Source of the DNA: a phage
Direction: 5' to 3' (one strand)
Sequence record: PZ179880.1
Length of the DNA: 64,000 nucleotides
The translations under genes were made by a program, and so were the position numbers. Positions 1-64,000 of the stretch are shown here, piece after piece; the first letter of the stretch is position 1, and the number at the start of each line of letters is the position of its first letter. The notes below the pieces were generated by a model, which was not told where the DNA came from, ran no database searches, and was given only the letters and a program-made list of their open reading frames with translations.

Positions 1-1836
<1,836 letters not shown>

Positions 1837-1864
1837 TATTAAAGCATATTAAAGAGGATTAAAA

Positions 1865-3844
1865 ATGACTTTATTATCTCCGGGCATTGAGCTCAAAGAA
1901 ACTACGGTTCAAAGCACCGTGGTTAATAACTCTACTGGTACAGCAGCTTTGGCCGGTAAATTCCAGTGGGGTCCTGCTTTTCAGATTAAACAGGTTACAA
2001 ATGAAGTAGATTTAGTTAATACTTTTGGTCAACCTACAGCTGAAACTGCTGATTATTTTATGTCTGCAATGAATTTCTTACAATATGGAAATGATTTGCG
2101 AGTTGTGCGTGCTGTCGATAGAGATACCGCTAAAAACTCATCTCCGATTGCTGGTAATATTGAATACACTATTTCTACCCCAGGTAGTAACTACGCGGTT
2201 GGAGATAAAATCACAGTTAAGTATGTTTCAGAAGATGTTGAAACAGAGGGTAAAATTACCGAAGTAGATGCTGATGGAAAAATTAAGAAAATTAATATTC
2301 CTACCGCAAAAATTATCGCTAAAGCGAAAGAAGTCGGTGAATATCCAGAACTAGGTTCTAACTGGACCGCGGAAATTTCTTCGTCTTCATCTGGCTTAGC
2401 TGCAGTAATAACTCTTGGAAAAATTATTACTGATTCCGGTATTTTATTAGCTGAAATTGAAAATGCTGAAGCTGCTATGACAGCAGTTGAATTTCAAACA
2501 AATCTCGAAAAATATGGAATTCCAGGAGTAGTAGCTCTTTATCCAGGCGAGTTGGGCGATAAAATCGAAATTGAAATCGTATCTAAAGCTGACTACGCAA
2601 AAGGTGCTTCTGCATTACTACCAATTTATCCAGGTGGCGGAACACGCGCATCTACTGCCAAAGCAGTGTTTGGATATGGACCACAAACTGATTCGCAATA
2701 CGCTATTATAGTTCGTCGTAATGATGCTATTGTTCAAAGTATTGTTCTTTCAACAAAGCGTGGTGAAAAAGATATTTACGATAGTAACATCTACATTGAT
2801 GACTTTTTCGCAAAAGGCGGTTCAGAATATATTTTTGCAACTGCGCAAAACTGGCCAGAAGGCTTCTCTGGAATTTTAACTCTGTCTGGTGGATTATCAT
2901 CAAATGCTGAAGTAACAGCAGGAGATTTGATGGAAGCCTGGGACTTCTTTGCTGACCGTGAATCTGTTGACGTTCAGTTGTTTATTGCGGGTTCTTGTGC
3001 CGGTGAATCTTTAGAAACAGCATCTACTGTCCAAAAACATGTCGTTTCAATTGGGGATGCACGCCAAGATTGCTTAGTATTGTGCTCACCACCGCGTGAA
3101 ACTGTAGTTGGAATTCCTGTAACTCGTGCTGTTGATAACTTAGTCAATTGGAGAACCGCAGCAGGTTCATACACTGATAATAACTTTAATATCAGTTCAA
3201 CCTACGCAGCAATTGATGGTAACTACAAATATCAGTATGACAAATATAATGATGTAAATCGCTGGGTTCCATTAGCAGCTGATATTGCCGGTTTATGTGC
3301 AAGAACCGATAACGTTTCTCAGACTTGGATGTCTCCAGCTGGTTATAATCGCGGTCAGATTCTTAACGTTATTAAACTTGCTATTGAAACTCGCCAAGCT
3401 CAGCGCGACCGTTTATACCAAGAAGCTATCAACCCAGTAACTGGCACAGGTGGTGATGGTTACGTATTGTATGGTGATAAAACAGCTACTTCTGTTCCTT
3501 CTCCATTTGATCGTATTAACGTTCGTCGTCTGTTTAATATGTTGAAAACGAATATCGGACGTAGTTCAAAATATCGTTTGTTCGAATTAAACAACGCGTT
3601 TACTCGTTCATCATTCCGCACAGAAACTGCCCAATACTTACAGGGAATTAAAGCTCTCGGTGGAATTTATGAATATCGTGTAGTTTGCGATACAACAAAT
3701 AACACTCCGTCAGTAATTGATAGAAATGAGTTTGTTGCAACATTCTACATCCAACCGGCTAGAAGCATTAACTACATTACCTTGAACTTCGTAGCAACTG
3801 CTACTGGTGCAGATTTCGATGAGTTAACTGGTCTTGCAGGTTAA
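1865..3844 (+). CDS. 18: Contractile tail sheath protein gp18
   Basis: 659-aa ORF, same length as T4 gp18; position after gene 17; TATAAATA late promoter upstream. Confidence 0.95.
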   Translation: MTLLSPGIELKETTVQSTVVNNSTGTAALAGKFQWGPAFQIKQVTNEVDLVNTFGQPTAETADYFMSAMNFLQYGNDLRVVRAVDRDTAKNSSPIAGNIEYTISTPGSNYAVGDKITVKYVSEDVETEGKITEVDADGKIKKINIPTAKIIAKAKEVGEYPELGSNWTAEISSSSSGLAAVITLGKIITDSGILLAEIENAEAAMTAVEFQTNLEKYGIPGVVALYPGELGDKIEIEIVSKADYAKGASALLPIYPGGGTRASTAKAVFGYGPQTDSQYAIIVRRNDAIVQSIVLSTKRGEKDIYDSNIYIDDFFAKGGSEYIFATAQNWPEGFSGILTLSGGLSSNAEVTAGDLMEAWDFFADRESVDVQLFIAGSCAGESLETASTVQKHVVSIGDARQDCLVLCSPPRETVVGIPVTRAVDNLVNWRTAAGSYTDNNFNISSTYAAIDGNYKYQYDKYNDVNRWVPLAADIAGLCARTDNVSQTWMSPAGYNRGQILNVIKLAIETRQAQRDRLYQEAINPVTGTGGDGYVLYGDKTATSVPSPFDRINVRRLFNMLKTNIGRSSKYRLFELNNAFTRSSFRTETAQYLQGIKALGGIYEYRVVCDTTNNTPSVIDRNEFVATFYIQPARSINYITLNFVATATGADFDELTGLAG

Positions 3845-3860
3845 TACGGTGCATTCTAAA

Positions 3861-3878
3861 GGCCTGTTTCGGCAGGCC
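3861..3878 (+). terminator. Hairpin terminator after gene 18
   Basis: GGCCTG-tttcgg-CAGGCC stem-loop after the gene 18 stop. Confidence 0.6.
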
Positions 3879-3879
3879 A

Positions 3880-3887
3880 TATAAATA
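3880..3887 (+). promoter_or_regulatory. T4-type late promoter (TATAAATA)
   Basis: Exact TATAAATA directly after the gene 18 terminator hairpin. Confidence 0.6.
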
Positions 3888-3938
3888 CACTATATCCTTA
3901 ATTCTTTAATTCTATATGCCCTAGGTTAAACATAGGGA

Positions 3939-3946
3939 TATAAATA
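3939..3946 (+). promoter_or_regulatory. T4-type late promoter for gene 19
   Basis: Exact TATAAATA 15 nt upstream of the gene 19 ATG. Confidence 0.7.
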
Positions 3947-3960
3947 CTACAGAGGCTAAT

Positions 3961-4452
3961 ATGTTTGTAGATGATGTAACACGAGCGTTTGAATCTGGTG
4001 ATTTTGCTCGACCTAACTTATTCCAAGTAGAAATTTCTTATCTTGGACAAAATTTTACATTCCAATGTAAAGCCACTGCTTTACCAGCTGGTATTGTAGA
4101 AAAAATTCCAGTCGGATTTATGAACCGTAAAATTAACGTAGCAGGCGATCGTACATTCGATGACTGGACTATTACAGTAATGAATGATGAGGCACATGAT
4201 GCTCGCCAGAAGTTTGTTGACTGGCAAAGCATTGCTGCTGGGCAAGGAAACGAAATTACTGGTGGAAAACCAGCAGAGTATAAAAAGAGTGCTATTGTAC
4301 GCCAATATGCTCGTGACGCTAAAACTGTAACAAAAGAAGTCGAAATTAAAGGCCTGTGGCCTACTAACGTGGGTGAACTTCAGTTAGATTGGGATTCAAA
4401 CAATGAAATCCAAACCTTTGAAGTAACTCTCGCTCTCGATTATTGGGAATAA
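3961..4452 (+). CDS. 19: Tail tube protein gp19
   Basis: 163-aa ORF, T4 gp19 length and order; late promoter motifs upstream. Confidence 0.95.
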   Translation: MFVDDVTRAFESGDFARPNLFQVEISYLGQNFTFQCKATALPAGIVEKIPVGFMNRKINVAGDRTFDDWTITVMNDEAHDARQKFVDWQSIAAGQGNEITGGKPAEYKKSAIVRQYARDAKTVTKEVEIKGLWPTNVGELQLDWDSNNEIQTFEVTLALDYWE

Positions 4453-4459
4453 AATGAAT

Positions 4460-4473
4460 GGGGAGAAATCCCC
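4460..4473 (+). terminator. Hairpin after gene 19
   Basis: GGGGA-GAAA-TCCCC stem-loop (GNRA-type loop) after the gene 19 stop. Confidence 0.55.
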
Positions 4474-4484
4474 ATCCTGCTTAA

Positions 4485-6109
<1,625 letters not shown>

Positions 6110-6110
<1 letters not shown>

Positions 6111-6349
6111 TGGAAGGTTTAATTGAAGCTATTAAATCAAACGACCTCGTAGCCGCTCGTAAATTCTTTGCTGAAGCCATGGCTGCAAGAACGATTGATT
6201 TAATTAAAGAAGAAAAAATCGCTATCGCTCGTAATTTCTTAATCGAAGGTGAAGAACCTGATGATGAGGATGATGAAGATAGCGATGATAAAGACGACAA
6301 AAAAGACAAAGACTCTGACGAAGATGACGAAGACGAGGATGATGAATAA
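6110..6349 (+). CDS. 67: Prohead core protein gp67
   Basis: 79-aa ORF with highly acidic D/E-rich C-terminus; ATG overlaps the gene 20 stop (TAATG). Confidence 0.85.
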
Positions 6350-6774
6350 TGCTTCTGATCCCTGAAACTCATGAATTAGTTCTCGAGAATGTCGAAGCAC
6401 TTATTCCTGAAGCACAGGGTCGCTTTGACGAATTGTCTTCTGCTTTAAATAAAGACGATATAAATACAATTGTCGAGAATATGCTTGATGATGAAACTGA
6501 TTTAGCAGTTGCATTAGCTTCTATTAATGAAAATATGCCGTTAAATGAATTCATTGTTAAGCACGTTTCAGCTCGTGGTGAAATTACACGTACTAAAGAC
6601 CGCAAAACACGCGAACGTAATGCATTTCAAACCACTGGGCTGTCTAAAGCAAAACGTAGACAAATTGCTCGCAAAGCTACCAAAACGAAGATTGCCAACC
6701 CAGCAGGTCAATCTCGTGCTCAGCGTAAGCGTAAAAAAGCTCTTAAACGCCGTAAAGCATTAGGATTAAGCTAA
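6349..6774 (+). CDS. 68: Prohead core protein gp68
   Basis: 141-aa ORF, start overlaps the gp67 stop; basic C-terminal tail; T4 order 67-68-21. Confidence 0.85.
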
Positions 6775-7412
6775 TGAATGAACCCCAATTACTAATTGAA
6801 ACTTGGGGTCAACCTGGCGAAATTATTGATGGTGTGCCAATGCTTGAATCTCATGATGGAAAAGACCTCGGTTTAAAACCTGGTTTATACATCGAAGGAA
6901 TATTCATGCAAGCGGAAGTTGTCAATAGAAATAAACGTCTTTATCCAAAACGCATATTAGAAAAAGCGGTAAAAGACTATATCAATGAGCAAGTTTTAAC
7001 AAAACAAGCTCTCGGAGAATTAAATCATCCTCCACGCGCTAATGTTGACCCGATGCAAGCCGCTATCATTATAGAAGATATGTGGTGGAAAGGAAATGAC
7101 GTATACGGACGAGCTCGTGTTATTGAAGGTGACCATGGTCCTGGAGATAAATTAGCAGCTAATATTCGTGCCGGATGGATTCCAGGAGTTTCTTCTCGTG
7201 GATTAGGTTCATTGACTGACACAAATAAAGGTTATCGTATCGTAAACGAAGGATTCAAATTAACTGTAGGTGTTGATGCAGTATGGGGTCCAAGTGCTCC
7301 AGATGCATGGGTAACTCCTAAGGAAATTACCGAATCACAGACGGCGGAAGCCGATACAAGTGCCGATGACGCCTATATGGCTCTCGCAGAGGCCATGAAA
7401 AAAGCGTTATAA
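6774..7412 (+). CDS. 21: Prohead core protease gp21
   Basis: 212-aa ORF, T4 gp21 length and position between 68 and 22. Confidence 0.93.
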   Translation: MNEPQLLIETWGQPGEIIDGVPMLESHDGKDLGLKPGLYIEGIFMQAEVVNRNKRLYPKRILEKAVKDYINEQVLTKQALGELNHPPRANVDPMQAAIIIEDMWWKGNDVYGRARVIEGDHGPGDKLAANIRAGWIPGVSSRGLGSLTDTNKGYRIVNEGFKLTVGVDAVWGPSAPDAWVTPKEITESQTAEADTSADDAYMALAEAMKKAL

Positions 7413-7415
7413 ATA
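7408..7415 (+). promoter_or_regulatory. T4-type late promoter for gene 22
   Basis: Exact TATAAATA overlapping the gene 21 stop, ~28 nt upstream of the gene 22 ATG. Confidence 0.7.
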
Positions 7416-7442
7416 TTATTATCTAAACAACAGGACTACAAA

Positions 7443-8252
7443 ATGCTTAAAGAACAACTGATTGCTGAAGCGCAAAAAATTGATGCTTCCGTTGCTCTTG
7501 ATAGTATTTTCGAATCAGTTAATATTTCTCCGGAAGCAAAAGAAACTTTCGGCACTGTATTCGAAGCTACCGTCAAGCAGCACGCCGTTAAATTAGCTGA
7601 ATCTCATATCGCTAAAATTGCTGAAAAAGCAGAAGAAGAAGTAGAAAAAAATAAAGAAGAAGCTGAAGAAAAAGCTGAGAAGAAAATCGCTGAGCAAGCT
7701 TCTAAATTCATCGACCATCTTGCGAAAGAATGGCTCGCTGAAAATAAATTAGCAGTTGATAAAGGCATCAAAGCCGAACTGTTTGAATCCATGCTTGGTG
7801 GATTAAAAGAGCTCTTTGTTGAACACAACGTTGTTGTTCCAGAAGAATCAGTTGATGTTGTGGCTGAAATGGAAGAAGAGCTGCAAGAACATAAAGAAGA
7901 ATCAGCTCGTCTGTTCGAAGAACTCAATAAGCGTGACGCGTATATCAATTATGTGCAGCGTGAAGTGGCATTGAGCGAAAGTACTAAAGATCTGACTGAG
8001 TCTCAAAAAGAAAAAGTCTCTGCTCTGGTCGAAGGTATGGATTATTCAGATGAATTCTCAAATAAATTGAGTGCCATCGTAGAAATGGTGAAGAAGTCTA
8101 ATAAAGATGAAAGCACTATTACTGAGGGTATAAATACTCCTGATACTGAAGCAGCCGGACTGAATTTCGTCACTGAAGCTGTAGAAGATAAAGCTGCACC
8201 TGGTGCAGAAGATATTGTAAGTGTATATGCGAAAGTCGCATCTCGTTTCTAA
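7443..8252 (+). CDS. 22: Prohead core scaffold protein gp22
   Basis: 269-aa acidic, coiled-coil-rich ORF (E/K/A-rich); T4 gp22 length and position. Confidence 0.93.
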   Translation: MLKEQLIAEAQKIDASVALDSIFESVNISPEAKETFGTVFEATVKQHAVKLAESHIAKIAEKAEEEVEKNKEEAEEKAEKKIAEQASKFIDHLAKEWLAENKLAVDKGIKAELFESMLGGLKELFVEHNVVVPEESVDVVAEMEEELQEHKEESARLFEELNKRDAYINYVQREVALSESTKDLTESQKEKVSALVEGMDYSDEFSNKLSAIVEMVKKSNKDESTITEGINTPDTEAAGLNFVTEAVEDKAAPGAEDIVSVYAKVASRF

Positions 8253-8270
8253 TTTTAAAGGTTAACACAA

Positions 8271-9836
8271 ATGACTATCAAAACTAAAGCTGAACTTTTG
8301 AACAAATGGAAGCCATTACTGGAAGGTGAAGGTTTACCGGAAATTGCTAATAGCAAACAAGCGATTATCGCTAAAATCTTTGAAAACCAGGAAAAAGATT
8401 TCCAGACAGCTCCAGAATACAAAGACGAAAAAATCGCTCAGGCGTTCGGTTCTTTCTTAACAGAAGCTGAAATCGGTGGTGACCACGGTTACAACGCTAC
8501 TAACATCGCTGCTGGTCAGACTTCTGGCGCAGTAACTCAGATTGGCCCAGCTGTTATGGGTATGGTACGTCGTGCTATTCCTAACCTGATTGCTTTCGAT
8601 ATTTGCGGTGTTCAGCCGATGAACAGCCCGACTGGCCAGGTATTCGCACTGCGTGCAGTATATGGTAAAGACCCAATCGCTGCCGATGCTAAAGAAGCAT
8701 TCCACCCAATGTATGGTCCAGATGCAATGTTCTCTGGTCAGGGTGCTGCTAAGAAATTCACTGCTTTAACTGCTGGCGCTACTACTGTCAAAGGTGACAT
8801 CTATACTTATTTCTTCCAGGAAACTGGTACTGTGTATCTGCAGGCTTCCTCTGTAGTAACAATTAGTTCAAGTGCTGATGATGCAGCTAAATTAGATGCT
8901 GAAATTAAGAAACAAATGGAAGCTGGTGTACTGGTAGAAATCGCTGAAGGTATGGCTACTTCTATCGCTGAACTTCAGGAAGGTTTCAACGGTTCTACCG
9001 ATAACCCATGGAATGAAATGGGCTTCCGTATCGATAAACAAGTTATCGAAGCTAAATCTCGTCAGCTGAAAGCTGCTTACTCTATCGAATTAGCACAAGA
9101 CCTCCGCGCTGTTCACGGTATGGATGCTGATGCTGAACTGTCTGGTATTCTGGCTACCGAAATCATGCTGGAAATCAACCGCGAAGTTGTTGATTGGATT
9201 AACTACTCAGCTCAGGTTGGTAAATCTGGTATGACCCTGACTCCGGGTTCTAAAGCTGGTGTATTTGACTTCCAGGATCCGATTGATATTCGTGGTGCTC
9301 GCTGGGCGGGTGAATCCTTTAAAGCTCTGTTGTTCCAGATTGACAAAGAAGCAGTTGAAATTGCTCGTCAAACCGGTCGTGGTGAAGGTAACTTCATTAT
9401 CGCTTCCCGTAACGTAGTTAACGTTCTGGCTTCAGTTGATACTGGCATTTCTTATGCTGCACAGGGTCTGGCTACCGGCTTTAACACTGATACTACCAAG
9501 TCAGTATTTGCTGGTGTTCTGGGTGGTAAATACCGTGTATATATCGACCAGTATGCTAAACAGGATTATTTCACCGTAGGTTATAAAGGTCCGAACGAAA
9601 TGGATGCTGGTATTTACTACGCTCCATATGTAGCTCTGACTCCGCTGCGTGGTTCCGATCCGAAGAACTTCCAACCAGTAATGGGATTCAAAACTCGTTA
9701 CGGTATCGGTATCAACCCATTTGCAGAATCCGCTGCTCAGGCTCCGGCTTCTCGCATCCAGAGCGGTATGCCTTCTATTCTGAATAGCCTTGGTAAAAAC
9801 GCTTACTTCCGCCGTGTATATGTTAAAGGTATCTAA
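8271..9836 (+). CDS. 23: Major capsid protein gp23
   Basis: 521-aa ORF, N-terminus MTIKTKAELLNKWKPLLEGEG as in recalled T4 gp23; strong hairpin terminator immediately downstream. Confidence 0.97.
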   Translation: MTIKTKAELLNKWKPLLEGEGLPEIANSKQAIIAKIFENQEKDFQTAPEYKDEKIAQAFGSFLTEAEIGGDHGYNATNIAAGQTSGAVTQIGPAVMGMVRRAIPNLIAFDICGVQPMNSPTGQVFALRAVYGKDPIAADAKEAFHPMYGPDAMFSGQGAAKKFTALTAGATTVKGDIYTYFFQETGTVYLQASSVVTISSSADDAAKLDAEIKKQMEAGVLVEIAEGMATSIAELQEGFNGSTDNPWNEMGFRIDKQVIEAKSRQLKAAYSIELAQDLRAVHGMDADAELSGILATEIMLEINREVVDWINYSAQVGKSGMTLTPGSKAGVFDFQDPIDIRGARWAGESFKALLFQIDKEAVEIARQTGRGEGNFIIASRNVVNVLASVDTGISYAAQGLATGFNTDTTKSVFAGVLGGKYRVYIDQYAKQDYFTVGYKGPNEMDAGIYYAPYVALTPLRGSDPKNFQPVMGFKTRYGIGINPFAESAAQAPASRIQSGMPSILNSLGKNAYFRRVYVKGI

Positions 9837-9850
9837 TCTTTGACGATTTA

Positions 9851-9868
9851 AGGGACCTTCGGGTCCCT
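9851..9868 (+). terminator. Rho-independent terminator after gene 23
   Basis: AGGGACC-TTCG-GGTCCCT followed by a T-run. Confidence 0.8.
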
Positions 9869-9884
9869 TTAGTTGTTTTTATGG

Positions 9885-9892
9885 TATAAATA
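9885..9892 (+). promoter_or_regulatory. T4-type late promoter for gene 24
   Basis: Exact TATAAATA between the gene 23 terminator and the gene 24 RBS. Confidence 0.7.
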
Positions 9893-9919
9893 AATCATAT
9901 AAACCAAAAGGAAAGCGCA

Positions 9920-11203
9920 ATGGCTAAAATCAACGAACTTCTGCGCGAATCAACCACAACGAATAGCAACTCAATCGGTCGCCCAAATCTCGTTGCTTTG
10001 ACTCGCGCTACCACTAAATTAATATATTCTGACATTGTAGCAACGCAAAGAACTAATCAACCTGTTGCTTCTTTTTATGGTATCAAATACCTTAACCCGG
10101 ATAACGAATTTACATTTAAAACTGGTGCTACTTACGCTGGCGAAGCTGGATACGTAGACCGAGAACAAATCACAGAATTAACAGAAGAGTCTAAATTAAC
10201 TCTCAATAAAGGCGATTTATTCAAATATAATAATATCGTTTATAAAGTATTAGAAGATACACCATTTGCTGATATTGAAGAAAGCGATTTAGAATTAGCT
10301 CTTCAGATTGCAATTGTTCTTTTAAAGGTTCGTCTATTTTCTGATGCCGCAGTAACAAGCAAATTTGAAAGCTCTGATAGTGAAATTGCGGATGCTAGAT
10401 TCCAGATTAATAAATGGCAAACCGCAGTTAAATCTCGTAAACTTAAAACTGGCATCACAGTTGAATTAGCACAAGATTTAGAAGCAAACGGATTCGATGC
10501 TCCTAATTTCTTAGAAGATTTGCTTGCAACTGAAATGGCGGATGAAATCAATAAAGATATTTTGCAGTCTTTGATTACAGTGTCAAAACGCTATAAAGTT
10601 ACAGGAATTACTGATACTGGATTCATTGATTTGAGTTATGCATCTGCACCTGAAGCCGGTCGTTCATTATACCGAATGGTGTGCGAAATGGTTTCACATA
10701 TTCAGAAAGAATCAACTTATACAGCAACGTTCTGTGTTGCTTCAGCTCGTGCCGCTGCGATTCTTGCTGCATCAGGTTGGTTAAAACATAAACCAGAAGA
10801 TGATAAATATCTTTCACAAAATGCCTACGGGTTCTTAGCTAATGGTTTACCGCTTTATTGCGATACCAACAGCCCATTAGATTATGTAATCGTTGGCGTA
10901 GTAGAAAATATCGGTGAAAAAGAAATTGTTGGGTCAATTTTCTATGCTCCGTATACAGAAGGTCTTGACTTAGATGACCCTGAACATGTAGGTGCATTTA
11001 AAGTTGTAGTTGATCCAGAAAGTTTGCAGCCATCTATCGGTTTATTAGTTAGATATGCTTTATCTGCAAATCCTTACACTGTAGCAAAAGATGAAAAAGA
11101 AGCAAGAATAATTGATGGTGGAGACATGGATAAAATGGCAGGTCGTTCAGATTTGTCTGTTTTATTAGGTGTTAAGCTACCAAAAATTATCATTGATGAA
11201 TAA
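9920..11203 (+). CDS. 24: Capsid vertex protein gp24
   Basis: 427-aa ORF, T4 gp24 length; late promoter TATAAATA upstream; terminator downstream. Confidence 0.95.
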   Translation: MAKINELLRESTTTNSNSIGRPNLVALTRATTKLIYSDIVATQRTNQPVASFYGIKYLNPDNEFTFKTGATYAGEAGYVDREQITELTEESKLTLNKGDLFKYNNIVYKVLEDTPFADIEESDLELALQIAIVLLKVRLFSDAAVTSKFESSDSEIADARFQINKWQTAVKSRKLKTGITVELAQDLEANGFDAPNFLEDLLATEMADEINKDILQSLITVSKRYKVTGITDTGFIDLSYASAPEAGRSLYRMVCEMVSHIQKESTYTATFCVASARAAAILAASGWLKHKPEDDKYLSQNAYGFLANGLPLYCDTNSPLDYVIVGVVENIGEKEIVGSIFYAPYTEGLDLDDPEHVGAFKVVVDPESLQPSIGLLVRYALSANPYTVAKDEKEARIIDGGDMDKMAGRSDLSVLLGVKLPKIIIDE

Positions 11204-11208
11204 AACAA

Positions 11209-11226
11209 AGGGACCTTTTGGTCCCT
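11209..11226. terminator. Bidirectional terminator between gene 24 (+) and rnlB (-)
   Basis: AGGGACC-TTTT-GGTCCCT flanked by A/T runs on both sides. Confidence 0.75.
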
Positions 11227-11232
11227 TTTTAT

Positions 11233-12237
11233 TTAACTTACCAATTCAATCCAAGCCGGACGAAGTACATCTTGTACCATTTTAACTAATTCCTTCTTAA
11301 TCAAAGAAGGATTATCTGCTTGAGTTAGAGTAATACCTTCACGAGAAGTTTCTTCCAAAATATCTTGAACCGTTAGTCCCATCACCTTTCCAAAATCTTT
11401 TGGACCAATTTCGCCAATTTTAGAAATAACGTTATTTACTCGGTTCAGTGTAACGTAACAAGCTAAAATTCCAACCAATTTGTTATCAGCTTCTGACAGT
11501 TCAACTTTAGCTTTAATAGGCTTATCGGACTTTTTCTTTTCACTAAATTTAGAGTTCTTGCATTTGATGGCTACACGATTGCCGTTATGCAGCCAAGAAG
11601 GATAACAAGGTTTCAATACATATCCTTCAGCGGTAAATACTTCGCCTTTTGCTTCAGCATTCCAAACGCATTTATTTGCATCAACTAATCCAGCATGGTC
11701 TACTGTAAAATTATAATCTTGGACGACAGAATCTAAATCATTTGGCAATTTAATCAGCTCTTCAAATTTACCACGACCTAAAAGTGGAGCCATTTTAAAT
11801 TTAAATGTATTACAGAATGATTCCATCATATAATCATCGACATAAGTAACATCACCACTTTCTGTAGTAACAATAATGTCAAATACATAAAAATCTTTAT
11901 CACCATAATCGACATTCTTCTGAATGCCAGGTCCAGCGAATTCGCCAAAAACTTGATAAGATACAACTGCTGAAGTTTCCATAATATCTTGTACTGCTTT
12001 AATGGAATCAGCGTAATTCTTCAAAATAATTTCATACCCAAAGAAATCTTCGGCAGGAAGAATAGGACCAGTGCGTTTAGCACAAGTTACTTTATCACGC
12101 TCAATAATCAATGAGAAATTTGTGCCATGAATCTTTTCACGAGCTACCCATTCGCCGCCAGTCAATCCTAAACTGTAAAGTTTTTCAATGAATTTAGAAT
12201 TGTAATGATTTTCAAGACTGCTATACTTTTTAAACAT
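11233..12237 (-). CDS. rnlB: RNA ligase 2 (Rnl2)
   Basis: 334-aa ORF; nucleotidyltransferase lysine motif context EKIHGTN; matches recalled T4 Rnl2 (gene 24.1) sequence, length and position. Confidence 0.92.
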
Positions 12238-12246
12238 AATTAATCC

Positions 12247-12525
12247 TCAAAATGTAATTTCTAACCAATCACCATCACGCTGATCACTATTGACTTTAAA
12301 GCTAAATCCTTCTTTTCTCAGCCAATCACCGATTTCTTCAGTAATCAATTTATCGCGAGCAGTACAATAATAACTAAAATATGTTTTACCTTGTTCAGCT
12401 GCTTTATTAGCAAGTTCCGAAAAATCTTTAATAAAACACTCTAGCTTAAACTGTTTACTTTTAAGTGCTTTTTCGCGTAATCGATTAGCAAAAGATTCAT
12501 TTTCATAAAGATCATACTGTTCCAT
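12247..12525 (-). CDS. 24.2: Hypothetical protein (T4 24.2 position)
   Basis: 92-aa ORF co-oriented and tightly packed downstream of rnlB. Confidence 0.7.
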   Translation of the reverse strand: MEQYDLYENESFANRLREKALKSKQFKLECFIKDFSELANKAAEQGKTYFSYYCTARDKLITEEIGDWLRKEGFSFKVNSDQRDGDWLEITF

Positions 12526-12727
12526 TTTTCACCTTTTTATTAATATGTCTTTTTCTGTAAACAACTTTTTCTCGAGTTTCAAATTTATTCTTAGCAGTCA
12601 TAGCTCGAGCCCATAATACAGCCACTTCTTTCGCCTGTAAGTTTAATTCACGAGCAATTTCAATGAATGACTTTCCAGACTCATGAAGAGTAAACACCAC
12701 AACCTCAGTTCTCATAATCAATCTCAT
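12512..12727 (-). CDS. 24.3: Small protein with helix-turn-helix-like segment (T4 24.3 position)
   Basis: 71-aa ORF; segment GKSFIEIARELNLQAKEVAVLWARA resembles an HTH; start uncertain (internal Met possible). Confidence 0.6.
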   Translation of the reverse strand: MRLIMRTEVVVFTLHESGKSFIEIARELNLQAKEVAVLWARAMTAKNKFETREKVVYRKRHINKKVKNGTV

Positions 12728-12796
12728 GTTATCGAGTTGATGCCATTATATACATCATTTTCTGAGTGTGTTTTGTGTGCTTTCAAAATGAAGAAA

Positions 12797-12810
12797 GGGG
12801 CCGAAGCCCC
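12797..12810 (-). terminator. Terminator after hoc
   Basis: GGGGC-CGAA-GCCCC hairpin immediately downstream of the hoc stop. Confidence 0.7.
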
Positions 12811-12816
12811 TTATGA

Positions 12817-14232
12817 TTATGGATAGGTATAGATGATACCAGTTTCTAAAGCAGTTTTATGAATGATGTATCCATTACGTGATTCTTGAACATCGACTTC
12901 TGGATAGTCTTTCATCATCTTCTGAAGAGTGTAACGATGCAGGTAGTATTTACTATCTGGATCTTCAGTTTTCCAATCTTTACCTTCTTCGGTCATTTTT
13001 TGGATTTCATCCATAACCCACCAACCGCACCAGATATAAGCTGAAGTACGATGTGGAAGAGGATGAACATAAGGCAATTCACCTTCTGGTTCTGGAGCAA
13101 CTTTAGCCGTGACTGTTACATTACCAGTTTTGGTAACGGTTACAGGGTTATAATCTGCAGCAGATACAACAACAGAAACGCCAATCACTTGGGACCCTAT
13201 ATCAGACGTGTCAATCGCTAAAGTGCTAGTAGAACCTTCTACAGGAGAACCATCTTTGGTCCATGAATAAGCTACAGATGCTCCTGCCGGCGCTCCAGTA
13301 ACATCGGCTTTAAAAGATGCTTCTGCTCCTTTTTCAGTGGTAATTGAACTAGGCGTCAGAGTAACAGAAACGGCTCCCATAGTCTTTTTAGTAAAAACAA
13401 CCTCAATACCGTTAGTCGCAGTAGCTGGGTTATAATTTGATGCAGAAACCGTTACTTCACAATTCAATGTGTAATTAGCTTCTGCGGGTTCAGTTATGGT
13501 AATTGTTTTAGCAGTCTGACCTTCAATAACGGCAGTATCACGTTTCCAAACATAAGCGATACTTGCACCTTCTGGAGCACCAACAACGTTAGCTGTAACT
13601 ACCTGAGACTGCCCAATCTCTTTGGAAACAGAAGTCGGGCTCAAAGTAACCGAAACACCGCTCATGGTCTTTTTAATAAAAGCAACAGCAATGCCTTTAG
13701 TTGCAGTTCCATTATTATAGTCTGGAGCAGAAACCGTTACTTCACAATTCAATGTGTAGCTGGTTTCCGTCGATTCAGTCAAGGTAATTGTTTTACCAGT
13801 TTGACCGGAAATAACAGAAGAGCCACGTTTCCAAACATAAGCAATGCTTGCTCCTGACGGTGCGCCAGTAACATCAGCTGTGACTACCTGAGATTGACCA
13901 ACTTCCTTAGAAACAGAAGTCGGGCTCAAGGTTAAAGTAATTGCAGGCATAGTTTTGTTCTGAACGGTCAGAGTGGTTTCTGCCTCAGCAGTTTCTGCCG
14001 CACCCTCTGCTGGGGTAACAGTAGCAACTACTTTAACAGTCTTACTACCTGCAGGTCCTGCAGCAACATAATTCATAGCTGCGGTGACAGAAGATTGTTT
14101 TACGCCGTTTACTGTCCACACAAACGTTTCTGTGCCTTCAGCTGCGGCACCAGAAGTTGTTGCAGTAAAATTGGTTGTTGCTCCAATGACTGCCGAAGCG
14201 GCCAAAGGAGCAATAGATACGCTATAAGCCAT
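12817..14232 (-). CDS. hoc: Highly antigenic outer capsid protein Hoc, four Ig-like domains
   Basis: 471-aa ORF; C-terminal capsid-binding region matches recalled T4 Hoc; four ~95-aa Ig-like repeats where T4 Hoc (376 aa) has three. Confidence 0.9.
   Translation of the reverse strand: MAYSVSIAPLAASAVIGATTNFTATTSGAAAEGTETFVWTVNGVKQSSVTAAMNYVAAGPAGSKTVKVVATVTPAEGAAETAEAETTLTVQNKTMPAITLTLSPTSVSKEVGQSQVVTADVTGAPSGASIAYVWKRGSSVISGQTGKTITLTESTETSYTLNCEVTVSAPDYNNGTATKGIAVAFIKKTMSGVSVTLSPTSVSKEIGQSQVVTANVVGAPEGASIAYVWKRDTAVIEGQTAKTITITEPAEANYTLNCEVTVSASNYNPATATNGIEVVFTKKTMGAVSVTLTPSSITTEKGAEASFKADVTGAPAGASVAYSWTKDGSPVEGSTSTLAIDTSDIGSQVIGVSVVVSAADYNPVTVTKTGNVTVTAKVAPEPEGELPYVHPLPHRTSAYIWCGWWVMDEIQKMTEEGKDWKTEDPDSKYYLHRYTLQKMMKDYPEVDVQESRNGYIIHKTALETGIIYTYP
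13384..13953 (-). repeat. Tandem direct repeat (2 x ~285 bp) encoding near-identical Ig-like domains within hoc
   Basis: Protein segments aa 94-188 and 189-283 of Hoc are highly similar (SPTSVSKE[VI]GQSQVVTA...NCEVTVSA...KKTM); a third, more diverged copy lies at 13099..13383. Confidence 0.8.
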
Positions 14233-14241
14233 AGGTGTTCC

Positions 14242-14922
14242 TTATTTTAATGTTACGAAAGAAGAATTACGTGTTTCACGAATTAGAACTGATCCGTCGC
14301 GATTAATGTAATAAATTAAGCTAAATAAAGTTTGGTGCGCAGACGCATGTTCAAAACTAGTTGGGTGAGATTTCCAATCTGGAGTTTCAGCAATCCATTG
14401 GTAAATCCACCAAGGAACAGTGCAGAATCCTGGATTTTTTCCAATCAGCTGAAGATTTGGGCTAAAGTTTTCCGGAAGAGTAAATACAGGCGGCTTTTCA
14501 GATTCAATAATCTCAGCTACAGCCTGCTCGAATTTTTCTTCAACAAAAGGAGTATCTTCAATCAAAACATCGGTATTTTCAGGAATTTTATCCGTTTCTA
14601 CTACTTCAATTTTAATGTCAGATTTAACCGGAGAATCAATCAGAAGTGCTGCCTCTGGATTGACTTCTTCATCGTCATATTTTAACCCCTCTGCAGCATC
14701 AGCAGCATTGATTAAGTCTTTAATAGATAACCCATCAGTCTCTGGCATAGGTTCACTAGCGAGCTTCTGGAGGGCTTCTTCAATATCATTAACGATATTA
14801 TCAAAAGATTTATTCTTTTTGACCTTTATACCAAACTGTTCAGCATATTCAGCTAATTTAGCCTTAGCTTCTTTATTATCATCAAGAGCCTTCAGCTCTG
14901 CAATATAATCTTTATCTATCAT
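14242..14922 (-). CDS. inh: Inhibitor of prohead protease (Inh)
   Basis: 226-aa ORF at the T4 inh position between hoc and uvsW. Confidence 0.8.
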   Translation of the reverse strand: MIDKDYIAELKALDDNKEAKAKLAEYAEQFGIKVKKNKSFDNIVNDIEEALQKLASEPMPETDGLSIKDLINAADAAEGLKYDDEEVNPEAALLIDSPVKSDIKIEVVETDKIPENTDVLIEDTPFVEEKFEQAVAEIIESEKPPVFTLPENFSPNLQLIGKNPGFCTVPWWIYQWIAETPDWKSHPTSFEHASAHQTLFSLIYYINRDGSVLIRETRNSSFVTLK

Positions 14923-14935
14923 AATATTTCCTCAG

Positions 14936-14943
14936 TATAAATA
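14936..14943 (+). promoter_or_regulatory. T4-type late promoter for uvsW
   Basis: Exact TATAAATA ~30 nt upstream of the uvsW ATG. Confidence 0.65.
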
Positions 14944-14972
14944 TAGATATATTTATTACATGGTATTTAGAC

Positions 14973-16484
14973 ATGACTGACATTAAAGTACATTTTTATG
15001 ATTTTAGTCACGTGAGAATTGATTGTGAAGAAAGTACATTTCATGAACTCCGTGATTTCTTTAGCTTTGAAGCCGATGGGTATCGTTTTAATCCAAAGTA
15101 CAAATATGGTCACTGGGATGGACGAATCCGTCTTTTAGATTATAATCGTCTTCTTCCATTCGGCTTAGTCGGGCAAATTAAAAAGTTCTGCGATAACTTT
15201 GGCTATAAAGCCTGGATTGACCCACAGATTAACGAAAAAGAAGAATTATCAAGAAAAGATTTTGATGAATGGCTTTCTAAATTAGAAATCTATTCAGGAA
15301 ATAAAAGAATTGAACCGCATTGGTATCAAAAAGATGCAGTATTCGAAGGATTAGTTAATCGTCGTAGAATTCTTAATCTTCCAACATCCGCAGGTAAATC
15401 TTTAATTCAAGCTTTGCTTGCTCGGTATTATTTGGAAAATTATGAAGGTAAAATTCTTATCATTGTTCCAACAACTGCTCTGACAACTCAGATGGCTGAT
15501 GACTTTGTTGACTATCGTTTATTCAGTCATGCAATGATAAAGAAAATTGGCGGTGGAGCATCAAAAGATGATAAATATAAAAATGATGCACCAGTCGTTG
15601 TTGGTACATGGCAAACTGTAGTAAAACAACCAAAAGAATGGTTCTCACAGTTTGGAATGATGATGAATGATGAATGCCATCTTGCTACAGGAAAAAGTAT
15701 TTCATCTATCATATCAGGTTTAAATAACTGTATGTTTAAATTTGGTTTGTCTGGTTCATTGCGCGATGGCAAAGCTAATATAATGCAGTATGTTGGAATG
15801 TTTGGTGAAATATTTAAGCCAGTAACGACTTCTAAATTGATGGAAGATGGACAAGTAACTGAGCTAAAAATTAATAGTATTTTTCTTCGCTATCCCGATG
15901 AGTTCACTACTAAATTAAAGGGAAAAACTTACCAAGAAGAAATAAAAATTATTACTGGACTCAGTAAAAGAAATAAATGGATCGCTAAATTAGCTATTAA
16001 ACTTGCGCAAAAAGATGAAAACGCTTTTGTCATGTTTAAGCATGTATCACATGGTAAAGCTATTTTCGATTTAATTAAAAATGAATACGATAAAGTTTAT
16101 TACGTATCAGGGGAAGTTGATACTGAAACACGCAACGTAATGAAAACCTTAGCTGAAAACGGTAAAGGAATAATTATAGTAGCTAGTTATGGTGTATTTT
16201 CTACTGGTATTTCAGTTAAAAATCTGCATCACGTTGTTTTAGCGCACGGTGTTAAATCTAAAATTATTGTATTGCAAACAATAGGTCGCGTATTACGTAA
16301 GCATGGTTCTAAAACAATCGCAACGGTCTGGGACCTCATAGATGATTGTGGTGTTAAGCCAAAATCTGCTAATACGAAAAAGAAATACGTTCATTTGAAC
16401 TATCTTTTAAAACACGGCATTGATCGTATTCAGCGCTACGCAGATGAAAAATTTAATTACGTAATGAAAACAGTTAATTTATAA
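14973..16484 (+). CDS. uvsW: UvsW DNA/RNA helicase (SF2)
   Basis: 503-aa ORF; Walker A LPTSAGKS and DEAD-like MNDECH motifs; T4 UvsW length; late promoter upstream. Confidence 0.93.
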   Translation: MTDIKVHFYDFSHVRIDCEESTFHELRDFFSFEADGYRFNPKYKYGHWDGRIRLLDYNRLLPFGLVGQIKKFCDNFGYKAWIDPQINEKEELSRKDFDEWLSKLEIYSGNKRIEPHWYQKDAVFEGLVNRRRILNLPTSAGKSLIQALLARYYLENYEGKILIIVPTTALTTQMADDFVDYRLFSHAMIKKIGGGASKDDKYKNDAPVVVGTWQTVVKQPKEWFSQFGMMMNDECHLATGKSISSIISGLNNCMFKFGLSGSLRDGKANIMQYVGMFGEIFKPVTTSKLMEDGQVTELKINSIFLRYPDEFTTKLKGKTYQEEIKIITGLSKRNKWIAKLAIKLAQKDENAFVMFKHVSHGKAIFDLIKNEYDKVYYVSGEVDTETRNVMKTLAENGKGIIIVASYGVFSTGISVKNLHHVVLAHGVKSKIIVLQTIGRVLRKHGSKTIATVWDLIDDCGVKPKSANTKKKYVHLNYLLKHGIDRIQRYADEKFNYVMKTVNL

Positions 16485-16497
16485 GGGCTTCGGCCCT
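16484..16497 (+). terminator. Hairpin between uvsW and uvsW.1 (terminator or RNA stability element)
   Basis: AGGGC-TTCG-GCCCT directly after the uvsW stop and overlapping the uvsW.1 RBS region. Confidence 0.5.
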
Positions 16498-16509
16498 TTG
16501 GAGAAAAAG

Positions 16510-16740
16510 ATGTTACTAGAATTTAAACAATTTCTTTATGAAGCTTCTATTGATGAATTTATGGGTAAAATTGCCTCTTGTCAAACATTAGAAGGTCTAG
16601 AAGAACTTGAAGCTTATTATAAGAAAAGAGTTAAAGAAACTGAATTAAAAGATACTGATGACATCTCTGTGAGAGATGCTTTGGCAGGAAAAAGAGCTGA
16701 ATTAGAAGATTCAGACGATGAAGTAGAAGAAAGCTTTTAA
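16510..16740 (+). CDS. uvsW.1: UvsW.1 small acidic protein
   Basis: ORF track opens at TTG 16498; ATG at 16510 after GGAGAAAAAG gives 76 aa, the T4 UvsW.1 length. Confidence 0.85.
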   Translation: MLLEFKQFLYEASIDEFMGKIASCQTLEGLEELEAYYKKRVKETELKDTDDISVRDALAGKRAELEDSDDEVEESF

Positions 16741-16795
16741 ATTAAAAAAGGCCCAACCAAAAAGGAAGGGCCAAAACTATAGACTAAAGGTCACA

Positions 16796-16963
16796 CTATA
16801 GCAAAAGTTGTGTTTCATTTAATTGTTCTTCAGAACTTTCTGAAACTGGTAGTTCTTTAATGTAATTATAACAAGGCCCAGGATGTACAGGACCTTTGTC
16901 TGTTTCAACAACCAATGCAGAATCGATTGGAGTTTTACAGACAACACAAATCTTATCTGACAT
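16796..16963 (-). CDS. uvsY.-2: Small Cys-containing protein (zinc-ribbon-like), T4 uvsY.-2 position
   Basis: 55-aa ORF read by hand (below the ORF-track size cut-off): MSDKICVVCKTPIDSALVVETDKGPVHPGPCYNY...; three Cys; sits between a terminator hairpin and uvsY.-1. Confidence 0.6.
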   Translation of the reverse strand: MSDKICVVCKTPIDSALVVETDKGPVHPGPCYNYIKELPVSESSEEQLNETQLLL

Positions 16964-17003
16964 GATTGTCTCCTCTAAATTATATATCTATTTATATAAC
17001 TAT

Positions 17004-17228
17004 TTATATAACTCTCATATGCATATCAATACCCATATCTTTAGAATAAAAATATTCATCAAGATATCCGGCAAATTTTCCTTTAATATAAAGTACATCT
17101 TCACCGCATGGGTGGTCGGCCAGGATACGAATATCCTGACGCTTGAGATTATACTTTTTCATTAAGAATTGAATTTCCGTTTCGAATTCTTCTTCATAAT
17201 TAAAAGCATCATCAATGCTATATCTCAT
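17004..17228 (-). CDS. uvsY.-1: Hypothetical protein (T4 uvsY.-1 position)
   Basis: 74-aa ORF immediately downstream of uvsY, co-oriented. Confidence 0.75.
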   Translation of the reverse strand: MRYSIDDAFNYEEEFETEIQFLMKKYNLKRQDIRILADHPCGEDVLYIKGKFAGYLDEYFYSKDMGIDMHMRVI

Positions 17229-17641
17229 TATTTTCCAGCCTCAAATGCTCGCATGTCTTGAATATGCTTAATAGCAAATCCACGTGATTTAATAGCATCA
17301 AGAGCTCCGCTACAGAAATCCAATAAAATTCCCCAATATTGTAATGAAGTATCAACTTTTAAAACATCCTTATCAGCTGATAGAACTGTCTTCATTTCTG
17401 ACTTCTCATAACGATCCATACTAAATTCATCACCATCTCCTCGTCCCGAGTAGTAGTCTAATTTAGCTTTAAGAGCAACTTTTTTCTGTGCGTCAATTCT
17501 AAGCATTTCCTTTTTAATACTTGAATGCTTATTAAGCCATTTACTATATAACATCACATTATTAGCTGCTTCATACTGTAATTTAGTCGAATCTATAAAC
17601 ACATCTTTCTTCAATTCTTCTTGAAGATCTTCTAATTTCAT
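17228..17641 (-). CDS. uvsY: Recombination mediator UvsY
   Basis: 137-aa ORF, T4 UvsY length and position upstream of gene 25. Confidence 0.92.
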   Translation of the reverse strand: MKLEDLQEELKKDVFIDSTKLQYEAANNVMLYSKWLNKHSSIKKEMLRIDAQKKVALKAKLDYYSGRGDGDEFSMDRYEKSEMKTVLSADKDVLKVDTSLQYWGILLDFCSGALDAIKSRGFAIKHIQDMRAFEAGK

Positions 17642-17707
17642 GTTGTTCTCTATTCAATTGTTATTGGATGGACTTAGATTCATTATACCACGTTTATACG
17701 TGAAGCA

Positions 17708-18106
17708 TTATACTCTGTTACTGGAAGCCAGTTGCAGTTTTATCTGCTCAATATCATCAGGGTTATCGATGACCGAAAAGCGTATTTCTACTATCAGAGT
17801 ATAATCATCATAAACTGGTATTACATTAACTGCTAATTTATTAATACGTGGCTCGTAGTTTCTTACTGCGCTTTCGATGTTACGCTCAACTGTATCAGCA
17901 GTAAGAGGAGTCATATTCTCAAAAAGTTGATCAGATAAATCACATCCAAATTCTGGGTCAAAAGGTCTCGACCCCTTTCTGGTTGTAATAATTCCTAAAA
18001 GACTGTTTTTAATTGACCTTAATCCAAGAGATCTGGAAACGTCTTTGTCCCAATCCATTTTCATTTCTGGGTCAATGTCAGAATAAAGTTTATTAATATT
18101 TGCCAT
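17708..18106 (-). CDS. 25: Baseplate wedge protein gp25
   Basis: 132-aa ORF, T4 gp25 length and position. Confidence 0.92.
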   Translation of the reverse strand: MANINKLYSDIDPEMKMDWDKDVSRSLGLRSIKNSLLGIITTRKGSRPFDPEFGCDLSDQLFENMTPLTADTVERNIESAVRNYEPRINKLAVNVIPVYDDYTLIVEIRFSVIDNPDDIEQIKLQLASSNRV

Positions 18107-18732
18107 TACAATAGCTCAAAGAATTCTTTGAGTCCTCTTATTACATGAGCGTGAGATTTTCCACACTCTGGACACTTAATTGGAACAGCCAAATAAACAG
18201 TAGGCTTTAAAAGCATATCTTTTATAGCTACAATATCTGACTCTGTGATGATAGAATATAAATCTTCCAGTTCCTTTTCATTTAAGTCTTCAACTGGAAT
18301 GCTTTCCCCGTTAGCATGAATCGTTTCTATGCATGATACTATCATATGGGCTATATTTTTATCATCAAAAATTTTAGGGTAATGGAACTTAATTTTAATG
18401 TCACCCAGTGTATACCAGAGGTCTTCTGGTGCATCTATTTGTGTATGTAATAGATTTATATGGGTTGGTATTTCAGTTCCACAGGTGCACTTCCAGGAGT
18501 TTTCGTGATTAACTTCTCCAAGAGAATGCGCCCATAAATGAATCAACAAGAGTTCTGATTCTTGGCGGTTTAAATCTTTTGCATTTGTACAGTCTTTGAT
18601 TAGCTTTTTAACGATCTCTTCTACTGAACCATTCTTTTTAGCAGTAATAAGTTCTAGATATTCTTTAAGAGTAAATGCGCGACAGTTGATTATTTTAGAA
18701 CCAACTCTCACATCAAATTTGTATTCATACAT
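18106..18732 (-). CDS. 26: Baseplate hub protein gp26
   Basis: 208-aa ORF, T4 gp26 length; divergent from gene 51 across a promoter region. Confidence 0.9.
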
Positions 18733-18753
18733 ATTTAGCTCCTTTATTTATCA

Positions 18754-18761
18754 TATTTATA
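18754..18761 (-). promoter_or_regulatory. T4-type late promoter for gene 26 (divergent, overlapping the gene 51 promoter)
   Basis: Reverse complement of plus-strand TATTTATA is TATAAATA on the minus strand, ~22 nt upstream of the gene 26 start. Confidence 0.6.
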
Positions 18762-18765
18762 AATA
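18758..18765 (+). promoter_or_regulatory. T4-type late promoter for gene 51
   Basis: TATAAATA within the palindromic TATTTATAAATA between divergent genes 26 and 51. Confidence 0.65.
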
Positions 18766-18782
18766 GAATAAAAGGAGCATCT

Positions 18783-19532
18783 ATGGCAAACATTATTCGT
18801 TGTAAATTACCAGATGGTGTTCATCGTTTTAAACCATTTACGGTAGAAGATTATCGAGATTTTTTGTTAGTTCGAAACGATATAGAACATCGGTCACCAC
18901 AAGAACAAAAAGAAATAATTGCTGATTTAATTGCCGATTATTTTGGAGACTATCCGAAGACTTGGCAACCATTTATATTTTTGCAGGTATTTGTAGGGTC
19001 AATAGGTAAAACTAAAGTACCGGTCACATTTGTATGTCCAAAATGTAAAAAAGAAAAGACGGTTCCATTTGAAATATATCAAAAAGAATTAAAGGAACCT
19101 GTTTTTGATGTAGCTAATGTTAAAATTAAATTAAAGTTTCCTTCTGAGTTTTATGAAAATAAAGCAAAGATGATTACTGAAAATATTCATTCTGTTCAAG
19201 TAGATGAAATATGGTATGATTGGAAGGAAATTAGTGAATCAAGTCAAATAGAACTTGTTGATGCCATCGAGATAGAAACATTAGAAAAAATTCTCGATGC
19301 AATGAATCCCATTAATTTAACATTGCATATGTCCTGCTGTGACAAGTATGTAAAAAAATACACTGATATAGTAGATGTGTTTAAGCTATTAGTTAACCCA
19401 GATGAGATATTTACTTTTTATCAAATTAATCACACACTTGTAAAAAGTAATTATAGCTTAAATTCAATAATGAAAATGATTCCTGCCGAGCGCGGATTCG
19501 TATTAAAACTGATTGAGAAGGATAAACAATAA
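18783..19532 (+). CDS. 51: Baseplate hub assembly protein gp51
   Basis: 249-aa ORF, T4 gp51 length; late promoter and AAGGAG RBS upstream. Confidence 0.9.
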
Positions 19533-20707
19533 TGAGTATGTTGCAACGCCCAGGATATCCAAATCTCAGCGTTAAATTATTTGATAGCTACGACGCTTGG
19601 AGTAATAATAGATTTGTTGAATTAGCTGCTACTATTACCACATTAACTATGCGGGATTCTCTTTATGGCCGAAATGAAGGAATGCTGCAGTTTTATGATT
19701 CTAAAAACATTCATACAAAAATGGATGGAAATGAAATAATTCAGATTTCTGTAGCTAATGCAAACGATATTAATAATGTTAAAACAAGAATTTATGGATG
19801 TAAGCATTTTTCCGTATCAGTAGATTCAAAGGGTGATAACATCATTGCTATTGAATTGGGAACTATTCATTCTATAGAAAATCTTAAATTTGGTAGACCG
19901 TTTTTCCCTGATGCAGGTGAATCTATAAAGGAAATGCTTGGCGTCATTTATCAAGATCGCACATTATTAACTCCAGCAATAAATGCTATAAATGCTTATG
20001 TTCCTGATATTCCGTGGACTAGCACATTTGAAAACTATTTGTCATATGTCAGAGAAGTTGCTCTAGCTGTAGGAAGTGACAAATTTGTATTTGTATGGCA
20101 AGACATCATGGGAGTTAACATGATGGATTATGATATGATGATAAATCAAGAACCATATCCAATGATTGTCGGTGAGCCATCTTTAATAGGTCAATTCATC
20201 CAAGAATTAAAATATCCATTGGCATATGATTTCGTTTGGTTGACTAAATCGAATCCTCACAAACGTGACCCAATGAAAAACGCTACTATCTATGCTCATT
20301 CATTTTTAGATTCTTCATTGCCAATGATTACTACAGGAAAGGGCGAAAACTCTATTGTAGTGTCAAGGTCAGGTGCTTATTCTGAAATGACTTATAGGAA
20401 TGGATATGAAGAAGCTATTCGTCTTCAAACTATGGCGCAATACGATGGCTATGCTAAATGTTCTACTGTCGGTAATTTTAACTTGACACCTGGCGTTAAA
20501 ATTATTTTTAATGATAGTAAAAACCAATTTAAAACAGAATTTTACGTTGATGAAGTTATCCACGAATTATCCAATAATAATTCAGTAACTCATCTATATA
20601 TGTTCACTAATGCAACGAAACTGGAAACAATAGACCCAGTTAAGGTTAAAAATGAATTTAAATCTGATACTACCACTGAAGAAAGTAGTTCTTCCAATAA
20701 GCAATAA
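19532..20707 (+). CDS. 27: Baseplate hub protein gp27
   Basis: 391-aa ORF, T4 gp27 length; overlapping start with the 51 stop. Confidence 0.93.
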
Positions 20708-21185
20708 AGAAGTTTCTATTCCTAAAATGGGTCTTAAACATTATAACATTTTAAAAGATGTTAAAGGTCCTGATGAAAATTTAAAACTTCTTATTGATTC
20801 TATTTGTCCGAATTTATCACCGGCAGAAGTTGATTTCGTTTCTATTCATTTATTGGAATTTAATGGAAAGATTAAATCTCGCAAAGAAATAGATGGTTAT
20901 ACTTATGACATTAATGATGTTTATGTATGCCAAAGATTGGAATTTCAATACCAAGGAAATACATTTTATTTTAGACCGCCTGGAAAATTTGAACAATTTT
21001 TAACTGTGAGCGATATGTTATCCAAATGCTTGCTTAAGGTCAATGATGAAGTTAAAGAAATTAATTTTCTTGAGATGCCAGCATTCGTTTTAAAATGGGC
21101 AAATGACATTTTTACAACTTTAGCAATTCCTGGCCCTAATGGTCCAATAACCGGAATTGGCAATATTATTGGATTATTTGAATGA
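20652..21185 (+). CDS. 28: Baseplate hub distal subunit gp28
   Basis: 177-aa ORF, T4 gp28 length; overlaps the 3-prime end of gene 27 in another frame. Confidence 0.88.
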
Positions 21186-22954
21186 AAAAGCCACAAGAAA
21201 TGCAAACGATGCGTAGAAAAGTTATTTCAGATAATAAACCGACACAGGAAGCGGCTAAATCCGCTTCCAACACTTTATCTGGACTTAACGATATATCTAC
21301 GAAATTGGATGATGCTCAAGCTGCTTCTGAATTAATTGCTCAAACTGTCGAAGAAAAATCGAATGAAATAATTGGAGCAATTGACAATGTAGAAAGCGCA
21401 GTGAGTGATACTACTGCTGGTTCTGAGTTAATTGCTGAAACTGTTGAAATTGGCAACAATATTAATAAAGAAATCGGTGAATCGCTCGGGAGTAAATTAG
21501 ATAAATTAACGAGTTTATTAGAGCAAAAAATTCAGACAGCTGGAATTCAACAAACAGGAACCAGTTTAGCCACTGTTGAAAGCGCTATTCCTGTTAAAGT
21601 TGTTGAGGATGATACAGCTGAATCTGTGGGTCCTTTATTACCGGCTCCTGAAGCAGTTAATAATGATCCTGACGCTGATTTTTTCCCTACCCCTCAGCCA
21701 GTTGAACCTAAACAAGAATCACCAGAAGAAAAACAGAAAAAAGACGCATTTAACTTAAAATTATCTCAAGCTTTAGATAAATTAACAAAGACTGTTGATT
21801 TTGGATTTAAGAAATCCATTTCAATTACTGATAAAATATCAAGCATGCTATTTAAGTATACCGTCAGTGCTGCTATTGAAGCCGCTAAAATGACTGCAAT
21901 GATATTGGCTGTTGTTGTTGGAATAGATCTGCTGATGGTTCACTTTAAATATTGGTCAGATAAATTTTCGCAGGCTTGGGATTTGTTTAGTACAGACTTT
22001 ACTAAATTCTCTAGCGAAACCGGAACATGGGGTCCTTTATTACAGAGCATCTTTAGTTCTATTGATGAAATTAAAAAATTCTGGGAAGCGGGAGATTGGG
22101 GCGGTTTGACAGTAGCTATTGTAGAAGGACTTGGAAAGGTTCTTTATAATTTAGGTGAACTTATTCAACTTGGAATGGCTAAATTATCTGCTGCAATTCT
22201 TCGAGTCATTCCTGGAATGAAGGATACTGCTGATGAAGTAGAAGGAAGAGCACTAGAAAATTTCCAAAATTCTACTGGAGCATCTCTCAATAAAGAAGAC
22301 CAGGAAAAAGTTGCAAATTATCAAGATAAACGAATGAATGGAGACCTCGGTCCAATAGCAGAAGGACTAGATAAAATTGCGAACTGGAAAACTCGTGCAT
22401 CTAACTGGATTCGTGGTGTTGATAATAAAGAAGCACTAACTACCGACGAAGAACGTGCAGCGGAAGAAGAAAAATTAAAGCAACTTTCGCCGGAAGAAAG
22501 AAAAAATGCTTTAATGAAGGCTAATGAAGCTCGTGCCGCGATGATTCGCTTTGAAAAATATGCTGATTCAGCTGATATGAGTAAAGACTCAACGGTTAAA
22601 TCAGTTGAAGCTGCCTATGAAGACCTTAAAAAACGGATGGATGACCCGGATTTAAATAATTCACCGGCAGTTAAAAAAGAACTTGCTGCTAGATTTTCTA
22701 AAATTGATGCTACTTATCAAGAACTCAAGAAAAATCAGCCTAATGCCAAACCTGAAACTTCTGCTAAATCGCCAGAAGCAAAACAAGTCCAGGTTATTGA
22801 AAAGAACAAAGCACAACAAGCTCCTGTTCAACAAGCATCTCCTTCAATCAATAATACTAATAATGTTATTAAGAAAAATACTGTCGTTCATAATATGACA
22901 CCCGTAACGAGCACGACTGCTCCTGGTGTATTTGGCGCGACTGGAGTTAATTAA
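21182..22954 (+). CDS. 29: Tail tape-measure / baseplate hub protein gp29
   Basis: 590-aa ORF, T4 gp29 length; extended, low-complexity, coiled-coil-rich sequence. Confidence 0.92.
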   Translation: MKKPQEMQTMRRKVISDNKPTQEAAKSASNTLSGLNDISTKLDDAQAASELIAQTVEEKSNEIIGAIDNVESAVSDTTAGSELIAETVEIGNNINKEIGESLGSKLDKLTSLLEQKIQTAGIQQTGTSLATVESAIPVKVVEDDTAESVGPLLPAPEAVNNDPDADFFPTPQPVEPKQESPEEKQKKDAFNLKLSQALDKLTKTVDFGFKKSISITDKISSMLFKYTVSAAIEAAKMTAMILAVVVGIDLLMVHFKYWSDKFSQAWDLFSTDFTKFSSETGTWGPLLQSIFSSIDEIKKFWEAGDWGGLTVAIVEGLGKVLYNLGELIQLGMAKLSAAILRVIPGMKDTADEVEGRALENFQNSTGASLNKEDQEKVANYQDKRMNGDLGPIAEGLDKIANWKTRASNWIRGVDNKEALTTDEERAAEEEKLKQLSPEERKNALMKANEARAAMIRFEKYADSADMSKDSTVKSVEAAYEDLKKRMDDPDLNNSPAVKKELAARFSKIDATYQELKKNQPNAKPETSAKSPEAKQVQVIEKNKAQQAPVQQASPSINNTNNVIKKNTVVHNMTPVTSTTAPGVFGATGVN

Positions 22955-22962
22955 GGAATAAT

Positions 22963-24057
22963 ATGGCAATTGTTAAAGAAATAACTGCTGATTTAATTAA
23001 AAAGTCCGGTGAGAAAATTTCAGCCGGACAGAGCACTAAATCAGAAGTAGGAACTAAAACATACACTGCCCAGTTTCCAACTGGGCGTGCTAGTGGTAAT
23101 GACACTACAGGGGACTTCCAGGTAACAGATCTATATAAGAATGGATTATTATTTACTGCATACAATATGTCATCTAGGGATTCTGGAAGTCTTAGATCGA
23201 TGAGATCTAACTACTCTTCTTCATCTTCGAGTATTTTACGTACAGCCAGAAACACTATCAGTAATACAGTATCAAAACTGTCAAATGGATTAATATCAGA
23301 TAATAATTCAGGAACAATAAGTAAAGCTCCTGTTGCAAATATTCTTTTACCAAGATCTAAATCCGATGTTGATACATCATCACATAGATTTAATGATGTT
23401 CAAGAAAGTCTTATCAGCAGAGGCGGAGGTACTGCTACTGGTGTGCTAAGTAATATTGCTTCAACTGCAGTATTTGGGGCACTGGAAAGTATAACACAAG
23501 GTATAATGGCTGATAATAATGAACAGATTTATACGACAGCCAGAAGTATGTATGGTGGTGCTGAGAATAGAACTAAAGTGTTTACATGGGATTTGACTCC
23601 ACGTTCCACAGAAGATTTAATGGCTATTATTAATATCTATCAATATTTTAACTATTTTTCTTATGGTGAAACGGGTAAATCTCAATATGCTGCTGAAATA
23701 AAGGGGTATTTAGATGATTGGTATCGTTCTACGTTAATTGAACCTTTATCTCCGGAAGACGCAGCTAAAAATAAAACACTATTTGAGAAAATGACATCGA
23801 GTTTAACTAACGTTCTAGTAGTTTCAAACCCGACAATTTGGATGGTGAAAAACTTTGGTGCAACATCTAAGTTTGATGGAAAAACTGAAATATTTGGTCC
23901 ATGCCAAATACAGAGCATCAGATTTGATAAAACACCTAATGGTAACTTTAACGGATTAGCTATTGCTCCAAACCTCCCTAGTACATTTACTCTTGAGATT
24001 ACTATGAGAGAAATTATCACGTTAAACCGTGCTTCTTTATATGCGGGGACTTTTTAA
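22963..24057 (+). CDS. 48: Baseplate tail-tube cap protein gp48
   Basis: 364-aa ORF, T4 gp48 length and position. Confidence 0.92.
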   Translation: MAIVKEITADLIKKSGEKISAGQSTKSEVGTKTYTAQFPTGRASGNDTTGDFQVTDLYKNGLLFTAYNMSSRDSGSLRSMRSNYSSSSSSILRTARNTISNTVSKLSNGLISDNNSGTISKAPVANILLPRSKSDVDTSSHRFNDVQESLISRGGGTATGVLSNIASTAVFGALESITQGIMADNNEQIYTTARSMYGGAENRTKVFTWDLTPRSTEDLMAIINIYQYFNYFSYGETGKSQYAAEIKGYLDDWYRSTLIEPLSPEDAAKNKTLFEKMTSSLTNVLVVSNPTIWMVKNFGATSKFDGKTEIFGPCQIQSIRFDKTPNGNFNGLAIAPNLPSTFTLEITMREIITLNRASLYAGTF

Positions 24058-25022
24058 TGTATTCTTTAGAGGAATTTAATAATCAAGCAATAAACGCAGA
24101 TTTCCAACGTAATAATATGTTTAGCTGCGTTTTTGCGACAACTCCATCAACTAAAAGCTCTTCGTTGATAAGTTCAATTAGCAACTTTTCTTATAATAAC
24201 TTGGGCCTAAATTCAGATTGGTTAGGATTGACTCAAGGCGATATTAATCAGGGAATTACTACGCTAATTACTGCTGGCACACAAAAACTGATAAGAAAAT
24301 CAGGGGTTAGTAAATATCTTATTGGTGCCATGAGTCAACGTACAGTTCAAAGTTTATTAGGCTCATTTACAGTTGGTACATATTTAATTGACTTCTTTAA
24401 CATGGCATATAACTCATCTGGATTGATGATATACTCCGTAAAAATGCCAGAGAATAGATTATCCTATGAAACTGACTGGAACTATAATTCTCCTAATATT
24501 CGCATAACCGGAAGAGAATTAGACCCTTTGGTTATTTCATTTAGAATGGATTCAGAGTCGTGTAATTATCGTGCAATGCAAGACTGGGTTAACGCTGTTC
24601 AAGACCCAGTAACTGGACTGCGTGCTTTGCCGCAAGATGTCGAGGCAGACATTCAGGTTAATCTTCATGCTCGTAATGGATTACCTCATACTGCTGTGAT
24701 GTTCACTGGATGCATTCCAGTGTCAGTGAGCGCTCCTGAGTTATCATACGATGGAGATAACCAAATAACTACATTTGATGTTACTTTTGCGTATAGAGTC
24801 ATGCAGGCTGGAGCGGTTGATAGACAAGCTGCTCTTGAATGGCTTGAATCTGCTACTATAAACGGTATTCAAAGCGTTCTCGGAAATAGTGGAGGTGTTA
24901 CTGGACTATCTAATTCGCTTTCACGACTTAGTAGATTAGGAGGAACTGCAGGAAGCATTTCAAACATTAATACTATGACAGGAATTGTCAATTCGCAAAG
25001 TAAAATATTAGGAGCAATATAA
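24057..25022 (+). CDS. 54: Baseplate tail-tube initiator gp54
   Basis: 321-aa ORF; start overlaps the gp48 stop; terminator hairpin downstream. Confidence 0.92.
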   Translation: MYSLEEFNNQAINADFQRNNMFSCVFATTPSTKSSSLISSISNFSYNNLGLNSDWLGLTQGDINQGITTLITAGTQKLIRKSGVSKYLIGAMSQRTVQSLLGSFTVGTYLIDFFNMAYNSSGLMIYSVKMPENRLSYETDWNYNSPNIRITGRELDPLVISFRMDSESCNYRAMQDWVNAVQDPVTGLRALPQDVEADIQVNLHARNGLPHTAVMFTGCIPVSVSAPELSYDGDNQITTFDVTFAYRVMQAGAVDRQAALEWLESATINGIQSVLGNSGGVTGLSNSLSRLSRLGGTAGSISNINTMTGIVNSQSKILGAI

Positions 25023-25026
25023 CAAT

Positions 25027-25044
25027 GGGGACCGAAAGGTCCCC
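25027..25044. terminator. Bidirectional terminator between gene 54 (+) and the alt block (-)
   Basis: GGGGACC-GAAA-GGTCCCC followed by a T-run. Confidence 0.8.
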
Positions 25045-25050
25045 ATATTT

Positions 25051-25341
25051 TTATTTACGGAATGAAATAAAAGCAGCAACTGAAGCAACTAAACTGTCTT
25101 CAATATAAACTTCAATTTTTACCGGAGCTTCTGACTCAAATTTACCTGTTACTACACCTTGGAAAATGCTTTCAGTCTGTTCTGGCTTTGAAAAATTTTC
25201 AGAAGGAAAAATTCCGAACTTTTTATCTGTTCCAAAAATTTTGATAAATTCATCGTAAACCGCTTCATTAAAAGCGTTATCAGCAGGAATAACGCCTTCA
25301 ACTACGAGTTCTTGACCTAAAAAGCGCAAAGAAGATTTCAT
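25051..25341 (-). CDS. Hypothetical protein (T4 alt.-3 position)
   Basis: 96-aa ORF at the distal end of the leftward alt block, ending near the bidirectional terminator. Confidence 0.65.
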   Translation of the reverse strand: MKSSLRFLGQELVVEGVIPADNAFNEAVYDEFIKIFGTDKKFGIFPSENFSKPEQTESIFQGVVTGKFESEAPVKIEVYIEDSLVASVAAFISFRK

Positions 25342-25401
25342 TTTGTGTTCCTCATGTTATGTCAGTAAGATTATTATAACACAACACGAGGGACTTGTAA
25401 A

Positions 25402-27459
25402 CTACATCTTGAACTTTTTAGACATTCCGTTGATGTTAACCAAAGAAGCCAAGATTTGAGAAACTTCGTTTTCCTCTTCTTTTGATTCTTCTACAAGGAA
25501 TTGGTTAAATCCAGTCATTGGACGAACTTCACCAGTTTCCATCAGATGGTCACCATCATATACCGATTCTTCTAATTGTTCAGAAGGAGGAACGATTGTG
25601 CCTTCGATTAGATACTTATTATAAGCAGTTTCTTTCATCATGTACGTACTCACTTTATTAATCTTCAGCAAAATTCCACGCGGTAGAATAACTTCAGCTT
25701 CTGATGGAAATCCTGATAAATGACCTGGAACGATAACTTTGATTCGCTCAGCTCCTTTAATTACCATACCCACGCTAGTTTCAGCATCTTCATTGGCATA
25801 CGCAGAATGACTGCCCATATGCATCAAATCTTCAGCATCAACTGAACCTTCTCCTTCACCAGAAAATACTGTGCCGGAATCATCTAGGGCCATATAGTTT
25901 TTACCATACTCACCGAAGATATTTGGTTTAAGCGATGTGGATACGAAGTTCTTGAAATAGAACATTTTATTTTCAATATTATGACGTAAAGTTTTAAAGG
26001 TAACTTCTTGTCCACGGTAAAGTGTAGTTCCTGGAGGAAGAACTGATCCTTTGGCAAAGGCAGAATCCATTGTCTCGATGTGTTTAATAGCTCGTTCCAT
26101 ATATTCTTCACGAGTAGAATCTGGTTTACCTAAAAGGAATGAGTTCATTTCAACATATGAATCTGCACAATAATCTTCAATTACATCAGACTCAGCCTGA
26201 GTTAATCCTTTTGGAGTTACTTCAGTACTTGCATATTCATACGCTTGAGAAGCAGACTCATTAATCAATTTATAAACGCCATTCATGACAAATTGAATAA
26301 TAGCTACCTTTTCATCTGGCGTGGCTTTAGAACCTTTAACTAAATCATTGACAATTTTCTTAATAACATCAAAGCTATTAGAAATATTAATGTCAGCAAG
26401 ATCACTTAAAATTTTATCAGTTTTATAATCAAAAAATTCTTTATTCTTTAAATATTCTTGAGAACCTTGATATGTTATATCGCTCTGTAACTTGATAGAT
26501 GGATCACGTAAACGCGCATGAGCCAATGCAATATGATTTCGGAAGCTTTCTAATTCATAATCGCTAGATTTAAAACGGGAAGCACTTCTCATACCACCGA
26601 TAGCTCCTTTGCTGAAGTTTGAACCAACCTGAATAACGCCAGAGTTCATTGGTCCTTCTGCTTTATATACTGGAACTTTAGATTCAAACTCTTGATATTT
26701 CTTAGCAGCGAAGCTATCACCCTGAAGTGAAGCATCGACAGTAGAATATTGAGCTTGTGCTGCTAATCGACGACTAATTTTAGTTTTCTGAATAACAGCT
26801 TGATCCGTGCGCTTATCATTTTCTAAAGCAATAGAAGCAGCAACAGCGACAGCTTTAGGAACAGCATTGCCTGTTTTAACATCTACATAAACATCACCAA
26901 CCTTTGATTCAACTTTTGTGAATAACTCAGTTGAAATAGGAGGTACACCTGGAATGTCTTCTAAATTGGCATTTTTACGGTAAACCATAATATATGCATA
27001 TTTCTTATCATAGTCCCAGATTTCCTTTAAAAGAACATATCGACCTGCTCCTTTAGTACGTACTAAACGGTCGGCAATAACTTGCATTTGACGAGCTGCA
27101 CCGTTTGTTTTACTCTTTAGTACGCGGAATAAGCATGCGTCAATTTTGTACTGTTTCATTGTCTGAAGAGCAGTATCAAAAACCGCATTAATGACACCAA
27201 TTGGATTTCCACCCAAGTTTTTAAGTTTAACTAATGATAGTTTCTCATTAACACCTATCATTACGATATGCATCATTTTATCGCCTGGCTTAACGTTTTT
27301 ATTCGTATCACCGCCAGAGGTGTATGTACAAAATCTAAATCCAGGAAGCACGCTTTCTTCGCCTGCTTGAATAGCAAAAATTTGAGGTATTTTATGCTTA
27401 GGATTTAAGTTAACAACCGGCGCCGAAGCGCCGTCAAATAATTCTGTAATAAGTTCCAT
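25402..27459 (-). CDS. Alt-family mono-ADP-ribosyltransferase paralog (distal copy)
   Basis: 685-aa ORF; N-terminus MELITELFDG (capsid-targeting-like); C-terminal ART motifs YRGQ, FVSTSL, EAEVILPRG; 3-nt spacing from the upstream paralog. Confidence 0.85.
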   Translation of the reverse strand: MELITELFDGASAPVVNLNPKHKIPQIFAIQAGEESVLPGFRFCTYTSGGDTNKNVKPGDKMMHIVMIGVNEKLSLVKLKNLGGNPIGVINAVFDTALQTMKQYKIDACLFRVLKSKTNGAARQMQVIADRLVRTKGAGRYVLLKEIWDYDKKYAYIMVYRKNANLEDIPGVPPISTELFTKVESKVGDVYVDVKTGNAVPKAVAVAASIALENDKRTDQAVIQKTKISRRLAAQAQYSTVDASLQGDSFAAKKYQEFESKVPVYKAEGPMNSGVIQVGSNFSKGAIGGMRSASRFKSSDYELESFRNHIALAHARLRDPSIKLQSDITYQGSQEYLKNKEFFDYKTDKILSDLADINISNSFDVIKKIVNDLVKGSKATPDEKVAIIQFVMNGVYKLINESASQAYEYASTEVTPKGLTQAESDVIEDYCADSYVEMNSFLLGKPDSTREEYMERAIKHIETMDSAFAKGSVLPPGTTLYRGQEVTFKTLRHNIENKMFYFKNFVSTSLKPNIFGEYGKNYMALDDSGTVFSGEGEGSVDAEDLMHMGSHSAYANEDAETSVGMVIKGAERIKVIVPGHLSGFPSEAEVILPRGILLKINKVSTYMMKETAYNKYLIEGTIVPPSEQLEESVYDGDHLMETGEVRPMTGFNQFLVEESKEEENEVSQILASLVNINGMSKKFKM

Positions 27460-27462
27460 GAT

Positions 27463-29556
27463 TTATCCTTGAACGAACTTGTAAGGCATGTTTGTAATAT
27501 CTATGCAAGACGCAATAATTCCAAGAGATGATTCTACTTTCTGTTTAATATTTGATGAAACAAATGATGCAAAGTCAACTCTGTCTTCTATTTCAATATC
27601 ATCTGTCATTGCAACTACTTCGCCGGTTTCCATTAGACGGTCACCGTCATAAATTACTGATTCGGTGAGTTCTTCCGTAGTCATAACTTCAGCTTGAATG
27701 AGTTTTGTATTATTAGATGTTGTTCCGTCATTATTAGAAGCATCAGTTATTTTATTAACTTTGACCATCAATCCGCGTGGTAGAATAACTTCAGCTTCTG
27801 TTGCTATTCCGAGACTTCCTGGATATACAACATTAACTTTATGAGCTCCATCAATAGCCCATCCTATTTGAACTTTAACGTATTCAGGATTTTCTTTATA
27901 CGCTCTTATTTCGTTTGGATTAATAGTTATTCCTTCTTCATTTTTATCAACTGTTAATTCATTGCGAGCTTCTGGTTCTAAAAGACCGATACCAGCATGT
28001 GTAATTCCAAAACGTCCAAAAATGATAGGAGTTAAAGAAGTAGATACAAAATTTCTGAAATAGAACACTTTATTTTTAACTAGTGCTTCGTATATAGGAG
28101 CAGTCATACTTTGAGCACGATAAACTGTAATGCCTTCTGGTATACGGTCACCATTTTCAAAAGCTGAATCTAAATTATTTATCGCAGATTCAATTTCTTT
28201 TTCACTCATTACATCATATCGTTCTGGATTGTAGCGGCCTAAAAGAAGATTATTGATGTCAGTATATCCTGATCCACAATATTCTCTAATGCCGCGCTTT
28301 TGTGATGGAGTATATTTAGAACCATCACGGGCAATAGTAATATCAATCATTGGACCTGCACCAATTCCAGAAAAGCTATAAATCATTCGTTTGAGGAATT
28401 TAGTTTTTGCTGCGTTCCAGGAATTTTTAGTTATTTCTTCCCAGACTTCATCTGGCTGCCCTTTACGAGTTTTATTATGTTTATCAAGCCAATTATCTTT
28501 ATATTCTTCAAAGAATTGATTAACAGCTGCTGCGTATTTCTCTAAACATTTTATTGAAGTAGTTGGTTCATTTTTAATCGCATTAAGAATTACATCTTTA
28601 ATTTTTTCAGAAACTTCATTAACCTCACTTTTTGAAAAGAATTTATAATCATAGTGAAGTTCATCTGCAGTTCCTTCGGCAATAATTTTTGCTGCCTTAG
28701 TTTTAGAAGCTAATGAATTAATTCCAAGTTTCATTTCTTCTGCTTCAGGAATTAAAGGAGCTGTAGCAGGTTTATTGAAATTAGCTGCGGTAGATTCATA
28801 CTTCTGGAATAATTCACTTTCAAATCTAGAAGATTCTAATGATTGACTTTGCGCAATTGCTCTACGGGAAATTTTAACTTTAACGATTACAGCTTGGTCA
28901 GAACGTTTATCATTTTCTTGTGCAATAGATGCTGCAATTGCCTCATTTTTAGTTACTTGAGCTCCAGTATCTTTATTGATATAAACATCACCGACCTTCG
29001 ATTCAACTTTAGTAAAGAGCTCGGTACTAATTTCAGGAACTCCTGGAATGTCTTCTAATGATACATTTTTGCGATGTATAAGAATATATGCATACTTTTT
29101 ATCGTAATCCCAGAGTTCCTTAAGAAGGACGTATCTGCCACCTGAGCGACTACGAATAAGTCTATCAGCAATAACTTGAATTTGTCGAGCTTGACCGGCA
29201 GTTTTAGACTTAAGAATACGGAGCATGCAGGCATCAATTTTATACTGACGCATCGTCTGCATCGCAACAGTAAAAACTGAATTGATGTAATTAATTGGGC
29301 TTGGACCGAGACCTTTTAATTTAGCAATTGAACCTTTAGCAGTTAATGTAAAAGGAACAATATGCATCATTTTATCGCCCATTTTTAAATCGCGATTAGT
29401 ATCACCTCCAGATGTATAGGTACATAAACGAAAACCTGGTTGTTCAATTGCGTCATCAACATGAACTGAAAAAATTTGCGGTATTTTCTTCTTTGGATTT
29501 AAGTTTGTAATCGGAAGAGTAGTATCTTCGTCAAATAATTCTGTAATGAGTTCCAT
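27463..29556 (-). CDS. alt: Alt ADP-ribosyltransferase (copy proximal to gene 30)
   Basis: 697-aa from the second Met (MELITELFDE); ART motifs YRAQ, FVSTSL, EAEVILPRG; late promoter and RBS upstream; which copy is orthologous to T4 alt is uncertain. Confidence 0.85.
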   Translation of the reverse strand: MELITELFDEDTTLPITNLNPKKKIPQIFSVHVDDAIEQPGFRLCTYTSGGDTNRDLKMGDKMMHIVPFTLTAKGSIAKLKGLGPSPINYINSVFTVAMQTMRQYKIDACMLRILKSKTAGQARQIQVIADRLIRSRSGGRYVLLKELWDYDKKYAYILIHRKNVSLEDIPGVPEISTELFTKVESKVGDVYINKDTGAQVTKNEAIAASIAQENDKRSDQAVIVKVKISRRAIAQSQSLESSRFESELFQKYESTAANFNKPATAPLIPEAEEMKLGINSLASKTKAAKIIAEGTADELHYDYKFFSKSEVNEVSEKIKDVILNAIKNEPTTSIKCLEKYAAAVNQFFEEYKDNWLDKHNKTRKGQPDEVWEEITKNSWNAAKTKFLKRMIYSFSGIGAGPMIDITIARDGSKYTPSQKRGIREYCGSGYTDINNLLLGRYNPERYDVMSEKEIESAINNLDSAFENGDRIPEGITVYRAQSMTAPIYEALVKNKVFYFRNFVSTSLTPIIFGRFGITHAGIGLLEPEARNELTVDKNEEGITINPNEIRAYKENPEYVKVQIGWAIDGAHKVNVVYPGSLGIATEAEVILPRGLMVKVNKITDASNNDGTTSNNTKLIQAEVMTTEELTESVIYDGDRLMETGEVVAMTDDIEIEDRVDFASFVSSNIKQKVESSLGIIASCIDITNMPYKFVQG

Positions 29557-29579
29557 CATATCCTCTCTAGTGTTTATTC

Positions 29580-29587
29580 TATTTATA
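29580..29587 (-). promoter_or_regulatory. T4-type late promoter for alt
   Basis: Minus-strand TATAAATA ~25 nt upstream of the alt ATG, directly after a terminator hairpin. Confidence 0.65.
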
Positions 29588-29592
29588 AAATT

Positions 29593-29610
29593 AAAGGCCC
29601 GAAGGCCTTT
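29593..29610 (-). terminator. Terminator between the gene 30 operon and alt
   Basis: AAAGGCC-CGAA-GGCCTTT overlapping the stop of the 62-aa ORF. Confidence 0.7.
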
Positions 29611-29797
29611 AATAATCTATTGGTAAGAGAGTACGATATATTTCAAACTTTGGACCTTTTTCATAAGCATCAAATGTTTCTGTGAATTTATTATAAGCAT
29701 ATGCATCTATAAATTCAATCATAATTTGTGATACAGAAGTAGAAACATCTCCACCTTCTTTTTGAGCAACGACAATTGTTTCTAAGTAAGCTTTCAT
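29609..29797 (-). CDS. Hypothetical small protein
   Basis: 62-aa ORF; ATG overlaps the gene 30 stop (ATGA); followed by a terminator hairpin. Confidence 0.6.
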   Translation of the reverse strand: MKAYLETIVVAQKEGGDVSTSVSQIMIEFIDAYAYNKFTETFDAYEKGPKFEIYRTLLPIDY

Positions 29798-31254
29798 AGA
29801 CCAGTTACCTCATGAAAATCACCAAATACATCCTCGAATGTATTAGCTTTAGTTTTATCTTCGCGTAAACGAATCGCAATCGGAAGAAATAATTTTACGT
29901 AATCAGTGCGGCCATCAGATTTTAACCAACCATTACATTCGCACTCTAGAATTTTTCCAATATAATAATTTTGGTTTTCCATAATGCGAGTACGGTCAAG
30001 TTCATGTGATTTTACACCGGCTTTATCTTTTAAGCCTGAACCTGCATTTACTTTAATTTTTCCACACTCTGATTCAAGAATAAATCCACCCGCTTTAGTA
30101 GGGTCTTTACGGTGAGGATAAATTCCTACAATTTTTAAATCAACATCAATTACTTCTTTAAATTTATAGAGATTTTTTGAACGAGCATTTTCCCACAATC
30201 CATCGGTATTTTTGAGAATAATACCTTCAAGACCTTGGTCAATATATTTTTTATAAATTACCTTAGCTTCATCTAGGTTATTTACTACCTGGTTTTCAAT
30301 TAAAATTACTTTATCATATCCTGATGCCATTTGTTCTAGTTTAGAAAAACGTACATCATATTTTAAACGAAACGCCGGAAGACCGTATATTTCTACCAAC
30401 GGAACATAATCCCAGACCTGAAACTTCATGCATTGAGCTTCTTTTTCCGAAATAGTTCCCTTTAAAGATTTATTAGCGATTCCATTAGAAGCAGTACGAG
30501 ATTCAGCTACTTCTGTGAAGTCTTTAGCTTTGCTAATTTCAGGAGTGTTAAAAAGAAAATCTAGGCCTTCTGGTTCCTTTTCAACTTGCTCATGGTATAC
30601 CAATTCGCCATCAATTAACACACCTTCTGGATGAATCTGGCGGGCTTCAGCAGTCATTTTGATTAACTCTTCCTTAAGAAGATCTAATCCTAGATATTCA
30701 TTGCCAGCTCGCGATAAAAGACGAACATCATCTAATTCATCGCCTCGGACTTCAGCAAAACACCGAGCTCCATCTGCTTTTAACTGTGCAAAGGCTGGAA
30801 ATTTGATATTCTTACTAATGCCTTTTTCATCATAAGAACTTGCCAGCATTTGAGGTTGTTCAGGAATTAAACCTGGCCAAACTTTGTTTGCAATAGATAC
30901 TGAAGCACCACATTCAAGGTCTCGCATCATAACTCGACGCAAAACTTCAACATCATCCTTTTTACCATCGGTGATATATCCAGTTAATTCCTCAATTGCT
31001 GCATTGCCAGTTAATTTCCGAGTAGCTAACGTGAATTCAATGAAGTCAAGCATATCGGTAATAGTCAACATTCCAAAACTCTGGGTAGCAATACCAGGTT
31101 TAGGCCATTTCTTGATATAATACTGTAACCCACGAGAATAAGTCAGACGATATACTCGTTTAAGCAATTCATTATCTTTATTCTTTTCAAGAATTGCTTG
31201 CTTCTGTTTAGTTGATCCAATAGATGCTATTTCATTCAGAATTTTAAGAATCAT
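29794..31254 (-). CDS. 30: ATP-dependent DNA ligase gp30
   Basis: 486-aa ORF; adenylation-site motif KADGAR; sequence matches recalled T4 DNA ligase. Confidence 0.95.
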   Translation of the reverse strand: MILKILNEIASIGSTKQKQAILEKNKDNELLKRVYRLTYSRGLQYYIKKWPKPGIATQSFGMLTITDMLDFIEFTLATRKLTGNAAIEELTGYITDGKKDDVEVLRRVMMRDLECGASVSIANKVWPGLIPEQPQMLASSYDEKGISKNIKFPAFAQLKADGARCFAEVRGDELDDVRLLSRAGNEYLGLDLLKEELIKMTAEARQIHPEGVLIDGELVYHEQVEKEPEGLDFLFNTPEISKAKDFTEVAESRTASNGIANKSLKGTISEKEAQCMKFQVWDYVPLVEIYGLPAFRLKYDVRFSKLEQMASGYDKVILIENQVVNNLDEAKVIYKKYIDQGLEGIILKNTDGLWENARSKNLYKFKEVIDVDLKIVGIYPHRKDPTKAGGFILESECGKIKVNAGSGLKDKAGVKSHELDRTRIMENQNYYIGKILECECNGWLKSDGRTDYVKLFLPIAIRLREDKTKANTFEDVFGDFHEVTGL

Positions 31255-31520
31255 TGCTCATCCTTCAAGGTTTGGTTTACAGCTCTATTATAAATCAATT
31301 CATCATTAAGCTCAGGCAAAGACCTATGATATGTAGTTCTAACTTTATTTCCTTGCATCCAGTGCTTGACGTAAATGAAACCTTGCTCTACACATTTTTT
31401 AAAAATTCGTTCGTCTTTTTGAGCTCGGAATTCTGGATTGCATCTAAAAAATTGATTTACGTGACCGTAATCACGTGTAGTATTACCTTCATTTTCATAA
31501 ATAGTATGAACAACAAACAT
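31251..31520 (-). CDS. Hypothetical protein (30.x block)
   Basis: 89-aa ORF overlapping the gene 30 start by 4 nt; co-oriented. Confidence 0.65.
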   Translation of the reverse strand: MFVVHTIYENEGNTTRDYGHVNQFFRCNPEFRAQKDERIFKKCVEQGFIYVKHWMQGNKVRTTYHRSLPELNDELIYNRAVNQTLKDEQ

Positions 31521-32359
31521 TAGAATGCTCCTTGAAAAATATTATCACCACTAGTAGGTCTATTATACAAATACTCTATGCCACCAGGTTTAATATAGTT
31601 CCATGTCTGAAACGGATGTGTCTGATATGGATGATATGGATGATTATAAGGATTAAATCCAGGCGTTCTCCAGGTAGTATTCCAAGGAAAAGAATTGTTT
31701 TTAACCATTTTCTCAATTGCATCTTTTATAGCTTTTTCACTATCAAAACTTTCTTTATTTTCCTTTGGTGAAAAAAGCTTATTTTCTACATCATTCCATG
31801 TATAAACTCGCTGCGCAGTTTTTGGAATATTGTCACGCTCTCCTCGAGCCATCCAATAAACTGGAACATTTAATATTTCACTCGCATGATCGCAGTGATG
31901 AGCGAGATCGTCAATATAACAAATTACGTTATATTTCTCTTTTGCCTTTTTGAACAGCTCTTCTTTTGAAGAATCATGACCACACATCATTACTTCTGAG
32001 AAGGCACCGGGAAAAAGAGCATTCAAATTAAATTGACGATTCAACAGAGCGTCAATAGAATCACCCAATGCTGTAACAGCTACAAAATTATAATCTTCCT
32101 TTAATTTGTTAATTACACACAGGGCATCTTTATACGGAGACAAGTAACGAATAAAATCTGAACGATTGTATTTTTCAATTAACTTGACGCCAAGTTCTTC
32201 GTCACAATTAAAGAGTTTACCTGGAGAAATAAATTTCTCATCTTGGATCATTTTTAAAATATGTTCTAATGGAAGATTATATTTCTGAGCAAAATAAGGA
32301 AGGCCTGATTGCCAGCTTAAACATACTCCATCAATATCAGTCAAAATAGTTGGCTTCAT
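31520..32359 (-). CDS. HAD-superfamily phosphatase-like protein (T4 30.2 position)
   Basis: 279-aa ORF; N-terminal DxDGV motif (ILTDIDGVCL) typical of HAD phosphatases/deoxyribonucleotidases; Pro/Tyr/His-rich C-terminal tail. Confidence 0.75.
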   Translation of the reverse strand: MKPTILTDIDGVCLSWQSGLPYFAQKYNLPLEHILKMIQDEKFISPGKLFNCDEELGVKLIEKYNRSDFIRYLSPYKDALCVINKLKEDYNFVAVTALGDSIDALLNRQFNLNALFPGAFSEVMMCGHDSSKEELFKKAKEKYNVICYIDDLAHHCDHASEILNVPVYWMARGERDNIPKTAQRVYTWNDVENKLFSPKENKESFDSEKAIKDAIEKMVKNNSFPWNTTWRTPGFNPYNHPYHPYQTHPFQTWNYIKPGGIEYLYNRPTSGDNIFQGAF

Positions 32360-32820
32360 AGAGAGTCTCTTAATAGGTTTAACACATCAATAAATTCAGC
32401 TTCGGTTAATATTGTATCATCTTTTGTTAGACCACTAGCCATGCTGTGCTTCAAAACTTTTCCTTTCGAGGCTTGTAATGCATCACGAAAGCCCTTGTTT
32501 TGGATCGCTGCTTCAAAGTATGCATTTGTGTATAATTCTTTCCACGCTGGAGAGTATCTTGAAAACGGAACTCCAAGCCAGAAGAGGGTCCCACGGTCTT
32601 GAGCTCTAGCATAAGACCTTCCAGCTTGTTGGGCGGCAAGCCCGGATAACCCAAATATACGACGTTGTTGTTCAACATTTTTCACCTTACATCCTTGAAG
32701 GAATCCTTCGAGACCTCCAAATTGGATACCATCCATAACGAAAGGCCATTGGGCGAAATTGCTTAATGCACATGATGGCCATCTAAAATTGCTTCTTATC
32801 TCTAGCTCAGACATTTTCAA
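32356..32820 (-). CDS. NADAR (YbiA-like) domain protein (T4 30.3 position)
   Basis: 154-aa ORF; motif LSNFAQWPFVMDGIQFGGLEGFLQGCK resembles the NADAR/YbiA signature (SNFA.WP...DG...E.F.Q..K). Confidence 0.75.
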   Translation of the reverse strand: MKMSELEIRSNFRWPSCALSNFAQWPFVMDGIQFGGLEGFLQGCKVKNVEQQRRIFGLSGLAAQQAGRSYARAQDRGTLFWLGVPFSRYSPAWKELYTNAYFEAAIQNKGFRDALQASKGKVLKHSMASGLTKDDTILTEAEFIDVLNLLRDSL

Positions 32821-33013
32821 TACTTATAATTTCAACATCAGCCCAATGACCATAGCAAGGAAGACGAAATTCAACTGGCCAGTTAGGGTCCTTTTCTAAT
32901 ATAATAGACTTAACTTGTGGTTCTTCATGTTCATCGGTATACGGACCTTTATACGTTACTTTATATGTGACCTTAATGTACTGAATTCCAAAAATCTTAT
33001 TAATTATATTCAT
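32807..33013 (-). CDS. Hypothetical protein
   Basis: 68-aa ORF, co-oriented and overlapping its neighbours in the 30.x block. Confidence 0.55.
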   Translation of the reverse strand: MNIINKIFGIQYIKVTYKVTYKGPYTDEHEEPQVKSIILEKDPNWPVEFRLPCYGHWADVEIISIENV

Positions 33014-33207
33014 ACTAATTCCTTTAATCCATAGATAGGAGATAATTCATCACCCATACGAAGGTCTTCATTTCCATCTACCCAGGAAACAATATAAGCT
33101 TCTTTTATTTGAACGTCTCTCCATTTAAATGCAGGCAAAACCTTAGAAATTAATCCAGGTATACCGACTCCCTTTAATTCAACAGTTTGACCTAAAAAGA
33201 ATTTCAT
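33010..33207 (-). CDS. Hypothetical protein
   Basis: 65-aa ORF, co-oriented in the 30.x block. Confidence 0.55.
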   Translation of the reverse strand: MKFFLGQTVELKGVGIPGLISKVLPAFKWRDVQIKEAYIVSWVDGNEDLRMGDELSPIYGLKELV

Positions 33208-33494
33208 TAGAACCTCATCTGAAAACCATGCGATTTAACATTACCACCACCAATGTCAGAAATGTTAATTTCACGCGCAATTGAAGGGTCAATGTCAATT
33301 TCACGGTTGAGTTTAGTGATAGCTAGAGTATCACGCCCATTTACAGTACGGAACTCTAAAGGGCAGACTACATTAACGTAGTTTTTAATCGATTCACTGG
33401 TAGGTTGCAAATGAGCAGGAAGGCCTTTAGGCGCCTTTGAGAAAACCACTTCACAGAAATTTTTGCGGGTATCAAAATAAGTAGTCATAAACAT
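33207..33494 (-). CDS. Hypothetical protein
   Basis: ORF track opens at a TTG (33545); ATG at 33494 is preceded by GAGGAAAA and lies downstream of a hairpin, giving ~95 aa. Confidence 0.6.
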   Translation of the reverse strand: MFMTTYFDTRKNFCEVVFSKAPKGLPAHLQPTSESIKNYVNVVCPLEFRTVNGRDTLAITKLNREIDIDPSIAREINISDIGGGNVKSHGFQMRF

Positions 33495-33510
33495 AGTATT
33501 TTCCTCAGTA

Positions 33511-33526
33511 AGGGGCCGAAGCCCCT
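33511..33526 (-). terminator. Intercistronic hairpin in the 30.x block
   Basis: AGGGGC-CGAA-GCCCCT between two small ORFs. Confidence 0.5.
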
Positions 33527-33534
33527 GTTTTATT

Positions 33535-33900
33535 TTAAATATCAAATTCGTTAAGAACTACATCAAAGATTGCTTCAAGATGCTCAGGTTTAGCTCTGTT
33601 ACTCAAAATATGACGAATCCAAGTTTTAACTAGAAGCTTACGATTGACGCCATTCCAGCAAGGATGAGTCCCTAAATCACGTTGACGAAAATCATCATCC
33701 AGAGCGATTTTGAAAGAAGAACCTTCTTTCGTGATTGAAACCGTGATGCCATTTTCAAATCGCATATAAACGTAGTTAGGAGTCATATACTGTTCAATTT
33801 CGCATACTGATCCATTTTGATGTTTCCAAAGGCAAATAGTATCAATAGAACCTGCAATACCGTTAGAAACATATTTACGTTCAAAGTTGATGTAGTTCAT
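33535..33900 (-). CDS. Hypothetical protein
   Basis: 121-aa ORF, co-oriented in the 30.x block. Confidence 0.6.
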   Translation of the reverse strand: MNYINFERKYVSNGIAGSIDTICLWKHQNGSVCEIEQYMTPNYVYMRFENGITVSITKEGSSFKIALDDDFRQRDLGTHPCWNGVNRKLLVKTWIRHILSNRAKPEHLEAIFDVVLNEFDI

Positions 33901-33968
33901 TTTTATTCTCCAAGATGTTTAATTGCGGTACAGGTATATAATATCATATCCTGTACCAAAGTAAACAA

Positions 33969-34301
33969 TTATTTTACTACTTTCCAGTGCTGCATGTCAA
34001 GTTTGCCAACTTTTTTCATCTTCTCAATTAAGCGTTCTGCACGTTGGCGAGCTGTAACATAATACCATTCACCTAATTCATTTTGTTCAATTTTTCCAAC
34101 GATTACTGTATTCAATTCATAAATCCAACCAGTAAAGAAATTATGAACTTGGATTGTAAAGGTGAAATCTGTTCCCATACCTTCTGTTGTTTCTACTTCA
34201 ATAATATCACCTTCAACTGCCATTAAGAACCACATAGTTTCATCATATTTACCATTGAAGCATTTAGTTTTAACTGTAGCGTTCAGATTAATCGTTTTCA
34301 T
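33969..34301 (-). CDS. Hypothetical protein
   Basis: 110-aa ORF with AAGGAG RBS and an early-promoter-like element upstream. Confidence 0.65.
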   Translation of the reverse strand: MKTINLNATVKTKCFNGKYDETMWFLMAVEGDIIEVETTEGMGTDFTFTIQVHNFFTGWIYELNTVIVGKIEQNELGEWYYVTARQRAERLIEKMKKVGKLDMQHWKVVK

Positions 34302-34328
34302 TTTATTCTCCTTTGTTTGTGTAAGATA

Positions 34329-34358
34329 ATACTATCACAAAGGAACTATACTGTAAAC
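34329..34358 (-). promoter_or_regulatory. Putative early (sigma70-like) promoter for the 33969..34301 gene
   Basis: Minus-strand GTTTAC, ~18-nt spacer, TAGTAT, ~27 nt upstream of the ATG; weak by-eye match. Confidence 0.3.
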
Positions 34359-34387
34359 AACTTTGTGCAATCTTTGGAAAATAAAAA

Positions 34388-34407
34388 AGGACTCCCGAAG
34401 GAGTCCT
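34388..34407 (-). terminator. Rho-independent terminator after the 30.9-like gene
   Basis: AGGACTCC-CGAA-GGAGTCCT followed on the minus strand by TTTTTTATTTT. Confidence 0.8.
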
Positions 34408-34411
34408 CAAC

Positions 34412-34588
34412 TTATGCTTTCTGCTTACCAAAACGAGAAGCATCATCTCGAAGAACCGCACGTGCTCGGCGCATGATCTTCTCAACAGTTTGATTGATAC
34501 GAGAGTTCGACCCACGCTTGTAACCAGCGCGTTTAGAATCACCAACTTTCTTTTCAACTGCTTTCTTTGCTTTAGCTTGTTTTGCCAT
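34412..34588 (-). CDS. Small basic protein (T4 30.9 position)
   Basis: ORF track gives 72 aa; ATG at 34588 (MAKQAKAKKAVEKK...) gives 58 aa, Lys/Arg-rich; terminator hairpin immediately downstream. Confidence 0.6.
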   Translation of the reverse strand: MAKQAKAKKAVEKKVGDSKRAGYKRGSNSRINQTVEKIMRRARAVLRDDASRFGKQKA

Positions 34589-34746
34589 TATAAATTCTCT
34601 TTTAAATGAAAATGCAGGACTTATTGGCATTGCCTGCGAAAGCCCTCAAGGGGGTACTTAGGTTTTGAATATTTACCGACAGGATAACCATAAACCTCGT
34701 CAACATTCAAGAGGTACACCGTAAAACTGCCGGGGTCTTAAAACTA

Positions 34747-34766
34747 TAATGATTCGCAAATCATTA
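34747..34766. repeat. Perfect 20-nt hairpin palindrome in the rIII / 30.9 intergenic region
   Basis: taatgatt-cgca-aatcatta: 8-bp perfect inverted repeat with a 4-nt loop in an otherwise non-coding ~240-bp stretch. Confidence 0.6.
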
Positions 34767-34827
34767 ATCAGACAGTTCGACGGCTCCTCGATTTTAGCTC
34801 ACACTAAGGCAGTGAATCTCCAATAAA

Positions 34828-35076
34828 TTACTTCAGTGTTACCACAAAGTGACGAACTGCTTTTCGTGCAGCAGAAGCCAGAGGCTTAGCATACTTAAGT
34901 TCATCTTTTTCCTGGAGCTCAGCAGCTAATGCAGTTTGAGCAGGATTCAGATGTTTGAAATAACGCAGGATTTCAAGAGCTTCGGCTTCAACATCAATAG
35001 ATGCGCCATAGTTTTCGTGACCATTATTCCATGCGTTTCGTTGCAGTTCAAGAGCGTGTTGTAATTGTTTAATCAT
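34828..35076 (-). CDS. rIII: Lysis-inhibition accessory protein RIII
   Basis: 82-aa ORF immediately downstream of gene 31, the T4 rIII position and length. Confidence 0.75.
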   Translation of the reverse strand: MIKQLQHALELQRNAWNNGHENYGASIDVEAEALEILRYFKHLNPAQTALAAELQEKDELKYAKPLASAARKAVRHFVVTLK

Positions 35077-35223
35077 TTAAAAATTCTCGTTAGAGATTAA
35101 AACTCGGTAGTCACGTTCTTCTGAATTTCATCTTCTTTCGACAGATCTCTCAGTTGTAGACTACCACATAGAATTGTTCGGTTAACTTATTATTCCGACA
35201 CCCAATTCATATTATTATTTATA

Positions 35224-35559
35224 TCACTTATAAAGACATGGAATAGCTTTATAGTGACAGGTAACGAATTTTTGTTTAATTTCTTTTGGCTGCTTAAGAC
35301 CCAGAGCTACAAAAGGATGCGGAACGTTTCGAATTTGACCAACTGGAAGAGAAGTCAAATCACCAACTTCGCAGAAACCTTCAGGAACATCAGGACCAAC
35401 AGAGTGAATTACACACAGTTCAGGAACTTCACCTTGAACACGTTTACCGATAATAAGTCCTGATTCTGTAACTTCTTCATCACCGGCTTGTGCAGGTTCA
35501 GAAACTAAAATAACATATTCACCGACAGCACGAATTGGTAGCTGTTGTACTTCAGACAT
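35224..35559 (-). CDS. 31: Co-chaperonin gp31 (GroES-like)
   Basis: 111-aa ORF; sequence matches recalled T4 gp31. Confidence 0.93.
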
Positions 35560-35615
35560 CGTTTTTCCTTTTTGTTAACAGATGAATTAATAATAACAAA
35601 TAATTCTTAAAGCAT

Positions 35616-35924
35616 TTATTTACCAATAAATTGAAGCAAATGCTCAACTTTCATACCATTAACGGAAATCAATTTGTCAATAGAAAAACCTCGCCATGCA
35701 CCAAGCTCAACATCAAATACTGGAATCATATCAGTAGATTCTTTCCGAGTAGATTCAGTCAATTTACCAGTTTGCATGGTTGGCATAAAGTCAGCATCAC
35801 GAGTACCTTTCATAGTACGAATAGTACCATCAGACTTTTCAAAAACCACGTTTGAAATACCCATGGACAATTTAGTTTTCAAAATTTCACGAATTGCTAC
35901 TTTTTGTTCAGTCGTCAGTTTCAT
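35616..35924 (-). CDS. 31.1: Hypothetical protein (T4 31.1 position)
   Basis: 102-aa ORF upstream of gene 31, co-oriented. Confidence 0.7.
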   Translation of the reverse strand: MKLTTEQKVAIREILKTKLSMGISNVVFEKSDGTIRTMKGTRDADFMPTMQTGKLTESTRKESTDMIPVFDVELGAWRGFSIDKLISVNGMKVEHLLQFIGK

Positions 35925-36161
35925 TTATTTACCTATCACAGTTTTAATATGAGTTGTTCCACGTTCTTTAAGAGTGGAAAGCAATTTTTGGCATTTTTCT
36001 AAATCAGATTTCCAACTATGCGGTCTATCAATACAAACCCAGTTTGACTTATAATACTGCCTCCATTTAGAGAAAAAATACTTCTTATACTCTACAACAA
36101 ATGAAATGTTCTCGTTGGAATAAGAACTAATTGCTGTAAGTTGTACCAAACGAAATTTCAT
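35925..36161 (-). CDS. 31.2: Hypothetical protein (T4 31.2 position)
   Basis: 78-aa ORF between cd and 31.1. Confidence 0.65.
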   Translation of the reverse strand: MKFRLVQLTAISSYSNENISFVVEYKKYFFSKWRQYYKSNWVCIDRPHSWKSDLEKCQKLLSTLKERGTTHIKTVIGK

Positions 36162-36742
36162 TATTCACCACAGAATTCGTTGATATTTTCCCAGTTTAAC
36201 TTATTCAAGTTTTTCTTAGGAACATTAAACACTTCAATACCCGCATTTCGCAGAATATCATCCCAGCCAGGTTTATTTTTATCGTATGTTTCGCAATAAA
36301 CCAGCTTTTTAATTCCAGATTGAGCTATCGCTTTTGCACAATCTGGGCAAGGAGAAAGTGTTACATACATAGTAGCACCTTCAATTGAAGAACCATTTCG
36401 TGCAGCAAACAAAATCGCATTTAGTTCAGCATGAATTTCATTTTTAGACGACCATTCAGAGTGAGCGCTACGGTGTTCTTTCGCCAAGACAAAACGATCA
36501 GTTGAACCAAATGATACACATTCGGGCTTATGACCTTGAATGATAGTATGTTTAGGCTTATTCAGCAACCAACCTTGCTCGGCAGCATAATCACAGCAGT
36601 TCACACCACCTGCAGGTGAACCATTATATCCAGTAGAAATAATACGTCCATTCTTTTCAATTACTGCTCCTACTTTCCAGGAGCAACATTTTGATTCTTG
36701 TGATACTAAATATGCAATTTGAAGTACTGTACTCGCTTTCAT
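36161..36742 (-). CDS. cd: dCMP deaminase
   Basis: 193-aa ORF; zinc-binding deaminase motifs HAELNA and SPCPDC; T4 Cd length. Confidence 0.95.
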   Translation of the reverse strand: MKASTVLQIAYLVSQESKCCSWKVGAVIEKNGRIISTGYNGSPAGGVNCCDYAAEQGWLLNKPKHTIIQGHKPECVSFGSTDRFVLAKEHRSAHSEWSSKNEIHAELNAILFAARNGSSIEGATMYVTLSPCPDCAKAIAQSGIKKLVYCETYDKNKPGWDDILRNAGIEVFNVPKKNLNKLNWENINEFCGE

Positions 36743-37077
36743 TTCATAATCACCAGATAAGCAGATTTAGCAGTTTCAACACGATAAATTTCGTGACGAA
36801 GTTTAGTTATACTTTTAATAACAGAACTAATTATATTCTGCCCATCTTTAAAGCGGTTTTTCTTATCAATAAAAATTGCGCCAACCATCTTTTTGTGAAG
36901 CTCAACCGGATACTTCGTCACAATAATAGCATCATACACAGAAGGATGAATACTATTCACCAGAGTATCATTCATTAAAGTTATTCTAATGAACTGTGCT
37001 GTTTCAGAATCAAGCGCTCTATGATCGCCAGTATCATTTTCAAGACAATTATCAAATATATCAGTTAAATTCATCAT
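36739..37077 (-). CDS. Hypothetical protein (cd.1 position)
   Basis: 112-aa ORF overlapping the cd start by 4 nt. Confidence 0.65.
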   Translation of the reverse strand: MMNLTDIFDNCLENDTGDHRALDSETAQFIRITLMNDTLVNSIHPSVYDAIIVTKYPVELHKKMVGAIFIDKKNRFKDGQNIISSVIKSITKLRHEIYRVETAKSAYLVIMK

Positions 37078-37313
37078 AGTACGCCATACACCCTTTGTGC
37101 TTCAACTAATCCATCAAAATCCAATTTGAGATGTGTTATTTGGTCACCATCACCTGGATTCACAATTACTAATGCAGAATCGATTGGAGTTTCGGTAATA
37201 ACACGAACCGACGTTTCAGGAAATCGTTCAGAAACCTTATTTACCAATTCTTGAGCAAATAGTTTAACTTTTTCTTGGAATTCTTTAACAGTAATTGGTT
37301 TTTCGCTTAGCAT
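37074..37313 (-). CDS. Hypothetical protein (cd.2 position)
   Basis: 79-aa ORF, overlapping start/stop with neighbours. Confidence 0.65.
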   Translation of the reverse strand: MLSEKPITVKEFQEKVKLFAQELVNKVSERFPETSVRVITETPIDSALVIVNPGDGDQITHLKLDFDGLVEAQRVYGVL

Positions 37314-37834
37314 GTTGATCCTAGCTCCTTACTTTCAACATTTTTAACTAATTTGACAGAAACTAATTCAGCATCTTGGGTAATCATTACCGGACCTTCT
37401 TCATACTCTTCAAGATATTCTAGAGCTTTCTTTTTAGCTTCTTCCTTCGTATCAGTTTGAGCATAGATATAAAACATACAACCAGTAATACCTACTACTT
37501 TCCACTTAATTTCTTTATCAGTTTTAATTTCAAATTTACTTACAGAATCATCTTTTTGAACTTCTTCGAAAAAAGAATATTCTAACATATAAGCAATTGA
37601 AAATAACGGGCTAACTTTATAGGATTCACCCATTACATCAACAGCTTTATACCAACAATCATCAATTTCACGTTTAATGCTAATAACATTTTTCGCAGGA
37701 TCTATTTTTACTTTAAATGAATTTTCCCCAATAAACTGGGCAATTCGTTTATTAGCCCCGCAAGTTTCATTAAAAATATCTTTATACCCAGTTTTAAAGC
37801 GATAAACCTTATCTTCTTCAAACCATTCGCTCAT
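37307..37834 (-). CDS. Hypothetical protein (cd.3 position)
   Basis: 175-aa ORF. Confidence 0.65.
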   Translation of the reverse strand: MSEWFEEDKVYRFKTGYKDIFNETCGANKRIAQFIGENSFKVKIDPAKNVISIKREIDDCWYKAVDVMGESYKVSPLFSIAYMLEYSFFEEVQKDDSVSKFEIKTDKEIKWKVVGITGCMFYIYAQTDTKEEAKKKALEYLEEYEEGPVMITQDAELVSVKLVKNVESKELGSTC

Positions 37835-37895
37835 TTCAATTTCCTCGTTTGTTTTGGTAGAGCTATAATATCACAACTCTACCGTAAAGTAAACT

Positions 37896-38201
37896 TTAAA
37901 TTGCTTTGAATTCTGATGTCTGTGATTCAAAGCGAATATCGCCTTTGATGACTAGCTCAGCATCAAGACCGAATACGACAATGATATGCGCGGAACCTGG
38001 ATACAACGTGATGGCAACAGAATCCACCTGGTCTGGAAGCAAAGTGTTCAATACATGAGTCACTTGAGCATGGATTCGAAGCTCAGCTGCGTTATCAAGT
38101 TTTTCAAACATATTATTAGCGATAATTTGGCTAAACACTACTTCTACGATTTTAGAGTAAGTCGGAAACATATTTACCTCACATAATTTTCTTCGAGCCA
38201 A
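37896..38201 (-). CDS. Hypothetical protein (cd.4 position)
   Basis: 101-aa ORF. Confidence 0.6.
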   Translation of the reverse strand: MARRKLCEVNMFPTYSKIVEVVFSQIIANNMFEKLDNAAELRIHAQVTHVLNTLLPDQVDSVAITLYPGSAHIIVVFGLDAELVIKGDIRFESQTSEFKAI

Positions 38202-38374
38202 TCAATAACATCCAAAGCGTTATCAAAAGTTGCGCCATCTACTTTGTCTTCTGTTTCATAATCAAGAACATCTAGGCCTACTCTTCCGTCAACAATAGGC
38301 CATAGACAAAATAGATATTTCTTTTCTTTTTCAATTTTATCACAAAGACGATAAATCTTTTCTAGGTTATTCAT
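38174..38374 (-). CDS. Hypothetical protein (cd.5 position)
   Basis: 66-aa ORF. Confidence 0.55.
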   Translation of the reverse strand: MNNLEKIYRLCDKIEKEKKYLFCLWPIVDGRVGLDVLDYETEDKVDGATFDNALDVIDWLEENYVR

Positions 38375-38563
38375 ACGTTTTCCATGGTAAAGGCAGTTTA
38401 GTTTTCTTTACTACTAGTTCAACATCAGGATTCTTTTCTCTTAATTTAAGGCATTCCTCCCATGCTCTATTTTCACTAGTAAATACACAAAATTGCCCAT
38501 TACTAGTACCAACTAAACCGCTATTTACAATAACAATAGCCCAAGTTTCATGATGTAAAGCCA

Positions 38564-38564
<1 letters not shown>
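38367..38564 (-). CDS. Hypothetical protein
   Basis: 65-aa ORF directly downstream of pseT. Confidence 0.55.
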
Positions 38565-39785
<1,221 letters not shown>

Positions 39786-39789
<4 letters not shown>

Positions 39790-40016
39790 TTATTTTTCTC
39801 AACCAATGATTGAATATAATCATGCAGATCTTTAGATGCTTTACCCCACTTATTTTGGTATTCATTTTTAAGATTAGCACGCGATTGAGCTAATAAAACA
39901 TCATTAGTTGGAGGTAAAGATTCTAATCGTTGAATCTGGCGTCCATAAATCATTGCAGCCATCTCGGATTCATAAATCAATCCTTTGAGATGTTCAAATT
40001 GATGCCATGAAATCAT
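39786..40016 (-). CDS. Hypothetical protein
   Basis: 76-aa ORF. Confidence 0.6.
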
Positions 40017-40312
40017 TTACATTTATCCTCTTTTAGCTCTTGACGATAATAACATATCATAGTTTTTTGGTCATGTACATATCGTTTTACATCATTAAGC
40101 CAAATACGAAATTCCTGGGAATCTTCAAATGGCATACCGACCCAAGCTTTACCATCAATAACTTTAACTTGCCAAGATAGTTTAGCTTCATCATATGACT
40201 TTATTTGTACAGGCCAATTAGGATGAACTGTTTCTTTCTTTACTTCTAAAGGCTTTGTCGAACAACCAACTAGAAGACCAATAGATAATATTACTGCCGA
40301 TAGTTTAATCAT
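40013..40312 (-). CDS. pseT.2: Outer-membrane spanin (o-spanin lipoprotein), pseT.2-like
   Basis: 99-aa ORF; signal peptide with lipobox LLVGC; C-terminal Cys residues; directly downstream of the i-spanin. Confidence 0.8.
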   Translation of the reverse strand: MIKLSAVILSIGLLVGCSTKPLEVKKETVHPNWPVQIKSYDEAKLSWQVKVIDGKAWVGMPFEDSQEFRIWLNDVKRYVHDQKTMICYYRQELKEDKCK

Positions 40313-40662
40313 TTAGAAAGGTCCTGGATGTCTTCTGCGAACTTGTTGAAGGAGTTGTTGATTTGTTTTTCAACCAATCCTGGCTTATGAGCCACCACAT
40401 CCGCCTTCTTTGCATCTTTGCGCAGTTTTTCATTTTCACGCTCAATAGCAGCAATTGCCTCACGATTTTTATTATTCATCGCATCAATATAATTATACTG
40501 AATTCGCAAATTATCTAATGCTAAAGCGTTTTCATTGGCTGTTTTTGTAATTTCAGTAACTGATGTTTCTAATCTTTCTACCTTATTTTTTAAAATAATA
40601 GATGTTCCGCCAAATGCTATTACAAGTAATAGCAATCCAGCTGTAAAATTACTTACATGCAT
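40309..40662 (-). CDS. pseT.3: Inner-membrane spanin (i-spanin), pseT.3-like
   Basis: 117-aa ORF; N-terminal transmembrane helix followed by a coiled-coil-rich periplasmic region; 4-nt overlap with the o-spanin gene. Confidence 0.8.
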   Translation of the reverse strand: MHVSNFTAGLLLLVIAFGGTSIILKNKVERLETSVTEITKTANENALALDNLRIQYNYIDAMNNKNREAIAAIERENEKLRKDAKKADVVAHKPGLVEKQINNSFNKFAEDIQDLSK

Positions 40663-41156
40663 AAAGTTTTAATAACCTCTACAATATCGTCTTGAGAAAG
40701 ACCGTTAATTAAAATATGATGTTCAGCTGGAGATTTAGAAATTTTAAAGCATGCCTCAACATCTTCTGCCATATCCGATGCGCTACGATTTGGATTACTA
40801 ATTCCAAGACGATGTTTTCCCGTCAAAGGATTAACGATGATGTAGCATTTACAGCTATTAATGTGAACATTAGGTTGAGTCTGATTAATGAACACATCAC
40901 AATCGTATTTCGCAAGCTGATTTTCTAAAAAGACTTTCATCTCCTCAACCGCATCAGGAAGCATATCACGGGCTTGCTCAAGACGACGATTTCGATATTC
41001 TTTAATGGTCGTTTTCCGTTTGACTTGCTTAGCTAAATCTTTCTTAAGATCGGTGATATATCCAACTCGACGATTTCCTTTAAATACAGAAATCCCATCT
41101 GTAGTATCACCATATGCTTCAACGACCATCTCAGTAGTAATAAGCTGTAAATCCAT
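40653..41156 (-). CDS. alc: Alc, inhibitor of host transcription
   Basis: 167 aa from the second Met (MDLQLITTEM...), matching recalled T4 Alc length and position next to rnlA. Confidence 0.85.
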   Translation of the reverse strand: MDLQLITTEMVVEAYGDTTDGISVFKGNRRVGYITDLKKDLAKQVKRKTTIKEYRNRRLEQARDMLPDAVEEMKVFLENQLAKYDCDVFINQTQPNVHINSCKCYIIVNPLTGKHRLGISNPNRSASDMAEDVEACFKISKSPAEHHILINGLSQDDIVEVIKTLCM

Positions 41157-41220
41157 CATAAAGTCCTCATGTTATGTCAGTAAGTCTACTATAACACAAC
41201 ACGAGGGACTTGTAAACAGC

Positions 41221-42808
<1,588 letters not shown>

Positions 42809-42835
42809 AATAAAATGGGCCTTGCGGCCCACTCC

Positions 42836-44005
42836 TTAAAAATATTTTTTAAAACTCATCATAACTTTATCATCAACATCATTATCAATCTGTGCTACAA
42901 GGTAAGATGACAGTTCTACTTCTTGTGGTGCGGATTGAACATTATCAGAATTAAGGTATTCACGAATCCAAGGATATGGATGTTTAACCGGAGCATCGGT
43001 AATTGGGCATGGAAGACCACACTGTTTCATACGAGATACAGTTAAGTAATCAATAAAGCTCCACATGCTATTTGTATTTAATCCAGGAACATCACCATCT
43101 TTAAATAAATGAACCGCCCAGTCTTTTTCTTGGCGGTTAACTTCCATGAAAATATCAACTGCTTCTTGTTCACACTCTTGAGCAATTTTAACCCATTCAT
43201 CACCATCAGTGCCAAGTTGAAGTTGACGAATAATATATTGGGTGCCTTTAAGGTGAAGTTGCTCATCACGAGCAATGAACTTCATAATCTTGGCATTACC
43301 TTCCATGATTTCCATGTTCTTATGGAAGTTAAAGGTACATGCGAAAGATACATAAAAACGAATAGCTTCCAATGCGTTGATTACGTGCAGGCAGAGGTAA
43401 AGAGATTTCATTAGTGCTCGTTTAGTACATTCAACAACTTTGCCTAACTCTTCTTTACGAAATCCTTCTGATAAAATTCCTTCATAATCTTCAACCGCAT
43501 TCTGATATTCACGAGTCTTAACTAGAACGTCATCATAATAACGACCAATAGATTCAGCACGTTTCATGATAGCTTCATCTAGTACAATCTCATCAAATAC
43601 CTTCGATGGATCAGTATAAAGATTTCGCATGATATGGGTATATGAACGGCTATGAATAGTTTCACTAAAAGTCCATGTAGCAACCCATGTATCAAGACTT
43701 GGGTCTGAAATTAATGACATAAGTACTGCAGACGGTGCACGACCCTGAATGCTATCTAGAAGTGATTGATACTTCAGGTTGTTAGTAAAAATATCTTGCT
43801 GATACTGAGGAAGCTTGTTAAATTGTGCAGCATCCATCATTAAGTTTACTTCTTCAGGACGCCAGAAAAATGACAACTGCTTTTCGGTTAAATCTTCAAA
43901 AACTTTATGACGTTGAATATCATAACGCGCAATACCAAGACCTGAACCGAAGAACATAGGTTCTTTTAAAACATCAACTGGGTTTGTATTAAAAACTGTA
44001 GACAT
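42836..44005 (-). CDS. nrdB: Ribonucleotide reductase small subunit NrdB (no intron)
   Basis: Continuous ORF; 389 aa from Met MSTVFNTNPV; matches recalled T4 NrdB without interruption. Confidence 0.93.
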   Translation of the reverse strand: MSTVFNTNPVDVLKEPMFFGSGLGIARYDIQRHKVFEDLTEKQLSFFWRPEEVNLMMDAAQFNKLPQYQQDIFTNNLKYQSLLDSIQGRAPSAVLMSLISDPSLDTWVATWTFSETIHSRSYTHIMRNLYTDPSKVFDEIVLDEAIMKRAESIGRYYDDVLVKTREYQNAVEDYEGILSEGFRKEELGKVVECTKRALMKSLYLCLHVINALEAIRFYVSFACTFNFHKNMEIMEGNAKIMKFIARDEQLHLKGTQYIIRQLQLGTDGDEWVKIAQECEQEAVDIFMEVNRQEKDWAVHLFKDGDVPGLNTNSMWSFIDYLTVSRMKQCGLPCPITDAPVKHPYPWIREYLNSDNVQSAPQEVELSSYLVAQIDNDVDDKVMMSFKKYF

Positions 44006-44736
44006 TAATTTTTCCTCTTTAAAATTCTGCCGTGTTTCCAACCTGGCGGTATAATATCATCTTTACCTATAAGCGTGCATTCACTTCCATTATTAATCCA
44101 TTTCTTACCGCGGATTCCTTTATAATCTCTTGGTTTTATTTTGTCAAACTTTGCATCAAGTTGATATGACCATCTAAATCCATAAGCATATTGAAATTTA
44201 CCCTCGGCACAATATTTGATATTTGACCCGTTTCCATTAACTGACCGGGACGCTGCCGCAATAGAGTGAAAGGTTTCTATGAAATCCCCATCTAATGAGA
44301 ATTTATGTATTTCTATAGATGGGCATGCATATCTATTCACGTTTGATACATGCTGTTTAGTTTCGCTTTTATGGTGCTTGCCTAACATTCCTTTAGGATG
44401 AGGATTATTTTTCCAATATTTCTTAAAGAACTCAGAATTAGCTTTAGCAAATAATTTTCTGTGTAAGCTGTACAATCTGTTATTAATTCTATTGCCAGCT
44501 TTATCTGTTGCCATTAACGTTAACGCAGAGGCAAGCCCAAAATGGCCTTCATTTATCTTACATAGTAGTAAATGAGCTATAAAATGTTCTCTGGCTGTTA
44601 ATTCAACTAAATTTTCCTTATCATCAGAACCTCCCATACATCTAGGGATTATATGATGTGTCTCTTTATATTCTGATAAAGATTCCCGAGCCTGAGCTCG
44701 GGAAATTAGGTCATTATAGATTTTTTGATAATTCAT
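44005..44736 (-). CDS. mobE: Free-standing HNH homing endonuclease (mobE position)
   Basis: 243-aa ORF; HNH motif HHIIPRCMGGSDDKENLVELTAREHFIAH; C-terminal AYGFRWSY-type motif; fills the nrdA-nrdB gap exactly with 1-nt stop/start overlaps at both ends. Confidence 0.85.
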   Translation of the reverse strand: MNYQKIYNDLISRAQARESLSEYKETHHIIPRCMGGSDDKENLVELTAREHFIAHLLLCKINEGHFGLASALTLMATDKAGNRINNRLYSLHRKLFAKANSEFFKKYWKNNPHPKGMLGKHHKSETKQHVSNVNRYACPSIEIHKFSLDGDFIETFHSIAAASRSVNGNGSNIKYCAEGKFQYAYGFRWSYQLDAKFDKIKPRDYKGIRGKKWINNGSECTLIGKDDIIPPGWKHGRILKRKN

Positions 44737-47000
44737 TACAATTTACACGCTGCGCAATCATCGGCTTTTGGAGTTTCTATTTCGTAATCATCAGTACCGG
44801 AACCATCACGAGTATTATGATAATAGAAGTTTTTAATGCCATAATACCATCCGTATAGCATGTCATCAATCATTACAGACATTGGAACCTTTCCTTTTGG
44901 AAAAATCTGCGGGTCATAATATGTATTCGCTGAAGCTGATTGACATACCCATTTCAGCATAATAGCTACCTGCGTAAGATAAGGTTTATTGCCTTTCTTA
45001 GCTAATTTCCACGTATAATCATAGAGGTCTATGTTATGCTCAATATTGGGCACGACTTGATTAAAGGAACCCTCTTTTGATTCTTTAACAGAGACTGGTC
45101 CACGTGGAGGCTCGATACCGTTTGTACTGTTAGAAACTTGGGAAGATGACTCACATGGCATAAGTGCTGATAATGTGCTATTACGGATGCCAAAGAGCTT
45201 AAGGTCTTCCCGCAGCGACGACCAGTCACAAACGTATTTTGGAGCTGCGATTTGGTCAATCTTTTTATTGTACCAGTCGATAGGTAATTCGCCTCGAGAC
45301 CAACGAGTGTCTGAATAATATTCGCAAGGTCCTTTTTCTTTGGCGAGCTTAATGGATGCTTTAATGAGCCCATACTGTAATCTCTCAAATAGTTCATGTG
45401 TTAAATCGTTAGCATCTTCATAAGAAGCAAAGTTACTTGCCAGCCAAGCTGCATAGTTCGTAACACCAACACCGAGATTACGACGCTTTTTAGCTTTTAA
45501 AGCTTCTGGAACCGGATAATCTTGATAGTCTAACAGGTTATCAAGTGCACGTACTTGAACTTCTGCTAATTCATTAATTTTATCTTGGTCTTGCCAATCG
45601 AAGTTATCCAACACAAATGCAGATAACGTGCACAATCCAATTTCAGCATCAGGACTATTCACATCATTTGTTGGAATAGCAATTTCACAACACAAGTTAC
45701 TCTGGCGAATAGGCGCCTTTTCACGAATAAACGGAGTATAGTTATTCGTATTATCAATGAACTGCACATAAATCCTTGCTGTTCCTGATCGTTCAGTCAT
45801 GAGTAATTCAAATAGTTCACGGGCTTTAATACGCTTTTTGCGAATATTAGGGTCTTTTTCTGCTGCTTCGTATAATTCGCAGAAACGGTCTTGGTCTTTA
45901 AAATAAGAATAATAAAGCTCACCACCCATTTCATGCGGACTGAACAAAGTAATGTAATCGTTCTTTCCAAAACGTTCCATCATCAAATCATTCAACTGGA
46001 CGCCATAATCCATATGACGGATACGGTTTTCTTCTACACCTTTGTTATTTTTCAAAACGAGAAGATTTTCAACTTCCAAATGCCAAATAGGATAATAAGC
46101 AGTAGCAGCGCCGCCACGAATTCCGCCCTGTGAACATGATTTAACAGCAGTCTGAAAATGTTTCCAAAAAGGAATAACACCAGTATGACGCACTTCACCC
46201 ATGCCAATCTTAGAACCTTCGGCACGAATCATACCAACGTTAATACCAATTCCAGCACGTTTGGAGATATATTCAACAATTGAAGCAGAAGCCTTATTAA
46301 TAGACTTTAATGAATCACCTGCCTCAATAACAACGCATGAACTAAACTGCCGAGTTGGAGTACGGCAACCAGCCATAATAGGAGTTGGTAATGAAATCTG
46401 TCGAGTAGATACTGCTTCATAAAAACGAATAACATGTTTTAATCTATCAACAGGTTCATCTTGATGCAATGCCATTCCAATAGTCATAAATGCAAACTGA
46501 GGAGTTTCATAAATTTGACCAGTGGTTTTATCTTTAACGAGATATTTTTCTTTTAATTGCATCGCCCCGGAATAAGTAAATTCCATATCCCGCTCATGCT
46601 TAATTTTTGATTCTAAAAATGTAATTTCTTCTGCTGAATATTTTGACAACAATTCAGGGTCATATTTACCTTCATTTACGCAGTAAGAAATATGGTCAAT
46701 AAATGAACGTGGTTCATACTGCCCATAAACATGCTTACGAAGAGCGAACATTAAACAGCGCGCAGCTACGTATTGATAATCAGGCTCTTCAACTGAAATA
46801 GAATTCGCAGCAGCCTTAATGACAATAGTCTGAATGTCATCAGTTGTCATTCCATCACGGAGATATGATTTAATATTTTCATATAATTCATAAGGATCTA
46901 CAGATGTTCCTTCAGCTGCCCAAGATAAAACTTTAATAATTTTTTGCGGGTCAAAGCTCTGAGAAACACCACTACTTTTGATAACATTAATTAATTGCAT
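44736..47000 (-). CDS. nrdA: Ribonucleotide reductase large subunit NrdA
   Basis: 754-aa ORF, T4 NrdA length; ATP-cone N-terminus; class I RNR motifs. Confidence 0.95.
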   Translation of the reverse strand: MQLINVIKSSGVSQSFDPQKIIKVLSWAAEGTSVDPYELYENIKSYLRDGMTTDDIQTIVIKAAANSISVEEPDYQYVAARCLMFALRKHVYGQYEPRSFIDHISYCVNEGKYDPELLSKYSAEEITFLESKIKHERDMEFTYSGAMQLKEKYLVKDKTTGQIYETPQFAFMTIGMALHQDEPVDRLKHVIRFYEAVSTRQISLPTPIMAGCRTPTRQFSSCVVIEAGDSLKSINKASASIVEYISKRAGIGINVGMIRAEGSKIGMGEVRHTGVIPFWKHFQTAVKSCSQGGIRGGAATAYYPIWHLEVENLLVLKNNKGVEENRIRHMDYGVQLNDLMMERFGKNDYITLFSPHEMGGELYYSYFKDQDRFCELYEAAEKDPNIRKKRIKARELFELLMTERSGTARIYVQFIDNTNNYTPFIREKAPIRQSNLCCEIAIPTNDVNSPDAEIGLCTLSAFVLDNFDWQDQDKINELAEVQVRALDNLLDYQDYPVPEALKAKKRRNLGVGVTNYAAWLASNFASYEDANDLTHELFERLQYGLIKASIKLAKEKGPCEYYSDTRWSRGELPIDWYNKKIDQIAAPKYVCDWSSLREDLKLFGIRNSTLSALMPCESSSQVSNSTNGIEPPRGPVSVKESKEGSFNQVVPNIEHNIDLYDYTWKLAKKGNKPYLTQVAIMLKWVCQSASANTYYDPQIFPKGKVPMSVMIDDMLYGWYYGIKNFYYHNTRDGSGTDDYEIETPKADDCAACKL

Positions 47001-47317
47001 AAGTCCTCAACTTGAAAATCGTCTTTAAACAATCGGTTAACTATATGAGCTATTATATCACCATGACACGGCTTTGGTTTACATGTGCATCCTAGCCTCA
47101 TTCCACGTAAAGGCTCTAAATGTGCTTTAGTTATTTCTCCGGATTTAATTCGACGTATAAAATCTTTTTTGAATAATTCAATGGCAGCCTCCCGGCTGCC
47201 AGCATCTTTACCGACGTAATTTCCCCAAAATGTACCACGGTGAATATTAACATCAAAGTCGGATTTATATTTATTCACTACCTGGCATAGACGGCCCGCG
47301 CGGTGATAATTCGTCAT
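46991..47317 (-). CDS. Small Cys/His-rich protein (putative metal-binding)
   Basis: 108-aa ORF; motif [12 protein letters not shown]; overlaps the nrdA start by 10 nt and the upstream ORF by 47 nt. Confidence 0.6.
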
Positions 47318-47534
47318 ATTGTTTTTCCGTTAAAACAGTAATATCATAGTAACAATCTGAAGAAGTTTTAACTGTAGAAATTTTATTATCAAAATACTCA
47401 CGAGTCATTTTATGAGTATAATATTTTTTGCCGTAAATGATAATAGGCTGATTTGGTCCTGGAACTTCTAACTCACTTGGATTAGGAAGTGTAAAAAGAA
47501 CTGCACCAGAAGTATCTTTAAATCGTAAAATCAT
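47271..47534 (-). CDS. Hypothetical protein
   Basis: 87-aa ORF immediately downstream of td. Confidence 0.55.
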
Positions 47535-47557
47535 ATATCCTCACAATTAATAATTAA

Positions 47558-48418
47558 TTACACCGCCATTTTTCCTTTAATAGGAGGGTGTGATTCGTAA
47601 CCTTTAAGAACGAAATCTTTAGGCCTGAGTTTAAGAACATATTCCAATTGTTCTTTAGTAGAAAGATAGCGGAATTTATAAGGCAATCCGCCTATTACCA
47701 GTTCACAAAGCTCTTTAGGTTCACGACGCAAAATTTCTTTACATTGTTCTACGTGATTCATATAGATATGAGTATTACCGCCAGAAAATATCAAATCTCC
47801 TGGAATAAGATTACACATCTTAGCTACAATATGAACTAATGCAGCATATGATGCAATATTAAATGGAAGACCGAGGAAAACATCTACCGAACGTTGATAC
47901 CACTGCAAATCCAAATAGCCATTACGCACATTAAACTGATAGAACATATGACAAGGCGGTAATGCCATATATTTAAGTTCAGCTGGATTCCACGCCGACA
48001 CAATTTGTCGCCTATCATTTGGTAGTTTTTTAATACGATCAATAACTTCTACAATTTGGTCTACACCGCCAAAATCACGCCATTGTTTTCCGTAAATTGG
48101 ACCAAGTTCACCACTATGATATCCTAAATCTTTTGCTTGGTTTTCGTAATTTTCATCCCAGACTGTTTTGCCTTGAATTAATGAATCGTGTTGAATTAAT
48201 CGTAAATCATTGACATTTGTGCTTCCTGATAAAAACCAAAGTAGCTCAGCAATGCAAGCTTTCCAGGCGAGCTTCTTAGTTGTTACTGCAGGAAAACCTT
48301 TACTTAAATCCCAGCGCAATTTAGTACCGAACAAAGCAATTGTTCCTGTGCCTGTTCGGTCATCAGTTTCATAGCCATTTTCCAGGATATCTTTAATTAA
48401 AAATTGGTATTGTTTCAT
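47558..48418 (-). CDS. td: Thymidylate synthase (no intron)
   Basis: Continuous 286-aa ORF matching recalled T4 TS length and sequence; active-site region PPCH present. Confidence 0.95.
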   Translation of the reverse strand: MKQYQFLIKDILENGYETDDRTGTGTIALFGTKLRWDLSKGFPAVTTKKLAWKACIAELLWFLSGSTNVNDLRLIQHDSLIQGKTVWDENYENQAKDLGYHSGELGPIYGKQWRDFGGVDQIVEVIDRIKKLPNDRRQIVSAWNPAELKYMALPPCHMFYQFNVRNGYLDLQWYQRSVDVFLGLPFNIASYAALVHIVAKMCNLIPGDLIFSGGNTHIYMNHVEQCKEILRREPKELCELVIGGLPYKFRYLSTKEQLEYVLKLRPKDFVLKGYESHPPIKGKMAV

Positions 48419-48426
48419 TAGTTCAT

Positions 48427-49447
<1,021 letters not shown>

Positions 49448-49455
49448 ATTATCTC

Positions 49456-49791
49456 CTAATATAAAGGATCAGGAACATATCCACTGGCTTTAATCATTTT
49501 AATTAACGTTAACATTCCTTTATTAACTGCTCGTGAAATTTCATCAAAAACTTCATCACTAAAAAGTTCTAACACGCCCTTCTGAACTTTTAATTTACAG
49601 CCAACAATTTCGTCATCGCCTATAGTAAATTCGTTTCCGCCAATTCCGCCGAAAAACTTAATTGCACCAGTCAACTGCCTTCCACGAGAATATGGGTCGT
49701 GTGATAAAGTAATATGAGTCACCCCAGGTACAGTTTTAAATTGGCAGCGAATGTTTACTTGGGAAATTCCAGTTACATGAATGTCAGACAT
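49456..49791 (-). CDS. Hypothetical protein (frd-32 accessory cluster)
   Basis: 111-aa ORF. Confidence 0.6.
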   Translation of the reverse strand: MSDIHVTGISQVNIRCQFKTVPGVTHITLSHDPYSRGRQLTGAIKFFGGIGGNEFTIGDDEIVGCKLKVQKGVLELFSDEVFDEISRAVNKGMLTLIKMIKASGYVPDPLY

Positions 49792-49801
49792 AATATTTTC
49801 C

Positions 49802-50101
49802 TCAGACGGACTTTTTCACAATTTTCCAATCGGCTTTAAACTGTTCAACGTCAGAATGGTAAATCCAGAATCCTGCGCTTTCTCCATCCTCATAAAGAGG
49901 GCATCCATCACATTCATCTTCCCACCCCATGTCACGTAAAAGATGTTCAGCTTTTTCAACAAGTTCAGAATCTTTACCGATGATATTAAAATACCATTTA
50001 CCTTTAACTTCTGAATCTTTGATGCTCTGACGTTGTAATCTCATTTTATTCTCCTTAGTTGATAAGGCTATAGTATCACTACCATAGCCCGTTGTAAACA
50101 A
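49802..50101 (-). CDS. Hypothetical protein (frd-32 accessory cluster)
   Basis: 99-aa ORF; start uncertain. Confidence 0.55.
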   Translation of the reverse strand: MFTTGYGSDTIALSTKENKMRLQRQSIKDSEVKGKWYFNIIGKDSELVEKAEHLLRDMGWEDECDGCPLYEDGESAGFWIYHSDVEQFKADWKIVKKSV

Positions 50102-50404
50102 TTATTTTTGAATTTTATCGAGCCACTTACCAAGCTTAATCATTTCTTTAGTAGCCTTTTCCATACTTCTGAACTTAACCAATAGAGGATAGGTATCGAC
50201 ACCCATAACTAAACTGGTTACAAGACTGTGTTCACCCACAAGCCATAACGAATACGTTTGAATATCGAGTCCGTAATTTCTGTCTTTATGGACCCGTACA
50301 CCCATCACTTCAAATTTCTCACTAGCTTTTTCTACCGCATCCAGGAAATCATCTTTAGTCATATTAGGCCTTAAAAGTTTTTCGCAAAAGTTCAATGATT
50401 TCAT
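50102..50404 (-). CDS. Hypothetical protein (frd-32 accessory cluster)
   Basis: 100-aa ORF. Confidence 0.55.
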   Translation of the reverse strand: MKSLNFCEKLLRPNMTKDDFLDAVEKASEKFEVMGVRVHKDRNYGLDIQTYSLWLVGEHSLVTSLVMGVDTYPLLVKFRSMEKATKEMIKLGKWLDKIQK

Positions 50405-50765
50405 CTACATTGTTTTCGTCTACAATGCAGTGAATTTTTGTTACGCCAGAAACCTTGTCTTCGACTTCATCTTCTTCAGAAGTCGGTTCTTTATACTCGC
50501 GGAAACAATAAAACTCTTCTTCACTAAGTTCAAAATAATCATCACCTATGCCATCATTATAATAGATTTCGCCATTAGCACAAATGATTTCGGTTACATA
50601 ATCAAAGCCATCTAAACTTGATATTGATTTAACTTCAAACCAACCGCCATTTTCTTGAATGATGCTGACCATATTAGCATTTGATGAACTAATATCAATG
50701 AAAGATTTAATACGGTGTGGATTTAACTCATATTTTTTGCCGATTTCCATTTTGATTTTCCTCAT
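50364..50765 (-). CDS. Hypothetical protein (frd-32 accessory cluster)
   Basis: 133-aa acidic ORF. Confidence 0.55.
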   Translation of the reverse strand: MRKIKMEIGKKYELNPHRIKSFIDISSSNANMVSIIQENGGWFEVKSISSLDGFDYVTEIICANGEIYYNDGIGDDYFELSEEEFYCFREYKEPTSEEDEVEDKVSGVTKIHCIVDENNVDEIIELLRKTFKA

Positions 50766-50795
50766 TTTAACGGGACTGTAATAGCCCCTTGATAA

Positions 50796-51086
50796 TTATT
50801 GTTCAATCAGTCCCATATAAAATTCTGCGTCTTCAGAATCCATGCCATCACAGTATTCATTAGCCATAAAGCGGGTGAGGTCTTCAAGAGGACCTTCAAT
50901 AACGATTTGAATACTCCAAAACTTAGAATCTTGCACATTTGTGATTCTAAGTTCAGGATAACGATTACGAATAATTTCTTCAATATATTCAAAATCAACG
51001 ATGTCAATATCAACTTTAGCCATGTTATTTTCCTCTTTAATCATCAGCAGTATTGCCGATAGTTGTATAGTACCATAGAAGAGCAA
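50796..51086 (-). CDS. Hypothetical protein (frd-32 accessory cluster)
   Basis: 96-aa ORF; the true start may be the internal Met (MAKVDIDIV...). Confidence 0.55.
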
Positions 51087-51129
51087 GGATGTAAACCATT
51101 TTGTGAAAAAATTTTGAAATAAAAAAAAA

Positions 51130-51149
51130 GGGGGACCTCTAGGGTCCCC
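51130..51149 (-). terminator. Rho-independent terminator after gene 32
   Basis: GGGGACC-tctag-GGTCCCC followed on the minus strand by a run of nine T. Confidence 0.85.
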
Positions 51150-51171
51150 AATTAATTAGTAATATAATCTA

Positions 51172-52080
51172 TTAAAGGTCATTCAAAAGGTCATCCAGGT
51201 CCGTGTCATCAGCACTAGATGAACTGTCAGAGCTTGAGCTCATAAAATCATCTTCAGTTTTTGTTTTGAAGTCATCAACATTGAATGCATCCAAATCATC
51301 AGCAACTTTATCAGCTTTCTTAGCGGCAGTTGCTGCGGCACCACCCATAGCAGCAGTTCCCATAACTTGACTGAACTTAGTGCTCAGTTCTTCAAACGAT
51401 TTGAATTTATCTTTAGAAGTCATTTCAGAAAGGTCAACCATTTGTTCGAACAGTTCTTTCTGGAAAGATTCATCATCAATGTTTGGAATCGCAGATTGAT
51501 TCAGGAATTTAGATTCGTCGTAGTTACTAAAACCAGAAACTTGTTTAACTTTCAGTACAAAGTTAGCACCTTCCCACGGACAAGTTACATCAACCGGAGT
51601 TTCACCCATTTCAACATCAACTGCAATCATTGCATTGATTTTATCCCAAATTTTCTTACCGAAACGGTATTTAAATACTTTACCTTCATTTTCTGGAGCA
51701 GCTGGGTCTTTTACTACAAGAATGTTAGCCCAGTAAGAAGTTTTACGTTTAACAAGACCATACTCTTTATTGTCAGTGTTGTACAAATCATTTTTACTGA
51801 TGTACTGACATACTGGACAAGAATCGTAATCACCGTGGGTAGATGAACAGTTTTCAATATACCATTTACCATTTTTCTTGAAACCGTGATTTACAAGAAT
51901 TGCGAATGGTGCTTGTTCATCATTTTTAGACGGAAGAAAACGAATTACTGCTTGACCGTTACCCGCATTATCGAGTTTCAGTTTCCACTCGCCTTTATCT
52001 TCAGAAGAAAAACCACCTTTATTTCCAGCCAGTTTAGCCATTTGTGCAGCGAGTTCAGCAGTAGATTTACGTTTAAACAT
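51172..52080 (-). CDS. 32: Single-stranded DNA-binding protein gp32
   Basis: 302-aa ORF; sequence matches recalled T4 gp32, including the acidic Ser/Asp-rich C-terminus; strong terminator downstream. Confidence 0.95.
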
Positions 52081-52179
52081 TTTTATTTCCTTTTTAATTT
52101 AATTAACAGTTGGTGCTATGACGATGTATGACCTCATAGCTGGTCAGTGAGATAATTATAATCTATTTATAATAAGCAA

Positions 52180-52833
52180 TTAATACTTACAAGATTTCAC
52201 AGTTTCAATGAAAACACTTTTGGCTTTCTGCGAATCAATATTTAAAATTTTTCTATAAGCCTTTAACTTTATAGAATAATTATTCCAGACTAAATTATCA
52301 GTCTGTTCATCATGTTTATCAATTATATTTAAAAACGAATCAAGCAAGATAAACGTCTCAAACGAAATTATATTCGATTGAAGTAGTTTAAAAATATAAC
52401 TTGATTGAACTTTTGGATTATACTCAAAGATTTCTTTAAAAGCAGAAACTTCAACTTTTTTACTAAAATAGTAAATATTGCGAATATCTTCTTCAAACTT
52501 AAATTTAATTTGCTTTAAGCGTCCGATATATTCACGATAAAACACAAGTGCATCAGCGTCAGAGATGTCACCAATCCAAGCATCTTGGTTAGCAACAAGA
52601 TTGCTTATAAAGATTAAAGCAAGTTCCTTTAATTTATATTTTTCTGATAACTTCTGGAAAAAATACTTATCCCTTCGCTTTTGATAAGCGGCATCAGACA
52701 CCCGCATGCACCAATTATACTTAATTACGTCATACTTTCCATTCATATGTTGTTTTATCATTAAGTATAATTTATAAACTGATTTACCATCAATATATCT
52801 TTCACCACCAGCAGGCATGCGGAGTTTAATCAT
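52180..52833 (-). CDS. 59: Helicase loader gp59
   Basis: 217-aa ORF, T4 gp59 length and position. Confidence 0.92.
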   Translation of the reverse strand: MIKLRMPAGGERYIDGKSVYKLYLMIKQHMNGKYDVIKYNWCMRVSDAAYQKRRDKYFFQKLSEKYKLKELALIFISNLVANQDAWIGDISDADALVFYREYIGRLKQIKFKFEEDIRNIYYFSKKVEVSAFKEIFEYNPKVQSSYIFKLLQSNIISFETFILLDSFLNIIDKHDEQTDNLVWNNYSIKLKAYRKILNIDSQKAKSVFIETVKSCKY

Positions 52834-53168
52834 AGCAGAAAATCTAAGGTATTAGTTTTTTCACAACGAACAACAGAAGGACGTAAAAGATTTTCGTCAA
52901 TAGCTTCTGACTGAATTTTTTCAATTATACCCGAAGGAATAAATTTAGCAAATTGAGTTTCAGGAATAGAATTTTCTTCCAAGAATGCTGTTGTAGCTTC
53001 AAGATAACTCATTCCAAACTCTTCTACCATTTTTTCAATAATAAATCCATTTTCTTGACGGTCAAGAAGCTTTGCAATTTCATCCTTTTCTTTCTTAATT
53101 GAAAGTTCTTTTTCTGAAAGACCGGTCTCATCGACCGGACGAATATCATTTAGAGAAAACTGTGTCAT
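52830..53168 (-). CDS. 33: Late transcription co-activator gp33
   Basis: 112 aa from Met MTQFSLNDIRP, T4 gp33 length; position between 59 and dsbA. Confidence 0.88.
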   Translation of the reverse strand: MTQFSLNDIRPVDETGLSEKELSIKKEKDEIAKLLDRQENGFIIEKMVEEFGMSYLEATTAFLEENSIPETQFAKFIPSGIIEKIQSEAIDENLLRPSVVRCEKTNTLDFLL

Positions 53169-53415
53169 AAAGTTCAACTACCTCTTCGGTTTCAGCTTCA
53201 AACACATCACGGTTATCTTTATGATACAAAGCTAATAGACGATTAAACATCTTACCATCAACACCAAGTTCATCTTTGGCACGAATTCGAATGTCTTTAA
53301 TCAATTCATTATAACCAGAAATTTTCAGTTTATGATCAGATGCTTCTTTGATAAATTTGGCCAAGTCTTCGCTATGAATAGCTTCGTCAAATTCAACCAT
53401 TTCTTTTTTAGCCAT
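53146..53415 (-). CDS. dsbA: dsDNA-binding late transcription enhancer DsbA
   Basis: 89-aa ORF, T4 DsbA length and position. Confidence 0.85.
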   Translation of the reverse strand: MAKKEMVEFDEAIHSEDLAKFIKEASDHKLKISGYNELIKDIRIRAKDELGVDGKMFNRLLALYHKDNRDVFEAETEEVVELYDTVFSK

Positions 53416-53423
53416 TATTCACC

Positions 53424-54341
53424 TCAAAATTCATTAATGCTATTAGTTAATTTAGAAAGACCCGCTTTTACAAAATATGAATAAATTTTGCCACGCGGTG
53501 GTAATTTATATGAATTATAGTAATTCACAATGTTTGAAGCAATATTATCAGGAATATAATCAAAGTCAATTAGAACTAAATTTTCTTTATATCGATTATA
53601 TTCAGATTCAGTGAGAAGCACCTTAGCTTGCTCACGGTCATTAGCAATAGCTTCAACAATAGATGTTTTCATTGAAGGAGTTCGTTCACCTTCAACTCTG
53701 GTAAACCAAAAGTCAGATCGTACTTTAACTGAAGCAACGTTATCCTTTTTGTCGCCTTTAAGGATTTTAGTCATGCAATCAATTTCAGCAGAACCGCTTT
53801 TAATTTTAACCCATTTCTTATGCATCGGTGACCATTGCTTAACATTTGGATACTTGTGAAGTTGAGTAAAGTCACCATCCGATGAAATGATTAAAATTTT
53901 ATGTCCTTCTAAAGAGAACTTTTTAACAAGCACAGCAATGTGGTCATCTGCTTCATACTTATCAATATCCATAACAATGTATGGCATATAAGCTTTCAAT
54001 TCATCTATAACTTTATGACTGGATTCAAAATAACCTTCCCAGTCCCAAGTAGATTCTTCTCGTGCTTTTCCACGGTTTTTCTTATAATAATAAGCAAAAT
54101 CACGACGCCAGTATCCGGATTTTGCGTTATCGATACACAATACAATTTTAGTGTATCCAAGAGTTTTTGCTTTTTTGACATTAAACTTAATTGAGTTCAA
54201 TATCAAATGACGAACCATTGATAAGTTAATTTTTTCTTTATCTGGAAAGTTTACTAAAGCAGTTGAAAGCGCAATTTGACTAAAGTCAATTAAGCAAATT
54301 CCTTCTTTGTAATCTTCATCCAGCATCATTTCTAAATCCAT
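53424..54341 (-). CDS. rnh: RNase H (5-prime to 3-prime exonuclease, FEN family)
   Basis: 305 aa from Met MDLEMMLDEDY; matches recalled T4 RNase H. Confidence 0.92.
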   Translation of the reverse strand: MDLEMMLDEDYKEGICLIDFSQIALSTALVNFPDKEKINLSMVRHLILNSIKFNVKKAKTLGYTKIVLCIDNAKSGYWRRDFAYYYKKNRGKAREESTWDWEGYFESSHKVIDELKAYMPYIVMDIDKYEADDHIAVLVKKFSLEGHKILIISSDGDFTQLHKYPNVKQWSPMHKKWVKIKSGSAEIDCMTKILKGDKKDNVASVKVRSDFWFTRVEGERTPSMKTSIVEAIANDREQAKVLLTESEYNRYKENLVLIDFDYIPDNIASNIVNYYNSYKLPPRGKIYSYFVKAGLSKLTNSINEF

Positions 54342-54403
54342 ATGAACCTCGTTCAATTAGTGAGATTTCTATTATATACTATCCAAATCTTAAAGTAAAC
54401 AAG

Positions 54404-54411
54404 TATAAATA
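54404..54411 (+). promoter_or_regulatory. T4-type late promoter for gene 34
   Basis: Exact TATAAATA ~35 nt upstream of the gene 34 ATG. Confidence 0.7.
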
Positions 54412-54445
54412 CTTATTATTGAAAACACAATAGGAGCCCGGGAGA

Positions 54446-57400
54446 ATGGCCGAGATTAAAAGAAAGTTCAGAGCAGAAGACGGTCTGGACGCAGGTGGCG
54501 ATAAAATAATCAATGTAGCTTTAGCTGATCGTACCGTAGGAACTGACGGTGTTAACGTTGATTACTTAATTCAAGAAAACACAGTTCAACAATATGATCC
54601 AACTCGTGGATATTTAAAAGATTTTGTAATCATTTATAATAATCGTTTTTGGGCAGCAACGGATAATATTCCAAAACCTGCTGGAAGTTTTAATAGAATT
54701 CGTTGGAAAGCATTACGTACTGATGCCGTATATACAACCGTATCATCTGGACCATATCAATTAAAATCCGGAGAAGCAATTTCAGTAGATACATCAGTTG
54801 GTAATGACATTGAGTTTAATTTACCGCCTTCTCCGCTTGATGGAGAAACCGTAATAATTCAAGATATTGGTGGAAAACCTGGTATAAATCAGGTTAAAAT
54901 AAATTCTTCAAATCAGAGTATTGTTAATTTTAGAGGTGAACAAGTACGTTCAGTTCTAATGACTCATCCAAAGTCACAGATGATATTCATTTTTAATAAT
55001 CGTTTGTGGCAAATGTATGTTGCTGATTATAGCAGAGAAGCTGCGATTGTTACTCCATCGACTGCATATCAAGCACAATCTAATGATTTTATCGTGCGTA
55101 GATTTACTTCCGCTGCGCCGATTAATATTAAACTTCCGAGATTTGCTAATCATGGCGATATTATTAATTTCGTTGATTTAGATAAATTAAATCCACTTTA
55201 TCATACAATTGTCACGACATATGATGAAACAACTTCAGTACAAGAAGTTGGAACTCATTCTATTGAAGGCCGTACATCGATTGACGGTTTCTTGATGTTT
55301 GATGATAATGAAAAATTATGGAGATTGTTTGACGGGGATAGTAAAGCGCGTTTACGCATTATAACAACTAATTCTAATATTCGTCCAAATGAAGAAGTTA
55401 TGGTATTTGGAGCGAATAACGGAACAACCCAAACAATTGAACTTCAGCTTCCAACTGATATTTCCATTGGTGATACTGTTAAAATTTCCATGAATTACAT
55501 GAGAAAAGGACAAACAGTTAAAATCAAAGCTGCTGGTGAAGATAAAATTGCTTCTTCAGTTCAATTGCTGCAATTCCCAAAACGCTCAGAATATCCACCT
55601 GAAGCTGAATGGGTGACTGTCCAAGAATTAGTTTTCAATGGTGAAACTAATTATGTTCCGGTTTTACAACTTGCTTATATAGAAGATTCTGACGGAAAAT
55701 ACTGGGTTGTACAACAAAACGTTCCAACGGTTGAAAGAGTCGATTCTTTAAATAATTCTACTAGAGCAAGATTAGGCGTAATTGCTTTAGCTACACAAGC
55801 TCAAGCAAATGCTGATTTAGAAAATTCTCCGCAAAAAGAATTAGCAATTACACCAGAAACATTAGCTAACCGTACTGCTACAGAAACTCGTAGAGGTATC
55901 GCAAGAATAGCAACTACTGCTCAAGTAAATCAGAACACTACATTCTCTTTTGCTGATGACCTTATCATCACTCCTAAAAAGCTGAATGAAAGAACTGCTA
56001 CAGAAACTCGTAGAGGCGTTGCTGAAATTGCCACGCAACAAGAAACTAATACAGGTACTGATGATACTACAATCATCACTCCTAAAAAGCTTCAAGCTCG
56101 TCAAGGTTCTGAATCATTATCTGGTATTGTAACCTTTGTATCTACTGCAGGAGCTACTCCAGCTTCTAGTCGTGAATTAAATGGTACAAATGTTTATAAT
56201 AAAAACACTAATAATTTAGTTGTTTCGCCTAAAGCTTTGGATCAGTATAAAGCTACTCCAACGCAACAAGGTGCAGTAATTTTAGCAGTTGAAAGTGAAG
56301 TAATTGCTGGACAAAGCCAAGAAGGATGGGCAAATGCGGTTGTAACGCCAGAAACGTTACATAAAAAGACATCAACTGATGCAAGAATTGGTTTAATTGA
56401 AATTGCTACGCAAAGTGAAGTTAATACAGGAACTGATTATACTCGTGCAGTCACTCCTAAAACTTTAAATGACCGTAAAGCAACTGAAAGTTTAAGTGGT
56501 ATAGCTGAAATTGCTACACAAGTTGAATTCGACGCAGGCGTCGACGATACTCGTATCTCTACACCATTAAAAATTAAAACCAGATTTAATAGTACTGATC
56601 GTACTTCTGTTGTTGCTCTATCTGGATTAGTTGAATCAGGAACTCTCTGGGACCATTATACCCTTAATATTCTTGAAGCAAATGAGACACAGCGTGGTAC
56701 ACTTCGTGTGGCTACGCAAGTTGAAGCTGCTGCAGGAACATTGGATAATGTTCTAATAACTCCTAAAAAGCTTTTAGGTACTAAATCTACTGAAGCGCAG
56801 GAAGGCGTTATTAAAGTTGCAACTCGGTCTGAAACTGTAGCTGGAACGTCAGCAAATACTGCTGTATCTCCAAAAAATTTAAAATGGATTGTGCAGAGTG
56901 AACCTACTTGGGCAGCTACTACTGCGATAAGAGGTTTTGTTAAAACCTCATCTGGTTCAATTACGTTCGTTGGTAATGATACAGCTGGTTCTACGCAGGA
57001 CTTAGAACTATATGAGAAAAATAACTATGCAGTATCACCATATGAATTAAACCGCGTATTAGCAAATTATTTGCCGTTAAAAGCAAAAGCTGTAGATAGT
57101 AATTTATTAGATGGTTTAGATTCACTCCAGTTCATTCGTAGGGATATTGCGCAGACGGTTAATGGTTCACTAACCTTAACACAGCAAACGAATCTGAGTG
57201 CCCCTCTTGTATCATCTAGTACTGCTACATTTGGTGGATCAGTTTCAGCAAATAGTACATTAACTATTTCTAATACTGGAACGGCAACTCGTCTGATTTT
57301 TGAGAAAGGACCTCAAACTGGAACAAACCCGGCTCAAACGATGACAGTCAGAGTGTGGGGAAATCAATTTAGTGGGGAGTCAGACACAACACGTTCTACT

Positions 57401-58315
57401 GTATTTGAAGTTAGTGATGAAACTTCTAGTCATTTTTATTCTCAGCGTAATAAAGCTGGTAATATAACATTTAATATCAACGGTACAGTAACACCGATAA
57501 ATGTGAATGCTTCAGGAACATTGAATGCGAATGGCGTTGCAACATTTGGTAATTCAGTCACTGCAACTGGTGAAATTATTTCTCGAAGCGCAAATGCTTT
57601 CCGTGCTATTAATGGAAATTACGGTTTCATTATTCGTAATGACGGGTCAGTAACGAATTTTATGCTTACTGCATCAGGCAATCAAACTGGTGGATTTAAT
57701 GGATTGCGTCCATTGTCCATTAATAATCAATCTGGGCAGGTCACAATTGGTGAAAGCTTGATCATTGCTAAAGGTGCTACTATAAATTCAGGTGGTTTAA
57801 CTGTTAACTCGAGAATTCGTTCTCAAGGTGTTAAAACATCTGATTTATATACCCGCGCTCCGACATCTGATACCGTAGGATTCTGGTCAATCGATATTAA
57901 TGATTCAGCCACTTATAACCAGTTCCCGGGTTATTTTAAAATGGTTGAAAAAACTAATGAAGTTACTGGACTTCCATACTTAGAACGTGGCGAAGAAGTT
58001 AAATCTCCTGGTACATTGACTCAGTTTGGTAACACACTTGATTCACTTTACCAAGATTGGATTACTTATCCAACGACTCCAGAAGCACGTACCACTCGCT
58101 GGACACGTACATGGCAAAAAACTAAAAACTCTTGGTCAAGTTTTGTTCAGGTATTTGACGGAGGTAACCCTCCTCAACCTTCAGATATAGGAGCGATCCC
58201 ATCTGATAATGGAATAATAGGTAATCTTACTATTCGTGATTTCTTACGAATTGGTAATGTTCGCATTATTCCTGACCCAGTGAATAAAACTGTTAAATTT
58301 GAATGGGTTGAATAA
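54446..58315 (+). CDS. 34: Long tail fiber proximal subunit gp34
   Basis: 1289-aa ORF (T4 gp34 length); internal tail-fibre repeat motifs; late promoter upstream. Confidence 0.93.
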   Translation: MAEIKRKFRAEDGLDAGGDKIINVALADRTVGTDGVNVDYLIQENTVQQYDPTRGYLKDFVIIYNNRFWAATDNIPKPAGSFNRIRWKALRTDAVYTTVSSGPYQLKSGEAISVDTSVGNDIEFNLPPSPLDGETVIIQDIGGKPGINQVKINSSNQSIVNFRGEQVRSVLMTHPKSQMIFIFNNRLWQMYVADYSREAAIVTPSTAYQAQSNDFIVRRFTSAAPINIKLPRFANHGDIINFVDLDKLNPLYHTIVTTYDETTSVQEVGTHSIEGRTSIDGFLMFDDNEKLWRLFDGDSKARLRIITTNSNIRPNEEVMVFGANNGTTQTIELQLPTDISIGDTVKISMNYMRKGQTVKIKAAGEDKIASSVQLLQFPKRSEYPPEAEWVTVQELVFNGETNYVPVLQLAYIEDSDGKYWVVQQNVPTVERVDSLNNSTRARLGVIALATQAQANADLENSPQKELAITPETLANRTATETRRGIARIATTAQVNQNTTFSFADDLIITPKKLNERTATETRRGVAEIATQQETNTGTDDTTIITPKKLQARQGSESLSGIVTFVSTAGATPASSRELNGTNVYNKNTNNLVVSPKALDQYKATPTQQGAVILAVESEVIAGQSQEGWANAVVTPETLHKKTSTDARIGLIEIATQSEVNTGTDYTRAVTPKTLNDRKATESLSGIAEIATQVEFDAGVDDTRISTPLKIKTRFNSTDRTSVVALSGLVESGTLWDHYTLNILEANETQRGTLRVATQVEAAAGTLDNVLITPKKLLGTKSTEAQEGVIKVATRSETVAGTSANTAVSPKNLKWIVQSEPTWAATTAIRGFVKTSSGSITFVGNDTAGSTQDLELYEKNNYAVSPYELNRVLANYLPLKAKAVDSNLLDGLDSLQFIRRDIAQTVNGSLTLTQQTNLSAPLVSSSTATFGGSVSANSTLTISNTGTATRLIFEKGPQTGTNPAQTMTVRVWGNQFSGESDTTRSTVFEVSDETSSHFYSQRNKAGNITFNINGTVTPINVNASGTLNANGVATFGNSVTATGEIISRSANAFRAINGNYGFIIRNDGSVTNFMLTASGNQTGGFNGLRPLSINNQSGQVTIGESLIIAKGATINSGGLTVNSRIRSQGVKTSDLYTRAPTSDTVGFWSIDINDSATYNQFPGYFKMVEKTNEVTGLPYLERGEEVKSPGTLTQFGNTLDSLYQDWITYPTTPEARTTRWTRTWQKTKNSWSSFVQVFDGGNPPQPSDIGAIPSDNGIIGNLTIRDFLRIGNVRIIPDPVNKTVKFEWVE
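55840..56890 (+). repeat. Tail-fibre repeat array within gene 34
   Basis: Recurrent ~39-aa units (TPETLANRTATETRRGIARIAT / TPKKLNERTATETRRGVAEIAT / TPKTLNDRKATESLSGIAEIAT ...), with matching DNA strings such as ctgctacagaaactcgtagagg repeated ~117 bp apart; approximate bounds. Confidence 0.75.
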
Positions 58316-58323
58316 GAGGTATT

Positions 58324-59439
58324 ATGGAAAAATTTATGGCAGAGTTTGGACAAGGATATGTCCAAACGCCATTTTTATCGGAAAGCAATTCAGTAAGATA
58401 TAAAATAAGCATAGCGGGCTCTTGCCCGCTTTCTACTGCAGGGCCATATGTTAAATTTCAGGATAATCCCGTTGGAAATCAAACATTTAGTGCAGGTCTT
58501 CATTTAAGAGTTTTTGACCCTTCTACGGGAGCATTAGTTGATAGTAAGTCATATGCTTTTTCTGCTTCAAACAATACAACATCTGCCGCTTTTGTCAGTT
58601 TTATGAATTCTTTGTCAAACAATAGACTTGTTGCTATATTAACTAGCGGAAAGGTTAATTTTCCTCCTGAAGTGGTATCTTGGTTAAGGGGAGCAGGAAC
58701 TTCAGTTTTTCCATCAGATTCAGTATTGTCAAGATTTGACGTATCATATGCTGCTTTTTATACTTCTTCTAAAAGAGCTATTGCATTAGAGCATGTTAAA
58801 CTAAGTAATAGAAAAAGCACAGATGATTATCAAACTATTTTAGATGTTGTATTTGATAGTTTAGAAGACGTCGGAGCTACGGGATTTCCTAAAAGAACAT
58901 ATGAAAGTGTCGAGCAATTTATGTCAGCGGTTGGTGGAACTAACAACGAAATTGCGCGATTGCCAACTTCAGCTGCTATAAGTAAACTATCTGATTATAA
59001 TTTAATTCCTGGTGATGTTCTTTATCTTAAAGCACAGTTATATGCTGATGCTGATTTACTTGATCTTGGAACTACAAATATATCTATCCGTTTTTATAAT
59101 GCATCAAATGGATATATTTCTTCAACACAGGCTGAGTTTACTGGGCAAGCTGGGTCATGGGAATTAAAGGAAGATTATGTAGTTGTTCCTGAAAATGCAG
59201 TCGGATTTACTATATATGCGCAGAGAACTGCTCAAGCTGGTCAAGGCGGAATGAGGAATTTAAGCTTTTCTGAAGTATCAAGAAATGGCGGCATTTCAAA
59301 ACCTGCCGAATTTGGCGTCAACGGTATTCGTGTTAATTATGTCTGTGAATCGGCTTCACCTCCAGATATAATGGTACTTCCTACACAAGCCTCTTCTAAA
59401 ACTGGCAAAGTGTTTGGGCAAGAATTTAGAGAAGTTTAA
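58324..59439 (+). CDS. 35: Long tail fiber hinge (knee) protein gp35
   Basis: 371-aa ORF, T4 gp35 position and near-identical length. Confidence 0.9.
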   Translation: MEKFMAEFGQGYVQTPFLSESNSVRYKISIAGSCPLSTAGPYVKFQDNPVGNQTFSAGLHLRVFDPSTGALVDSKSYAFSASNNTTSAAFVSFMNSLSNNRLVAILTSGKVNFPPEVVSWLRGAGTSVFPSDSVLSRFDVSYAAFYTSSKRAIALEHVKLSNRKSTDDYQTILDVVFDSLEDVGATGFPKRTYESVEQFMSAVGGTNNEIARLPTSAAISKLSDYNLIPGDVLYLKAQLYADADLLDLGTTNISIRFYNASNGYISSTQAEFTGQAGSWELKEDYVVVPENAVGFTIYAQRTAQAGQGGMRNLSFSEVSRNGGISKPAEFGVNGIRVNYVCESASPPDIMVLPTQASSKTGKVFGQEFREV

Positions 59440-59444
59440 ACTGA

Positions 59445-59462
59445 GGGAGCCTTCGGGTTCCC
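59445..59462 (+). terminator. Terminator after gene 35
   Basis: GGGAGCC-TTCG-GGTTCCC (one G-U wobble) followed by TTTTTCTTT. Confidence 0.75.
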
Positions 59463-59470
59463 TTTTTCTT

Positions 59471-59478
59471 TATAAATA
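59471..59478 (+). promoter_or_regulatory. T4-type late promoter for gene 36
   Basis: Exact TATAAATA after the gene 35 terminator, ~24 nt upstream of the gene 36 ATG. Confidence 0.7.
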
Positions 59479-59501
59479 ATATTAAAATAAAGGGGCATAT
59501 A

Positions 59502-60152
59502 ATGGCTGATTTAAAAGTAGGTTCAACTGTGGGTGGATCTGTCATTTGGCATCAAGGAAATTTTCCATTGAATTCAGCCGGTGACGATGTACTCTACAAA
59601 TCATTTAAAATATATTCAGAATATAATAAACCACAGGCAGCTGATAACGATTTCGTTTCTAAAGCTAATGGTGGTACTTACACCGGTCCAATTACTATTA
59701 ATTACGGGGTAAATAGTTATCTTCAATTAAGTAATAATGAAACCCCTATCCGAATTCGTTCTGGTGGCGGCACCGGTAATACTCTTGTAATCGGTGGCTC
59801 TTCTGGTGGTATTAGTTTTAGACCTGCAGGTAGTGAAATCACTACTGGACAAATTACTATTACGCCAGAAGGTTTGACAACATTCACTAAAGCTGTAAAG
59901 GCTCCATCTGTAACTGTTACATCTACTCCTTCCGCAGCATCAGATGCTACTCGTAAAGATTATGTTGATGGAGCAATAAATACTGTTACAGCAAATGCAA
60001 ACTCTAGAGTGTTACGATCTGGTGACACCATGACAGGAAATTTAACTGCGCCAAACCTTTTTTCACAGAATCCTGCATCTCAACCTTCACACGTTCCACG
60101 ATTTGACCAAATCGTAATTAAGGATTCTGTTCAAGATTTCGGCTATTATTAA
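59502..60152 (+). CDS. 36: Long tail fiber distal connector gp36
   Basis: 216-aa ORF; late promoter upstream; T4 gp36 position. Confidence 0.9.
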   Translation: MADLKVGSTVGGSVIWHQGNFPLNSAGDDVLYKSFKIYSEYNKPQAADNDFVSKANGGTYTGPITINYGVNSYLQLSNNETPIRIRSGGGTGNTLVIGGSSGGISFRPAGSEITTGQITITPEGLTTFTKAVKAPSVTVTSTPSAASDATRKDYVDGAINTVTANANSRVLRSGDTMTGNLTAPNLFSQNPASQPSHVPRFDQIVIKDSVQDFGYY

Positions 60153-60160
60153 GAGGACTT

Positions 60161-63112
60161 ATGGCTACTTTAAAACAAATACAATTTAAAAGAAGCAAAA
60201 CCGCAGGTCAACTTCCTGCTGCTTCAGTATTAGCCGAAGGTGAATTGGCTATTAATTTAAAAGATAAAACAATTTTCACAAAAGATGACTCAGGCAATGT
60301 TATAGAATTAGGTTTAAAATATGGAGGAACAATTGATGGTTCTTTAACTGTTAATGGAAATATAATTGGAAATTTAACAGGTAACGCTGCAACTGCAACG
60401 AAATTAAAAACAGCACGAAAAATTAATGGTATATCCTTTGATGGGTCAAAAGATATCACGCTAACTCCATCTGACATAAATGTCAATAGCACAACATTTA
60501 TAAAAAATAACGGCGAATTACCTGTTGATGCTAATTTAGATGAGTACGGGCCTGTTGAAGAATATCTTGGAGTTTGGTCGAAAGCAACTTCAACCAACGC
60601 TCAACCAGCAAATAAATTTCCAGAAGAAAATGCTGTAGGTGTGCTAGAAGTATTTGTAGCCGGTCAATTTGCTGGTACTCAGAGATATACAACTAGATAC
60701 GGAAATGTTTATATTCGTTCCTTGACTGCTACATGGAACGGAGTAAATGGTCCGTGGAGTGTGTGGCGAAATATTCAATCCGGTACTCGTCCACTGTCAA
60801 CAACAATTGATCTTAATGATCTAGGAGGCGCTGAACACTTTGGTTTGTGGCGAAATAGTTCAAATTCCATTGCTACCTTTGACAGAAATTTCCCAGAAGA
60901 GGGGTCGTCAGCTAAAGGTCTTTTGGAAGTATATGAAGGGGGAAGCTATTCTCGTACACAAAGATATACAACCATGTTTGGTGTTGTTTATACTCGCTGT
61001 CTTACTGCTGCGTGGGATGCTTCTGCGCCTAAATGGGGACCGTGGCAACAAGTCGGTAATGTCACACCAGCGACTTTTTATGATGGAGATCTGAATGATT
61101 TTAAAACTCCTGGGTTATATAATATTTTAGGCACTGATGCCGTTATTAATTGTCCTACAGGCGAAGGTTTACCAGCCGTTATTGTTGGTTTGCTGGAAGT
61201 TAAACAGCGTGCTTCTGGCGGTGCTATTTTCCAAAAATTTACTACTGCCGGAACAGGTGCAACTACTCGCGATCGTATTTTTGAGCGTGCATATACTGGT
61301 GGTGCGTGGGGTGCATGGAACGAAGTATATACATCTTATTCTCTGCCAATTACTTTGGGTATGGGTGGCATTAAAGCTCAATTAGCGGAGTTAGATTGGC
61401 AAACCTTTGATTTTGTCCCTGGTAGTATGTTTAGCGTTCCTTTGAATAAAATAAAGAACATGCCAGCAAATATGAATTGGGGGACGATTGATGGAAACTT
61501 GGTTATGTTTTCTGTCGGTCCTAGCGAGCATACTGGCACAGGGCGTACTGTTCAGGTTTGGCGTGGTACTGTATCCCAGACAAACTACCGTTATTTTGTC
61601 GTTCGTGTATTCGGTAATTCAGGAAATAGAACTTGCACAGTTCGTCGTGTTGTTCTTGAAGACGGATCACATACTTGGACTGCTCAACAAAACTTTAGAG
61701 GATTGTTGAATATCACTGCTGTTGTTAATCTTGGCGCTAATCAGAAAATTTCACTTGCTCCAGGAGCATATATTCAAGCCCCTGCTAGCGGTTCTGGTTC
61801 TAATACTTACGCAAATCAGAATACTACTATTGCGCCATTATATCAGGCCATTGACGATTCAAATAAAAACCAGTTTGCTCCTATTGTAAAACAGAAAAAC
61901 ACTGTAACAAATATTACTATGGCTTCTGGTATGGATATTGCTAGTTCAGAATATCGTATCATTGCTCAAGGTGATTTATCCGCTACTGGAACTACAGCTA
62001 ATGAATTAGCTACATGGCGTTTCTTGCCGTCTGGCCGATTCATGTCACAAAGCCGAGTTTATGCTGGCGCAGCATTCTTGAACACTGATGGTAACATTGC
62101 TGGTTCAATCTGGAAGAAATACAACAATGCAACCAACTTAGACGCTGCTTTGAATACTCGCGTAGGTAAAAGCGGTGATACGATGACAGGTCGGTTAACA
62201 ATCAATGCACCTAATGATGTTATTGTATTATCAACAACTGCTAGTAATTCTTTGTATATTCGCGGTGATATAGACGGGACTGGTAACTGGTATATTGGTA
62301 GGGGTGGTGGTGATGATAATGGATTAGCGTTCCATAGTTATGCTAATAATGCTGGTGTATACATTACAAACAATGGTGAGATTGCGTTAAACCCGCAAAA
62401 TACCGCAATGGTTAACGTTAACCGTGACCGTGTACGCATTAACGGTTCTGGATGGATTGCTAGACAACCGGGTGATTGGGGCAACCAATGGCGAGTAGAA
62501 GCTCCATTATTCGTTGATCATGGTTATGTTTCACCGGATTGTTATTATCCAATTATTAAAGGAAGAAGTGTAATCACCAATCAAGGATATAGCACCGCTG
62601 TTGACTTTGGTATGCGTCGTATTCCATCACAGTGGGGGCAAGCAATCATTCGTGTCGGATCCACGGAGGCTTCTCCTGATGCTGGACACCCACAAGCTGT
62701 GTTTGAATTCCATCATGATGGATTCTTTTATACACCAGGAAATGGTAGCTTTAGCGATGTGTATATTCGTTCTGACTCCCGTCTCAAGATTAATAAAGAA
62801 GAATTAGAATATGGAGCAGTCGAAAAAGTTTGCCGACTGAAAGTTTATATTTACGATAAAGTTAAGTCTATTAAAGACCGTAGTGTTATTAAACGTGAAG
62901 TTGGTATTATTGCTCAGGACCTTGAAAAGGAATTACCGGAAGCTGTATCTAAGGTTGAAGTTGATGGATCTGATGTTCTGACAATTTCTAACTCTGCTGT
63001 GAATGCTCTTTTAATTAAGGCTATTCAGGAAATGAATGAAGAAATTAAAGAATTGAAAACGCCTCTCTTTACTAAAATTGCTCGCAAAATTAGTAAATAT
63101 TTTAAATTCTAA
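60161..63112 (+). CDS. 37: Long tail fiber distal subunit gp37 with C-terminal intramolecular-chaperone-like domain
   Basis: 983-aa ORF; N-terminus similar to gp36/gp37 joining region; C-terminal ~120 aa resemble the auto-processed chaperone domains of other phage fibres. Confidence 0.9.
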   Translation: MATLKQIQFKRSKTAGQLPAASVLAEGELAINLKDKTIFTKDDSGNVIELGLKYGGTIDGSLTVNGNIIGNLTGNAATATKLKTARKINGISFDGSKDITLTPSDINVNSTTFIKNNGELPVDANLDEYGPVEEYLGVWSKATSTNAQPANKFPEENAVGVLEVFVAGQFAGTQRYTTRYGNVYIRSLTATWNGVNGPWSVWRNIQSGTRPLSTTIDLNDLGGAEHFGLWRNSSNSIATFDRNFPEEGSSAKGLLEVYEGGSYSRTQRYTTMFGVVYTRCLTAAWDASAPKWGPWQQVGNVTPATFYDGDLNDFKTPGLYNILGTDAVINCPTGEGLPAVIVGLLEVKQRASGGAIFQKFTTAGTGATTRDRIFERAYTGGAWGAWNEVYTSYSLPITLGMGGIKAQLAELDWQTFDFVPGSMFSVPLNKIKNMPANMNWGTIDGNLVMFSVGPSEHTGTGRTVQVWRGTVSQTNYRYFVVRVFGNSGNRTCTVRRVVLEDGSHTWTAQQNFRGLLNITAVVNLGANQKISLAPGAYIQAPASGSGSNTYANQNTTIAPLYQAIDDSNKNQFAPIVKQKNTVTNITMASGMDIASSEYRIIAQGDLSATGTTANELATWRFLPSGRFMSQSRVYAGAAFLNTDGNIAGSIWKKYNNATNLDAALNTRVGKSGDTMTGRLTINAPNDVIVLSTTASNSLYIRGDIDGTGNWYIGRGGGDDNGLAFHSYANNAGVYITNNGEIALNPQNTAMVNVNRDRVRINGSGWIARQPGDWGNQWRVEAPLFVDHGYVSPDCYYPIIKGRSVITNQGYSTAVDFGMRRIPSQWGQAIIRVGSTEASPDAGHPQAVFEFHHDGFFYTPGNGSFSDVYIRSDSRLKINKEELEYGAVEKVCRLKVYIYDKVKSIKDRSVIKREVGIIAQDLEKELPEAVSKVEVDGSDVLTISNSAVNALLIKAIQEMNEEIKELKTPLFTKIARKISKYFKF

Positions 63113-63118
63113 CAGCAA

Positions 63119-63134
63119 GGGGGAAATTTCCCCC
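63119..63134 (+). terminator. Hairpin after gene 37
   Basis: GGGGGAAATTTCCCCC palindrome followed by TTTGG, between 37 and 38. Confidence 0.6.
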
Positions 63135-63149
63135 TTTGGAGTATAAATT

Positions 63150-63932
63150 ATGGCAGTAGTTGGAGTTCCTGGCTGGATTGGAAGTTCAGCCGTAAATGAA
63201 ACGGGACAGCGCTGGATGAGTCAAGCGGCTGGTCAATTAAGATTGGGTGTTCCTTGCTGGATGAGTCAATTTGCAGGTCGCTCACGAGAAATTATTCACA
63301 CGCTTGGAGCAGACCATAACTTCAATGGTCAATGGTTCCGAGATAGATGTTTTGAGGCAGGTAGTGCACCTATAGTGTTTAATATCACTGGAGATTTAGT
63401 ATCATATTCTAAAGATGTTCCTTTATTCTTCATGTACGGAGATACACCGAATGAATATGTTCAGTTGAACATACATGGTGTAACGATGTATGGCCGTGGC
63501 GGGAATGGCGGTAGCAATAGTCCTGGCTCAGCTGGGGGTCATTGTATTCAAAATGATATTGGTGGGAGACTAAGAATTAATAATGGCGGAGCTATTGCTG
63601 GCGGCGGTGGCGGTGGCGGCGGCGGGTATTATTCTCCTTTTTCACAAATGAGATTGACCTTTGGCGGTGGCGGCGGTCGTCCGTTTGGCGCACCGGGCGG
63701 ATCTATTGATATGCAATCAGGAGCAACTGCTGGTACTATTTCTTCGCCAGGCGCAGGGTCTGTGAACGGTATCTACAACGGCGGGTCTGGTGGTGAAGTT
63801 GGCTCCGCAGGAGGTAGATGTAATATTCGTGGTCAAGGATATGAATACGATGGCGGAGCTGCTGGTTATGCCGTCATAGGGTCTACACCGACATGGCAAA
63901 ACGTTGGAGCAATATATGGTCCAAGAGTATAA
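63150..63932 (+). CDS. 38: Receptor-recognising adhesin gp38 (T2 type, glycine-rich motifs)
   Basis: 260-aa ORF; poly-Gly motifs ([23 protein letters not shown]) separating variable segments, typical of T2-type gp38 adhesins rather than the 183-aa T4 chaperone. Confidence 0.88.
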
Positions 63933-63962
63933 TTTGAATAAATATCCTTAAAAGGAGGGTCT

Positions 63963-64000
63963 ATGGCAGCACCTAGAATATCATTTTCGCCCTCTGATAT
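63963..64000 (+). CDS. t: Holin T, N-terminal fragment (truncated by window end)
   Basis: Begins MAAPRISFSPSD, the recalled T4 holin T N-terminus; only 12 codons in the window. Confidence 0.7.
   Translation, partial: MAAPRISFSPSD

Follow-up and report, generated by a model that had tools for sequence, protein, structure and literature searches.

Hairpins in a T4-like genome segment

The window, by which we mean the whole 64,000-nucleotide stretch of phage DNA that was analysed (PZ179880.1), has a G+C content of about 36%. In stretches of 4-25 kb it is about 98% identical to many Escherichia/Shigella Tequatrovirus genomes, and its gene order is collinear with T4 genes 17-38, which identifies it as a T4-like (Tequatrovirus) segment. 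Gene names were carried over from the T4 reference AF158101 by tblastn. The window contains gene 17, the head genes 20-24, rnlB, hoc, uvsW, the baseplate genes 25-54 and alt. Next comes the early region on the minus strand, from gene 30 through gene 32, and after it the tail-fibre genes 34-37 with a gp38-like gene. Relative to T4, segD, segE, segG, the td intron and the nrdB intron are absent, and a few additional small ORFs are present. Intergenic DNA amounts to 2453 nt, which is 3.8% of the window. The T4 reference annotation (AF158101) contains no terminator features, and no family was matched when the whole window was scanned with Rfam at gathering thresholds.

A sequence-only reading of this DNA had described ten G/C-rich intergenic hairpins as a recurrent family used as terminators. 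All ten are present. Three more intergenic members, at 3861-3878 (UUCG loop), 4458-4475 (GAAA) and 63117-63136 (AAUU), had been overlooked, as had a fourteenth site (42816-42831, GCAA) located between the Shine-Dalgarno sequence and the AUG of denA. The hairpins and the promoters named with them are the following (energies in kcal/mol):

3861..3878, plus strand: GGCCUGU-UUCG-GCAGGCC, 16 nt past the gene 18 stop; -12.8, z -3.2; without U-tract, adjoining a late promoter TATAAATA at 3880, 1 nt past the stem
4458..4475, plus strand: AUGGGGA-GAAA-UCCCCAU, 5 nt past the gene 19 stop; -11.3, z -2.7; no U-tract on the plus strand, late promoter at 4500, 24 nt past the stem
9850..9869, plus strand: predicted gene 23 terminator, AAGGGACC-UUCG-GGUCCCUU, then UAGUUGUUUU; -20.3, z -4.7
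9885..9892, plus strand: late promoter TATAAATA for gene 24, 3' of the gene 23 hairpin; its counterparts after other hairpins are at 3880, 4500 and 59471 (plus) and 29580 (minus)
11207..11228, both strands: predicted bidirectional terminator between the convergent genes 24 (plus) and rnlB (minus), AAAGGGACC-UUUU/AAAA-GGUCCCUUU; a T-rich tail on each strand
12795..12812, minus strand: predicted hoc terminator, AAGGGGC-UUCG-GCCCCUU, then UCUUCAUUUU; 4 nt past the hoc stop; -12.6
16483..16498, plus strand: AAGGGC-UUCG-GCCCUU, overlapping the uvsW stop; -9.5, z -1.2, weaker than any other member; without U-tract, immediately 5' of the GGAG Shine-Dalgarno sequence and the AUG of uvsW.1
25025..25046, both strands: predicted bidirectional terminator between the convergent genes 54 (plus) and alt.-3 (minus), AUGGGGACC-GAAA/UUUC-GGUCCCCAU; -18.2/-18.3
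29590..29613, minus strand: hairpin at the end of alt.1, AUUAAAGGCC-UUCG-GGCCUUUAAU, overlapping the alt.1 stop; -14.5; U-tract weak
29580-29587, minus strand: late promoter TATAAATA for alt, 3 nt downstream of the 29590 hairpin
33511..33526, minus strand: AGGGGC-UUCG-GCCCCU, between 30.7 and 30.6; -11.8; without U-tract, the 30.6 Shine-Dalgarno sequence GAGG starting 4 nt past the stem
34387..34408, minus strand: predicted 30.9 terminator, GAGGACUCC-UUCG-GGAGUCCUU, then UUUUAUUUU; -16.4, z -4.9; early-type promoter TTTACA-N17-TAGTAT 29 nt downstream (PeSL-type layout)
51131..51149, minus strand: predicted gene 32 terminator, GGGGACC-CUAGA-GGUCCCC, then 9 U; -13.9; early-type promoter TTTACA-N17-TACTAT 35 nt downstream
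59443..59464, plus strand: predicted gene 35 terminator, GAGGGAGCC-UUCG-GGUUCCCUU with one G.U pair, then UUUCUUUA; -15.1; gene 36 late promoter at 59471, 6 nt downstream
63117..63136, plus strand: AAGGGGGA-AAUU-UCCCCCUU, 4 nt past the gene 37 stop; -14.8; without U-tract, the GGAG Shine-Dalgarno sequence of the gp38-like gene 1 nt past the stem
42816..42831, minus strand: UGGGCC-GCAA-GGCCCA, between AAGGAG and the denA AUG (split SD-AUG arrangement)

To be counted in the scan, a hairpin had to have a 4-nt loop and a perfect stem of 5 bp or more, four or more of them G:C pairs; 300 dinucleotide-preserving shuffles served as the null. Under these criteria the window contained 17 G/C-rich tetraloop hairpins, whereas the shuffled sequences had 2.1 ± 1.4 (maximum 6), and in the same scan TTCG/CGAA loops were observed seven times versus 0.007 in the shuffles. 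A terminator scan of bases 1-20000 yielded 24 hits versus 11.6 ± 3.5. All 13 intergenic hairpins fold as the minimum free energy structure, with energies of -9.5 to -20.3 kcal/mol and z-scores mostly between -2.2 and -5.3. The inverted-repeat scan with folding energies, which the sequence-only reading had proposed, thus revealed both the excess over shuffles and the stability of all intergenic members. The repeated G/C-rich hairpins are real and far commoner than base composition predicts; as a chance product of composition they are rejected by the shuffles. Their placement is equally regular: the 13 hairpins are confined to the 3.8% of the window that is intergenic, where 13 of the 33 regions that measure 14 nt or more have one, each hairpin 0-22 nt past a stop codon.

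Loop polarity and conservation

The loops had been given as TTCG, CGAA, GAAA or TTTT. The TTCG, GAAA and TTTT loops stand as described. The CGAA loops, at 12797, 29593, 33511 and 34388, read UUCG on the transcribed strand, at these sites the minus strand, and the hairpin at 51130 is not a tetraloop, as its loop has 5 nt (CUAGA on the sense strand). The hairpin read as 9851-9868 (AGGGACC TTCG GGTCCCT) has a full stem of 8 bp extending over 9850-9869.

The UUCG tetraloop of the textbooks comes from such T4 hairpins. In the window, UUCG lies on the sense strand in ten of the ten UUCG-looped hairpins, a count made up of eight intergenic members and two in coding sequence (27418-27433 and 17119-17140). 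The closing pair is C-G in seven of the eight intergenic UUCG hairpins, the exception being 3861 with U.G. GNRA-type loops occur at 4458 and 25025 (GAAA) and at 42816 (GCAA), and loops that are neither UUCG nor GNRA at 11207 (UUUU/AAAA), 51131 (5-nt loop) and 63117 (AAUU). The uniform sense-strand polarity of UUCG indicates a role at the RNA level, with selection acting on RNA rather than on duplex DNA. This fits the extra stability conferred on short RNA stems by a UUCG loop, and such loops are described as unusually stable (Tuerk et al. 1988, PNAS 85:1364, as cited in PMC7165471). In a search of the T4 genome, CTTCGG was found with complementary flanks in more than half of its sense-strand occurrences and in none of the antisense ones (PMC7165471).

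Every one of these junctions bears a hairpin in T4 as well (that at 37/38 being of different sequence and in SD-AUG position). The C(UUCG)G/GNRA intercistronic hairpins of T4, as reported from Tuerk et al. 1988 in PMC7165471, are of the same genus and occupy largely the same orthologous sites. They likewise are C-G closed and of sense polarity, likewise serve several uses (termination, intercistronic sites and ribosome-binding sites), and show no difference in kind from those of this phage. The 3861 and gene 32 hairpins are identical in T4, and elsewhere the differences are small: the gene 23 stem is GGGACC in this phage versus GGGAACC in T4, the 24/rnlB loop UUUU versus UUUC, and the 30.7 loop UUCG versus UUCA. 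The hairpin at 37/38 differs from that of T4, and this difference is tied to a different gp38 module.

The 10-kb flanks of gp24, gp30 and gp32 homologues were taken from viral contigs, and the sequences downstream of orthologous stop codons were compared. In T4 and about 25 relatives the orthologous sites retain a hairpin with the stem altered on both sides, and hairpins are retained in loci down to about 27-70% protein identity. Downstream of 18, 19, 23, 24, hoc, 54, alt.1, 30.7, 30.9, 32 and 35 the hairpin is kept, with a varying stem, in most lineages. The 5' arms at the gene 23 site, for instance, read GGGACC, GGGAACC, GGAGCC, GGGAGCC and GGGAGAC. Among 87 distinct variants, TTCG loops were found 36 times, GNRA loops 15 times and CGAA loops three times. 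At the gene 18 site, a different stem with ATAAATA adjoining it is present in lineages B and C and at two of the four lineage-D loci, the remaining two having unrelated sequence after the hairpin. In relatives, the gene 19 site has GAAA or UUCG hairpins whose stems differ, the hoc site other stems with mostly UUCG loops, the 30.7 site UUCG, UUUG or GAAA loops, and the gene 32 site UUCG hairpins on other stems. The 25025 site keeps its position while stems vary and the loop orientation flips, and at the gene 35 site the order of hairpin followed by TATAAATA persists at about 27-36% gp35 identity. The uvsW hairpin (16483) is restricted to the closest relatives; elsewhere the Shine-Dalgarno sequence directly overlaps the stop codon.

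Covariation was analysed for two of the sites. In alignments anchored on the best hairpin downstream of each gene, where the percentage paired is partly a matter of construction, 92.3% of the cells were paired among 13 orthologues of the gene 35 site and 98.4% among eight distinct orthologues of the gene 23 site. Seven of eight pairs had changed on both sides at gene 35 and five of eight at gene 23, and in neither case did any of 500 shuffles reach the score. At both genes the covariation in these loop-anchored alignments had a clear maximum at register 0. Some of the stem differences may have arisen by replacement of the whole hairpin instead of by stepwise compensatory change; either way, the hairpin is selected for at these positions.

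Probable termination, possible transcript protection and translational effects

Judged by sequence, eight of the 13 intergenic hairpins look like intrinsic terminators, two of them bidirectional, whereas the other five are not canonical terminators. The former combine a G/C-rich stem in post-stop position with a T-rich tail right after the stem (at least 4-7 T within the first 8 nt), which makes them candidates for canonical Rho-independent terminators. The U-tract is on the transcribed strand at 9850, 11207 (both strands), 12795, 25025 (both strands), 29590 (weakly), 34387, 51131 and 59443. At 11207 and 25025 convergent genes meet at a perfect palindrome with T-rich tails on both strands, and these two are therefore the putative bidirectional terminators. 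No U-tract was found directly after the stem at 3861, 4458, 16483, 33511 and 63117. The use as terminators, which had been proposed for the family as a whole, is supported by sequence for most members, the eight with a U-tract. With the intrinsic terminators of E. coli and its phages the hairpins share the G/C-rich stem of 6-10 bp, the short loop, the 3' U-rich tract, the A-rich 5' flank, the location after stop codons and the palindromes at convergent junctions. They differ from them by the five members without U-tract and by the unusual frequency of UUCG loops (8/13). The T4 gene 32 terminator reportedly flanks the omega interposon, which is said to go back to Prentki and Krisch in 1984. TransTerm predictions at the same junctions have been published by Nolan et al. 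2006 (PMC1524935); their predicted terminators are at conserved locations, namely 3' of genes 23 and 32, at the 35/36 junction and upstream of alt, the last of these being conserved in five of six genomes.

Taken as a whole, the family very probably consists of stable tetraloop hairpins acting at the RNA level, mostly as terminators. A short, stable G/C-rich hairpin capped by UUCG (or GNRA) and set immediately after the stop codon would, together with a U-rich tract, constitute a Rho-independent terminator for the host RNA polymerase and would end or attenuate the upstream unit, and the perfect palindromes at the two convergent junctions would serve both strands. At the 3' end of the released mRNA the hairpin should block 3'-to-5' exonucleases, and a late (TATAAATA) or early promoter just downstream would restart transcription, so that neighbouring units would be insulated from each other and their relative expression levels set. 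The five members without U-tract would probably act only as barriers at mRNA 3' ends or in processing, or would modulate the ribosome-binding site next to them. The analysis itself shows that the hairpins exist, are not random, and are regular in placement, strand polarity and evolutionary conservation of the structure; that they terminate transcription, protect RNA and affect translation we infer from the sequence taken together with the T4 literature.

It is possible, though we consider it doubtful, that the hairpins serve mainly as mRNA 3'-end protectors or processing barriers, with polymerase reading through, nucleases trimming the message back to the hairpin, and the stable tetraloop stem determining where the upstream message ends and what half-life it has. 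This would accommodate the five of 13 members that have no U-tract and the unusual stability added by UUCG loops (PMC7165471). Moreover, the mapped 3' ends of T4 early and middle (prereplicative) RNAs are regarded as the ends of stable RNA and not as termination sites (PMC6024815), and T4 mRNA is subject to host 3' exonucleases (PMC3014915). However, the canonical T-rich tail follows the stem directly in eight of 13 hairpins and is kept in relatives. In addition, a PeSL stem-loop of RB49/phi1 was cloned in a lacZ fusion vector as a test of termination (PMC2839356), and the abstract of that paper calls such stem-loops effective transcription terminators. Termination and RNA protection are not mutually exclusive, and protection is a serious, non-exclusive rival of the terminator reading, above all for the five members lacking a U-tract.

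The hairpins had also been said to lie frequently just upstream of late promoters and to form terminator-promoter cassettes with them. Only three of the ten hairpins first described (9851, 29593 and 59445) are followed by TATAAATA on the same strand within the next 60 nt. When all 13 are considered, TATAAATA is found 1-24 nt past the stem end at five (3861, 4458, 9850, 29590 and 59443), an early sigma-70-like promoter follows two others (34387 and 51131), and the remainder have no promoter. The cassette reading would therefore hold for some members, about half. Cassettes of this kind are known as PeSL, for promoter-early stem-loop (Arbiol et al. 2010, PMC2839356; Comeau et al. 2014, PMC4122927), in which stem-loop terminators stand beside early promoters and are enriched near indels in hyperplastic regions. 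The hairpins of the window have in common with PeSLs the G-run/C-run stem-loop, the promoter, the Shine-Dalgarno sequence and the ATG, as well as a proposed role in modular shuffling, but the published layout with early-type promoters is found only at 34387 and 51131. Five hairpins precede late TATAAATA promoters in conserved blocks of structural genes and not early promoters in hyperplastic regions.

At 16483, 33511 and 63117, GGAG or GAGG and then a start codon come within 1-4 nt of the hairpin, which at these three sites is probably part of the ribosome-binding-site context and not a terminator; the 16483 hairpin is intercistronic and, as its sequence reads, not of the canonical terminator type. 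Perhaps, although the chances are rather against it, some members act on downstream translation, either by isolating the ribosome-binding site from upstream structure or terminating ribosomes when the hairpin precedes the Shine-Dalgarno sequence, or by shortening the effective spacing when it is located between the Shine-Dalgarno sequence and the AUG. Besides the three sites just named, the 42816 hairpin between AAGGAG and the denA AUG argues for such an effect. It matches the split SD-AUG hairpins of T4 genes 38 and 25, as these are reported in PMC3014915 from Nivinskas et al. 1999 and Malys and Nivinskas 2009, and in architecture it is like the C(UUCG)G hairpin of T4 gene 38, at this one site only. 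At the 37/38 junction of T4, the hairpin located between SD and AUG is of the C(UUCG)G type and is described as a translation enhancer, and initiation is enhanced by such hairpins at T4 genes 38 and 25 (PMC3014915). By analogy with these two genes, the denA hairpin may have a similar function. On the other hand, a translational role would cover at most four of the 14 sites, and the uvsW hairpin is dispensable since only the closest relatives have it. The 37/38 hairpin of the window lies upstream of the Shine-Dalgarno sequence, unlike that of T4.

As a discovery the family matters little. The finding is already known for T4-type phages (Tuerk 1988, Nolan 2006, Arbiol and Comeau 2010/2014), and both conserved terminators and the idea of a terminator-promoter cassette have previously been reported in comparative T4 genomics. 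The practical value is in annotation, where the predicted terminators delimit the transcription units of this phage and the hairpins flag three junctions at which a ribosome-binding-site context, and not a terminator, is probable.

Proposed recombination, loop inversion and recurrent stems

The repeated motif had further been suggested as a site of recombination and module exchange, and as a check the module boundaries in related phages were to be compared with the hairpins. Homology breaks between the window on one side and T4 and four near-identical contigs on the other were mapped, which gave 51 distinct breakpoints, 24 of them at gene junctions. Five of these 24 fell at hairpin junctions versus 3.7 expected from the 13 of 84 junctions that bear a family hairpin (p=0.31), and when distinct junctions with breakpoints were counted, a hairpin was present in four of 20 (p=0.37). 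A coincidence of this kind was not borne out by the comparison with T4 and the four contigs: the hairpins are not preferential exchange points within this window, and in this respect, too, they are unlike PeSLs.

That the hairpins or hairpin-promoter cassettes are DNA-level recombination sites for module exchange, as the PeSL model would have it, appears improbable. Several observations are in its favor: G-run/C-run stem-loops of PeSLs occur near indels, with mini-circles in RB49/phi1 (PMC2839356, PMC4122927), and in the window breakpoints adjoin hairpins at 9847, 16467, 33524 and 51115, the first being the segD indel beside the gene 23 hairpin, in an intergenic region of only 83 nt. Loop inversions (see below) are DNA-level events in palindromes, and stems at separate sites of one genome are more alike than expected. 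Against these stand, apart from the unenriched breakpoints, the lack of a family hairpin at the boundaries of segE, segG, orf175, orf106, orf65, orf81/111, orf100 and the introns as well as at the breaks inside hoc, alt and genes 36/37. The sense polarity of UUCG in ten of ten cases would not be expected of a duplex-DNA site, and the copies share their stems only, about 12-20 nt. In the PeSL experiments themselves the crossovers were between the -10 element and the SD/ATG, i.e. in the promoter/SD part and not in the stem-loop (PMC2839356/PMC4122927).

Hardly any credence can be given to the idea that the hairpins derive from a small REP- or MITE-like repeat, mobile or dispersed, or that base composition produced them by chance. 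A GGGACC/GGTCCC core is common to several copies, but the likeness stops at the stem, the shuffles exclude chance, and each copy is at an orthologous position kept across distant relatives, with precise post-stop placement and strand polarity. A REP/MITE-like mobile repeat was ruled out, as there is no flanking similarity and the positions are orthologous in T4 and distant relatives.

Among near-identical phages, the loops of perfect-palindrome stems were found in both orientations. Such pairs are UUUU/AAAA and UUUC/GAAA at 24/rnlB, GAAA/UUUC and GCAA/UUGC at 54/alt.-3, and CAAG/CUUG and UUCG/CGAA after hoc, and they must be small inversions. The inversions occur often where genes converge but seldom at unidirectional junctions, a difference which points to RNA-level selection for UUCG on the sense strand. 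Their frequency would show that the DNA hairpins are dynamic, RNA-level selection then filtering the outcome so that sense UUCG is kept at unidirectional sites.

Stems at non-orthologous sites of the same genome were compared as well. In eight genomes 18 identical 6-mer pairs were counted versus 8.3 in permutations (p about 0.001), and in four lineages 15 versus 9.0 (p about 0.02). This suggests some homogenisation of stems within a genome and should be taken as a lead only, given the few independent lineages and the constrained sequence space. In the lineage of this phage the recurrent 'house' stem is GGGACC (after genes 23, 24, 54 and 32), in a second lineage GGAGCC (after 23, hoc, 54 and 32) and in a third GGAGAC, and the identity reaches 18-20 nt, loop included. 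We put forward only tentatively that, within a genome, the evolution of one terminator hairpin is not independent of that of the others and that a lineage 'house' stem recurs at non-orthologous sites. If true, this would imply that dispersed terminators occasionally undergo gene conversion or copy-paste, i.e. concerted evolution, or alternatively co-evolution with a lineage-specific factor recognising the stem. Restriction-site content (e.g. GGWCC) was considered as a cause of the lineage stems and dropped, since in glucosyl-HMC DNA such a cause is implausible. Hundreds of complete Tequatrovirus genomes exist, and the flips of loop orientation at bidirectional sites versus the fixed UUCG polarity at unidirectional ones, together with the lineage stems, bear on how far short regulatory palindromes are homogenised by recombination in a highly recombinogenic phage.

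A minor observation concerns the end of uvsW, where the T4 reference reads AAGCTTCGGCCCTT and this phage AAGGGCTTCGGCCCTT. The GG is missing in AF158101, and as a result uvsW is fused to uvsW.1 in that record. The fusion is a known error, which has been corrected by resequencing (PMC1524935). The hairpin at this site offers an explanation, as the error would have arisen by band compression.

Recurrent stems and inverted loops of the terminators

Certain 'house' stems, which differ from lineage to lineage, recur at non-orthologous terminators. The stem is GGGACC in this phage (window 9850, 11207, 25025 and 51131) and GGAGCC or GGAGAC in other lineages, and non-orthologous terminators with the same house stem are identical over up to 18-20 nt, loop included. 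When identical 6-mer stems at non-orthologous sites within one genome were counted in eight genomes, 18 pairs were found versus 8.3 by permutation (p about 0.001); permutation at the level of four lineages gave 15 versus 9.0 (p about 0.02). The recurring house stems may be the product of concerted evolution.

It was also observed that near-identical phages can carry the loop in inverted form inside terminators that are perfect palindromes (window 11216-11219 and 25034-25037; viral-contig loci L003-L009 and L018-L026). Among the near-identical phages compared, convergent junctions often showed such an inversion, unidirectional junctions only rarely.

Inverted loop pairs
24/rnlB terminator, window loop 11216-11219: tttt/aaaa; tttc/gaaa
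54/alt.-3 terminator, window loop 25034-25037: gaaa/tttc; gcaa/ttgc
Hairpin after hoc: caag/cttg; ttcg/cgaa

Differences from T4 and from the most distant lineage

A 'GG' of the uvsW hairpin (16483-16498) is missing from T4 AF158101 at about 114190 (AAGCTTCGGCCCTT), and as a consequence uvsW and uvsW.1 are fused in that record, which is a known error (PMC1524935). The error probably originated from band compression at this hairpin. The 54/alt.-3 hairpin reads GGTCCCC in the window (25025-25046) versus GGTCC in the T4 record (about 122725), a difference that breaks the palindrome.

Gene content was also compared with T4. No segD, segE or segG and no td or nrdB intron was found in the window, and the following differences were noted.

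Gene content differing from T4
25402-27459, (-): second alt paralogue, full-length, 685 aa; T4 counterpart, the remnants alt.-1 and alt.-2
12817-14232, (-): Hoc, 471 aa vs 376 in T4, with a homology break within hoc
37307-37834, 39469-39789, 48427-48624, 49202-49791, 50102-50404: extra small ORFs of 175, 106, 65, 81, 111 and 100 aa

Downstream of gene 19 in the most distant lineage (loci L013, L015 and L017), the order of motif and hairpin at the 19/20 junction is reversed, the TATAAATA-like motif (ATAAATA) coming first and the UUCG hairpin following it. Should ATAAATA be the late promoter, the hairpin of this lineage would belong to the 5' leader of the late gene 20 transcript and not to the 3' end of the gene 19 message.

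Hairpins at other positions

Hairpins and paired elements
16750-16772: bidirectional terminator after uvsW.1, GGCCC...GGGCC, 13-nt loop with a 2-bp inner stem
17119-17140, (-): sense-strand UUCG hairpin GUCAGGAUA-UUCG-UAUCCUGGC in uvsY.-1 coding sequence
27418-27433, (-): sense-strand UUCG hairpin CGGCGC-UUCG-GCGCCG in coding sequence, 26 nt into the alt paralogue
25335-25400 (-) and 41153-41215 (-): pair of near-identical elements, each about 55 nt long, one upstream of alt.-3 and the other upstream of alc
42816-42831, (-): GCAA-tetraloop hairpin between AAGGAG and AUG at the denA start

The uvsW.1 terminator, the conserved one highlighted by Nolan et al. 2006 (PMC1524935), has folding energies of -14.9 and -16.6 kcal/mol, one per strand, and an architecture unlike that of the tetraloop family. 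It was absent from the hairpins listed in the sequence-only reading.

The elements upstream of alt.-3 and alc share the sequence TTACAAGTCCCTCGTGTTGTGTTATA..TGACATAACATGAGG and fold into a hairpin of 15 bp, with energies of -21 to -24 kcal/mol and a z-score of about -5. One side of the pairing is the spacer between the two boxes of an early-type promoter (TTTACA-N17-TATAAT), the other the GAGG Shine-Dalgarno sequence downstream. The hairpin may mask this Shine-Dalgarno sequence, and do so only on read-through transcripts.

The position of the denA hairpin suggests, by analogy with T4 genes 38 and 25, a ribosome-binding site split between Shine-Dalgarno sequence and AUG. It also suggests that the AUG following the hairpin is the start codon of DenA, in place of the GTG further upstream to which the T4 annotation points.

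Follow-up and report, generated by a model that had tools for sequence, protein, structure and literature searches.

Hoc is the non-essential head-decoration fibre of Tequatrovirus; one molecule is present per major-capsid hexamer, and its Ig-like domains point outward. It is the main candidate for phage mucus adherence and a widely used display platform. In T4 and some of its relatives, Hoc binds the centre of the gp23* hexamer and adheres to mucin glycans (PMC10385173, PMC11853027, PMC13435897). Differences in module number between phages are already known: PNJ-9 has a two-Ig Hoc (PMC11853027), Serratia phage Muldoon a ten-Ig Hoc (PMC10385173), and Klebsiella phage PMBT63 a four-Ig Hoc, published as an example with mucin retention and one Ig-like domain more than T4 (PMC13435897). 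A literature search on unequal recombination in hoc yielded nothing relevant, and in PMC10580926 duplication is mentioned only for gp23/gp24.

The hoc locus and its expression signals

The window (the whole 64,000-nucleotide stretch of phage DNA that was analysed) carries hoc in the same neighbourhood as T4, between inh and gp24.3. The gene inh (14242..14922) lies upstream, homologues of gp24.3, gp24.2, and rnlB (RNA ligase 2) lie downstream, and uvsW is located beyond inh on the opposite strand. The naming of the 471-aa product as Hoc in the original prediction was confirmed by these T4 gene neighbours and by a phmmer search against solved structures, in which T4 Hoc (5vf3_Z) was matched with an E-value of 4.7e-137. 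The gene and its putative signals are as follows.

12817..14232, minus strand: hoc coding sequence, 471 aa, stop codon at 12817-12819 (from the ORF list)
14239..14243, minus strand: Shine-Dalgarno-like AAGGA, 6 nt upstream of the hoc ATG and overlapping the inh stop codon (from the sequence)
12785..12810, minus strand: intrinsic-terminator-like hairpin GGGGC-TTCG-GCCCC followed by a T-rich run, just past the hoc stop (from the sequence)

In phage OE5505, a terminator is annotated at the place equivalent to this hairpin. No T4 late promoter TATAAATA was detected on the minus strand upstream of hoc or inh; the match nearest to these two genes (14936-14943) is on the plus strand and faces uvsW. 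The degenerate TATATTTATA was the sole late-promoter-like match upstream of inh. Antisense ORFs of 51-56 aa within hoc were treated as chance ORFs.

Some further features of the surroundings were recorded. The late-promoter core TATAAATA occurs 18 times in the whole window vs. 8.7 expected, an excess consistent with a late-gene-rich T4-type region. The homing-endonuclease gene segE lies between inh and uvsW in T4 (L007, 3558-4175) and is missing from the corresponding place in the window (14923-14972). The window also lacks both the NUMOD3 endonuclease ORF beside uvsW and the GIY-YIG ORF between genes 24 and 23 that are present on L018, one of the two T4-like contigs considered below. The gp24.3 homologue (12512-12727) is 71 aa long in the window, compared to 67 aa in several relatives and 56 aa in T4, so this small ORF differs among phages in its start or its length.

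Module composition and predicted fold

For comparison, the hoc genes of GenBank phages were split into modules, which fell into five types: A, B1, B2, C1, and C2. Hoc of the window consists of four Ig-like modules of ~95 aa and a T4-type capsid-binding domain.

13954..14232, minus strand: Ig-like module A (D1), aa 1-93, Klebsiella-phage (Jiaodavirus) type, beta strands at 4-91 in the AlphaFold2 model
13669..13953, minus strand: Ig-like module B1 (D2), aa 94-188, first copy of the 285-nt tandem repeat
13384..13668, minus strand: Ig-like module B2 (D3), aa 189-283, second copy of the 285-nt tandem repeat
13099..13383, minus strand: Ig-like module C (D4), aa 284-378, apparent chimera with C1 as the first 120 nt and C2 as the rest, pLDDT of blocks 88-94
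12820..13098, minus strand: capsid-binding domain of T4 type, aa 379-471, near-identical to T4 Hoc residues 284-376 (phmmer)

Thus, the capsid-binding C-terminus, the string of Ig-like modules, and the position from inh to gp24.3, which are traits of the Hoc family, are all present. Pfam matches were weak: I-set, at 25.2 bits, passed its gathering threshold of 23.7 bits, Ig_3 and Ig_2 stayed below theirs, and Big_2 was also among the weak matches. Therefore, the fold was examined by structure prediction. AlphaFold2, run with a 24-sequence alignment, predicted four all-beta sandwich modules with a pLDDT of 84-97 for 10-residue blocks over residues 1-370; the mean for the whole protein was 85.7, the C-terminal domain being of lower confidence. 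Foldseek matched the capsid-binding domain to 8t1x_X (98% identity, TM 0.79), and the other matches of the protein were multi-Ig ectodomains and the RB49 Hoc 3shs. The prediction of Ig-like domains therefore held in the structural model, as did the claims of one Ig-like module more than in T4 Hoc (376 aa, three Ig) and of a third, diverged copy in addition to an N-terminal Ig-like domain: D4 shares 32-34% protein identity with D2 or D3.

A Klebsiella-type array on a T4-type anchor

Many Tequatrovirus genomes from E. coli and Shigella phages aligned to the 8 kb around hoc with 95-98% identity, and the alignments skipped most of hoc. Identity to ECP2301 was ~98% throughout except at window positions ~13090-14232, where it was ~50%. 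When hoc was compared with T4 in 30-nt bins, identity rose from 0.53 to 0.77 and 1.00 across CDS positions 1027-1087; it stayed at ~100% beyond CDS position ~1087 (window ~13146), which leaves about 20 codons of D4 on the T4-like side. The transition is located as follows.

13146..13176 (approximate), minus strand: switch from the Klebsiella-phage-type array to T4-type sequence, from the last ~20 codons of module C onward

Modules D1-D3 matched 177 GenBank phage records, all of them from Klebsiella, Enterobacter, Raoultella, Salmonella, and Erwinia phages (best identity 93.5%); none of these 177 records was from an Escherichia or Shigella phage. Module A alone has ~97% DNA identity to Klebsiella phage Kpn6N, with a dS of 0.10 to Kpn6N and 1.40 to T4. 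Since D1-D3 resemble Klebsiella-group phages and an identity of ~98% to E. coli Tequatrovirus holds for the flanks as well as for the capsid-binding domain, the gene reads as a Klebsiella-phage-type Ig array grafted onto a T4-type anchor in a Tequatrovirus backbone.

Five-Ig relatives and probable fusion of C1 with C2

The best protein matches in a collection of 5.8 billion proteins were P0001 (ENA ERZ27275855 k141_8374) and P0002 (Logan ERR10901377), both of 565 aa and 97% identical over the best local alignment. Their architecture is A-B1-B2-C1-C2 plus the T4-type anchor, and their genes are located on the T4-like contigs L017 (47,871 nt) and L018 (166,189 nt). Compared to each of the two, the window gene has 6 substitutions in 1416 nt (99.6% identity) and one clean 282-nt in-frame gap. 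Painting of its DNA on the five-Ig gene assigned CDS positions 1-969 to reference positions 1-969 and CDS positions 970-1416 to reference positions 1252-1698. Correspondingly, the diagnostic residues of module C change type only once: the first 13 are of C1 type and the next 12 of C2 type.

13250..13263, minus strand: fusion junction, the 14-nt block TGGACCAAAGATGG common to C1 and C2, inside which the 282-nt deletion falls

The block TGGACCAAAGATGG is the longest in-register run of C1/C2 identity in the five-Ig allele; otherwise, C1 and C2 are 73% identical. The distal part of C1 and the proximal part of C2, which the window lacks, have counterparts in KP185, Marfa, SG1, and P0004; therefore, these halves are older than the hybrid. 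P0004 (18 member sequences) also demonstrates that a five-Ig Hoc exists on a Klebsiella-phage backbone. A near-identical longer allele, one diagnostic switch, a preserved reading frame, and a junction inside the longest shared block were thus found together, which makes a contraction from five to four modules the parsimonious reading. The latest structural change in hoc was most likely the loss of a domain, the direction of which we infer by parsimony.

The fusion allele is a singleton in the collections searched. The exact Hoc protein of the window is not on record in the exact-protein look-up, a 47-nt junction probe had 0 exact matches in the viral, genome, and metagenome contig collections, and no GenBank phage matched the gene at full length above ~86% DNA identity. 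The uniqueness of the junction would also agree with an artefact of the assembly or the stock, the true phage having five modules and the 282-nt gap being a repeat collapse or a deletion in part of the stock. The nearest relatives indeed have five modules and, apart from the gap, 99.6% identity to the window gene, and tandem repeats are a classic cause of collapse. We nevertheless hold an artefact to be improbable, because the 14-nt block is shorter than assembler k-mers and too short for a collapse between copies of 73% identity, and because the fused gene keeps its reading frame and its product is predicted to fold. Analogous in-register variants in independent records, including the GenBank isolate SG1, argue in the same direction.

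A megablast with 140 nt around the junction matched KP179 alone (95.6%). This phage was considered as an independent copy of the window junction and rejected, since it represents a parallel switch and not the same allele. Module 3 of the KP179 hoc (L005), its only C module, is a C2-C1-C2 patchwork on a Klebsiella backbone. Its C1-to-C2 switch is located in the same YSWTKDGSPV block as in the window, with 95.6% identity over 137 nt across the junction. The coincidence of the two switches suggests that this block is a recurrent crossover hot spot.

The surroundings of hoc are also closer to L017 than the rest of the backbone: window positions ~12000-15700, including hoc, are 99-100% identical to L017, and the wider flanks are ~97.6% identical. 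Given the 99.6% identity of hoc itself, this difference suggests that a segment of a few kb with this hoc allele was recently exchanged between Tequatrovirus backbones.

Putative in-register deletions in sibling alleles

Five other hoc genes, one from a GenBank isolate (SG1) and four from assembly contigs, were painted on the five-Ig gene in the same way.

SG1 (GenBank phage): A-[B1/B2]-C1-C2, junction block of 20 nt
P0006 (contig): A-[B1/B2]-C1-C2, junction block of 17 nt; separate 3-nt deletion in C2
P0009 (contig): A-[B1/B2]-C1-C2 with a different breakpoint, junction block of 5 nt
P0008 (contig): A-B1-C1-C2, junction block of 5 nt
P0086 (contig): three modules after two deletions, junction blocks of 6 nt and 12 nt

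All five look like distinct in-register deletions of one five-Ig allele. Deletions aside, P0006 differed from L017 by one mismatch in hoc and by none in the 300 nt on each side; on this near-identity, the two represent nearly clonal phages of different module number. The statement in the original prediction that the repeat should be recombinogenic holds in part: module number does vary among close relatives, apparently by recombination between modules, but the long near-identical substrate supposed for it does not exist, and the process acts instead on diverged repeats that share short identical stretches.

The opposite direction, in which the four-module type of the window would be older and the five-module allele would have been built by unequal recombination, e.g., between A-B1-B2-C and A-B1-C1-C2, draws on the co-circulation of both four-module classes (Kpn6N type and KP185/P0008 type) on the same backbones and on the established fact that T4-like phages recombine freely in mixed infection. 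It is very unlikely in our judgement: module C of the window is a one-switch C1/C2 hybrid and so requires descent from tandem C1 and C2, each of the six shorter variants can be derived from the five-module allele by one or two in-register deletions, with junctions that are all different, and an expansion needs more steps. Contraction of a five-Ig allele thus remains the preferred reading of the series.

Reality and age of the B1/B2 repeat

Self-comparison of the gene recovered the in-frame 285-nt tandem repeat. Tandem Repeats Finder reported a period of 285 and 2.0 copies at 13356-13929, with 78% matches, no indels, and a score of 707; a separate repeat search found two 285-nt copies with 76% identity. 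When the protein was shifted against itself by 95 residues, the best 90-aa segment had 68 identical residues; a shift of 190 residues gave 32 of 90. The modules are detectably similar, with blastn E-values between B1 and B2 of about 1e-47 to 1e-50, far past chance. B1 and B2 share 72% protein and 76% DNA identity, i.e., they differ at 24% of DNA positions; at synonymous sites the difference amounts to 47% (dS 0.74), and dN/dS is 0.25. Of the claim that the two modules are highly similar, the module boundaries proved exact and in codon phase (13384..13668 and 13669..13953), but "highly" overstates a similarity in which the longest exact in-register run is 32 nt. The alignment is best read as that of two paralogues from a tandem duplication, both copies of which, according to dN/dS, are under purifying selection.

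For each copy, the counterpart in other phage genera is more similar than the copy beside it. B1 of the window has 93-94% DNA identity to B1 (module 2) of the Jiaodavirus phages Kpn6N, ValerieMcCarty04 (VMC04), KpV477, and KP185. B2 has 85-86% DNA identity to B2 (module 3) of Kpn6N, ValerieMcCarty04, and PhiKpNIH-6 (Marfavirus), and 94% to module 2 of SG1. The dS values of the window B1 and B2 to their orthologues were 0.28 and 0.51 for Jiaodavirus and 0.55 and 0.44 for Marfavirus, all lower than the value of 0.74 between the paralogues. Because orthologue dS (0.28-0.55) is below paralogue dS and orthologues are closer than the neighbouring copy, the divergence data place the B duplication before the spread of the allele class over Jiaodavirus, Marfavirus, and Tequatrovirus. 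The B1-B2 pair is also found in Kpn6N, ValerieMcCarty04, PhiKpNIH-6, P0004, and P0001-3.

A recent in-situ tandem duplication in the phage lineage, which would have added a fourth Ig domain to a T4-like three-domain Hoc and would suit both the two adjacent in-frame copies without indels and the single B-type module of T4 itself, is highly improbable in view of this divergence, the closer orthologues, the sharing of the pair with the phages just named, and an array that has ~50% DNA identity to the T4-type array and is not derived from it. The word "recent" in the original prediction thus did not stand for B1/B2; the recent event that can be detected is the 282-nt deletion that fused C1 and C2, inside the module described there as a third diverged copy. 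For annotation, this means that a Hoc with more domains than that of T4 need not have gained one recently.

The 32-nt perfect in-register run lies at window positions 13441-13472 and 13726-13757 (CDS positions 476-507 in B1 and 761-792 in B2), in the YTLNCEVTVSA region, and includes synonymous sites. The chance of such a run is ~0.01 at 76% identity, and in L017 it is broken by one mismatch. It may represent a gene-conversion patch or nucleotide-level constraint.

Proposed history and its consequences

Taken together, a history in which a Klebsiella-type cassette sits on a T4 anchor, B1 and B2 are old paralogues, and a C1/C2 segment was recently lost from a five-Ig allele appears to us quite probable. 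A 285-nt tandem duplication would have given rise to B1 and B2 before the allele class spread across the three genera, and a Klebsiella-type Ig cassette, which in the window has the order A-B1-B2-C, would have been grafted onto the T4-type capsid-binding domain. Most recently, an ancestor with A-B1-B2-C1-C2 would have lost 282 nt in register at the 14-nt C1/C2 block, by unequal homologous recombination or by replication slippage. A block of 14 nt is short for classical homologous recombination, and slippage or illegitimate recombination is equally possible. According to the structural model, the outcome would be a full-length, foldable C1/C2 hybrid domain in a four-module fibre. Acting at other identity blocks, the same process could have produced the other four- and three-module variants of close relatives. 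In-register recombination of this kind would keep module length and topology, so that hybrids fold and surface residues are reshuffled.

By analogy with T4, the C-terminal domain would anchor one Hoc at each gp23* hexamer centre (PMC10385173, PMC11853027, PMC9271167). The four Ig modules would form a roughly linear fibre, one module longer than the 180-angstrom fibre of T4 and one module shorter than that of the five-module relatives. As in T4, the Ig modules may bind mucus or cell-surface glycans weakly and multivalently.

The hoc of the window is a new allele and a real but ordinary feature, and its contraction, together with the sibling deletions, is modest micro-evolution. The locus adds a sequence-level series consisting of one five-module allele and at least six in-register derivatives, that of the window included, and this allele series illustrates a route of module-number change and the hybrid domains that result. 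Whether the hoc Ig array is generally a fast length-variable locus, in which in-register recombination or slippage at short blocks shared by diverged modules of 282-285 nt repeatedly yields three-, four-, and five-module fibres, each with a hybrid domain, in almost clonal phages, is a tentative idea to which we give slightly less than an even chance. If it is true, phage populations hold standing variation in fibre length and glycan-binding surface, and selection in mucus or other environments could sort Hoc variants, the window gene being one fresh product. If the process runs within stocks, therapeutic or display phage preparations could be heterogeneous in Hoc length.

Module number and comparison with known Hoc systems

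A four-Ig Hoc is not unusual. Many T4-like phages of Klebsiella, Salmonella, and E. coli have a Hoc of 467-474 aa. Within Tequatrovirus, the T4-type array comprises 3 modules in T4, 4 in wV7 and ECP2301, 5 in UGKSEcP2 (570 aa), and 6 in Sfk20 (664 aa). When the capsid-binding domain alone was used as a query against 1.84 billion representative proteins, 136 clusters were obtained, and the length ahead of the anchor across them corresponds to roughly 1 to 15 modules. Counting of three- vs. four-Ig records by tblastn coverage was dropped, since joined pieces of three-Ig genes also cover the query.

Two irregularities were observed among the hoc genes compared. In the GenBank records of Klebsiella phage F48 (L014, 301-1436), OE5505 (L008, 2825-3961), and KNP5 (L025, 2818-4889), hoc is annotated as two fragments or in part. 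The gene is non-essential and rich in repeats, and these cases may be frameshifts, pseudogenes, or errors of sequencing. The 439-aa Hoc of Escherichia phage vB_EcoM_005 (L016) has four Ig modules, and its capsid-binding domain is shortened at its beginning by ~33 residues (IWCGWWVMDEIQ... region), which raises the question of whether it can still bind the capsid.

T4 Hoc (5vf3 chain Z, 8t1x) shares with the window protein the inh-gp24.3 locus and the arrangement of N-terminal Ig-like modules on a capsid anchor, but has three Ig domains in 376 aa compared to four in 471 aa, and its array belongs to another allele class (~50% DNA identity). The other Tequatrovirus phages with more than three modules, wV7 (474 aa), ECP2301 (472 aa), UGKSEcP2, and Sfk20, have the same genus-level backbone and tandem repeats of domain 2 that result in 4-6 Ig domains; however, these are independent duplications in the T4-type array, the DNA of which is unrelated to that of the window array. 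In the wV7 record, Hoc is called similar to the RB32 "large head outer capsid protein".

The Klebsiella phages Kpn6N and ValerieMcCarty04 (Jiaodavirus) and PhiKpNIH-6 (Marfavirus) have the same A-B1-B2-C order, a Hoc of 469-472 aa, and 84-89% protein identity; they differ by a Klebsiella-type capsid-binding domain and by a last module that is pure C2 and not a hybrid. The 468-aa Hoc of PMBT63 likewise has an extra Ig-like domain compared to T4 and is 79% identical to the window protein, but its architecture is A-B1-C1-C2 (KP185/PMBT63 class), with C duplicated rather than B. Closest of all are the five-Ig Hoc proteins P0001/P0002 from uncultured or contaminant T4-like contigs, which have the same T4-type anchor and the same A-B1-B2 modules with 99.6% identity over 1416 positions; in them, C1 and C2 are separate (565 aa), whereas the window has a single hybrid and 282 nt fewer.

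Follow-up and report, generated by a model that had tools for sequence, protein, structure and literature searches.

The window, a 64,000-nucleotide stretch of phage DNA (record PZ179880.1), contains two adjacent open reading frames on the minus strand encoding proteins of 697 and 685 aa, here termed copy A and copy B. They lie between gene 30/alt.1 and alt.-3/gene 54 and are accompanied by a late-promoter signal. The coordinates bear out the preliminary description of two neighbouring genes separated by 3 nt (the stop codon of A occupies 27463-27465 and the ATG of B 27457-27459), and both proteins indeed start with MELITELFD. The end coordinate of 29610 originally given for the pair extends about 50 nt beyond the start codon of A and covers the late promoter and the upstream terminator hairpin. 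An extra ATG at 29559 is a possible alternative start of A, giving 698 aa with poor Shine-Dalgarno spacing. The genes and their expression signals are:

29593-29610, minus strand: hairpin terminator aaaggcc-ttcg-ggccttt with a T-run, read from the sequence, which lies upstream of the alt operon and overlaps the stop codon of alt.1
29580-29587, minus strand: T4 late-promoter consensus TATAAATA, about 24 nt upstream of the ATG of A
27463-29556, minus strand: copy A, 697 aa, alt ortholog, T2-type allele
27466-27470, minus strand: Shine-Dalgarno sequence AAGGA of copy B, within the last codons of A
25402-27459, minus strand: copy B, 685 aa, second full-length Alt paralog

The terminator upstream of alt is conserved in five of six T4-like genomes (Nolan 2006). 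The late-promoter consensus is matched 18 times in the window against 8.7 matches expected by chance, and the sequence TATAAATA has no other minus-strand copy between 18761 and 35216. On the basis of sequence, A and B appear to share a single late promoter; alt.-3, downstream of B, has its own early-type promoter.

The two proteins are 41% identical (BLASTP, E = 1e-158) and match the Pfam family PF03496 (ADPrib_exo_Tox) with E-values of 1.8e-37 for A and 2.5e-20 for B. Both are matched along their entire length by PHROG 802 ('Alt-like') (A, residues 1-696, E = 9e-272; B, residues 1-685, E = 1.4e-255). No NCBIfam model matched either copy, and a PDB sequence search found no solved relative of B. 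T4 Alt (gpAlt, NP_049811) occupies the same genomic slot, from gene 30/alt.1 to alt.-3/gene 54, and has the overall architecture, R-S-ExE motif, ITE-6 and LTE cleavage motifs and late promoter seen in the window copies. Its first 240 residues are essentially identical to those of A (N-domain 100%), whereas the centre and the ADP-ribosyltransferase (ART) domain are 32% and 67% identical; relative to B, the N-domain is 67-68% identical, the ART domain 36%, and the centre unrelated. Between A and the Dhakavirus-type copy 1, the identity is 66% in the centre (12-protein alignment) and 83-94% in the ART domain. Records with at least 90% identity numbered 320 for the T2-type A allele and 174 for the T4-type allele.

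The following domains were delimited in the two proteins:

29539-29556, minus strand: A, N-terminal propeptide MELITE (gp21 motif ITE-6)
28843-29538, minus strand: A, conserved N-terminal alpha/beta domain, residues 7-238
28303-28842, minus strand: A, variable central module, residues 239-418
27670-28302, minus strand: A, ART domain, residues 419-629, with R480, S505-T-S507 and E587-A-E589
27466-27669, minus strand: A, LTE cleavage motif (630-632), then a 65-aa C-terminal propeptide
27442-27459, minus strand: B, N-terminal propeptide MELITE (gp21 motif ITE-6)
26752-27441, minus strand: B, conserved N-terminal alpha/beta domain, residues 7-236
26206-26751, minus strand: B, variable all-helical central module, residues 237-418, non-homologous to the centre of A
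25576-26205, minus strand: B, ART domain, residues 419-628, with R482, S507-T-S509 and E587-A-E589
25405-25575, minus strand: B, LEE cleavage motif (629-631), then a 54-aa C-terminal propeptide

A comparison of A and B by percent identity in each block and by hhalign profile comparison revealed 68% identity in the N-domain (residues 1-238, E = 4e-101), 36% in the ART domain (about 419-629, E = 1.7e-52) and about 43% in the C-terminal tail. In the centre (about 239-418) the identity was 18%, with an hhalign probability of 0.4% and E = 0.13, so that homology is undetectable. The block pattern described earlier, with the N-terminal part and the ART domain conserved around a divergent centre, therefore stands, but the block sizes do not: the centre spans about 180 aa, not 300, and the ART domain about 210 aa, not 150. 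Alignment of A with B, T4 alt and alt.-1/alt.-2 confirmed the conserved and divergent blocks, and the profile check on the central region found the two centres unrelated even at that level. The centres thus appear unrelated in sequence, a resemblance of their folds remaining conceivable. The ART domains carry different inserts, including a divergent one between STS and ExE, and different ARTT-loop residues.

The R / S-T-S / E-x-E motif is retained in both copies, as had been reported from the first inspection; the positions are YRAQ 479-482, STS 505-507 and EAEVILPRG 587-595 in A, and YRGQ 481-484, STS 507-509 and EAEVILPRG 587-595 in B. No catalytic residue is missing from either copy: all 58 family representatives, A and B among them, have R482, S507, E587 and E589 (B numbering). 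The published mutation E577A, which abolished the activity of T4 Alt (PMC11404850), is assigned here, on the assumption that the numbering is offset by one residue, to the second Glu of ExE. AF2 modelled B with a pLDDT of 82.5 and a pTM of 0.80, the N-domain scoring about 85-97 and helices occupying 250-409 in the centre; low pLDDT at 630-658 places disorder exactly around the C-terminal cleavage site. Foldseek matched the ART core of this model to Vis, Certhrax, C3, CDTa, VIP2 and C2-I with E-values down to 7e-8. The AF2 and Foldseek evidence concerns B, and the ART fold of A rests on the PF03496 match. The N-domain of B has a weak GNAT-like fold resemblance only, and a Pfam search of isolated N-domains and centres at E <= 10 gave nothing meaningful. 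A head ART fused to MuF (SPP1 gp7-like) was considered and rejected, because the N-domains contain neither MuF nor any other Pfam family at this threshold. Together, the sequence evidence supports the view that both copies look like catalytically competent, intact Alt-family ARTs.

C2/C3-like R-S-E toxins (Vis, Certhrax, C3bot, VIP2, CDTa, C2-I) have the same fold and the same R / STS / ExE residues in their ART domain, but their sequence identity to the Alt proteins is only 12-20%. These toxins have no counterpart of the approximately 240-aa N-domain, the helical centre or the protease-removed propeptides of Alt, and are delivered by a toxin translocon rather than by phage DNA ejection; the Alt proteins, in turn, do not have the duplicated ART N-domain of VIP2. 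T4 ModA and ModB share Alt/VIP2-clade R-S-E chemistry with the Alt copies, but are early proteins of about 200 aa that are encoded at another locus, made after infection and not packaged, and they have neither the N-domain nor the propeptides.

About 40 copies of T4 Alt are packaged per capsid and ejected with the DNA, and the enzyme ADP-ribosylates the alpha subunit of E. coli RNA polymerase plus other host proteins. Cleavage of T4 Alt by gp21 at ITE-6 and LTE-619 was mapped experimentally (PMC5694885), and the ITE-6 site is also given in the X15811 annotation. Both A and B have ITE at 4-6 and L-x-E-S at about 629-632, aligning with the two T4 sites; the predicted C-terminal cleavage motifs, LTE in A and LEE in B, precede the last 55-65 or so residues. 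Conservation among 58 family members is at least 90% for both E6 and E631. Position 10 is Glu in A and T4 Alt (LFDE) and is not Glu in B (LFDG), which may be irrelevant, the mapped cut being at Glu6. The protease, expected to act in trans on both A and B, is also encoded in the window:

6774-7412, plus strand: gp21 prohead protease (Pfam Peptidase_S77, E = 1.5e-111)

The two-copy arrangement is more ordinary than the first description suggested: it is the majority state in Tequatrovirus, and RefSeq annotation lists two Alt-like ARTs. The A/B arrangement was found in about 400 Tequatrovirus records, phage T2 among them, and existing annotation reads "Alt-like RNA polymerase ADP-ribosyltransferase (x2)"; two copies are also present in Dhakaviruses, and three in some phages. 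Paralogy of alt was already remarked upon in 2006 (PMC1524935). In a comparison of the window with RB14, the dN/dS ratio was 0.063 for A and 0.054 for B (0.107 in the centre and 0.04 in the ART domain), and the N-domain of B had 0 non-synonymous against 21 synonymous changes. A and B are under strong purifying selection, with dN/dS of about 0.05. The centre of B is at least 90% identical across 402 phage records, and the idea of the centre as a neutral linker was rejected in view of its dN/dS of 0.11-0.14 and 93-100% conservation within a type. T4 is atypical in this respect: an Alt paralog that is full-length, maintained by selection and apparently packaged is present as a second copy in about 80% of the sequenced Tequatroviruses.

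Whether T4 itself has a second intact copy had been left uncertain; it does not, and what remains of copy B there is the decayed 5' end, represented by the ORFs alt.-1/alt.-2. Their DNA matches codons 1-116 of B in the window at about 95% identity, and PHROGs 23015 and 15247 match B far better than A. The decay in T4 involved two lesions: an A-run has a -1 (1-nt) frameshift, and 1.69 kb between 9-bp repeats has been deleted. The corresponding segment of the window is:

25422-27111, minus strand: copy B segment missing from T4 (1.69 kb), with the 9-bp repeats CTAAAGAGT and CTAAAAAGT at its flanks

The T4-type deletion junction is contiguous in 91 phage records (T4 and 90 others), and frameshift-only or truncated variants of B occur as well (P0005, P0008, P0010). 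B is dispensable in some backgrounds. In T4 annotation, the two ORFs are called an 'old duplication of the first part of gene alt'. The gene is intact in the window, and the sequences compared show alt.-1/alt.-2 to be the residue of a full-length paralog that underwent the frameshift and a microhomology-mediated deletion, not a partial duplication of alt; the T4 annotation is thereby corrected to a deleted paralog.

Across the family, grouping of the N-domain follows phage genus, and the centre and ART modules are exchanged between genera. The A/B pair is retained in both Tequatrovirus and Dhakavirus, with orthology tracking the effector part. In a family-wide BLASTP of 1653 sequence pairs, similarity was detectable in the N-domain and ART domain in all, and in the centre in 27 of them; the sequences of the helical centre form at least 43 groups unrelated to one another. 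The N-domains of A and B have a nucleotide identity of just 64-71%, and recent gene conversion between them in this genome was rejected for that reason. The N-domain as a generic carrier for other cargo was also rejected, the candidates P0201, P0226 and P0227 having proved to hold divergent ARTs. Of the candidates, P0217 (541 aa) alone has no recognisable ART. Polymorphic toxin systems of the Rhs/CDI type likewise combine a conserved delivery region with variable effector modules exchanged by recombination, sometimes in tandem arrays. However, the alt locus contains neither an immunity gene (no immunity-like ORF is paired with A or B there) nor secretion-system domains, and the variable part comprises the centre and ART domain in Alt but the C-terminal tip in the toxins; the likeness is one of analogy, not membership.

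These data suggest that the locus is probably a two-gene late operon for two functional Alt-family mono-ADP-ribosyltransferases, both injected and having different targets. Transcription from TATAAATA would yield a bicistronic mRNA, B being translated from its own Shine-Dalgarno sequence 3 nt past the stop codon of A. Pre-proteins of about 76-78 kDa would enter the prohead core, where gp21 would cut them after Glu6 (ITE) and after Glu632 in A or Glu631 in B, giving mature forms of about 70 and 69 kDa that would be ejected along with the DNA and, in the new host, use NAD+ for arginine ADP-ribosylation. For B, packaging, cleavage and injection are what we infer, as are arginine specificity and the difference in targets. 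Arginine is the predicted acceptor because the E-x-E motif implies it, and the target sets are expected to differ because A and B have unrelated centres and because their ART domains share only 36% identity and diverge in inserts and ARTT-loop residues. Target diversity is known for T4 Alt, which modifies RNA polymerase alpha and inactivates the MazF toxin. The centre could be the module for target choice, or alternatively a structural spacer or a regulatory module.

The catalytic motifs, architecture, promoter and processing motifs common to A and B, and the fact that loss of B is not lethal, as in the T4 lineage, would also fit a redundant copy, in which B does the job of A on RNA polymerase alpha and the same other proteins, the helical centre is a tolerant spacer, and having two genes increases or safeguards the amount injected. 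This is nevertheless unlikely: a duplicate kept for dose would be expected to remain similar or be homogenised, but the centres are non-homologous, the ART domains are just 36% identical, each type is strongly conserved under purifying selection, and both are held as a pair across two genera. That B is not injected, and either acts late inside the producing cell or is mainly a structural part of the prohead core with a secondary ART, is quite improbable given its invariant catalytic residues, the low dN/dS of the ART domain, the presence of both propeptide cleavage motifs as in injected T4 Alt, and the ability of T4 to build heads without B. Late expression from the late promoter, the description of T4 Alt as also an important phage core protein (PMC11404850), and the grouping of the N-domain by genus, as expected of a head-fitting part, do point in that direction. 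Strongly disfavoured is a decaying, effectively non-functional B heading to the T4 state, which the deletion and the frameshifted or truncated variants might suggest; about 400 records have an intact ORF, its dN/dS is low, with an N-domain devoid of non-synonymous changes, and all catalytic residues are invariant.

A broader reading is offered tentatively: the alt locus of T-even phages may be a small array of injected polymorphic effectors, one to three in number, with swapped specificity modules, a phage counterpart of polymorphic toxins. The genus-specific N-terminal domain might then serve as delivery and recombination arm, the helical centre (specificity) and the catalytic ART being traded between phages and even genera, possibly with an arms race against host targets or defence proteins as the driving force. 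B would join Alt, ModA and ModB as the fourth T-even ART and have host targets of its own, conceivably a defence protein among them, just as T4 Alt acts on MazF; within this reading, it was overlooked because the model phage T4 had deleted it.

In copy B, a known family gains a new and uncharacterised member. Reviews and experiments have framed host takeover by T4 as the work of three ARTs, Alt, ModA and ModB; a Klebsiella phage proteomics paper reported a single ART, and the literature searched contained no functional study, virion proteomics or enzymology of the second copy. If B has its own targets, part of the action of T-even phages in the first seconds of infection has so far gone unexamined. 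The mosaic pattern also indicates a likely division of labour, in which the N-domain and propeptides serve delivery while specificity lies with the centre and ART loops; this would be useful for engineering T4 heads as protein-delivery vehicles.

The genome segment in the window is T4-like (Tequatrovirus), with the genes for gp20, gp21, gp22 and gp23 all inside it. A preliminary description of two tandem minus-strand Alt-family genes at the alt locus was confirmed by their coordinates, the 3-nt gap between the genes, and matches to Pfam and PHROG 802. The locus is organised as follows.

Gene order at the alt locus
up to 25022, plus strand: genes 29, 48 and 54
25051-25341, minus strand: alt.-3, 96 aa, Pfam DUF5498, adjoining copy B on its downstream side
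25402-27459, minus strand: copy B, 685 aa, second full-length Alt paralog
27463-29556, minus strand: copy A, 697 aa, ortholog of T4 alt
29609-29797, minus strand: alt.1, 62 aa, Pfam 'Phage_blade' (E = 7.5e-29)
beyond alt.1, minus strand: DNA ligase gene 30

The T4 late-promoter consensus, TATAAATA, has its sole minus-strand occurrence anywhere near the alt locus at 29580-29587, just past a hairpin overlapping the alt.1 stop; the ATG of copy A follows about 24 nt further on. Copy A begins with a double ATG (ATGATGG, 29554-29559, minus strand), of which the second (MELITE...) is preferred by Shine-Dalgarno spacing, in agreement with the T4 annotation. No promoter of its own was found for copy B, the Shine-Dalgarno sequence of which (AAGGA) lies inside the last codons of copy A. 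An early-type promoter for alt.-3 (25401-25373, minus strand; TTTACA, 17 nt, TG-n-TATAAT) begins 1 nt past the stop of copy B, and a strong bidirectional terminator hairpin (25025-25046) separates gene 54 from alt.-3. T4 escapes the CmdTAC defence system through mutations that extend Alt.-3 at its C-terminus (PMC11618068).

Aligned end to end, the two proteins are 41% identical (E = 1e-158), and each matches Pfam ADPrib_exo_Tox and, over its full length, PHROG 802 ('Alt-like RNA polymerase ADP-ribosyltransferase'). The R-S-E-type catalytic motifs quoted in the preliminary description are present at 479/505/587 in copy A and 481/507/587 in copy B. When 58 family representatives are aligned, R482, S507, E587 and E589 (copy B numbering), forming the R-S-ExE site, are among the invariant columns. 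The substitution published for T4 Alt as E577A eliminates ADP-ribosylation (PMC11404850). Since the T4 Alt ExE motif aligns at E574-M-E576 in NP_049811 numbering, E577 is assumed to be its second glutamate, with a one-residue offset that may stem from the double ATG described above. The AlphaFold2 (AF2) model of copy B, for which the 58-sequence alignment served as input, is of good confidence (pLDDT 82.5, pTM 0.80). In it the N-domain (1 to about 240) is alpha/beta, the centre (about 250-470) consists of helices alone, the ADP-ribosyltransferase (ART) domain has its beta-core at 480-622, and a helix forms the protein end; confidence is low over 518-540 and 630-658. A Foldseek search of this model against PDB matched Vis, Certhrax, C3, CDTa, VIP2 and C2-I. 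The precomputed annotation of all family members (protein clusters P0001-P0120) contains PF26846, presumably the Alt N-terminal domain family, and PF03496. The metagenomic protein P0217 (541 aa) carries the Alt N-domain at residues 1-160 (about 25% identity); neither an ART nor a Pfam domain is recognisable in its remaining ~380 aa, and it could represent an Alt N-domain joined to another cargo.

The pair has a mosaic architecture. Comparison of small A-type and B-type alignments with hhalign gave E = 4e-101 for the N-domains and E = 1.7e-52 for the ARTs; for the centres the probability was 0.4% and E = 0.13, bearing out the earlier observation that they are unrelated. The division into conserved and divergent blocks thus stood, but not their sizes: the unrelated centre spans about 180 aa (residues 239-418), not 300, and the ART about 210 aa, not 150. 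BLASTP detects every one of the 1653 pairs among the 58 representatives in both the N-domain and the ART, but only 27 of the 1653 in the centre, which splits into 43 groups. In an exhaustive search of representatives, many family members aligned in two separate segments that left out the centre, and the centre of copy B was not found outside B-type Alt proteins. Within Tequatrovirus this centre is uniform (at least 90% identity in 402 records), while position A has two main alleles, a window/T2 type in 320 records and a T4 type in 174 (each at least 90% identity), whose centres are only about 33% identical.

A region-by-region identity matrix including the Dhakavirus copies revealed that N-domains cluster by phage genus, with 68% identity between A and B and 64% between Dhakavirus copies 1 and 2, and about 42-47% across genera. 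The centre, ART and tail show the opposite pattern, clustering by paralog type: copy A and copy 1 of the Dhakavirus phage dhabil are 66% identical in the centre and 83% in the ART, and copy B and dhabil copy 2 are 46% and 58% identical, respectively. At the nucleotide level, copy A is 93-98% identical to T4 alt over codons 1-240, falls abruptly to 43-64%, and reaches 82-91% in the tail. Against copy 1 of the Dhakavirus-like Escherichia phage fDHCT2, identity is 82-98% over codons 399-638 and 90-98% over ART codons 479-598 (27760-28120, minus strand), but only 38-61% in the N-domain; it is specifically in the ART that fDHCT2 copy 1 departs from dhabil, its close relative. These breakpoint profiles show that Alt modules have been exchanged between genera, and the comparison with fDHCT2 points to a recent exchange of the catalytic module alone.

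The tandem arrangement is widespread. A megablast search with the locus matched 545 phage records, 379 of them covering at least 80% of it; the annotation 'Alt-like RNA polymerase ADP-ribosyltransferase (x2)' is common among these records. The 697-aa and 685-aa layout is also found in PP01, RB14 and the classical phage T2. Phage records containing the Alt N-domain number 1,202, with 1,819 occurrences in total: Tequatrovirus and Dhakavirus genomes have two each, those of RB69-like, Klebsiella and Acinetobacter T4-like phages a single one. Phage fDHCT2 has three tandem full-length alt genes (5251-11511; 694, 681 and 707 aa, with gaps of 3 nt between them); the one in the middle combines an N-domain 88% identical to that of the third with a fourth type of centre, unrelated to the A, B and T4 types. 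Pseudomonas phage PspYZU05 likewise has three N-domain places.

Whether T4 itself retains a second intact copy had been left in doubt. There, alt (682 aa) is followed by the small ORFs alt.-1 and alt.-2, annotated in the T4 record as an old duplication of the first part of alt. Alignment showed both peptides to be nearly identical to copy B residues 1-55 and 62-116, and not to alt; the PHROGs built on them match copy B at 2e-40 and 3e-38, and copy A only at 1e-21 and 2e-19. The remnant DNA is about 95% identical to the first 347 nt of copy B, lacks one A from an A-run near codon 55, causing a frameshift, and is followed by a deletion equivalent to 25422-27111 of the window (1.69 kb), with its junction between the repeats CTAAAGAGT and CTAAAAAGT. 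A probe of 141 nt spanning this junction aligns without a break in 91 records, among them T4 strains and natural isolates (ACG-C40, for example), and is split in the other ~400, as expected with an intact copy B. T4 thus belongs to a minority that lost this gene recently. Cluster P0005 (624 aa, copy B residues 62-685, 36 member sequences) fits genomes with only the T4-like frameshift and looks like an intermediate of this loss. The truncated B-type clusters P0008 (158-685) and P0010 (271-685) suggest that the gene was disrupted independently in other cases as well; errors of assembly in the A-run are a possible alternative.

Mass spectrometry has located two cuts made in T4 Alt by the prohead protease gp21, at ITE-6 and LTE-619, which strip 6 N-terminal and 63 C-terminal residues (PMC5694885). 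Aligned with these sites are ITE 4-6 and LTE 630-632 in copy A and ITE 4-6 and LEE 629-631 in copy B, the C-terminal motif being directly followed in both by a conserved SV(I)YDGDxLMETGE. Conservation of E6 and E631 is at least 90% across the 58 representatives, and the AF2 model of copy B is disordered around the C-terminal site. Processing as in T4 Alt would leave mature A with 626 aa (70.1 kDa) and mature B with 625 aa (69.1 kDa), and copy B is probably cleaved and packaged.

Selection was estimated per domain by the Nei-Gojobori method.

dN/dS of the two alt genes, window versus RB14
Copy A: N-domain 0.009; centre 0.143; ART 0; overall 0.063
Copy B: N-domain 0; centre 0.107; ART 0.040; overall 0.054

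Strong purifying selection acts on both genes; the centre is the least constrained part, yet far from neutral. These values speak against copy B being a decaying gene, which is highly improbable. A redundant or dosage copy is unlikely, as the centres are non-homologous yet conserved and the pair is retained across genera; a non-injected or structural role for copy B is given a slightly lower probability still. The reading with the best support, held with moderate confidence, is that A and B are both ARTs specific for arginine that are packaged and injected, and that their target sets differ. T4 Alt modifies RNA polymerase alpha and inactivates the MazF toxin, so there is precedent for an Alt paralog that would act on other proteins of the host or its defences.

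The tandem Alt pair as such is not new, because a 2006 paper had already pointed out paralogy of Alt for T4 alt.-1/alt.-2, RB49 and 44RR (PMC1524935) and RefSeq names both genes Alt-like. In the open-access literature no report was found of an origin of the T4 fragments from a full-length, widely conserved paralog by frameshift and deletion, of a genus-specific N-domain with exchangeable centre and ART modules, or of a copy B centre unrelated to that of Alt, any of which may be mentioned elsewhere. Copy B adds an uncharacterised member to the known Alt family. A more novel and more tentative reading, held at somewhat below even probability, is that the alt locus may constitute a polymorphic array of injected effectors, including a fourth T-even ART.

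Follow-up and report, generated by a model that had tools for sequence, protein, structure and literature searches.

A mosaic of structured RNA modules between rIII and gene 30.9 of T4-like phages

In phage T4, the untranslated leader of gene 32 contains an H-type pseudoknot, which a review of RNA-based control in this phage considers possibly the only viral pseudoknot to take part in translational autoregulation (PMC3014915). In the DNA studied here, a phage sequence of 64,000 nucleotides (record PZ179880.1) referred to below as the window, this element lies at about 52113-52149 on the minus strand (CACUGACCAGCUAUGAGGUCAUACAUCGUCAUAGC), upstream of gene 32 (51172-52080). Mosaics of intercistronic hairpins are also familiar from bacteria, where the REP and BIME elements of enterobacterial operons, simple palindromes present in hundreds of copies per genome, act as mRNA stabilisers or barriers. 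T4-type phages reportedly carry a class of units known as PeSL cassettes, said to have been described by Arbiol and colleagues in 2010, in which a promoter is combined with a simple stem-loop and repeated around the genome. T4 also has non-coding RNAs of its own, the species 1 and species 2 RNAs (rnaC and rnaD), and small pseudoknots in which a hairpin loop pairs downstream are found in the Pistol ribozyme and the preQ1-I riboswitch.

Although T4 serves as the reference phage in studies of post-transcriptional control, its annotation leaves the region between rIII and gene 30.9 blank. The equivalent gap in the T4 record, 244 nt long, bears no annotation at all, and in two carefully annotated relatives promoters and terminators are marked all around the gap and none within it. 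In the window, a T4-like (Tequatrovirus) segment in which 701 bases around the gap match 794 phage records, with T4 at 97%, the gap occupies 34589-34827 between two minus-strand genes. The upstream gene is rIII (34828-35076), which encodes a lysis-inhibition accessory protein, and the structured region starts at its stop codon. The downstream gene, 30.9 (34412-34588), is the sole gene served by the gap as a leader and encodes a very basic protein of 58 amino acids with the invariant motif SKRAGYKR-SN-RI; Gp30.9 has no Pfam family and no relative in the PDB, and its PHROG has no assigned function. A strong intrinsic terminator on the same strand (34387-34408; 9-bp stem, UUCG loop and U-run), annotated as such in relatives, closes the rIII-30.9 unit, so that the minus-strand order is gene 31, rIII, the gap, 30.9, the terminator, and then an early-type promoter with gene 30.8. 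The first-pass annotation had placed a non-coding gap at exactly these coordinates, correctly as to both position and content. It is the longest ORF-free stretch of the window, in which only five such stretches reach 100 nt; others above that length are found at 3845-3960 and 54342-54445. The GC enrichment that had been remarked upon is present, although slight (39.7% in the gap against 36.5% in the window).

A scan for sigma-70 or T4 early promoters, with -35 and -10 hexamers spaced by 16-18 nt, gave no site in 34589-34827 on either strand. The gap also has no MotA box (WWTGCTTYA) 11-13 nt from a TANNNT element and no late promoter TATAAATA, which lies in the spacer between gene 31 and rIII. 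The promoters for the downstream small genes that had been envisaged here are thus not borne out. Since no promoter consensus lies inside the gap and the strong terminator comes only after 30.9, the gap is probably read within the rIII-30.9 transcript. The expression of rIII and 30.9 is said to have been the subject of a study by Driukas and Nivinskas in Biologija in 2003. One passage of a more recent paper credits rIII with early, middle and late promoters (PMC9409239). No other known class of RNA was recognised in the searches made: ARAGORN finds 0 tRNA genes in the window, E. coli contains no homologue of the gap, and Rfam 15 returns no match at the gathering score, nor at E up to 10 when the gap alone was searched (246 nt). 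The only nearby Rfam match, Atu_C8, is the terminator after 30.9. Rfam silence is weak evidence of novelty, as the known gene 32 leader pseudoknot is likewise unreported by the Rfam gathering scan.

The locus resembles each of the systems named above in part. Like the gene 32 leader, it carries an H-type pseudoknot (module C below) that is conserved among T-even phages and is situated in an untranslated T4 leader, upstream of a gene for a small protein of the nucleic-acid-binding type. Its sequence, however, is unrelated to that of the gene 32 leader, C is one of several domains, has a long, A-rich third loop and lies 70-250 nt away from the start codon, and binding of a protein to C is a proposal only. 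As with REP and BIME elements, the gap is an intercistronic mosaic of hairpin modules in varying combinations, but its modules are specific to the locus, have conserved loops, and include a pseudoknot and a multi-helix domain of about 145 nt. With the PeSL cassettes it has in common that short non-coding units are tied to modular shuffling in T4-type genomes, whereas the gap has no promoter consensus and no further copies of its modules occur within the window. The species 1 and 2 RNAs are also phage non-coding RNAs, and a copy of the array in phi92-like phages likewise lies in a tRNA cluster; nevertheless, rnaC and rnaD have no sequence similarity to the gap, and the T4 array lies between protein genes and not in the tRNA cluster. 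Finally, the C hairpin, whose loop pairs downstream with an A-rich linker after P1, recalls Pistol and preQ1-I, and one C variant contains CCACGUUAAAU, a string that is reported from pistol env25 as well. The likeness to Pistol (RF02679) is confined to the part made of P1 plus pseudoknot: there is no match to the model, no P2/P3 or G-U cleavage context, and no conserved P2 partner by inspection. Neither preQ1-I nor any other pseudoknot riboswitch is matched in Rfam, and the Shine-Dalgarno (SD) sequence stands 60-250 nt away and not within P2.

For comparison, spacers were taken from 40 viral contigs, 18 metagenome contigs, GenBank records and contigs found by pattern scans, and the blocks A, B, C, d, D', E, F and G were located in them by profile searches. 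Wherever rIII adjoins a full-length 30.9, the spacer measures 120-464 nt, while in more distant T4-likes other genes directly follow rIII. The spacers cannot be aligned end to end; they consist of conserved blocks in varying order, such that 58 distinct spacers fall into 18 architectures. The window and T4 share the order A-B-C-d-D', a Lutter-type spacer has A-B-E-C-d-D', and others include C-A-E-d-G, E-C-d-G, d-C-F and d-C. C and d are present in exactly one copy each in all 57 complete distinct spacers, whereas A, B, E, F and G are optional. Because each module is closed by its own stem, the optional ones can be gained, dropped or exchanged while the remainder stays undisturbed. Identity to the window amounts to 91-99% for B, 90-92% for C and 92-98% for d/D', compared with 69-86% for the DNA of rIII, 30.9, gene 31 and 30.8; in the relative L033, rIII is 73% identical, A 100% and C 96%. 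Such high identity of the modules probably reflects both very strong constraint and recent module exchange. Comparison of the homologous spacers establishes that the gap is RNA structure on the transcribed strand, a chain of domains that would fold independently of one another, and not spare DNA, and that selection, judged by the substitutions, maintains these domains in enterobacterial T4-like phages. The structured 5' UTR or small RNA that the first-pass annotation had listed among its options is supported, in that the whole gap is made up of RNA structures covarying on the gene strand, and the covariance analysis against relatives that it had recommended reveals compensatory changes in A, B and C.

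The feature that had drawn attention to the region, the inverted repeat TAATGATT-cgca-AATCATTA, occupies 34747-34766 without a mismatch. Read on the minus strand, it forms an apical helix (P4) with a UGCG tetraloop, the tip of module B. By itself the palindrome is without significance, because perfect 8-bp hairpins with loops of 3-8 nt are common in the window (27, against 11.5 ± 4.5 in dinucleotide shuffles); its stem, moreover, has a single G-C pair. It becomes significant only by the compensatory changes seen in relatives. In L063, UAAUGAUU/AAUCAUUA is replaced by UAUCGAUU/AAUCGAUA, and L019 has the same first strand opposite AAUCGGUA, with a U.G wobble; in these two phages A-U changes to U-A or U.G jointly with U-A to C-G (columns 32-47 and 33-46). 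Far from being lost among relatives, which had been named as an outcome that would speak against a function, the palindrome is thus preserved by paired substitutions, and the modules around it are conserved. It is dispensable all the same, since L033 retains the base of the rod but has a short loop in place of the upper two helices of B.

Module B as a whole (34703-34795, minus strand) is a rod-like stem-loop of 93 nt, delineated by covariation and folding, in which the palindrome forms part of a longer helix that contains invariant G.U pairs. It comprises helices P1 (4 bp), P2 (5 bp), P3 (8 bp) and P4 (8 bp) and an asymmetric internal loop, UGAU/UAGUUUUAAGACCCC. In the alignment of its 25 pairs, 98.4% of the cells are paired and five pairs have changed on both sides, compared with 1.6 ± 1.0 in shuffles (0 of 500 reached this value) and at most 1 in slid controls; the fold of the single sequence has an energy of -25.9 kcal/mol (z = -3.2 against shuffles). 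G.U pairs are invariant in all 16 sequences at columns 12-83 and 18-77, and a U.G pair occurs at 24-71 in 10 of 16. As the opposite strand would have C.A mismatches at the invariant positions, the structure must be that of the minus, i.e. gene, strand. The first-pass annotation was right in proposing a structured RNA and not in its promoter or operator; the palindrome it singled out is the tip of one of six elements, and the pseudoknot was overlooked.

Module A (34791-34827, minus strand) directly follows the rIII stop codon and consists of a small hairpin (34799-34815) and a subsequent GCUAAAA. The hairpin has a 4-bp stem, UCAC/GUGA, and a conserved loop, U-RCC-WW-AGU; 96.7% of its cells are paired, two of the four pairs have changed on both sides, and its covariation score is 0.59, compared with 0.30 in shuffles (0 of 500) and at most 0.19 in slid controls. 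UUCACUGCC and GCUAA, both in a segment of A (34790-34817), are also found in type I-F CRISPR repeats; the type I-F and type I-E repeats used here are sequences that we take to be the usual ones. The match, 19 of 28 positions, is at background level, as four other places in the window reach 18 of 28, and the covarying stem is in another register than the repeat hairpin, so A is not regarded as a mimic of such a repeat in the manner of the RNA anti-CRISPRs (PMC10651486). A comparison of element d with the type I-E repeat was rejected as well, for the best window places of that repeat are elsewhere (at most 17 of 29), and the GUUCCCC common to both is confined to T4-type variants of d.

Module C (34655-34708, core 34659-34701, minus strand) is an H-type pseudoknot supported by covariation. 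Its P1, GAC-AGG/CCU-GUC, contains a bulged G, and P2 is formed when the GGUU of the loop pairs with a downstream AACC. The A-rich third loop of 13-14 nt is conserved as CGKUAAAUAUYCAAAAC, and CGUUAAAUAUCCAAAAC is nearly invariant. Eight of the 13 pairs have changed on both sides (4 of 6 in P1 and 4 of 7 in P2), giving a covariation score of 0.325, compared with 0.127 in shuffles (0 of 500) and at most 0.147 in slid controls; MAFFT places two subfamilies off by one column, and the covariation holds regardless. In the window and T4, P2 is limited to 4 bp; in other lineages it extends to 6-8 bp, e.g., GUUGGUU/AACCAAC, CAAGGUU/AAUCUUG, UGUGAG/CUCACA and UAGUAGUU/AACUACUA. Matches to a 17-mer of C in other viral contigs have flanks unlike module C and look like chance.

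Element d (34639-34657, minus strand) is a mini-hairpin, GUACCCCC-UUGA-GGGCUUU, whose stem has 3-4 G-C pairs and whose conserved flanks are GUA and CUUG, and is positioned either after C or directly 3' of the rIII stop codon. Its covariation is weak, being limited to CCCU/AGGG versus CCUC/GAGG in L030, and the hairpin is deduced more from conservation than from covariation. It is followed by the terminal hairpin D' (34614-34637, minus strand), with a GCAGG/CCUGC stem, a conserved 14-nt loop, CAAUGCCAAUAAGU, and then a U-rich tract. In L018 and L033 the stem is wholly replaced by GAACUGG/CCAGUUC while the loop is kept, and in other lineages the slot is filled by module G, module F or another hairpin, the terminal hairpins there having stems of 6-7 bp and U-rich tails. 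Where an intrinsic terminator would have a G+C-rich stem, a short loop and a U-run, D' has a 5-bp stem, a 14-nt loop and AUUUUCAUUU; the terminator scan makes no call because the loop exceeds 8 nt. Next to the start codon, a further hairpin is predicted at 34594-34613 (minus strand; AUUUUC-AUUUAAAA-GAGAAU), in both the minimum-free-energy and the centroid fold, in which the SD of 30.9 (GAG) is paired with the U-rich tract. Elsewhere its equivalent is UCUCC-AAAA-UGGAAGA (UCUCC/GGAAGA), and pairing of the U-rich strand with the SD is predicted in all lineages. The end of the spacer is constant, consisting of a stable hairpin, a U-rich strand, the SD hairpin and the 30.9 start. Pairing of a 5' UUAUUGG with the D' loop CCAAUAA was considered and dropped, as it is not conserved in L014, L018, L033 or L010.

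The most elaborate domain, module E, is absent from the window. It is a fold of about 145 nt with seven helices, and is exemplified on the minus strand between B and C in L002 (Lutter; 816-952), and in L022 (1771-1907) and L026 (1868-2002). Nineteen of its 44 pairs covary, compared with 7.7 ± 1.9 in shuffles; its loop-loop helix is 100% paired, with 3 of 6 pairs covarying, and it contains an invariant 20-mer, GCUAACGGUGUGCAACAGAU, which is absent from 185,579 species genomes. E is known only from the rIII-30.9 spacer and has no Rfam match, and its complexity is typical of aptamers or ribozymes. The spacer of PG7, which contains E, has matches in 906 phage records; in 190 of these, at least 80% of its length is covered. 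The spacer upstream of rIII (35077-35223, minus strand), in addition to its late promoter, has two conserved hairpins and an SD-occluding hairpin. The second of its conserved hairpins in the window and T4 is module G (35106-35165, minus strand), which in other phages is the terminal hairpin before 30.9; its closing stem is GGUAGUC/GACUACC in the window and, with compensating changes, GGGAGC/GCUCCC elsewhere. In this spacer, too, relatives swap different inserts into one closing stem.

The array has also moved as a unit, into an unrelated phage group. In 17 records of phi92-like phages (Justusliebigvirus), tRNA-Gly and tRNA-Gln are separated by a T4-type A-B-C-d-D' cassette, which runs in the orientation of the tRNAs and shares 97-100% identity with alleles of the T4 group (L045 560-930, which is phi92; L043 1284-1636; L046, which is A150). 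At its end the 30.9 ATG is fused to the last 27 codons of rIII, and the 30.9 gene is absent. The cassette is flanked by a 13-nt direct repeat, TTTATTGGAGATT, which is identical to the first 13 nt of A. A relative with an empty site (L044, about 580-600) has one copy of the repeat, and in such relatives it corresponds to leader sequence plus the first 8 nt of tRNA-Gln; given its length, the identity between the start of A and this tRNA-Gln start is consistent with chance microhomology. The permuted order of the cassette fits a circular or tandemly duplicated fragment that was inserted via short-homology recombination. The A150 lineage carries a frameshift in the rIII-fragment ORF, yet it has kept its RNA modules intact and acquired module F.

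As to function, the reading that we prefer, with a probability of roughly 45%, is that the gap acts in cis as a structured intercistronic RNA that would serve as a barrier or stabiliser for the rIII message and would gate 30.9 through the binding of a protein to C and d. The hairpins near the 3' end would block 3' exonucleases and so protect the rIII message, with the long untranslated stretch being kept folded, whereas the terminal hairpin and the U-rich anti-SD strand would close the ribosome-binding site of 30.9 and permit translation only upon opening. We guess that the conserved unpaired nucleotides of C and d form the binding site of the protein that sets the switch. The most economical candidate would be the small basic Gp30.9 itself, again a guess, made by analogy with the gene 32 leader pseudoknot. 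Modules A, B, E, F and G may then be extra binding or stability domains. Were it so, the RNA would offer a concrete handle on gene 30.9.

A cis-acting role is favoured by the strict rIII-30.9 linkage, the invariant SD-occluding end and the lack of an own promoter. It is further supported by the gene-strand covariation in C, B, A and, in relatives, E, by the occurrence of C and d once per complete spacer across 18 architectures, by the fact that non-coding modules are more identical than the flanking genes, and by the precedent of the gene 32 leader pseudoknot in the same window. However, the phi92-type cassette keeps the RNA modules without 30.9, the supposed target, and the distance of C from the SD hairpin, up to 250 nt with A and E in between, is ill-suited to a simple switch. 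The type of pseudoknot does not track the type of 30.9 protein, the distant relative L035 has a short 30.9 homologue without the leader, and P2 of C is only 4 bp long in the window. Module identity, moreover, could partly reflect recent recombination instead of constraint.

Several of these difficulties would disappear if the modules worked in trans, an explanation that we hold to be a serious rival, though the less probable of the two. The array, or pieces cut from it, would be a stable RNA whose domains each bind a host or phage factor, e.g., as decoys for an RNA-binding protein, a nuclease or a defence sensor, and the rIII-30.9 junction would merely be the site that carries it. This would explain the phi92-type cassette without 30.9, which sits in a tRNA cluster in tRNA orientation at a site that is empty in relatives, as well as the variable distance and order of C relative to the platform of terminal and SD hairpins, and the shuffling of the modules in the manner of accessory genes. 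The frameshifted rIII fragment of A150 beside intact modules and an added F fits such a role, as does the gene 31-rIII spacer in drawing on the same module pool. The multi-helix fold of E, with its covarying loop-loop helix and invariant 20-mer, is typical of RNAs that have a specific partner. On the other hand, the modules were never found away from rIII-30.9 outside phi92-like phages, there is neither an own promoter nor a convincing terminator, the gap is unlike the T4 species 1 and 2 RNAs, and it has no BLAST-length complementarity to E. coli. To our knowledge, the classical labelling of T4 small stable RNAs revealed only tRNAs and species 1 and 2, which also counts against an independent RNA. 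In a broader version, likewise no more than tentative, T4-likes may maintain an exchangeable toolkit of non-coding RNA domains (C, B, the kissing-loop E and others) that act in trans as protein or defence decoys, are traded between phages, and were captured into the phi92-like tRNA operon for expression. The swapping of modules and the jump into these operons suggest that exchange of RNA domains between phages can proceed much like that of accessory protein genes.

That the leader senses a ligand in the way of a riboswitch, with C (and E) as the aptamer controlling 30.9 through the terminal and SD hairpins, appears unlikely. The pseudoknot of C, its A-rich third loop and its conserved unpaired bases do recall small aptamers such as preQ1-I, and C is invariably found in front of a single gene, together with a hairpin that occludes the SD. 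Nevertheless, the 246-nt search gave no Rfam aptamer family at E up to 10, and nothing links 30.9 to metabolism. C, d and the platform come in varying order with other domains between them, so that mutually exclusive pairings involving the platform are lacking. The lone alternative helix found, GGGCUU/AAGUCC, is not conserved in L014, L018, L033 or L010.

Less likely still is a neutral origin, in which selfish or hitch-hiking hairpins without function for the phage would have accumulated as a mosaic in a recombination hot spot. The mosaic architectures, the identical modules in otherwise diverged phages and the capture of the cassette through a 13-nt microhomology are what such a process would leave behind, but compensatory substitutions in A, B, C and E together with conserved loops, in phages whose proteins are 50-75% identical, demand selection on the fold, and no complete spacer lacks C or d. 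Last, an element that acts as DNA (a promoter or an operator palindrome) or a set of small protein genes, suggested by the perfect palindrome and by hypothetical CDSs that some have annotated in the gap, is very improbable. None of the promoter consensus types (sigma-70, MotA, late) is present, the palindrome shows covariation that includes wobble pairs (U.G in L019) and is deleted in L033, and even close relatives differ by indels and stops that disrupt the ORFs.

The coding potential of the gap deserves a further word, since some annotators have placed hypothetical CDSs on this RNA. The first-pass annotation saw no convincing ORF, and relatives agree: the candidate ORFs of 25-34 amino acids are disrupted by 1-nt indels between the window and T4, one has a stop at codon 4 in L029, and one is absent in L021. 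Across relatives and on both strands, every candidate is interrupted by stop codons or by indels of 1-2 nt. An upstream start that would give a 'long 30.9' is not tenable either, its ATG being ACG in L010. For annotation practice, this means that 'hypothetical protein' genes on the gap RNA are spurious.

Full-text literature searches found no description of the gap RNA, and the 2010 review of T4 RNA control, which mentions neither rIII nor 30.9, does not contain it (PMC3014915). A catalogue published in 2023, which lists about 10,000 candidate viral RNAs, does not name T4-likes in its text, although they may be listed in its supplement (PMC10690425). Apparently, then, the gap holds a real set of structured RNA families that are undescribed. 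If this is true, T4 and hundreds of sequenced relatives carry several such families beside rIII, among them a second T-even pseudoknot and, in relatives, the complex 145-nt fold.

Two minor observations concern sequences that recur between elements. The motif AAG(U)ACC(G)CCCC is present in the 3' internal loop of rod B and in the 5' half of d (34703-34795 and 34639-34657; also in the L019 spacer), and B has ACGGUGU in common with E, so that both motifs may serve in recognition. A universal loop motif (UAAGNCC, ACGGUGU) was considered and not adopted, as it recurs without being present throughout. In the distant T4-like L035 (1700-2330), a 30.9 homologue of 44 amino acids begins 12 nt after rIII without a structured spacer, and the next small gene is flanked by two near-identical repeats of a terminator plus an early promoter (AAGGAGACTTCGGTCTCCTTTTTTG...GTNTTTAC), an arrangement that is PeSL-like.

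Follow-up and report, generated by a model that had tools for sequence, protein, structure and literature searches.

Gene 34 of this phage encodes the proximal subunit of the long tail fibre, and the middle of the protein is made of tandem repeats. Is this array a place where fibre modules are exchanged by recombination, or is it a fixed part of the fibre's framework? An earlier note on this DNA, made from the sequence alone, had taken the first view. We examined what the repeats are, how they vary across related phages, and where gene 34 recombines. (By the window, we mean the whole stretch of phage DNA that was analysed, which is 64,000 nucleotides long.) The window is a segment of a Tequatrovirus (a T4-like phage) and carries T4-type late genes, from gene 17 to gene 38.

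The identity of the gene, which the earlier note gave as gp34, stands. The predicted protein matches the "Long-tail fiber proximal subunit" of PDB entry 9x3r (chain 9x3r_M, 1289 aa) over residues 1-1289 (E = 0). PHROG 972 ("tail fiber protein proximal subunit") covers the same 1-1289 (E = 0), and there are also matches to the T4 crystal fragments 5nxh, 5nxf, and 4uxe (5nxh_A over 726-1289, E = 0). A Pfam search with the whole protein at E <= 1 returned only two domains, both C-terminal: Gp34_trimer (PF21446, aa 980-1092, E = 1.3e-31) and Gp34_2nd (PF21560, aa 1139-1237, E = 1.5e-37). The ORFs 3' of gene 34 match ILEI (gp35-like), Phage_T4_gp36, gp37_trimer, and GP38 (the adhesin gp38). On the other side is a 310-aa ORF on the minus strand in the position of rnh, which makes it a putative rnh by position. 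The gene order is rnh (divergent)-34-35-36-37-38, and the neighbours are annotated likewise at orthologous loci. Full-length homology, the C-terminal domains, and gene order all agree that this is a T4-type gp34. The gene is 97.9% identical at the nucleotide level to the long-tail-fibre proximal subunit gene of Escherichia phage YUEEL01, and 590 phage records have matches over 80% or more of its length. Within the long-tail-fibre locus, gene 34 has been described as the gene that is conserved best (PMC3157838).

We set the borders of the repeat units by cutting at a recurrent motif, [ST]PxxL, which is found in all ten units (at aa 469, 509, 545, 594, 634, 670, 706, 772, 808, and 864, with a spacing of 36-66 aa). 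The array consists of ten units of 36-56 aa (R1-R10) and one 30-aa linker that is not a repeat. It spans aa 436-871, or nt 55751-57058 of the window. The gene and the parts of the array are as follows.

54446..58315, + strand: gene 34, long-tail-fibre proximal subunit, 1289 aa (ORF; PDB 9x3r; PHROG 972; Pfam)
55751..55873, + strand: R1, 41 aa (aa 436-476); hhalign E = 3.6e-9; [ST]PxxL at aa 469
55874..55993, + strand: R2, 40 aa (aa 477-516); hhalign E = 4.5e-17; its first 23 nt recur exactly at 55994
55994..56101, + strand: R3, 36 aa, canonical (aa 517-552); member of profile A1; Smith-Waterman scores of 97-103 to R2, R6, and R7
56102..56248, + strand: R4, 49 aa (aa 553-601), with a long insertion in the variable loop; full-unit hhalign E = 2.1e-7
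56249..56368, + strand: R5, 40 aa (aa 602-641); hhalign E = 2.1e-12
56369..56476, + strand: R6, 36 aa, canonical (aa 642-677); member of profile A1; Smith-Waterman score of 103 to R3
56477..56584, + strand: R7, 36 aa, canonical (aa 678-713); member of profile A1; third copy of DNA repeat family D1
56585..56674, + strand: 30-aa linker (aa 714-743), conserved and not a repeat; hhalign does not match it to the unit profile (E = 0.29)
56675..56782, + strand: R8, 36 aa (aa 744-779); hhalign E = 8.3e-20; i-E of 2.3e-9 with an HMM trained without R8
56783..56890, + strand: R9, 36 aa, canonical (aa 780-815); member of profile A1
56891..57058, + strand: R10, 56 aa (aa 816-871), with a long loop; hhalign E = 9.1e-6

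At least eight copies had been placed at 55840-56890 (aa 465-815), which starts at the end of R1 and stops exactly where R9 ends. There are indeed copies there (R2-R9), but the array is wider and has ten units. The unit has a consensus of xATETxxGxxEIATQxETxAGTDxxxxVTPKKLxxR (about 36 aa), with loop insertions in some units. In an alignment of 36 canonical units taken from nine phages, every unit has G8, and the conservation of A13, T14, E17, and P30 is 90% or higher. The consensus that had been reported before, TPKKL/TPETL followed by ATExRRGxAxIAT, corresponds to a real unit boundary. We also considered whether the linker at 714-743 might be a degenerate half-unit, and rejected this because of its E value against the unit profile (0.29). 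The linker is kept at nearly equal length in all ten orthologues. When we searched six-frame segments of the window with an HMM of the phage's own units, we found no further copies outside gp34 at E < 10, and gp37 had no match in this search. (For gp37, a passage in PMC3004832 mentions one partial repeat.)

We then asked if the units are truly homologous. First, pairwise Smith-Waterman scores among the ten units average 47.8, as compared to 20.5 +/- 0.64 for per-unit shuffles (z ~ 40). Second, we used a non-circular test in which the profile was built from R3, R6, R7, and R9 only, from ten phages, and the other units were held out. (These are the window phage, T4, RB69, QL01, phiEap-3, CF-SP2, Abraxas, Aeromonas phage 25, Vibrio QD01, and phiAS5. 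The nine added phages represent at least seven further genera, and the ten genomes represent at least eight genera of Straboviridae.) Full-length comparison with hhalign recovered the ortholog profiles of all six held-out units, with E values from 8.3e-20 for R8 to 9.1e-6 for R10 (the values for R1, R2, R4, and R5 are listed above). The negative controls, which were three other segments of gp34 and the stretch at 714-746, gave E values of 0.3-0.8. The alternative would be that the periodicity is an artefact of composition or low complexity and that the units are not homologous. This would fit with the lack of any hit from Tandem Repeats Finder at the DNA level and with the weak scores of R4 and R10 in plain pairwise comparisons (18-46). 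But the shuffle test, the profile-profile E values with their flat controls, and the recognition of the same unit in independent gp12 proteins and crystal structures (see below) refute it, and we give it essentially no weight. This is a genuine internal repeat of a fibre protein, as had been proposed.

At the DNA level, there is much less repetition. Repeated DNA strings had been reported for the array, and we did find two exact pairs that are not expected in shuffled sequences, both between R2 and R3: a 23-nt pair at 55874 and 55994 (a spacing of 120 nt) and a 20-nt pair at 55964 and 56072 (a spacing of 108 nt). Such strings are few, however, as all other pairs of units share at most 15 nt of exact sequence. 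Tandem Repeats Finder, run on 54000-60000 with a minimum score of 30, reported nothing, because the DNA copies are too diverged. With so few exact strings and no tandem repeat detected, this is a repeat at the protein level whose DNA has largely diverged.

What kind of fibre repeat is it? The earlier note had described the usual phage tail-fibre repeat and had proposed a Pfam scan for phage fibre repeat families as a check. Phage_fiber and Phage_fiber_2 are the generic Pfam families of phage tail-fibre repeats. The array had no match to any such generic model at E <= 10. Instead, the array alone, again at E <= 10, matched only the first ~30 positions of gp12-short_mid (PF09089), with a marginal score of 27.1 bits. 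Pfam is without a dedicated model for the unit, and NCBIfam returned no family. In a tblastn search, the gp34 unit had weak hits in small Burkholderia phages, where it matched tail fibres with 51% identity over 55 aa (E = 3e-4). So, the array is a structural fibre repeat, but of a specific type that is shared by gp12 and gp34 and that belongs to no generic Pfam family.

The kinship with gp12, the short tail fibre, is clear from several comparisons. Within the PDB, the unit profile matches only gp34 and short-tail-fibre chains: it has four stretches in T4 gp12 (5iv5, E = 1.1e-16), four in the gp12 of 9f4b, three in the Gp12 of 5lye, and one in gp92 of 9zd7. Also, phmmer aligns residues 599-700 of gp34 with residues 179-276 of gp12 (E = 4.9e-14), and PHROG 910 matches gp34 in five stretches. 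Given the unit signature, the location of the repeats in the middle third of the protein, and the presence of the unit in gp12, this is the mixed alpha-beta repeat of gp12 and gp34.

The array is thus already known, in both sequence and structure, as the published gp12/gp34 quasi-repeat. A passage in Leiman et al. 2010 (PMC3004832) cites Cerritelli et al. 1996 for this quasi-repeat; the passage correlates it with the rod-like shaft of ~400 A and gives six occurrences in gp12. The published range of the tandem array in gp34 is 438-797, which was later extended to 868. Granell et al. 2017 solved the structure of residues 744-1289 of gp34 (PDB 5NXH and 5NXF; PMC5537660). Three of the units were crystallised and form a trimeric domain of mixed alpha-beta type; the crystallised residues include 744-877. 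In that structure, each unit has a tight turn and a beta-strand that starts at the conserved glycine. After a short helix come a variable loop and then a helix that is capped by Ser/Thr-Pro and that forms a three-helix bundle around the three-fold axis. Residues 182-215 of gp12 superpose on the gp34 units (Granell et al. 2017; PMC5537660). The conserved residues of our consensus (the glycine, A13, T14, E17, and P30) fit with the structural roles described there. Because the array is 97.0% identical in amino acid sequence to that of T4, R8, R9, and R10 are the three crystallised repeats. From this identity, we infer that the units in our phage have the same trimeric fold; for R1-R7, the fold is predicted from their homology to R8-R10. 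A T4 preprint from 2026 maps the proximal rod at low resolution and does not mention the repeats, and our literature search identified no paper that describes the full-length entries 9x3r and 9f4a.

We conclude that the array very probably consists of the shaft-forming repeats of the trimeric proximal half of a T4-type long tail fibre. By analogy with the T4 crystal structure, each unit of the homotrimer would form one compact mixed alpha-beta domain. The invariant glycine would allow the sharp turn that opens a beta-strand pointing outward, and the short helix and the variable loop would follow. The chain would then come back to the axis, where the conserved Ser/Thr-Pro would cap a short helix. 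At the three-fold axis, this capped helix would pack with its two symmetry mates into a three-helix bundle. Ten of these domains, stacked head to tail along with the 30-aa linker, would make a thin and rigid rod. This rod would lie between the N-terminal domain that attaches to the baseplate and the C-terminal beta-helix and prism domains that join gp35/gp36. The role of the array would be architectural (length, stiffness, and stability of the trimer) and not the recognition of receptors.

We then compared the architecture of the array across the Straboviridae. The window phage, T4, and RB69 have the same unit lengths, which are 41/40/36/49/40/36/36/66/36/56 (with the linker included in R8). 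In representatives of Dhakavirus, Slopekvirus, Gelderlandvirus, Lazarusvirus, and Tulanevirus, the unit lengths are within a few residues of T4's. Some units are longer in an unclassified Vibrio phage (by at most 14 residues) and in a Chrysonvirus (by at most 6 residues). All ten genomes have ten units, the canonical units are 36 aa almost everywhere, and the long loops are always in R4 and R10. Among Tequatroviruses, all eight of the genes that we compared are exactly 3870 nt long. Furthermore, when gp34 is divided into thirds, the array is the one with the highest conservation in eight of nine comparisons. In RB69, for example, the array is 83.7% identical, versus 68.5% and 62.1% for the other two thirds. 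This rigidity of the array's architecture across the family is new here, as a description only.

The fixed number and lengths of the units, together with the constant positions of the loops in R4 and R10, suggest a geometric constraint on the length of the rod and on where the loops lie along it. Granell et al. (PMC5537660) hypothesised, from a fit at low resolution, that the loops of R4 and R10 touch the sheath when the fibre is retracted. It is possible, although we would lean against it, that the array is a molecular ruler of fixed length. In that case, the number of units, their lengths, and the positions of R4 and R10 would be held constant so that the rod matches the geometry of the tail and sheath for docking in the retracted state. 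Deletions or duplications of a single unit, in frame and made possible mechanically by the 20- and 23-nt direct repeats of R2/R3, would arise and would be removed by selection.

The earlier note had taken such arrays to be substrates of recombination through which fibre modules are exchanged. On this reading, unequal or inter-repeat homologous recombination would expand, contract, or reshuffle the units. Several observations could be cited for this. The R2/R3 pairs (23 nt at a spacing of 120 nt, and 20 nt at a spacing of 108 nt) are placed so that recombination between them would lose or gain exactly one unit, in frame. The 23-nt match is longer than predicted by resampling synonymous codons (13 +/- 2.6 nt; the observed length was reached in 0 of 200 resamples). 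The codon identity of R2 and R3 is slightly higher within genomes (0.54) than between genomes (0.43), and gp34 is clearly mosaic among Tequatroviruses. But we have several pieces of evidence against recombination of this kind in the array.

First, the number of units does not vary. None of the 17 gp34 genes that we compared in full is a copy-number variant, and neither is any of 40 records sampled evenly from 1503. In this sample, the matched spans were 1296-1362 nt for a query of 1311 nt, with the differences in the loops; in one Vibrio phage, the span was 1449 nt.

Second, the similarity between orthologous units of different phages greatly exceeds that between paralogous units. For RB69, the ortholog score is 184 and the paralog score is 48; for Acinetobacter phage Abraxas, they are 101 and 40. 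Across the comparisons, the ortholog means range from 211 down to 67, as compared to paralog means of 40-49. The best match is the ortholog for 8-10 of the ten units, down to ~50% identity, so the units have not been homogenised and there is no concerted evolution. Also, the paralog means are the same within a genome as across genomes. Together with the much greater similarity of orthologs, this implies that the duplications predate the family and that the units have evolved independently since then.

Third, the shared DNA is short, as it does not exceed 23 nt for R2/R3 or 15 nt for any other pair. When we looked for concerted evolution at the codon level across 21 pairs of units, we found only the weak excess for R2-R3. 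Its z of ~2.7 is before correction for the 21 pairs, and the excess would not survive that correction; it is also confounded by the codon usage of each genome.

Fourth, the major mosaic junction of gene 34 lies outside the array:

57184..57247, + strand: main mosaic junction relative to the closest relatives, outside the array (maximum chi-square, gene nt 2739-2802)

The maximum chi-square breakpoint fell at these nucleotides (aa ~915-934) in three of the four triplets that we tested (permutation p = 0.002). Sliding-window identity has variable patches at aa ~50-250 and ~925-1100.

Overall, none of the three hallmarks of a recombination-active array (copy-number variation, concerted evolution, and long DNA identity) was found, and we consider it very unlikely that the array is such a substrate. 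The array is a fixed and highly conserved scaffold rather than a variable recombination array. A caveat is that rare events between R2 and R3, with the loss or gain of a unit in frame, are conceivable, because recombination in T4 is said to need only small patches of homology (<50 bp; this is from a passage in PMC2839356 that cites Singer 1982). The product of such an event was seen in none of the compared genes.

Recombination might involve the array in another way. As a conserved stretch, the array could act as a zone for in-register crossovers between co-infecting phages, which would reassort the N- and C-terminal parts of gp34 independently of the internal repetition. The nearest relatives do differ along the gene: they are SF2-1 and fPS-90 for the N-terminal part (99.3-99.4% identity), CT01 for the array (99.2%), and ECO07P4 for the C-terminal part (98.2%). 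There are also small switches of nearest relative inside the array. Identity in the N-terminal part is bimodal across records (179 at 95% or above and 315 at 80-90%), while identity in the array is unimodal and high (421 of 570 at 95% or above). However, the breakpoint with the strongest signal lies 3' of the array, where the beta-helix region starts, and only four triplets were tested. Moreover, any conserved stretch would behave alike, so crossovers in the array would be a by-product of its conservation and not its function. We think it improbable that the array serves as a crossover zone. In-register exchange inside the array can occur between co-infecting phages, but it owes nothing to the array's internal repetitiveness.

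The significance of the array hardly goes beyond annotation, where it identifies P2, the rod of the proximal long tail fibre. This part of gp34 is a conserved scaffold and not a determinant of host range. For the engineering of fibres, the boundaries of the units can be placed precisely, and the natural junctions between modules of gene 34 are just downstream of the array (aa ~915-934) and not inside it. A change in the number of units would be without precedent in natural variation.

Finally, we compared the array to known systems. The generic Pfam fibre families resemble gp34 in that they describe short periodic motifs in trimeric phage fibres. Another known system is the distal fibres of T-even phages, in which the glycine-rich motifs of gp38 and the conserved motifs of gp37 (Tetart 1998; Trojet 2011) are, like the gp34 units, conserved motifs in long-tail-fibre genes. 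For gp37 and gp38, swapping of specificity segments via these motifs is documented (PMC3157838). But the motifs of gp37 and gp38 border hypervariable receptor-binding segments, whereas the gp34 units border nothing variable, and their gene is the best conserved of the locus. The short tail fibre gp12 (PDB 5IV5) has the ~36-aa unit in common with gp34, but six units are reported for gp12, as compared to ten in gp34, and gp12 has a different C-terminal receptor-binding part. (The window starts at gene 17 and does not encode gp12.) The closest system is gp34 of T4 itself, which is the same gene with the same length (1289 aa) and the same unit boundaries. R4 corresponds to the published "additional repeat 552-598" (Granell 2017), and R8, R9, and R10 correspond to the crystallised repeats at 744-776, 780-812, and about 822-868. 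In the T4 counterpart of R10, the loop at 837-859 forms a beta-hairpin in the crystal structure. There is no difference of substance from the T4 system. Most of the sequence divergence from T4 lies in other parts of gp34 than the array (aa ~50-250 and ~925-1100), with nucleotide identity there down to 68-87%.

Comparison with close Tequatrovirus relatives shows that gp34 (the proximal subunit of the long tail fibre) has a mosaic structure. If the protein is divided into the array of ten repeat units (R1-R10) and the parts on either side of it, then each of the three stretches has a different nearest relative: SF2-1/fPS-90 for the N-terminal part, CT01 for the array, and ECO07P4/BW-1 for the C-terminal part. 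The main junction is a short way past the 3' end of the array, and a variable patch is present on each side of the array:

54593-55195, variable patch on the N-terminal side of gp34 (aa ~50-250)
57184-57247, main mosaic junction (aa ~915-934)
57218-57745, variable patch on the C-terminal side of gp34 (aa ~925-1100)

The C-terminal patch is only 68-76% identical to T4.

Within the array, two exact direct repeats in the DNA link R2 to R3:

55874-55896 and 55994-56016, exact direct repeat of 23 nt, 120-nt spacing
55964-55983 and 56072-56091, exact direct repeat of 20 nt, 108-nt spacing

If either pair recombined, then exactly one unit would be lost or gained, in frame. The 23-nt match is longer than the value from resampling of synonymous codons (13 +/- 2.6). 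In T4, the match at the same place is 20 nt long, and in more distant phages it is 7-17 nt. (We also noticed an 80-aa, TTG-initiated antisense ORF within R1-R3, at 55862-56104 on the minus strand, whose frame is most likely open by chance.)

The array is interrupted between R7 and R8 by a conserved segment:

56585-56674, 30-aa segment FNSTDRTSVVALSGLVESGTLWDHYTLNILE (gp34 aa 714-743)

This segment does not match the profile built from canonical gp34 units. It is present, at nearly constant length, in all ten of the Straboviridae orthologues that we compared.

A search of a phage database with the gp34 unit gave weak matches beyond the T4-like phages. These include 55 records named Burkholderia, among which are phages of ~37 kb whose annotation names a tail fibre protein; the match there has 51% identity across 55 aa, with E = 3e-4. 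Other weak matches are to the tail fibre of a 39.6-kb Winogradskyella phage (40% over 99 aa) and to one Microcystis phage. The literature on gp12 and gp34 may understate how widely the gp34 unit, or one that resembles it, is distributed.

The fibre genes downstream of gp34 include these:

58324-59439, gp35 (371 aa), of which aa 58-112 match the Pfam family ILEI (interleukin-like EMT inducer) with E = 8e-8
60161-63112, gp37 (983 aa), whose C-terminal part includes an intramolecular chaperone domain (Peptidase_S74, aa 871-929)
63150-63932, gp38 (260 aa), next after gp37, with matches to Pfam GP38 ("tail fibre adhesin") and Gp38_N

Among T-even phages, the combination of Peptidase_S74 in gp37 followed by a GP38 adhesin is the distal fibre tip of the T2/T6 type rather than that of T4. 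As for gp35, an ILEI/PANDER-like domain has been described in the kneecap protein of T4 (2026 preprint), and the ILEI match that we found here agrees with that description.
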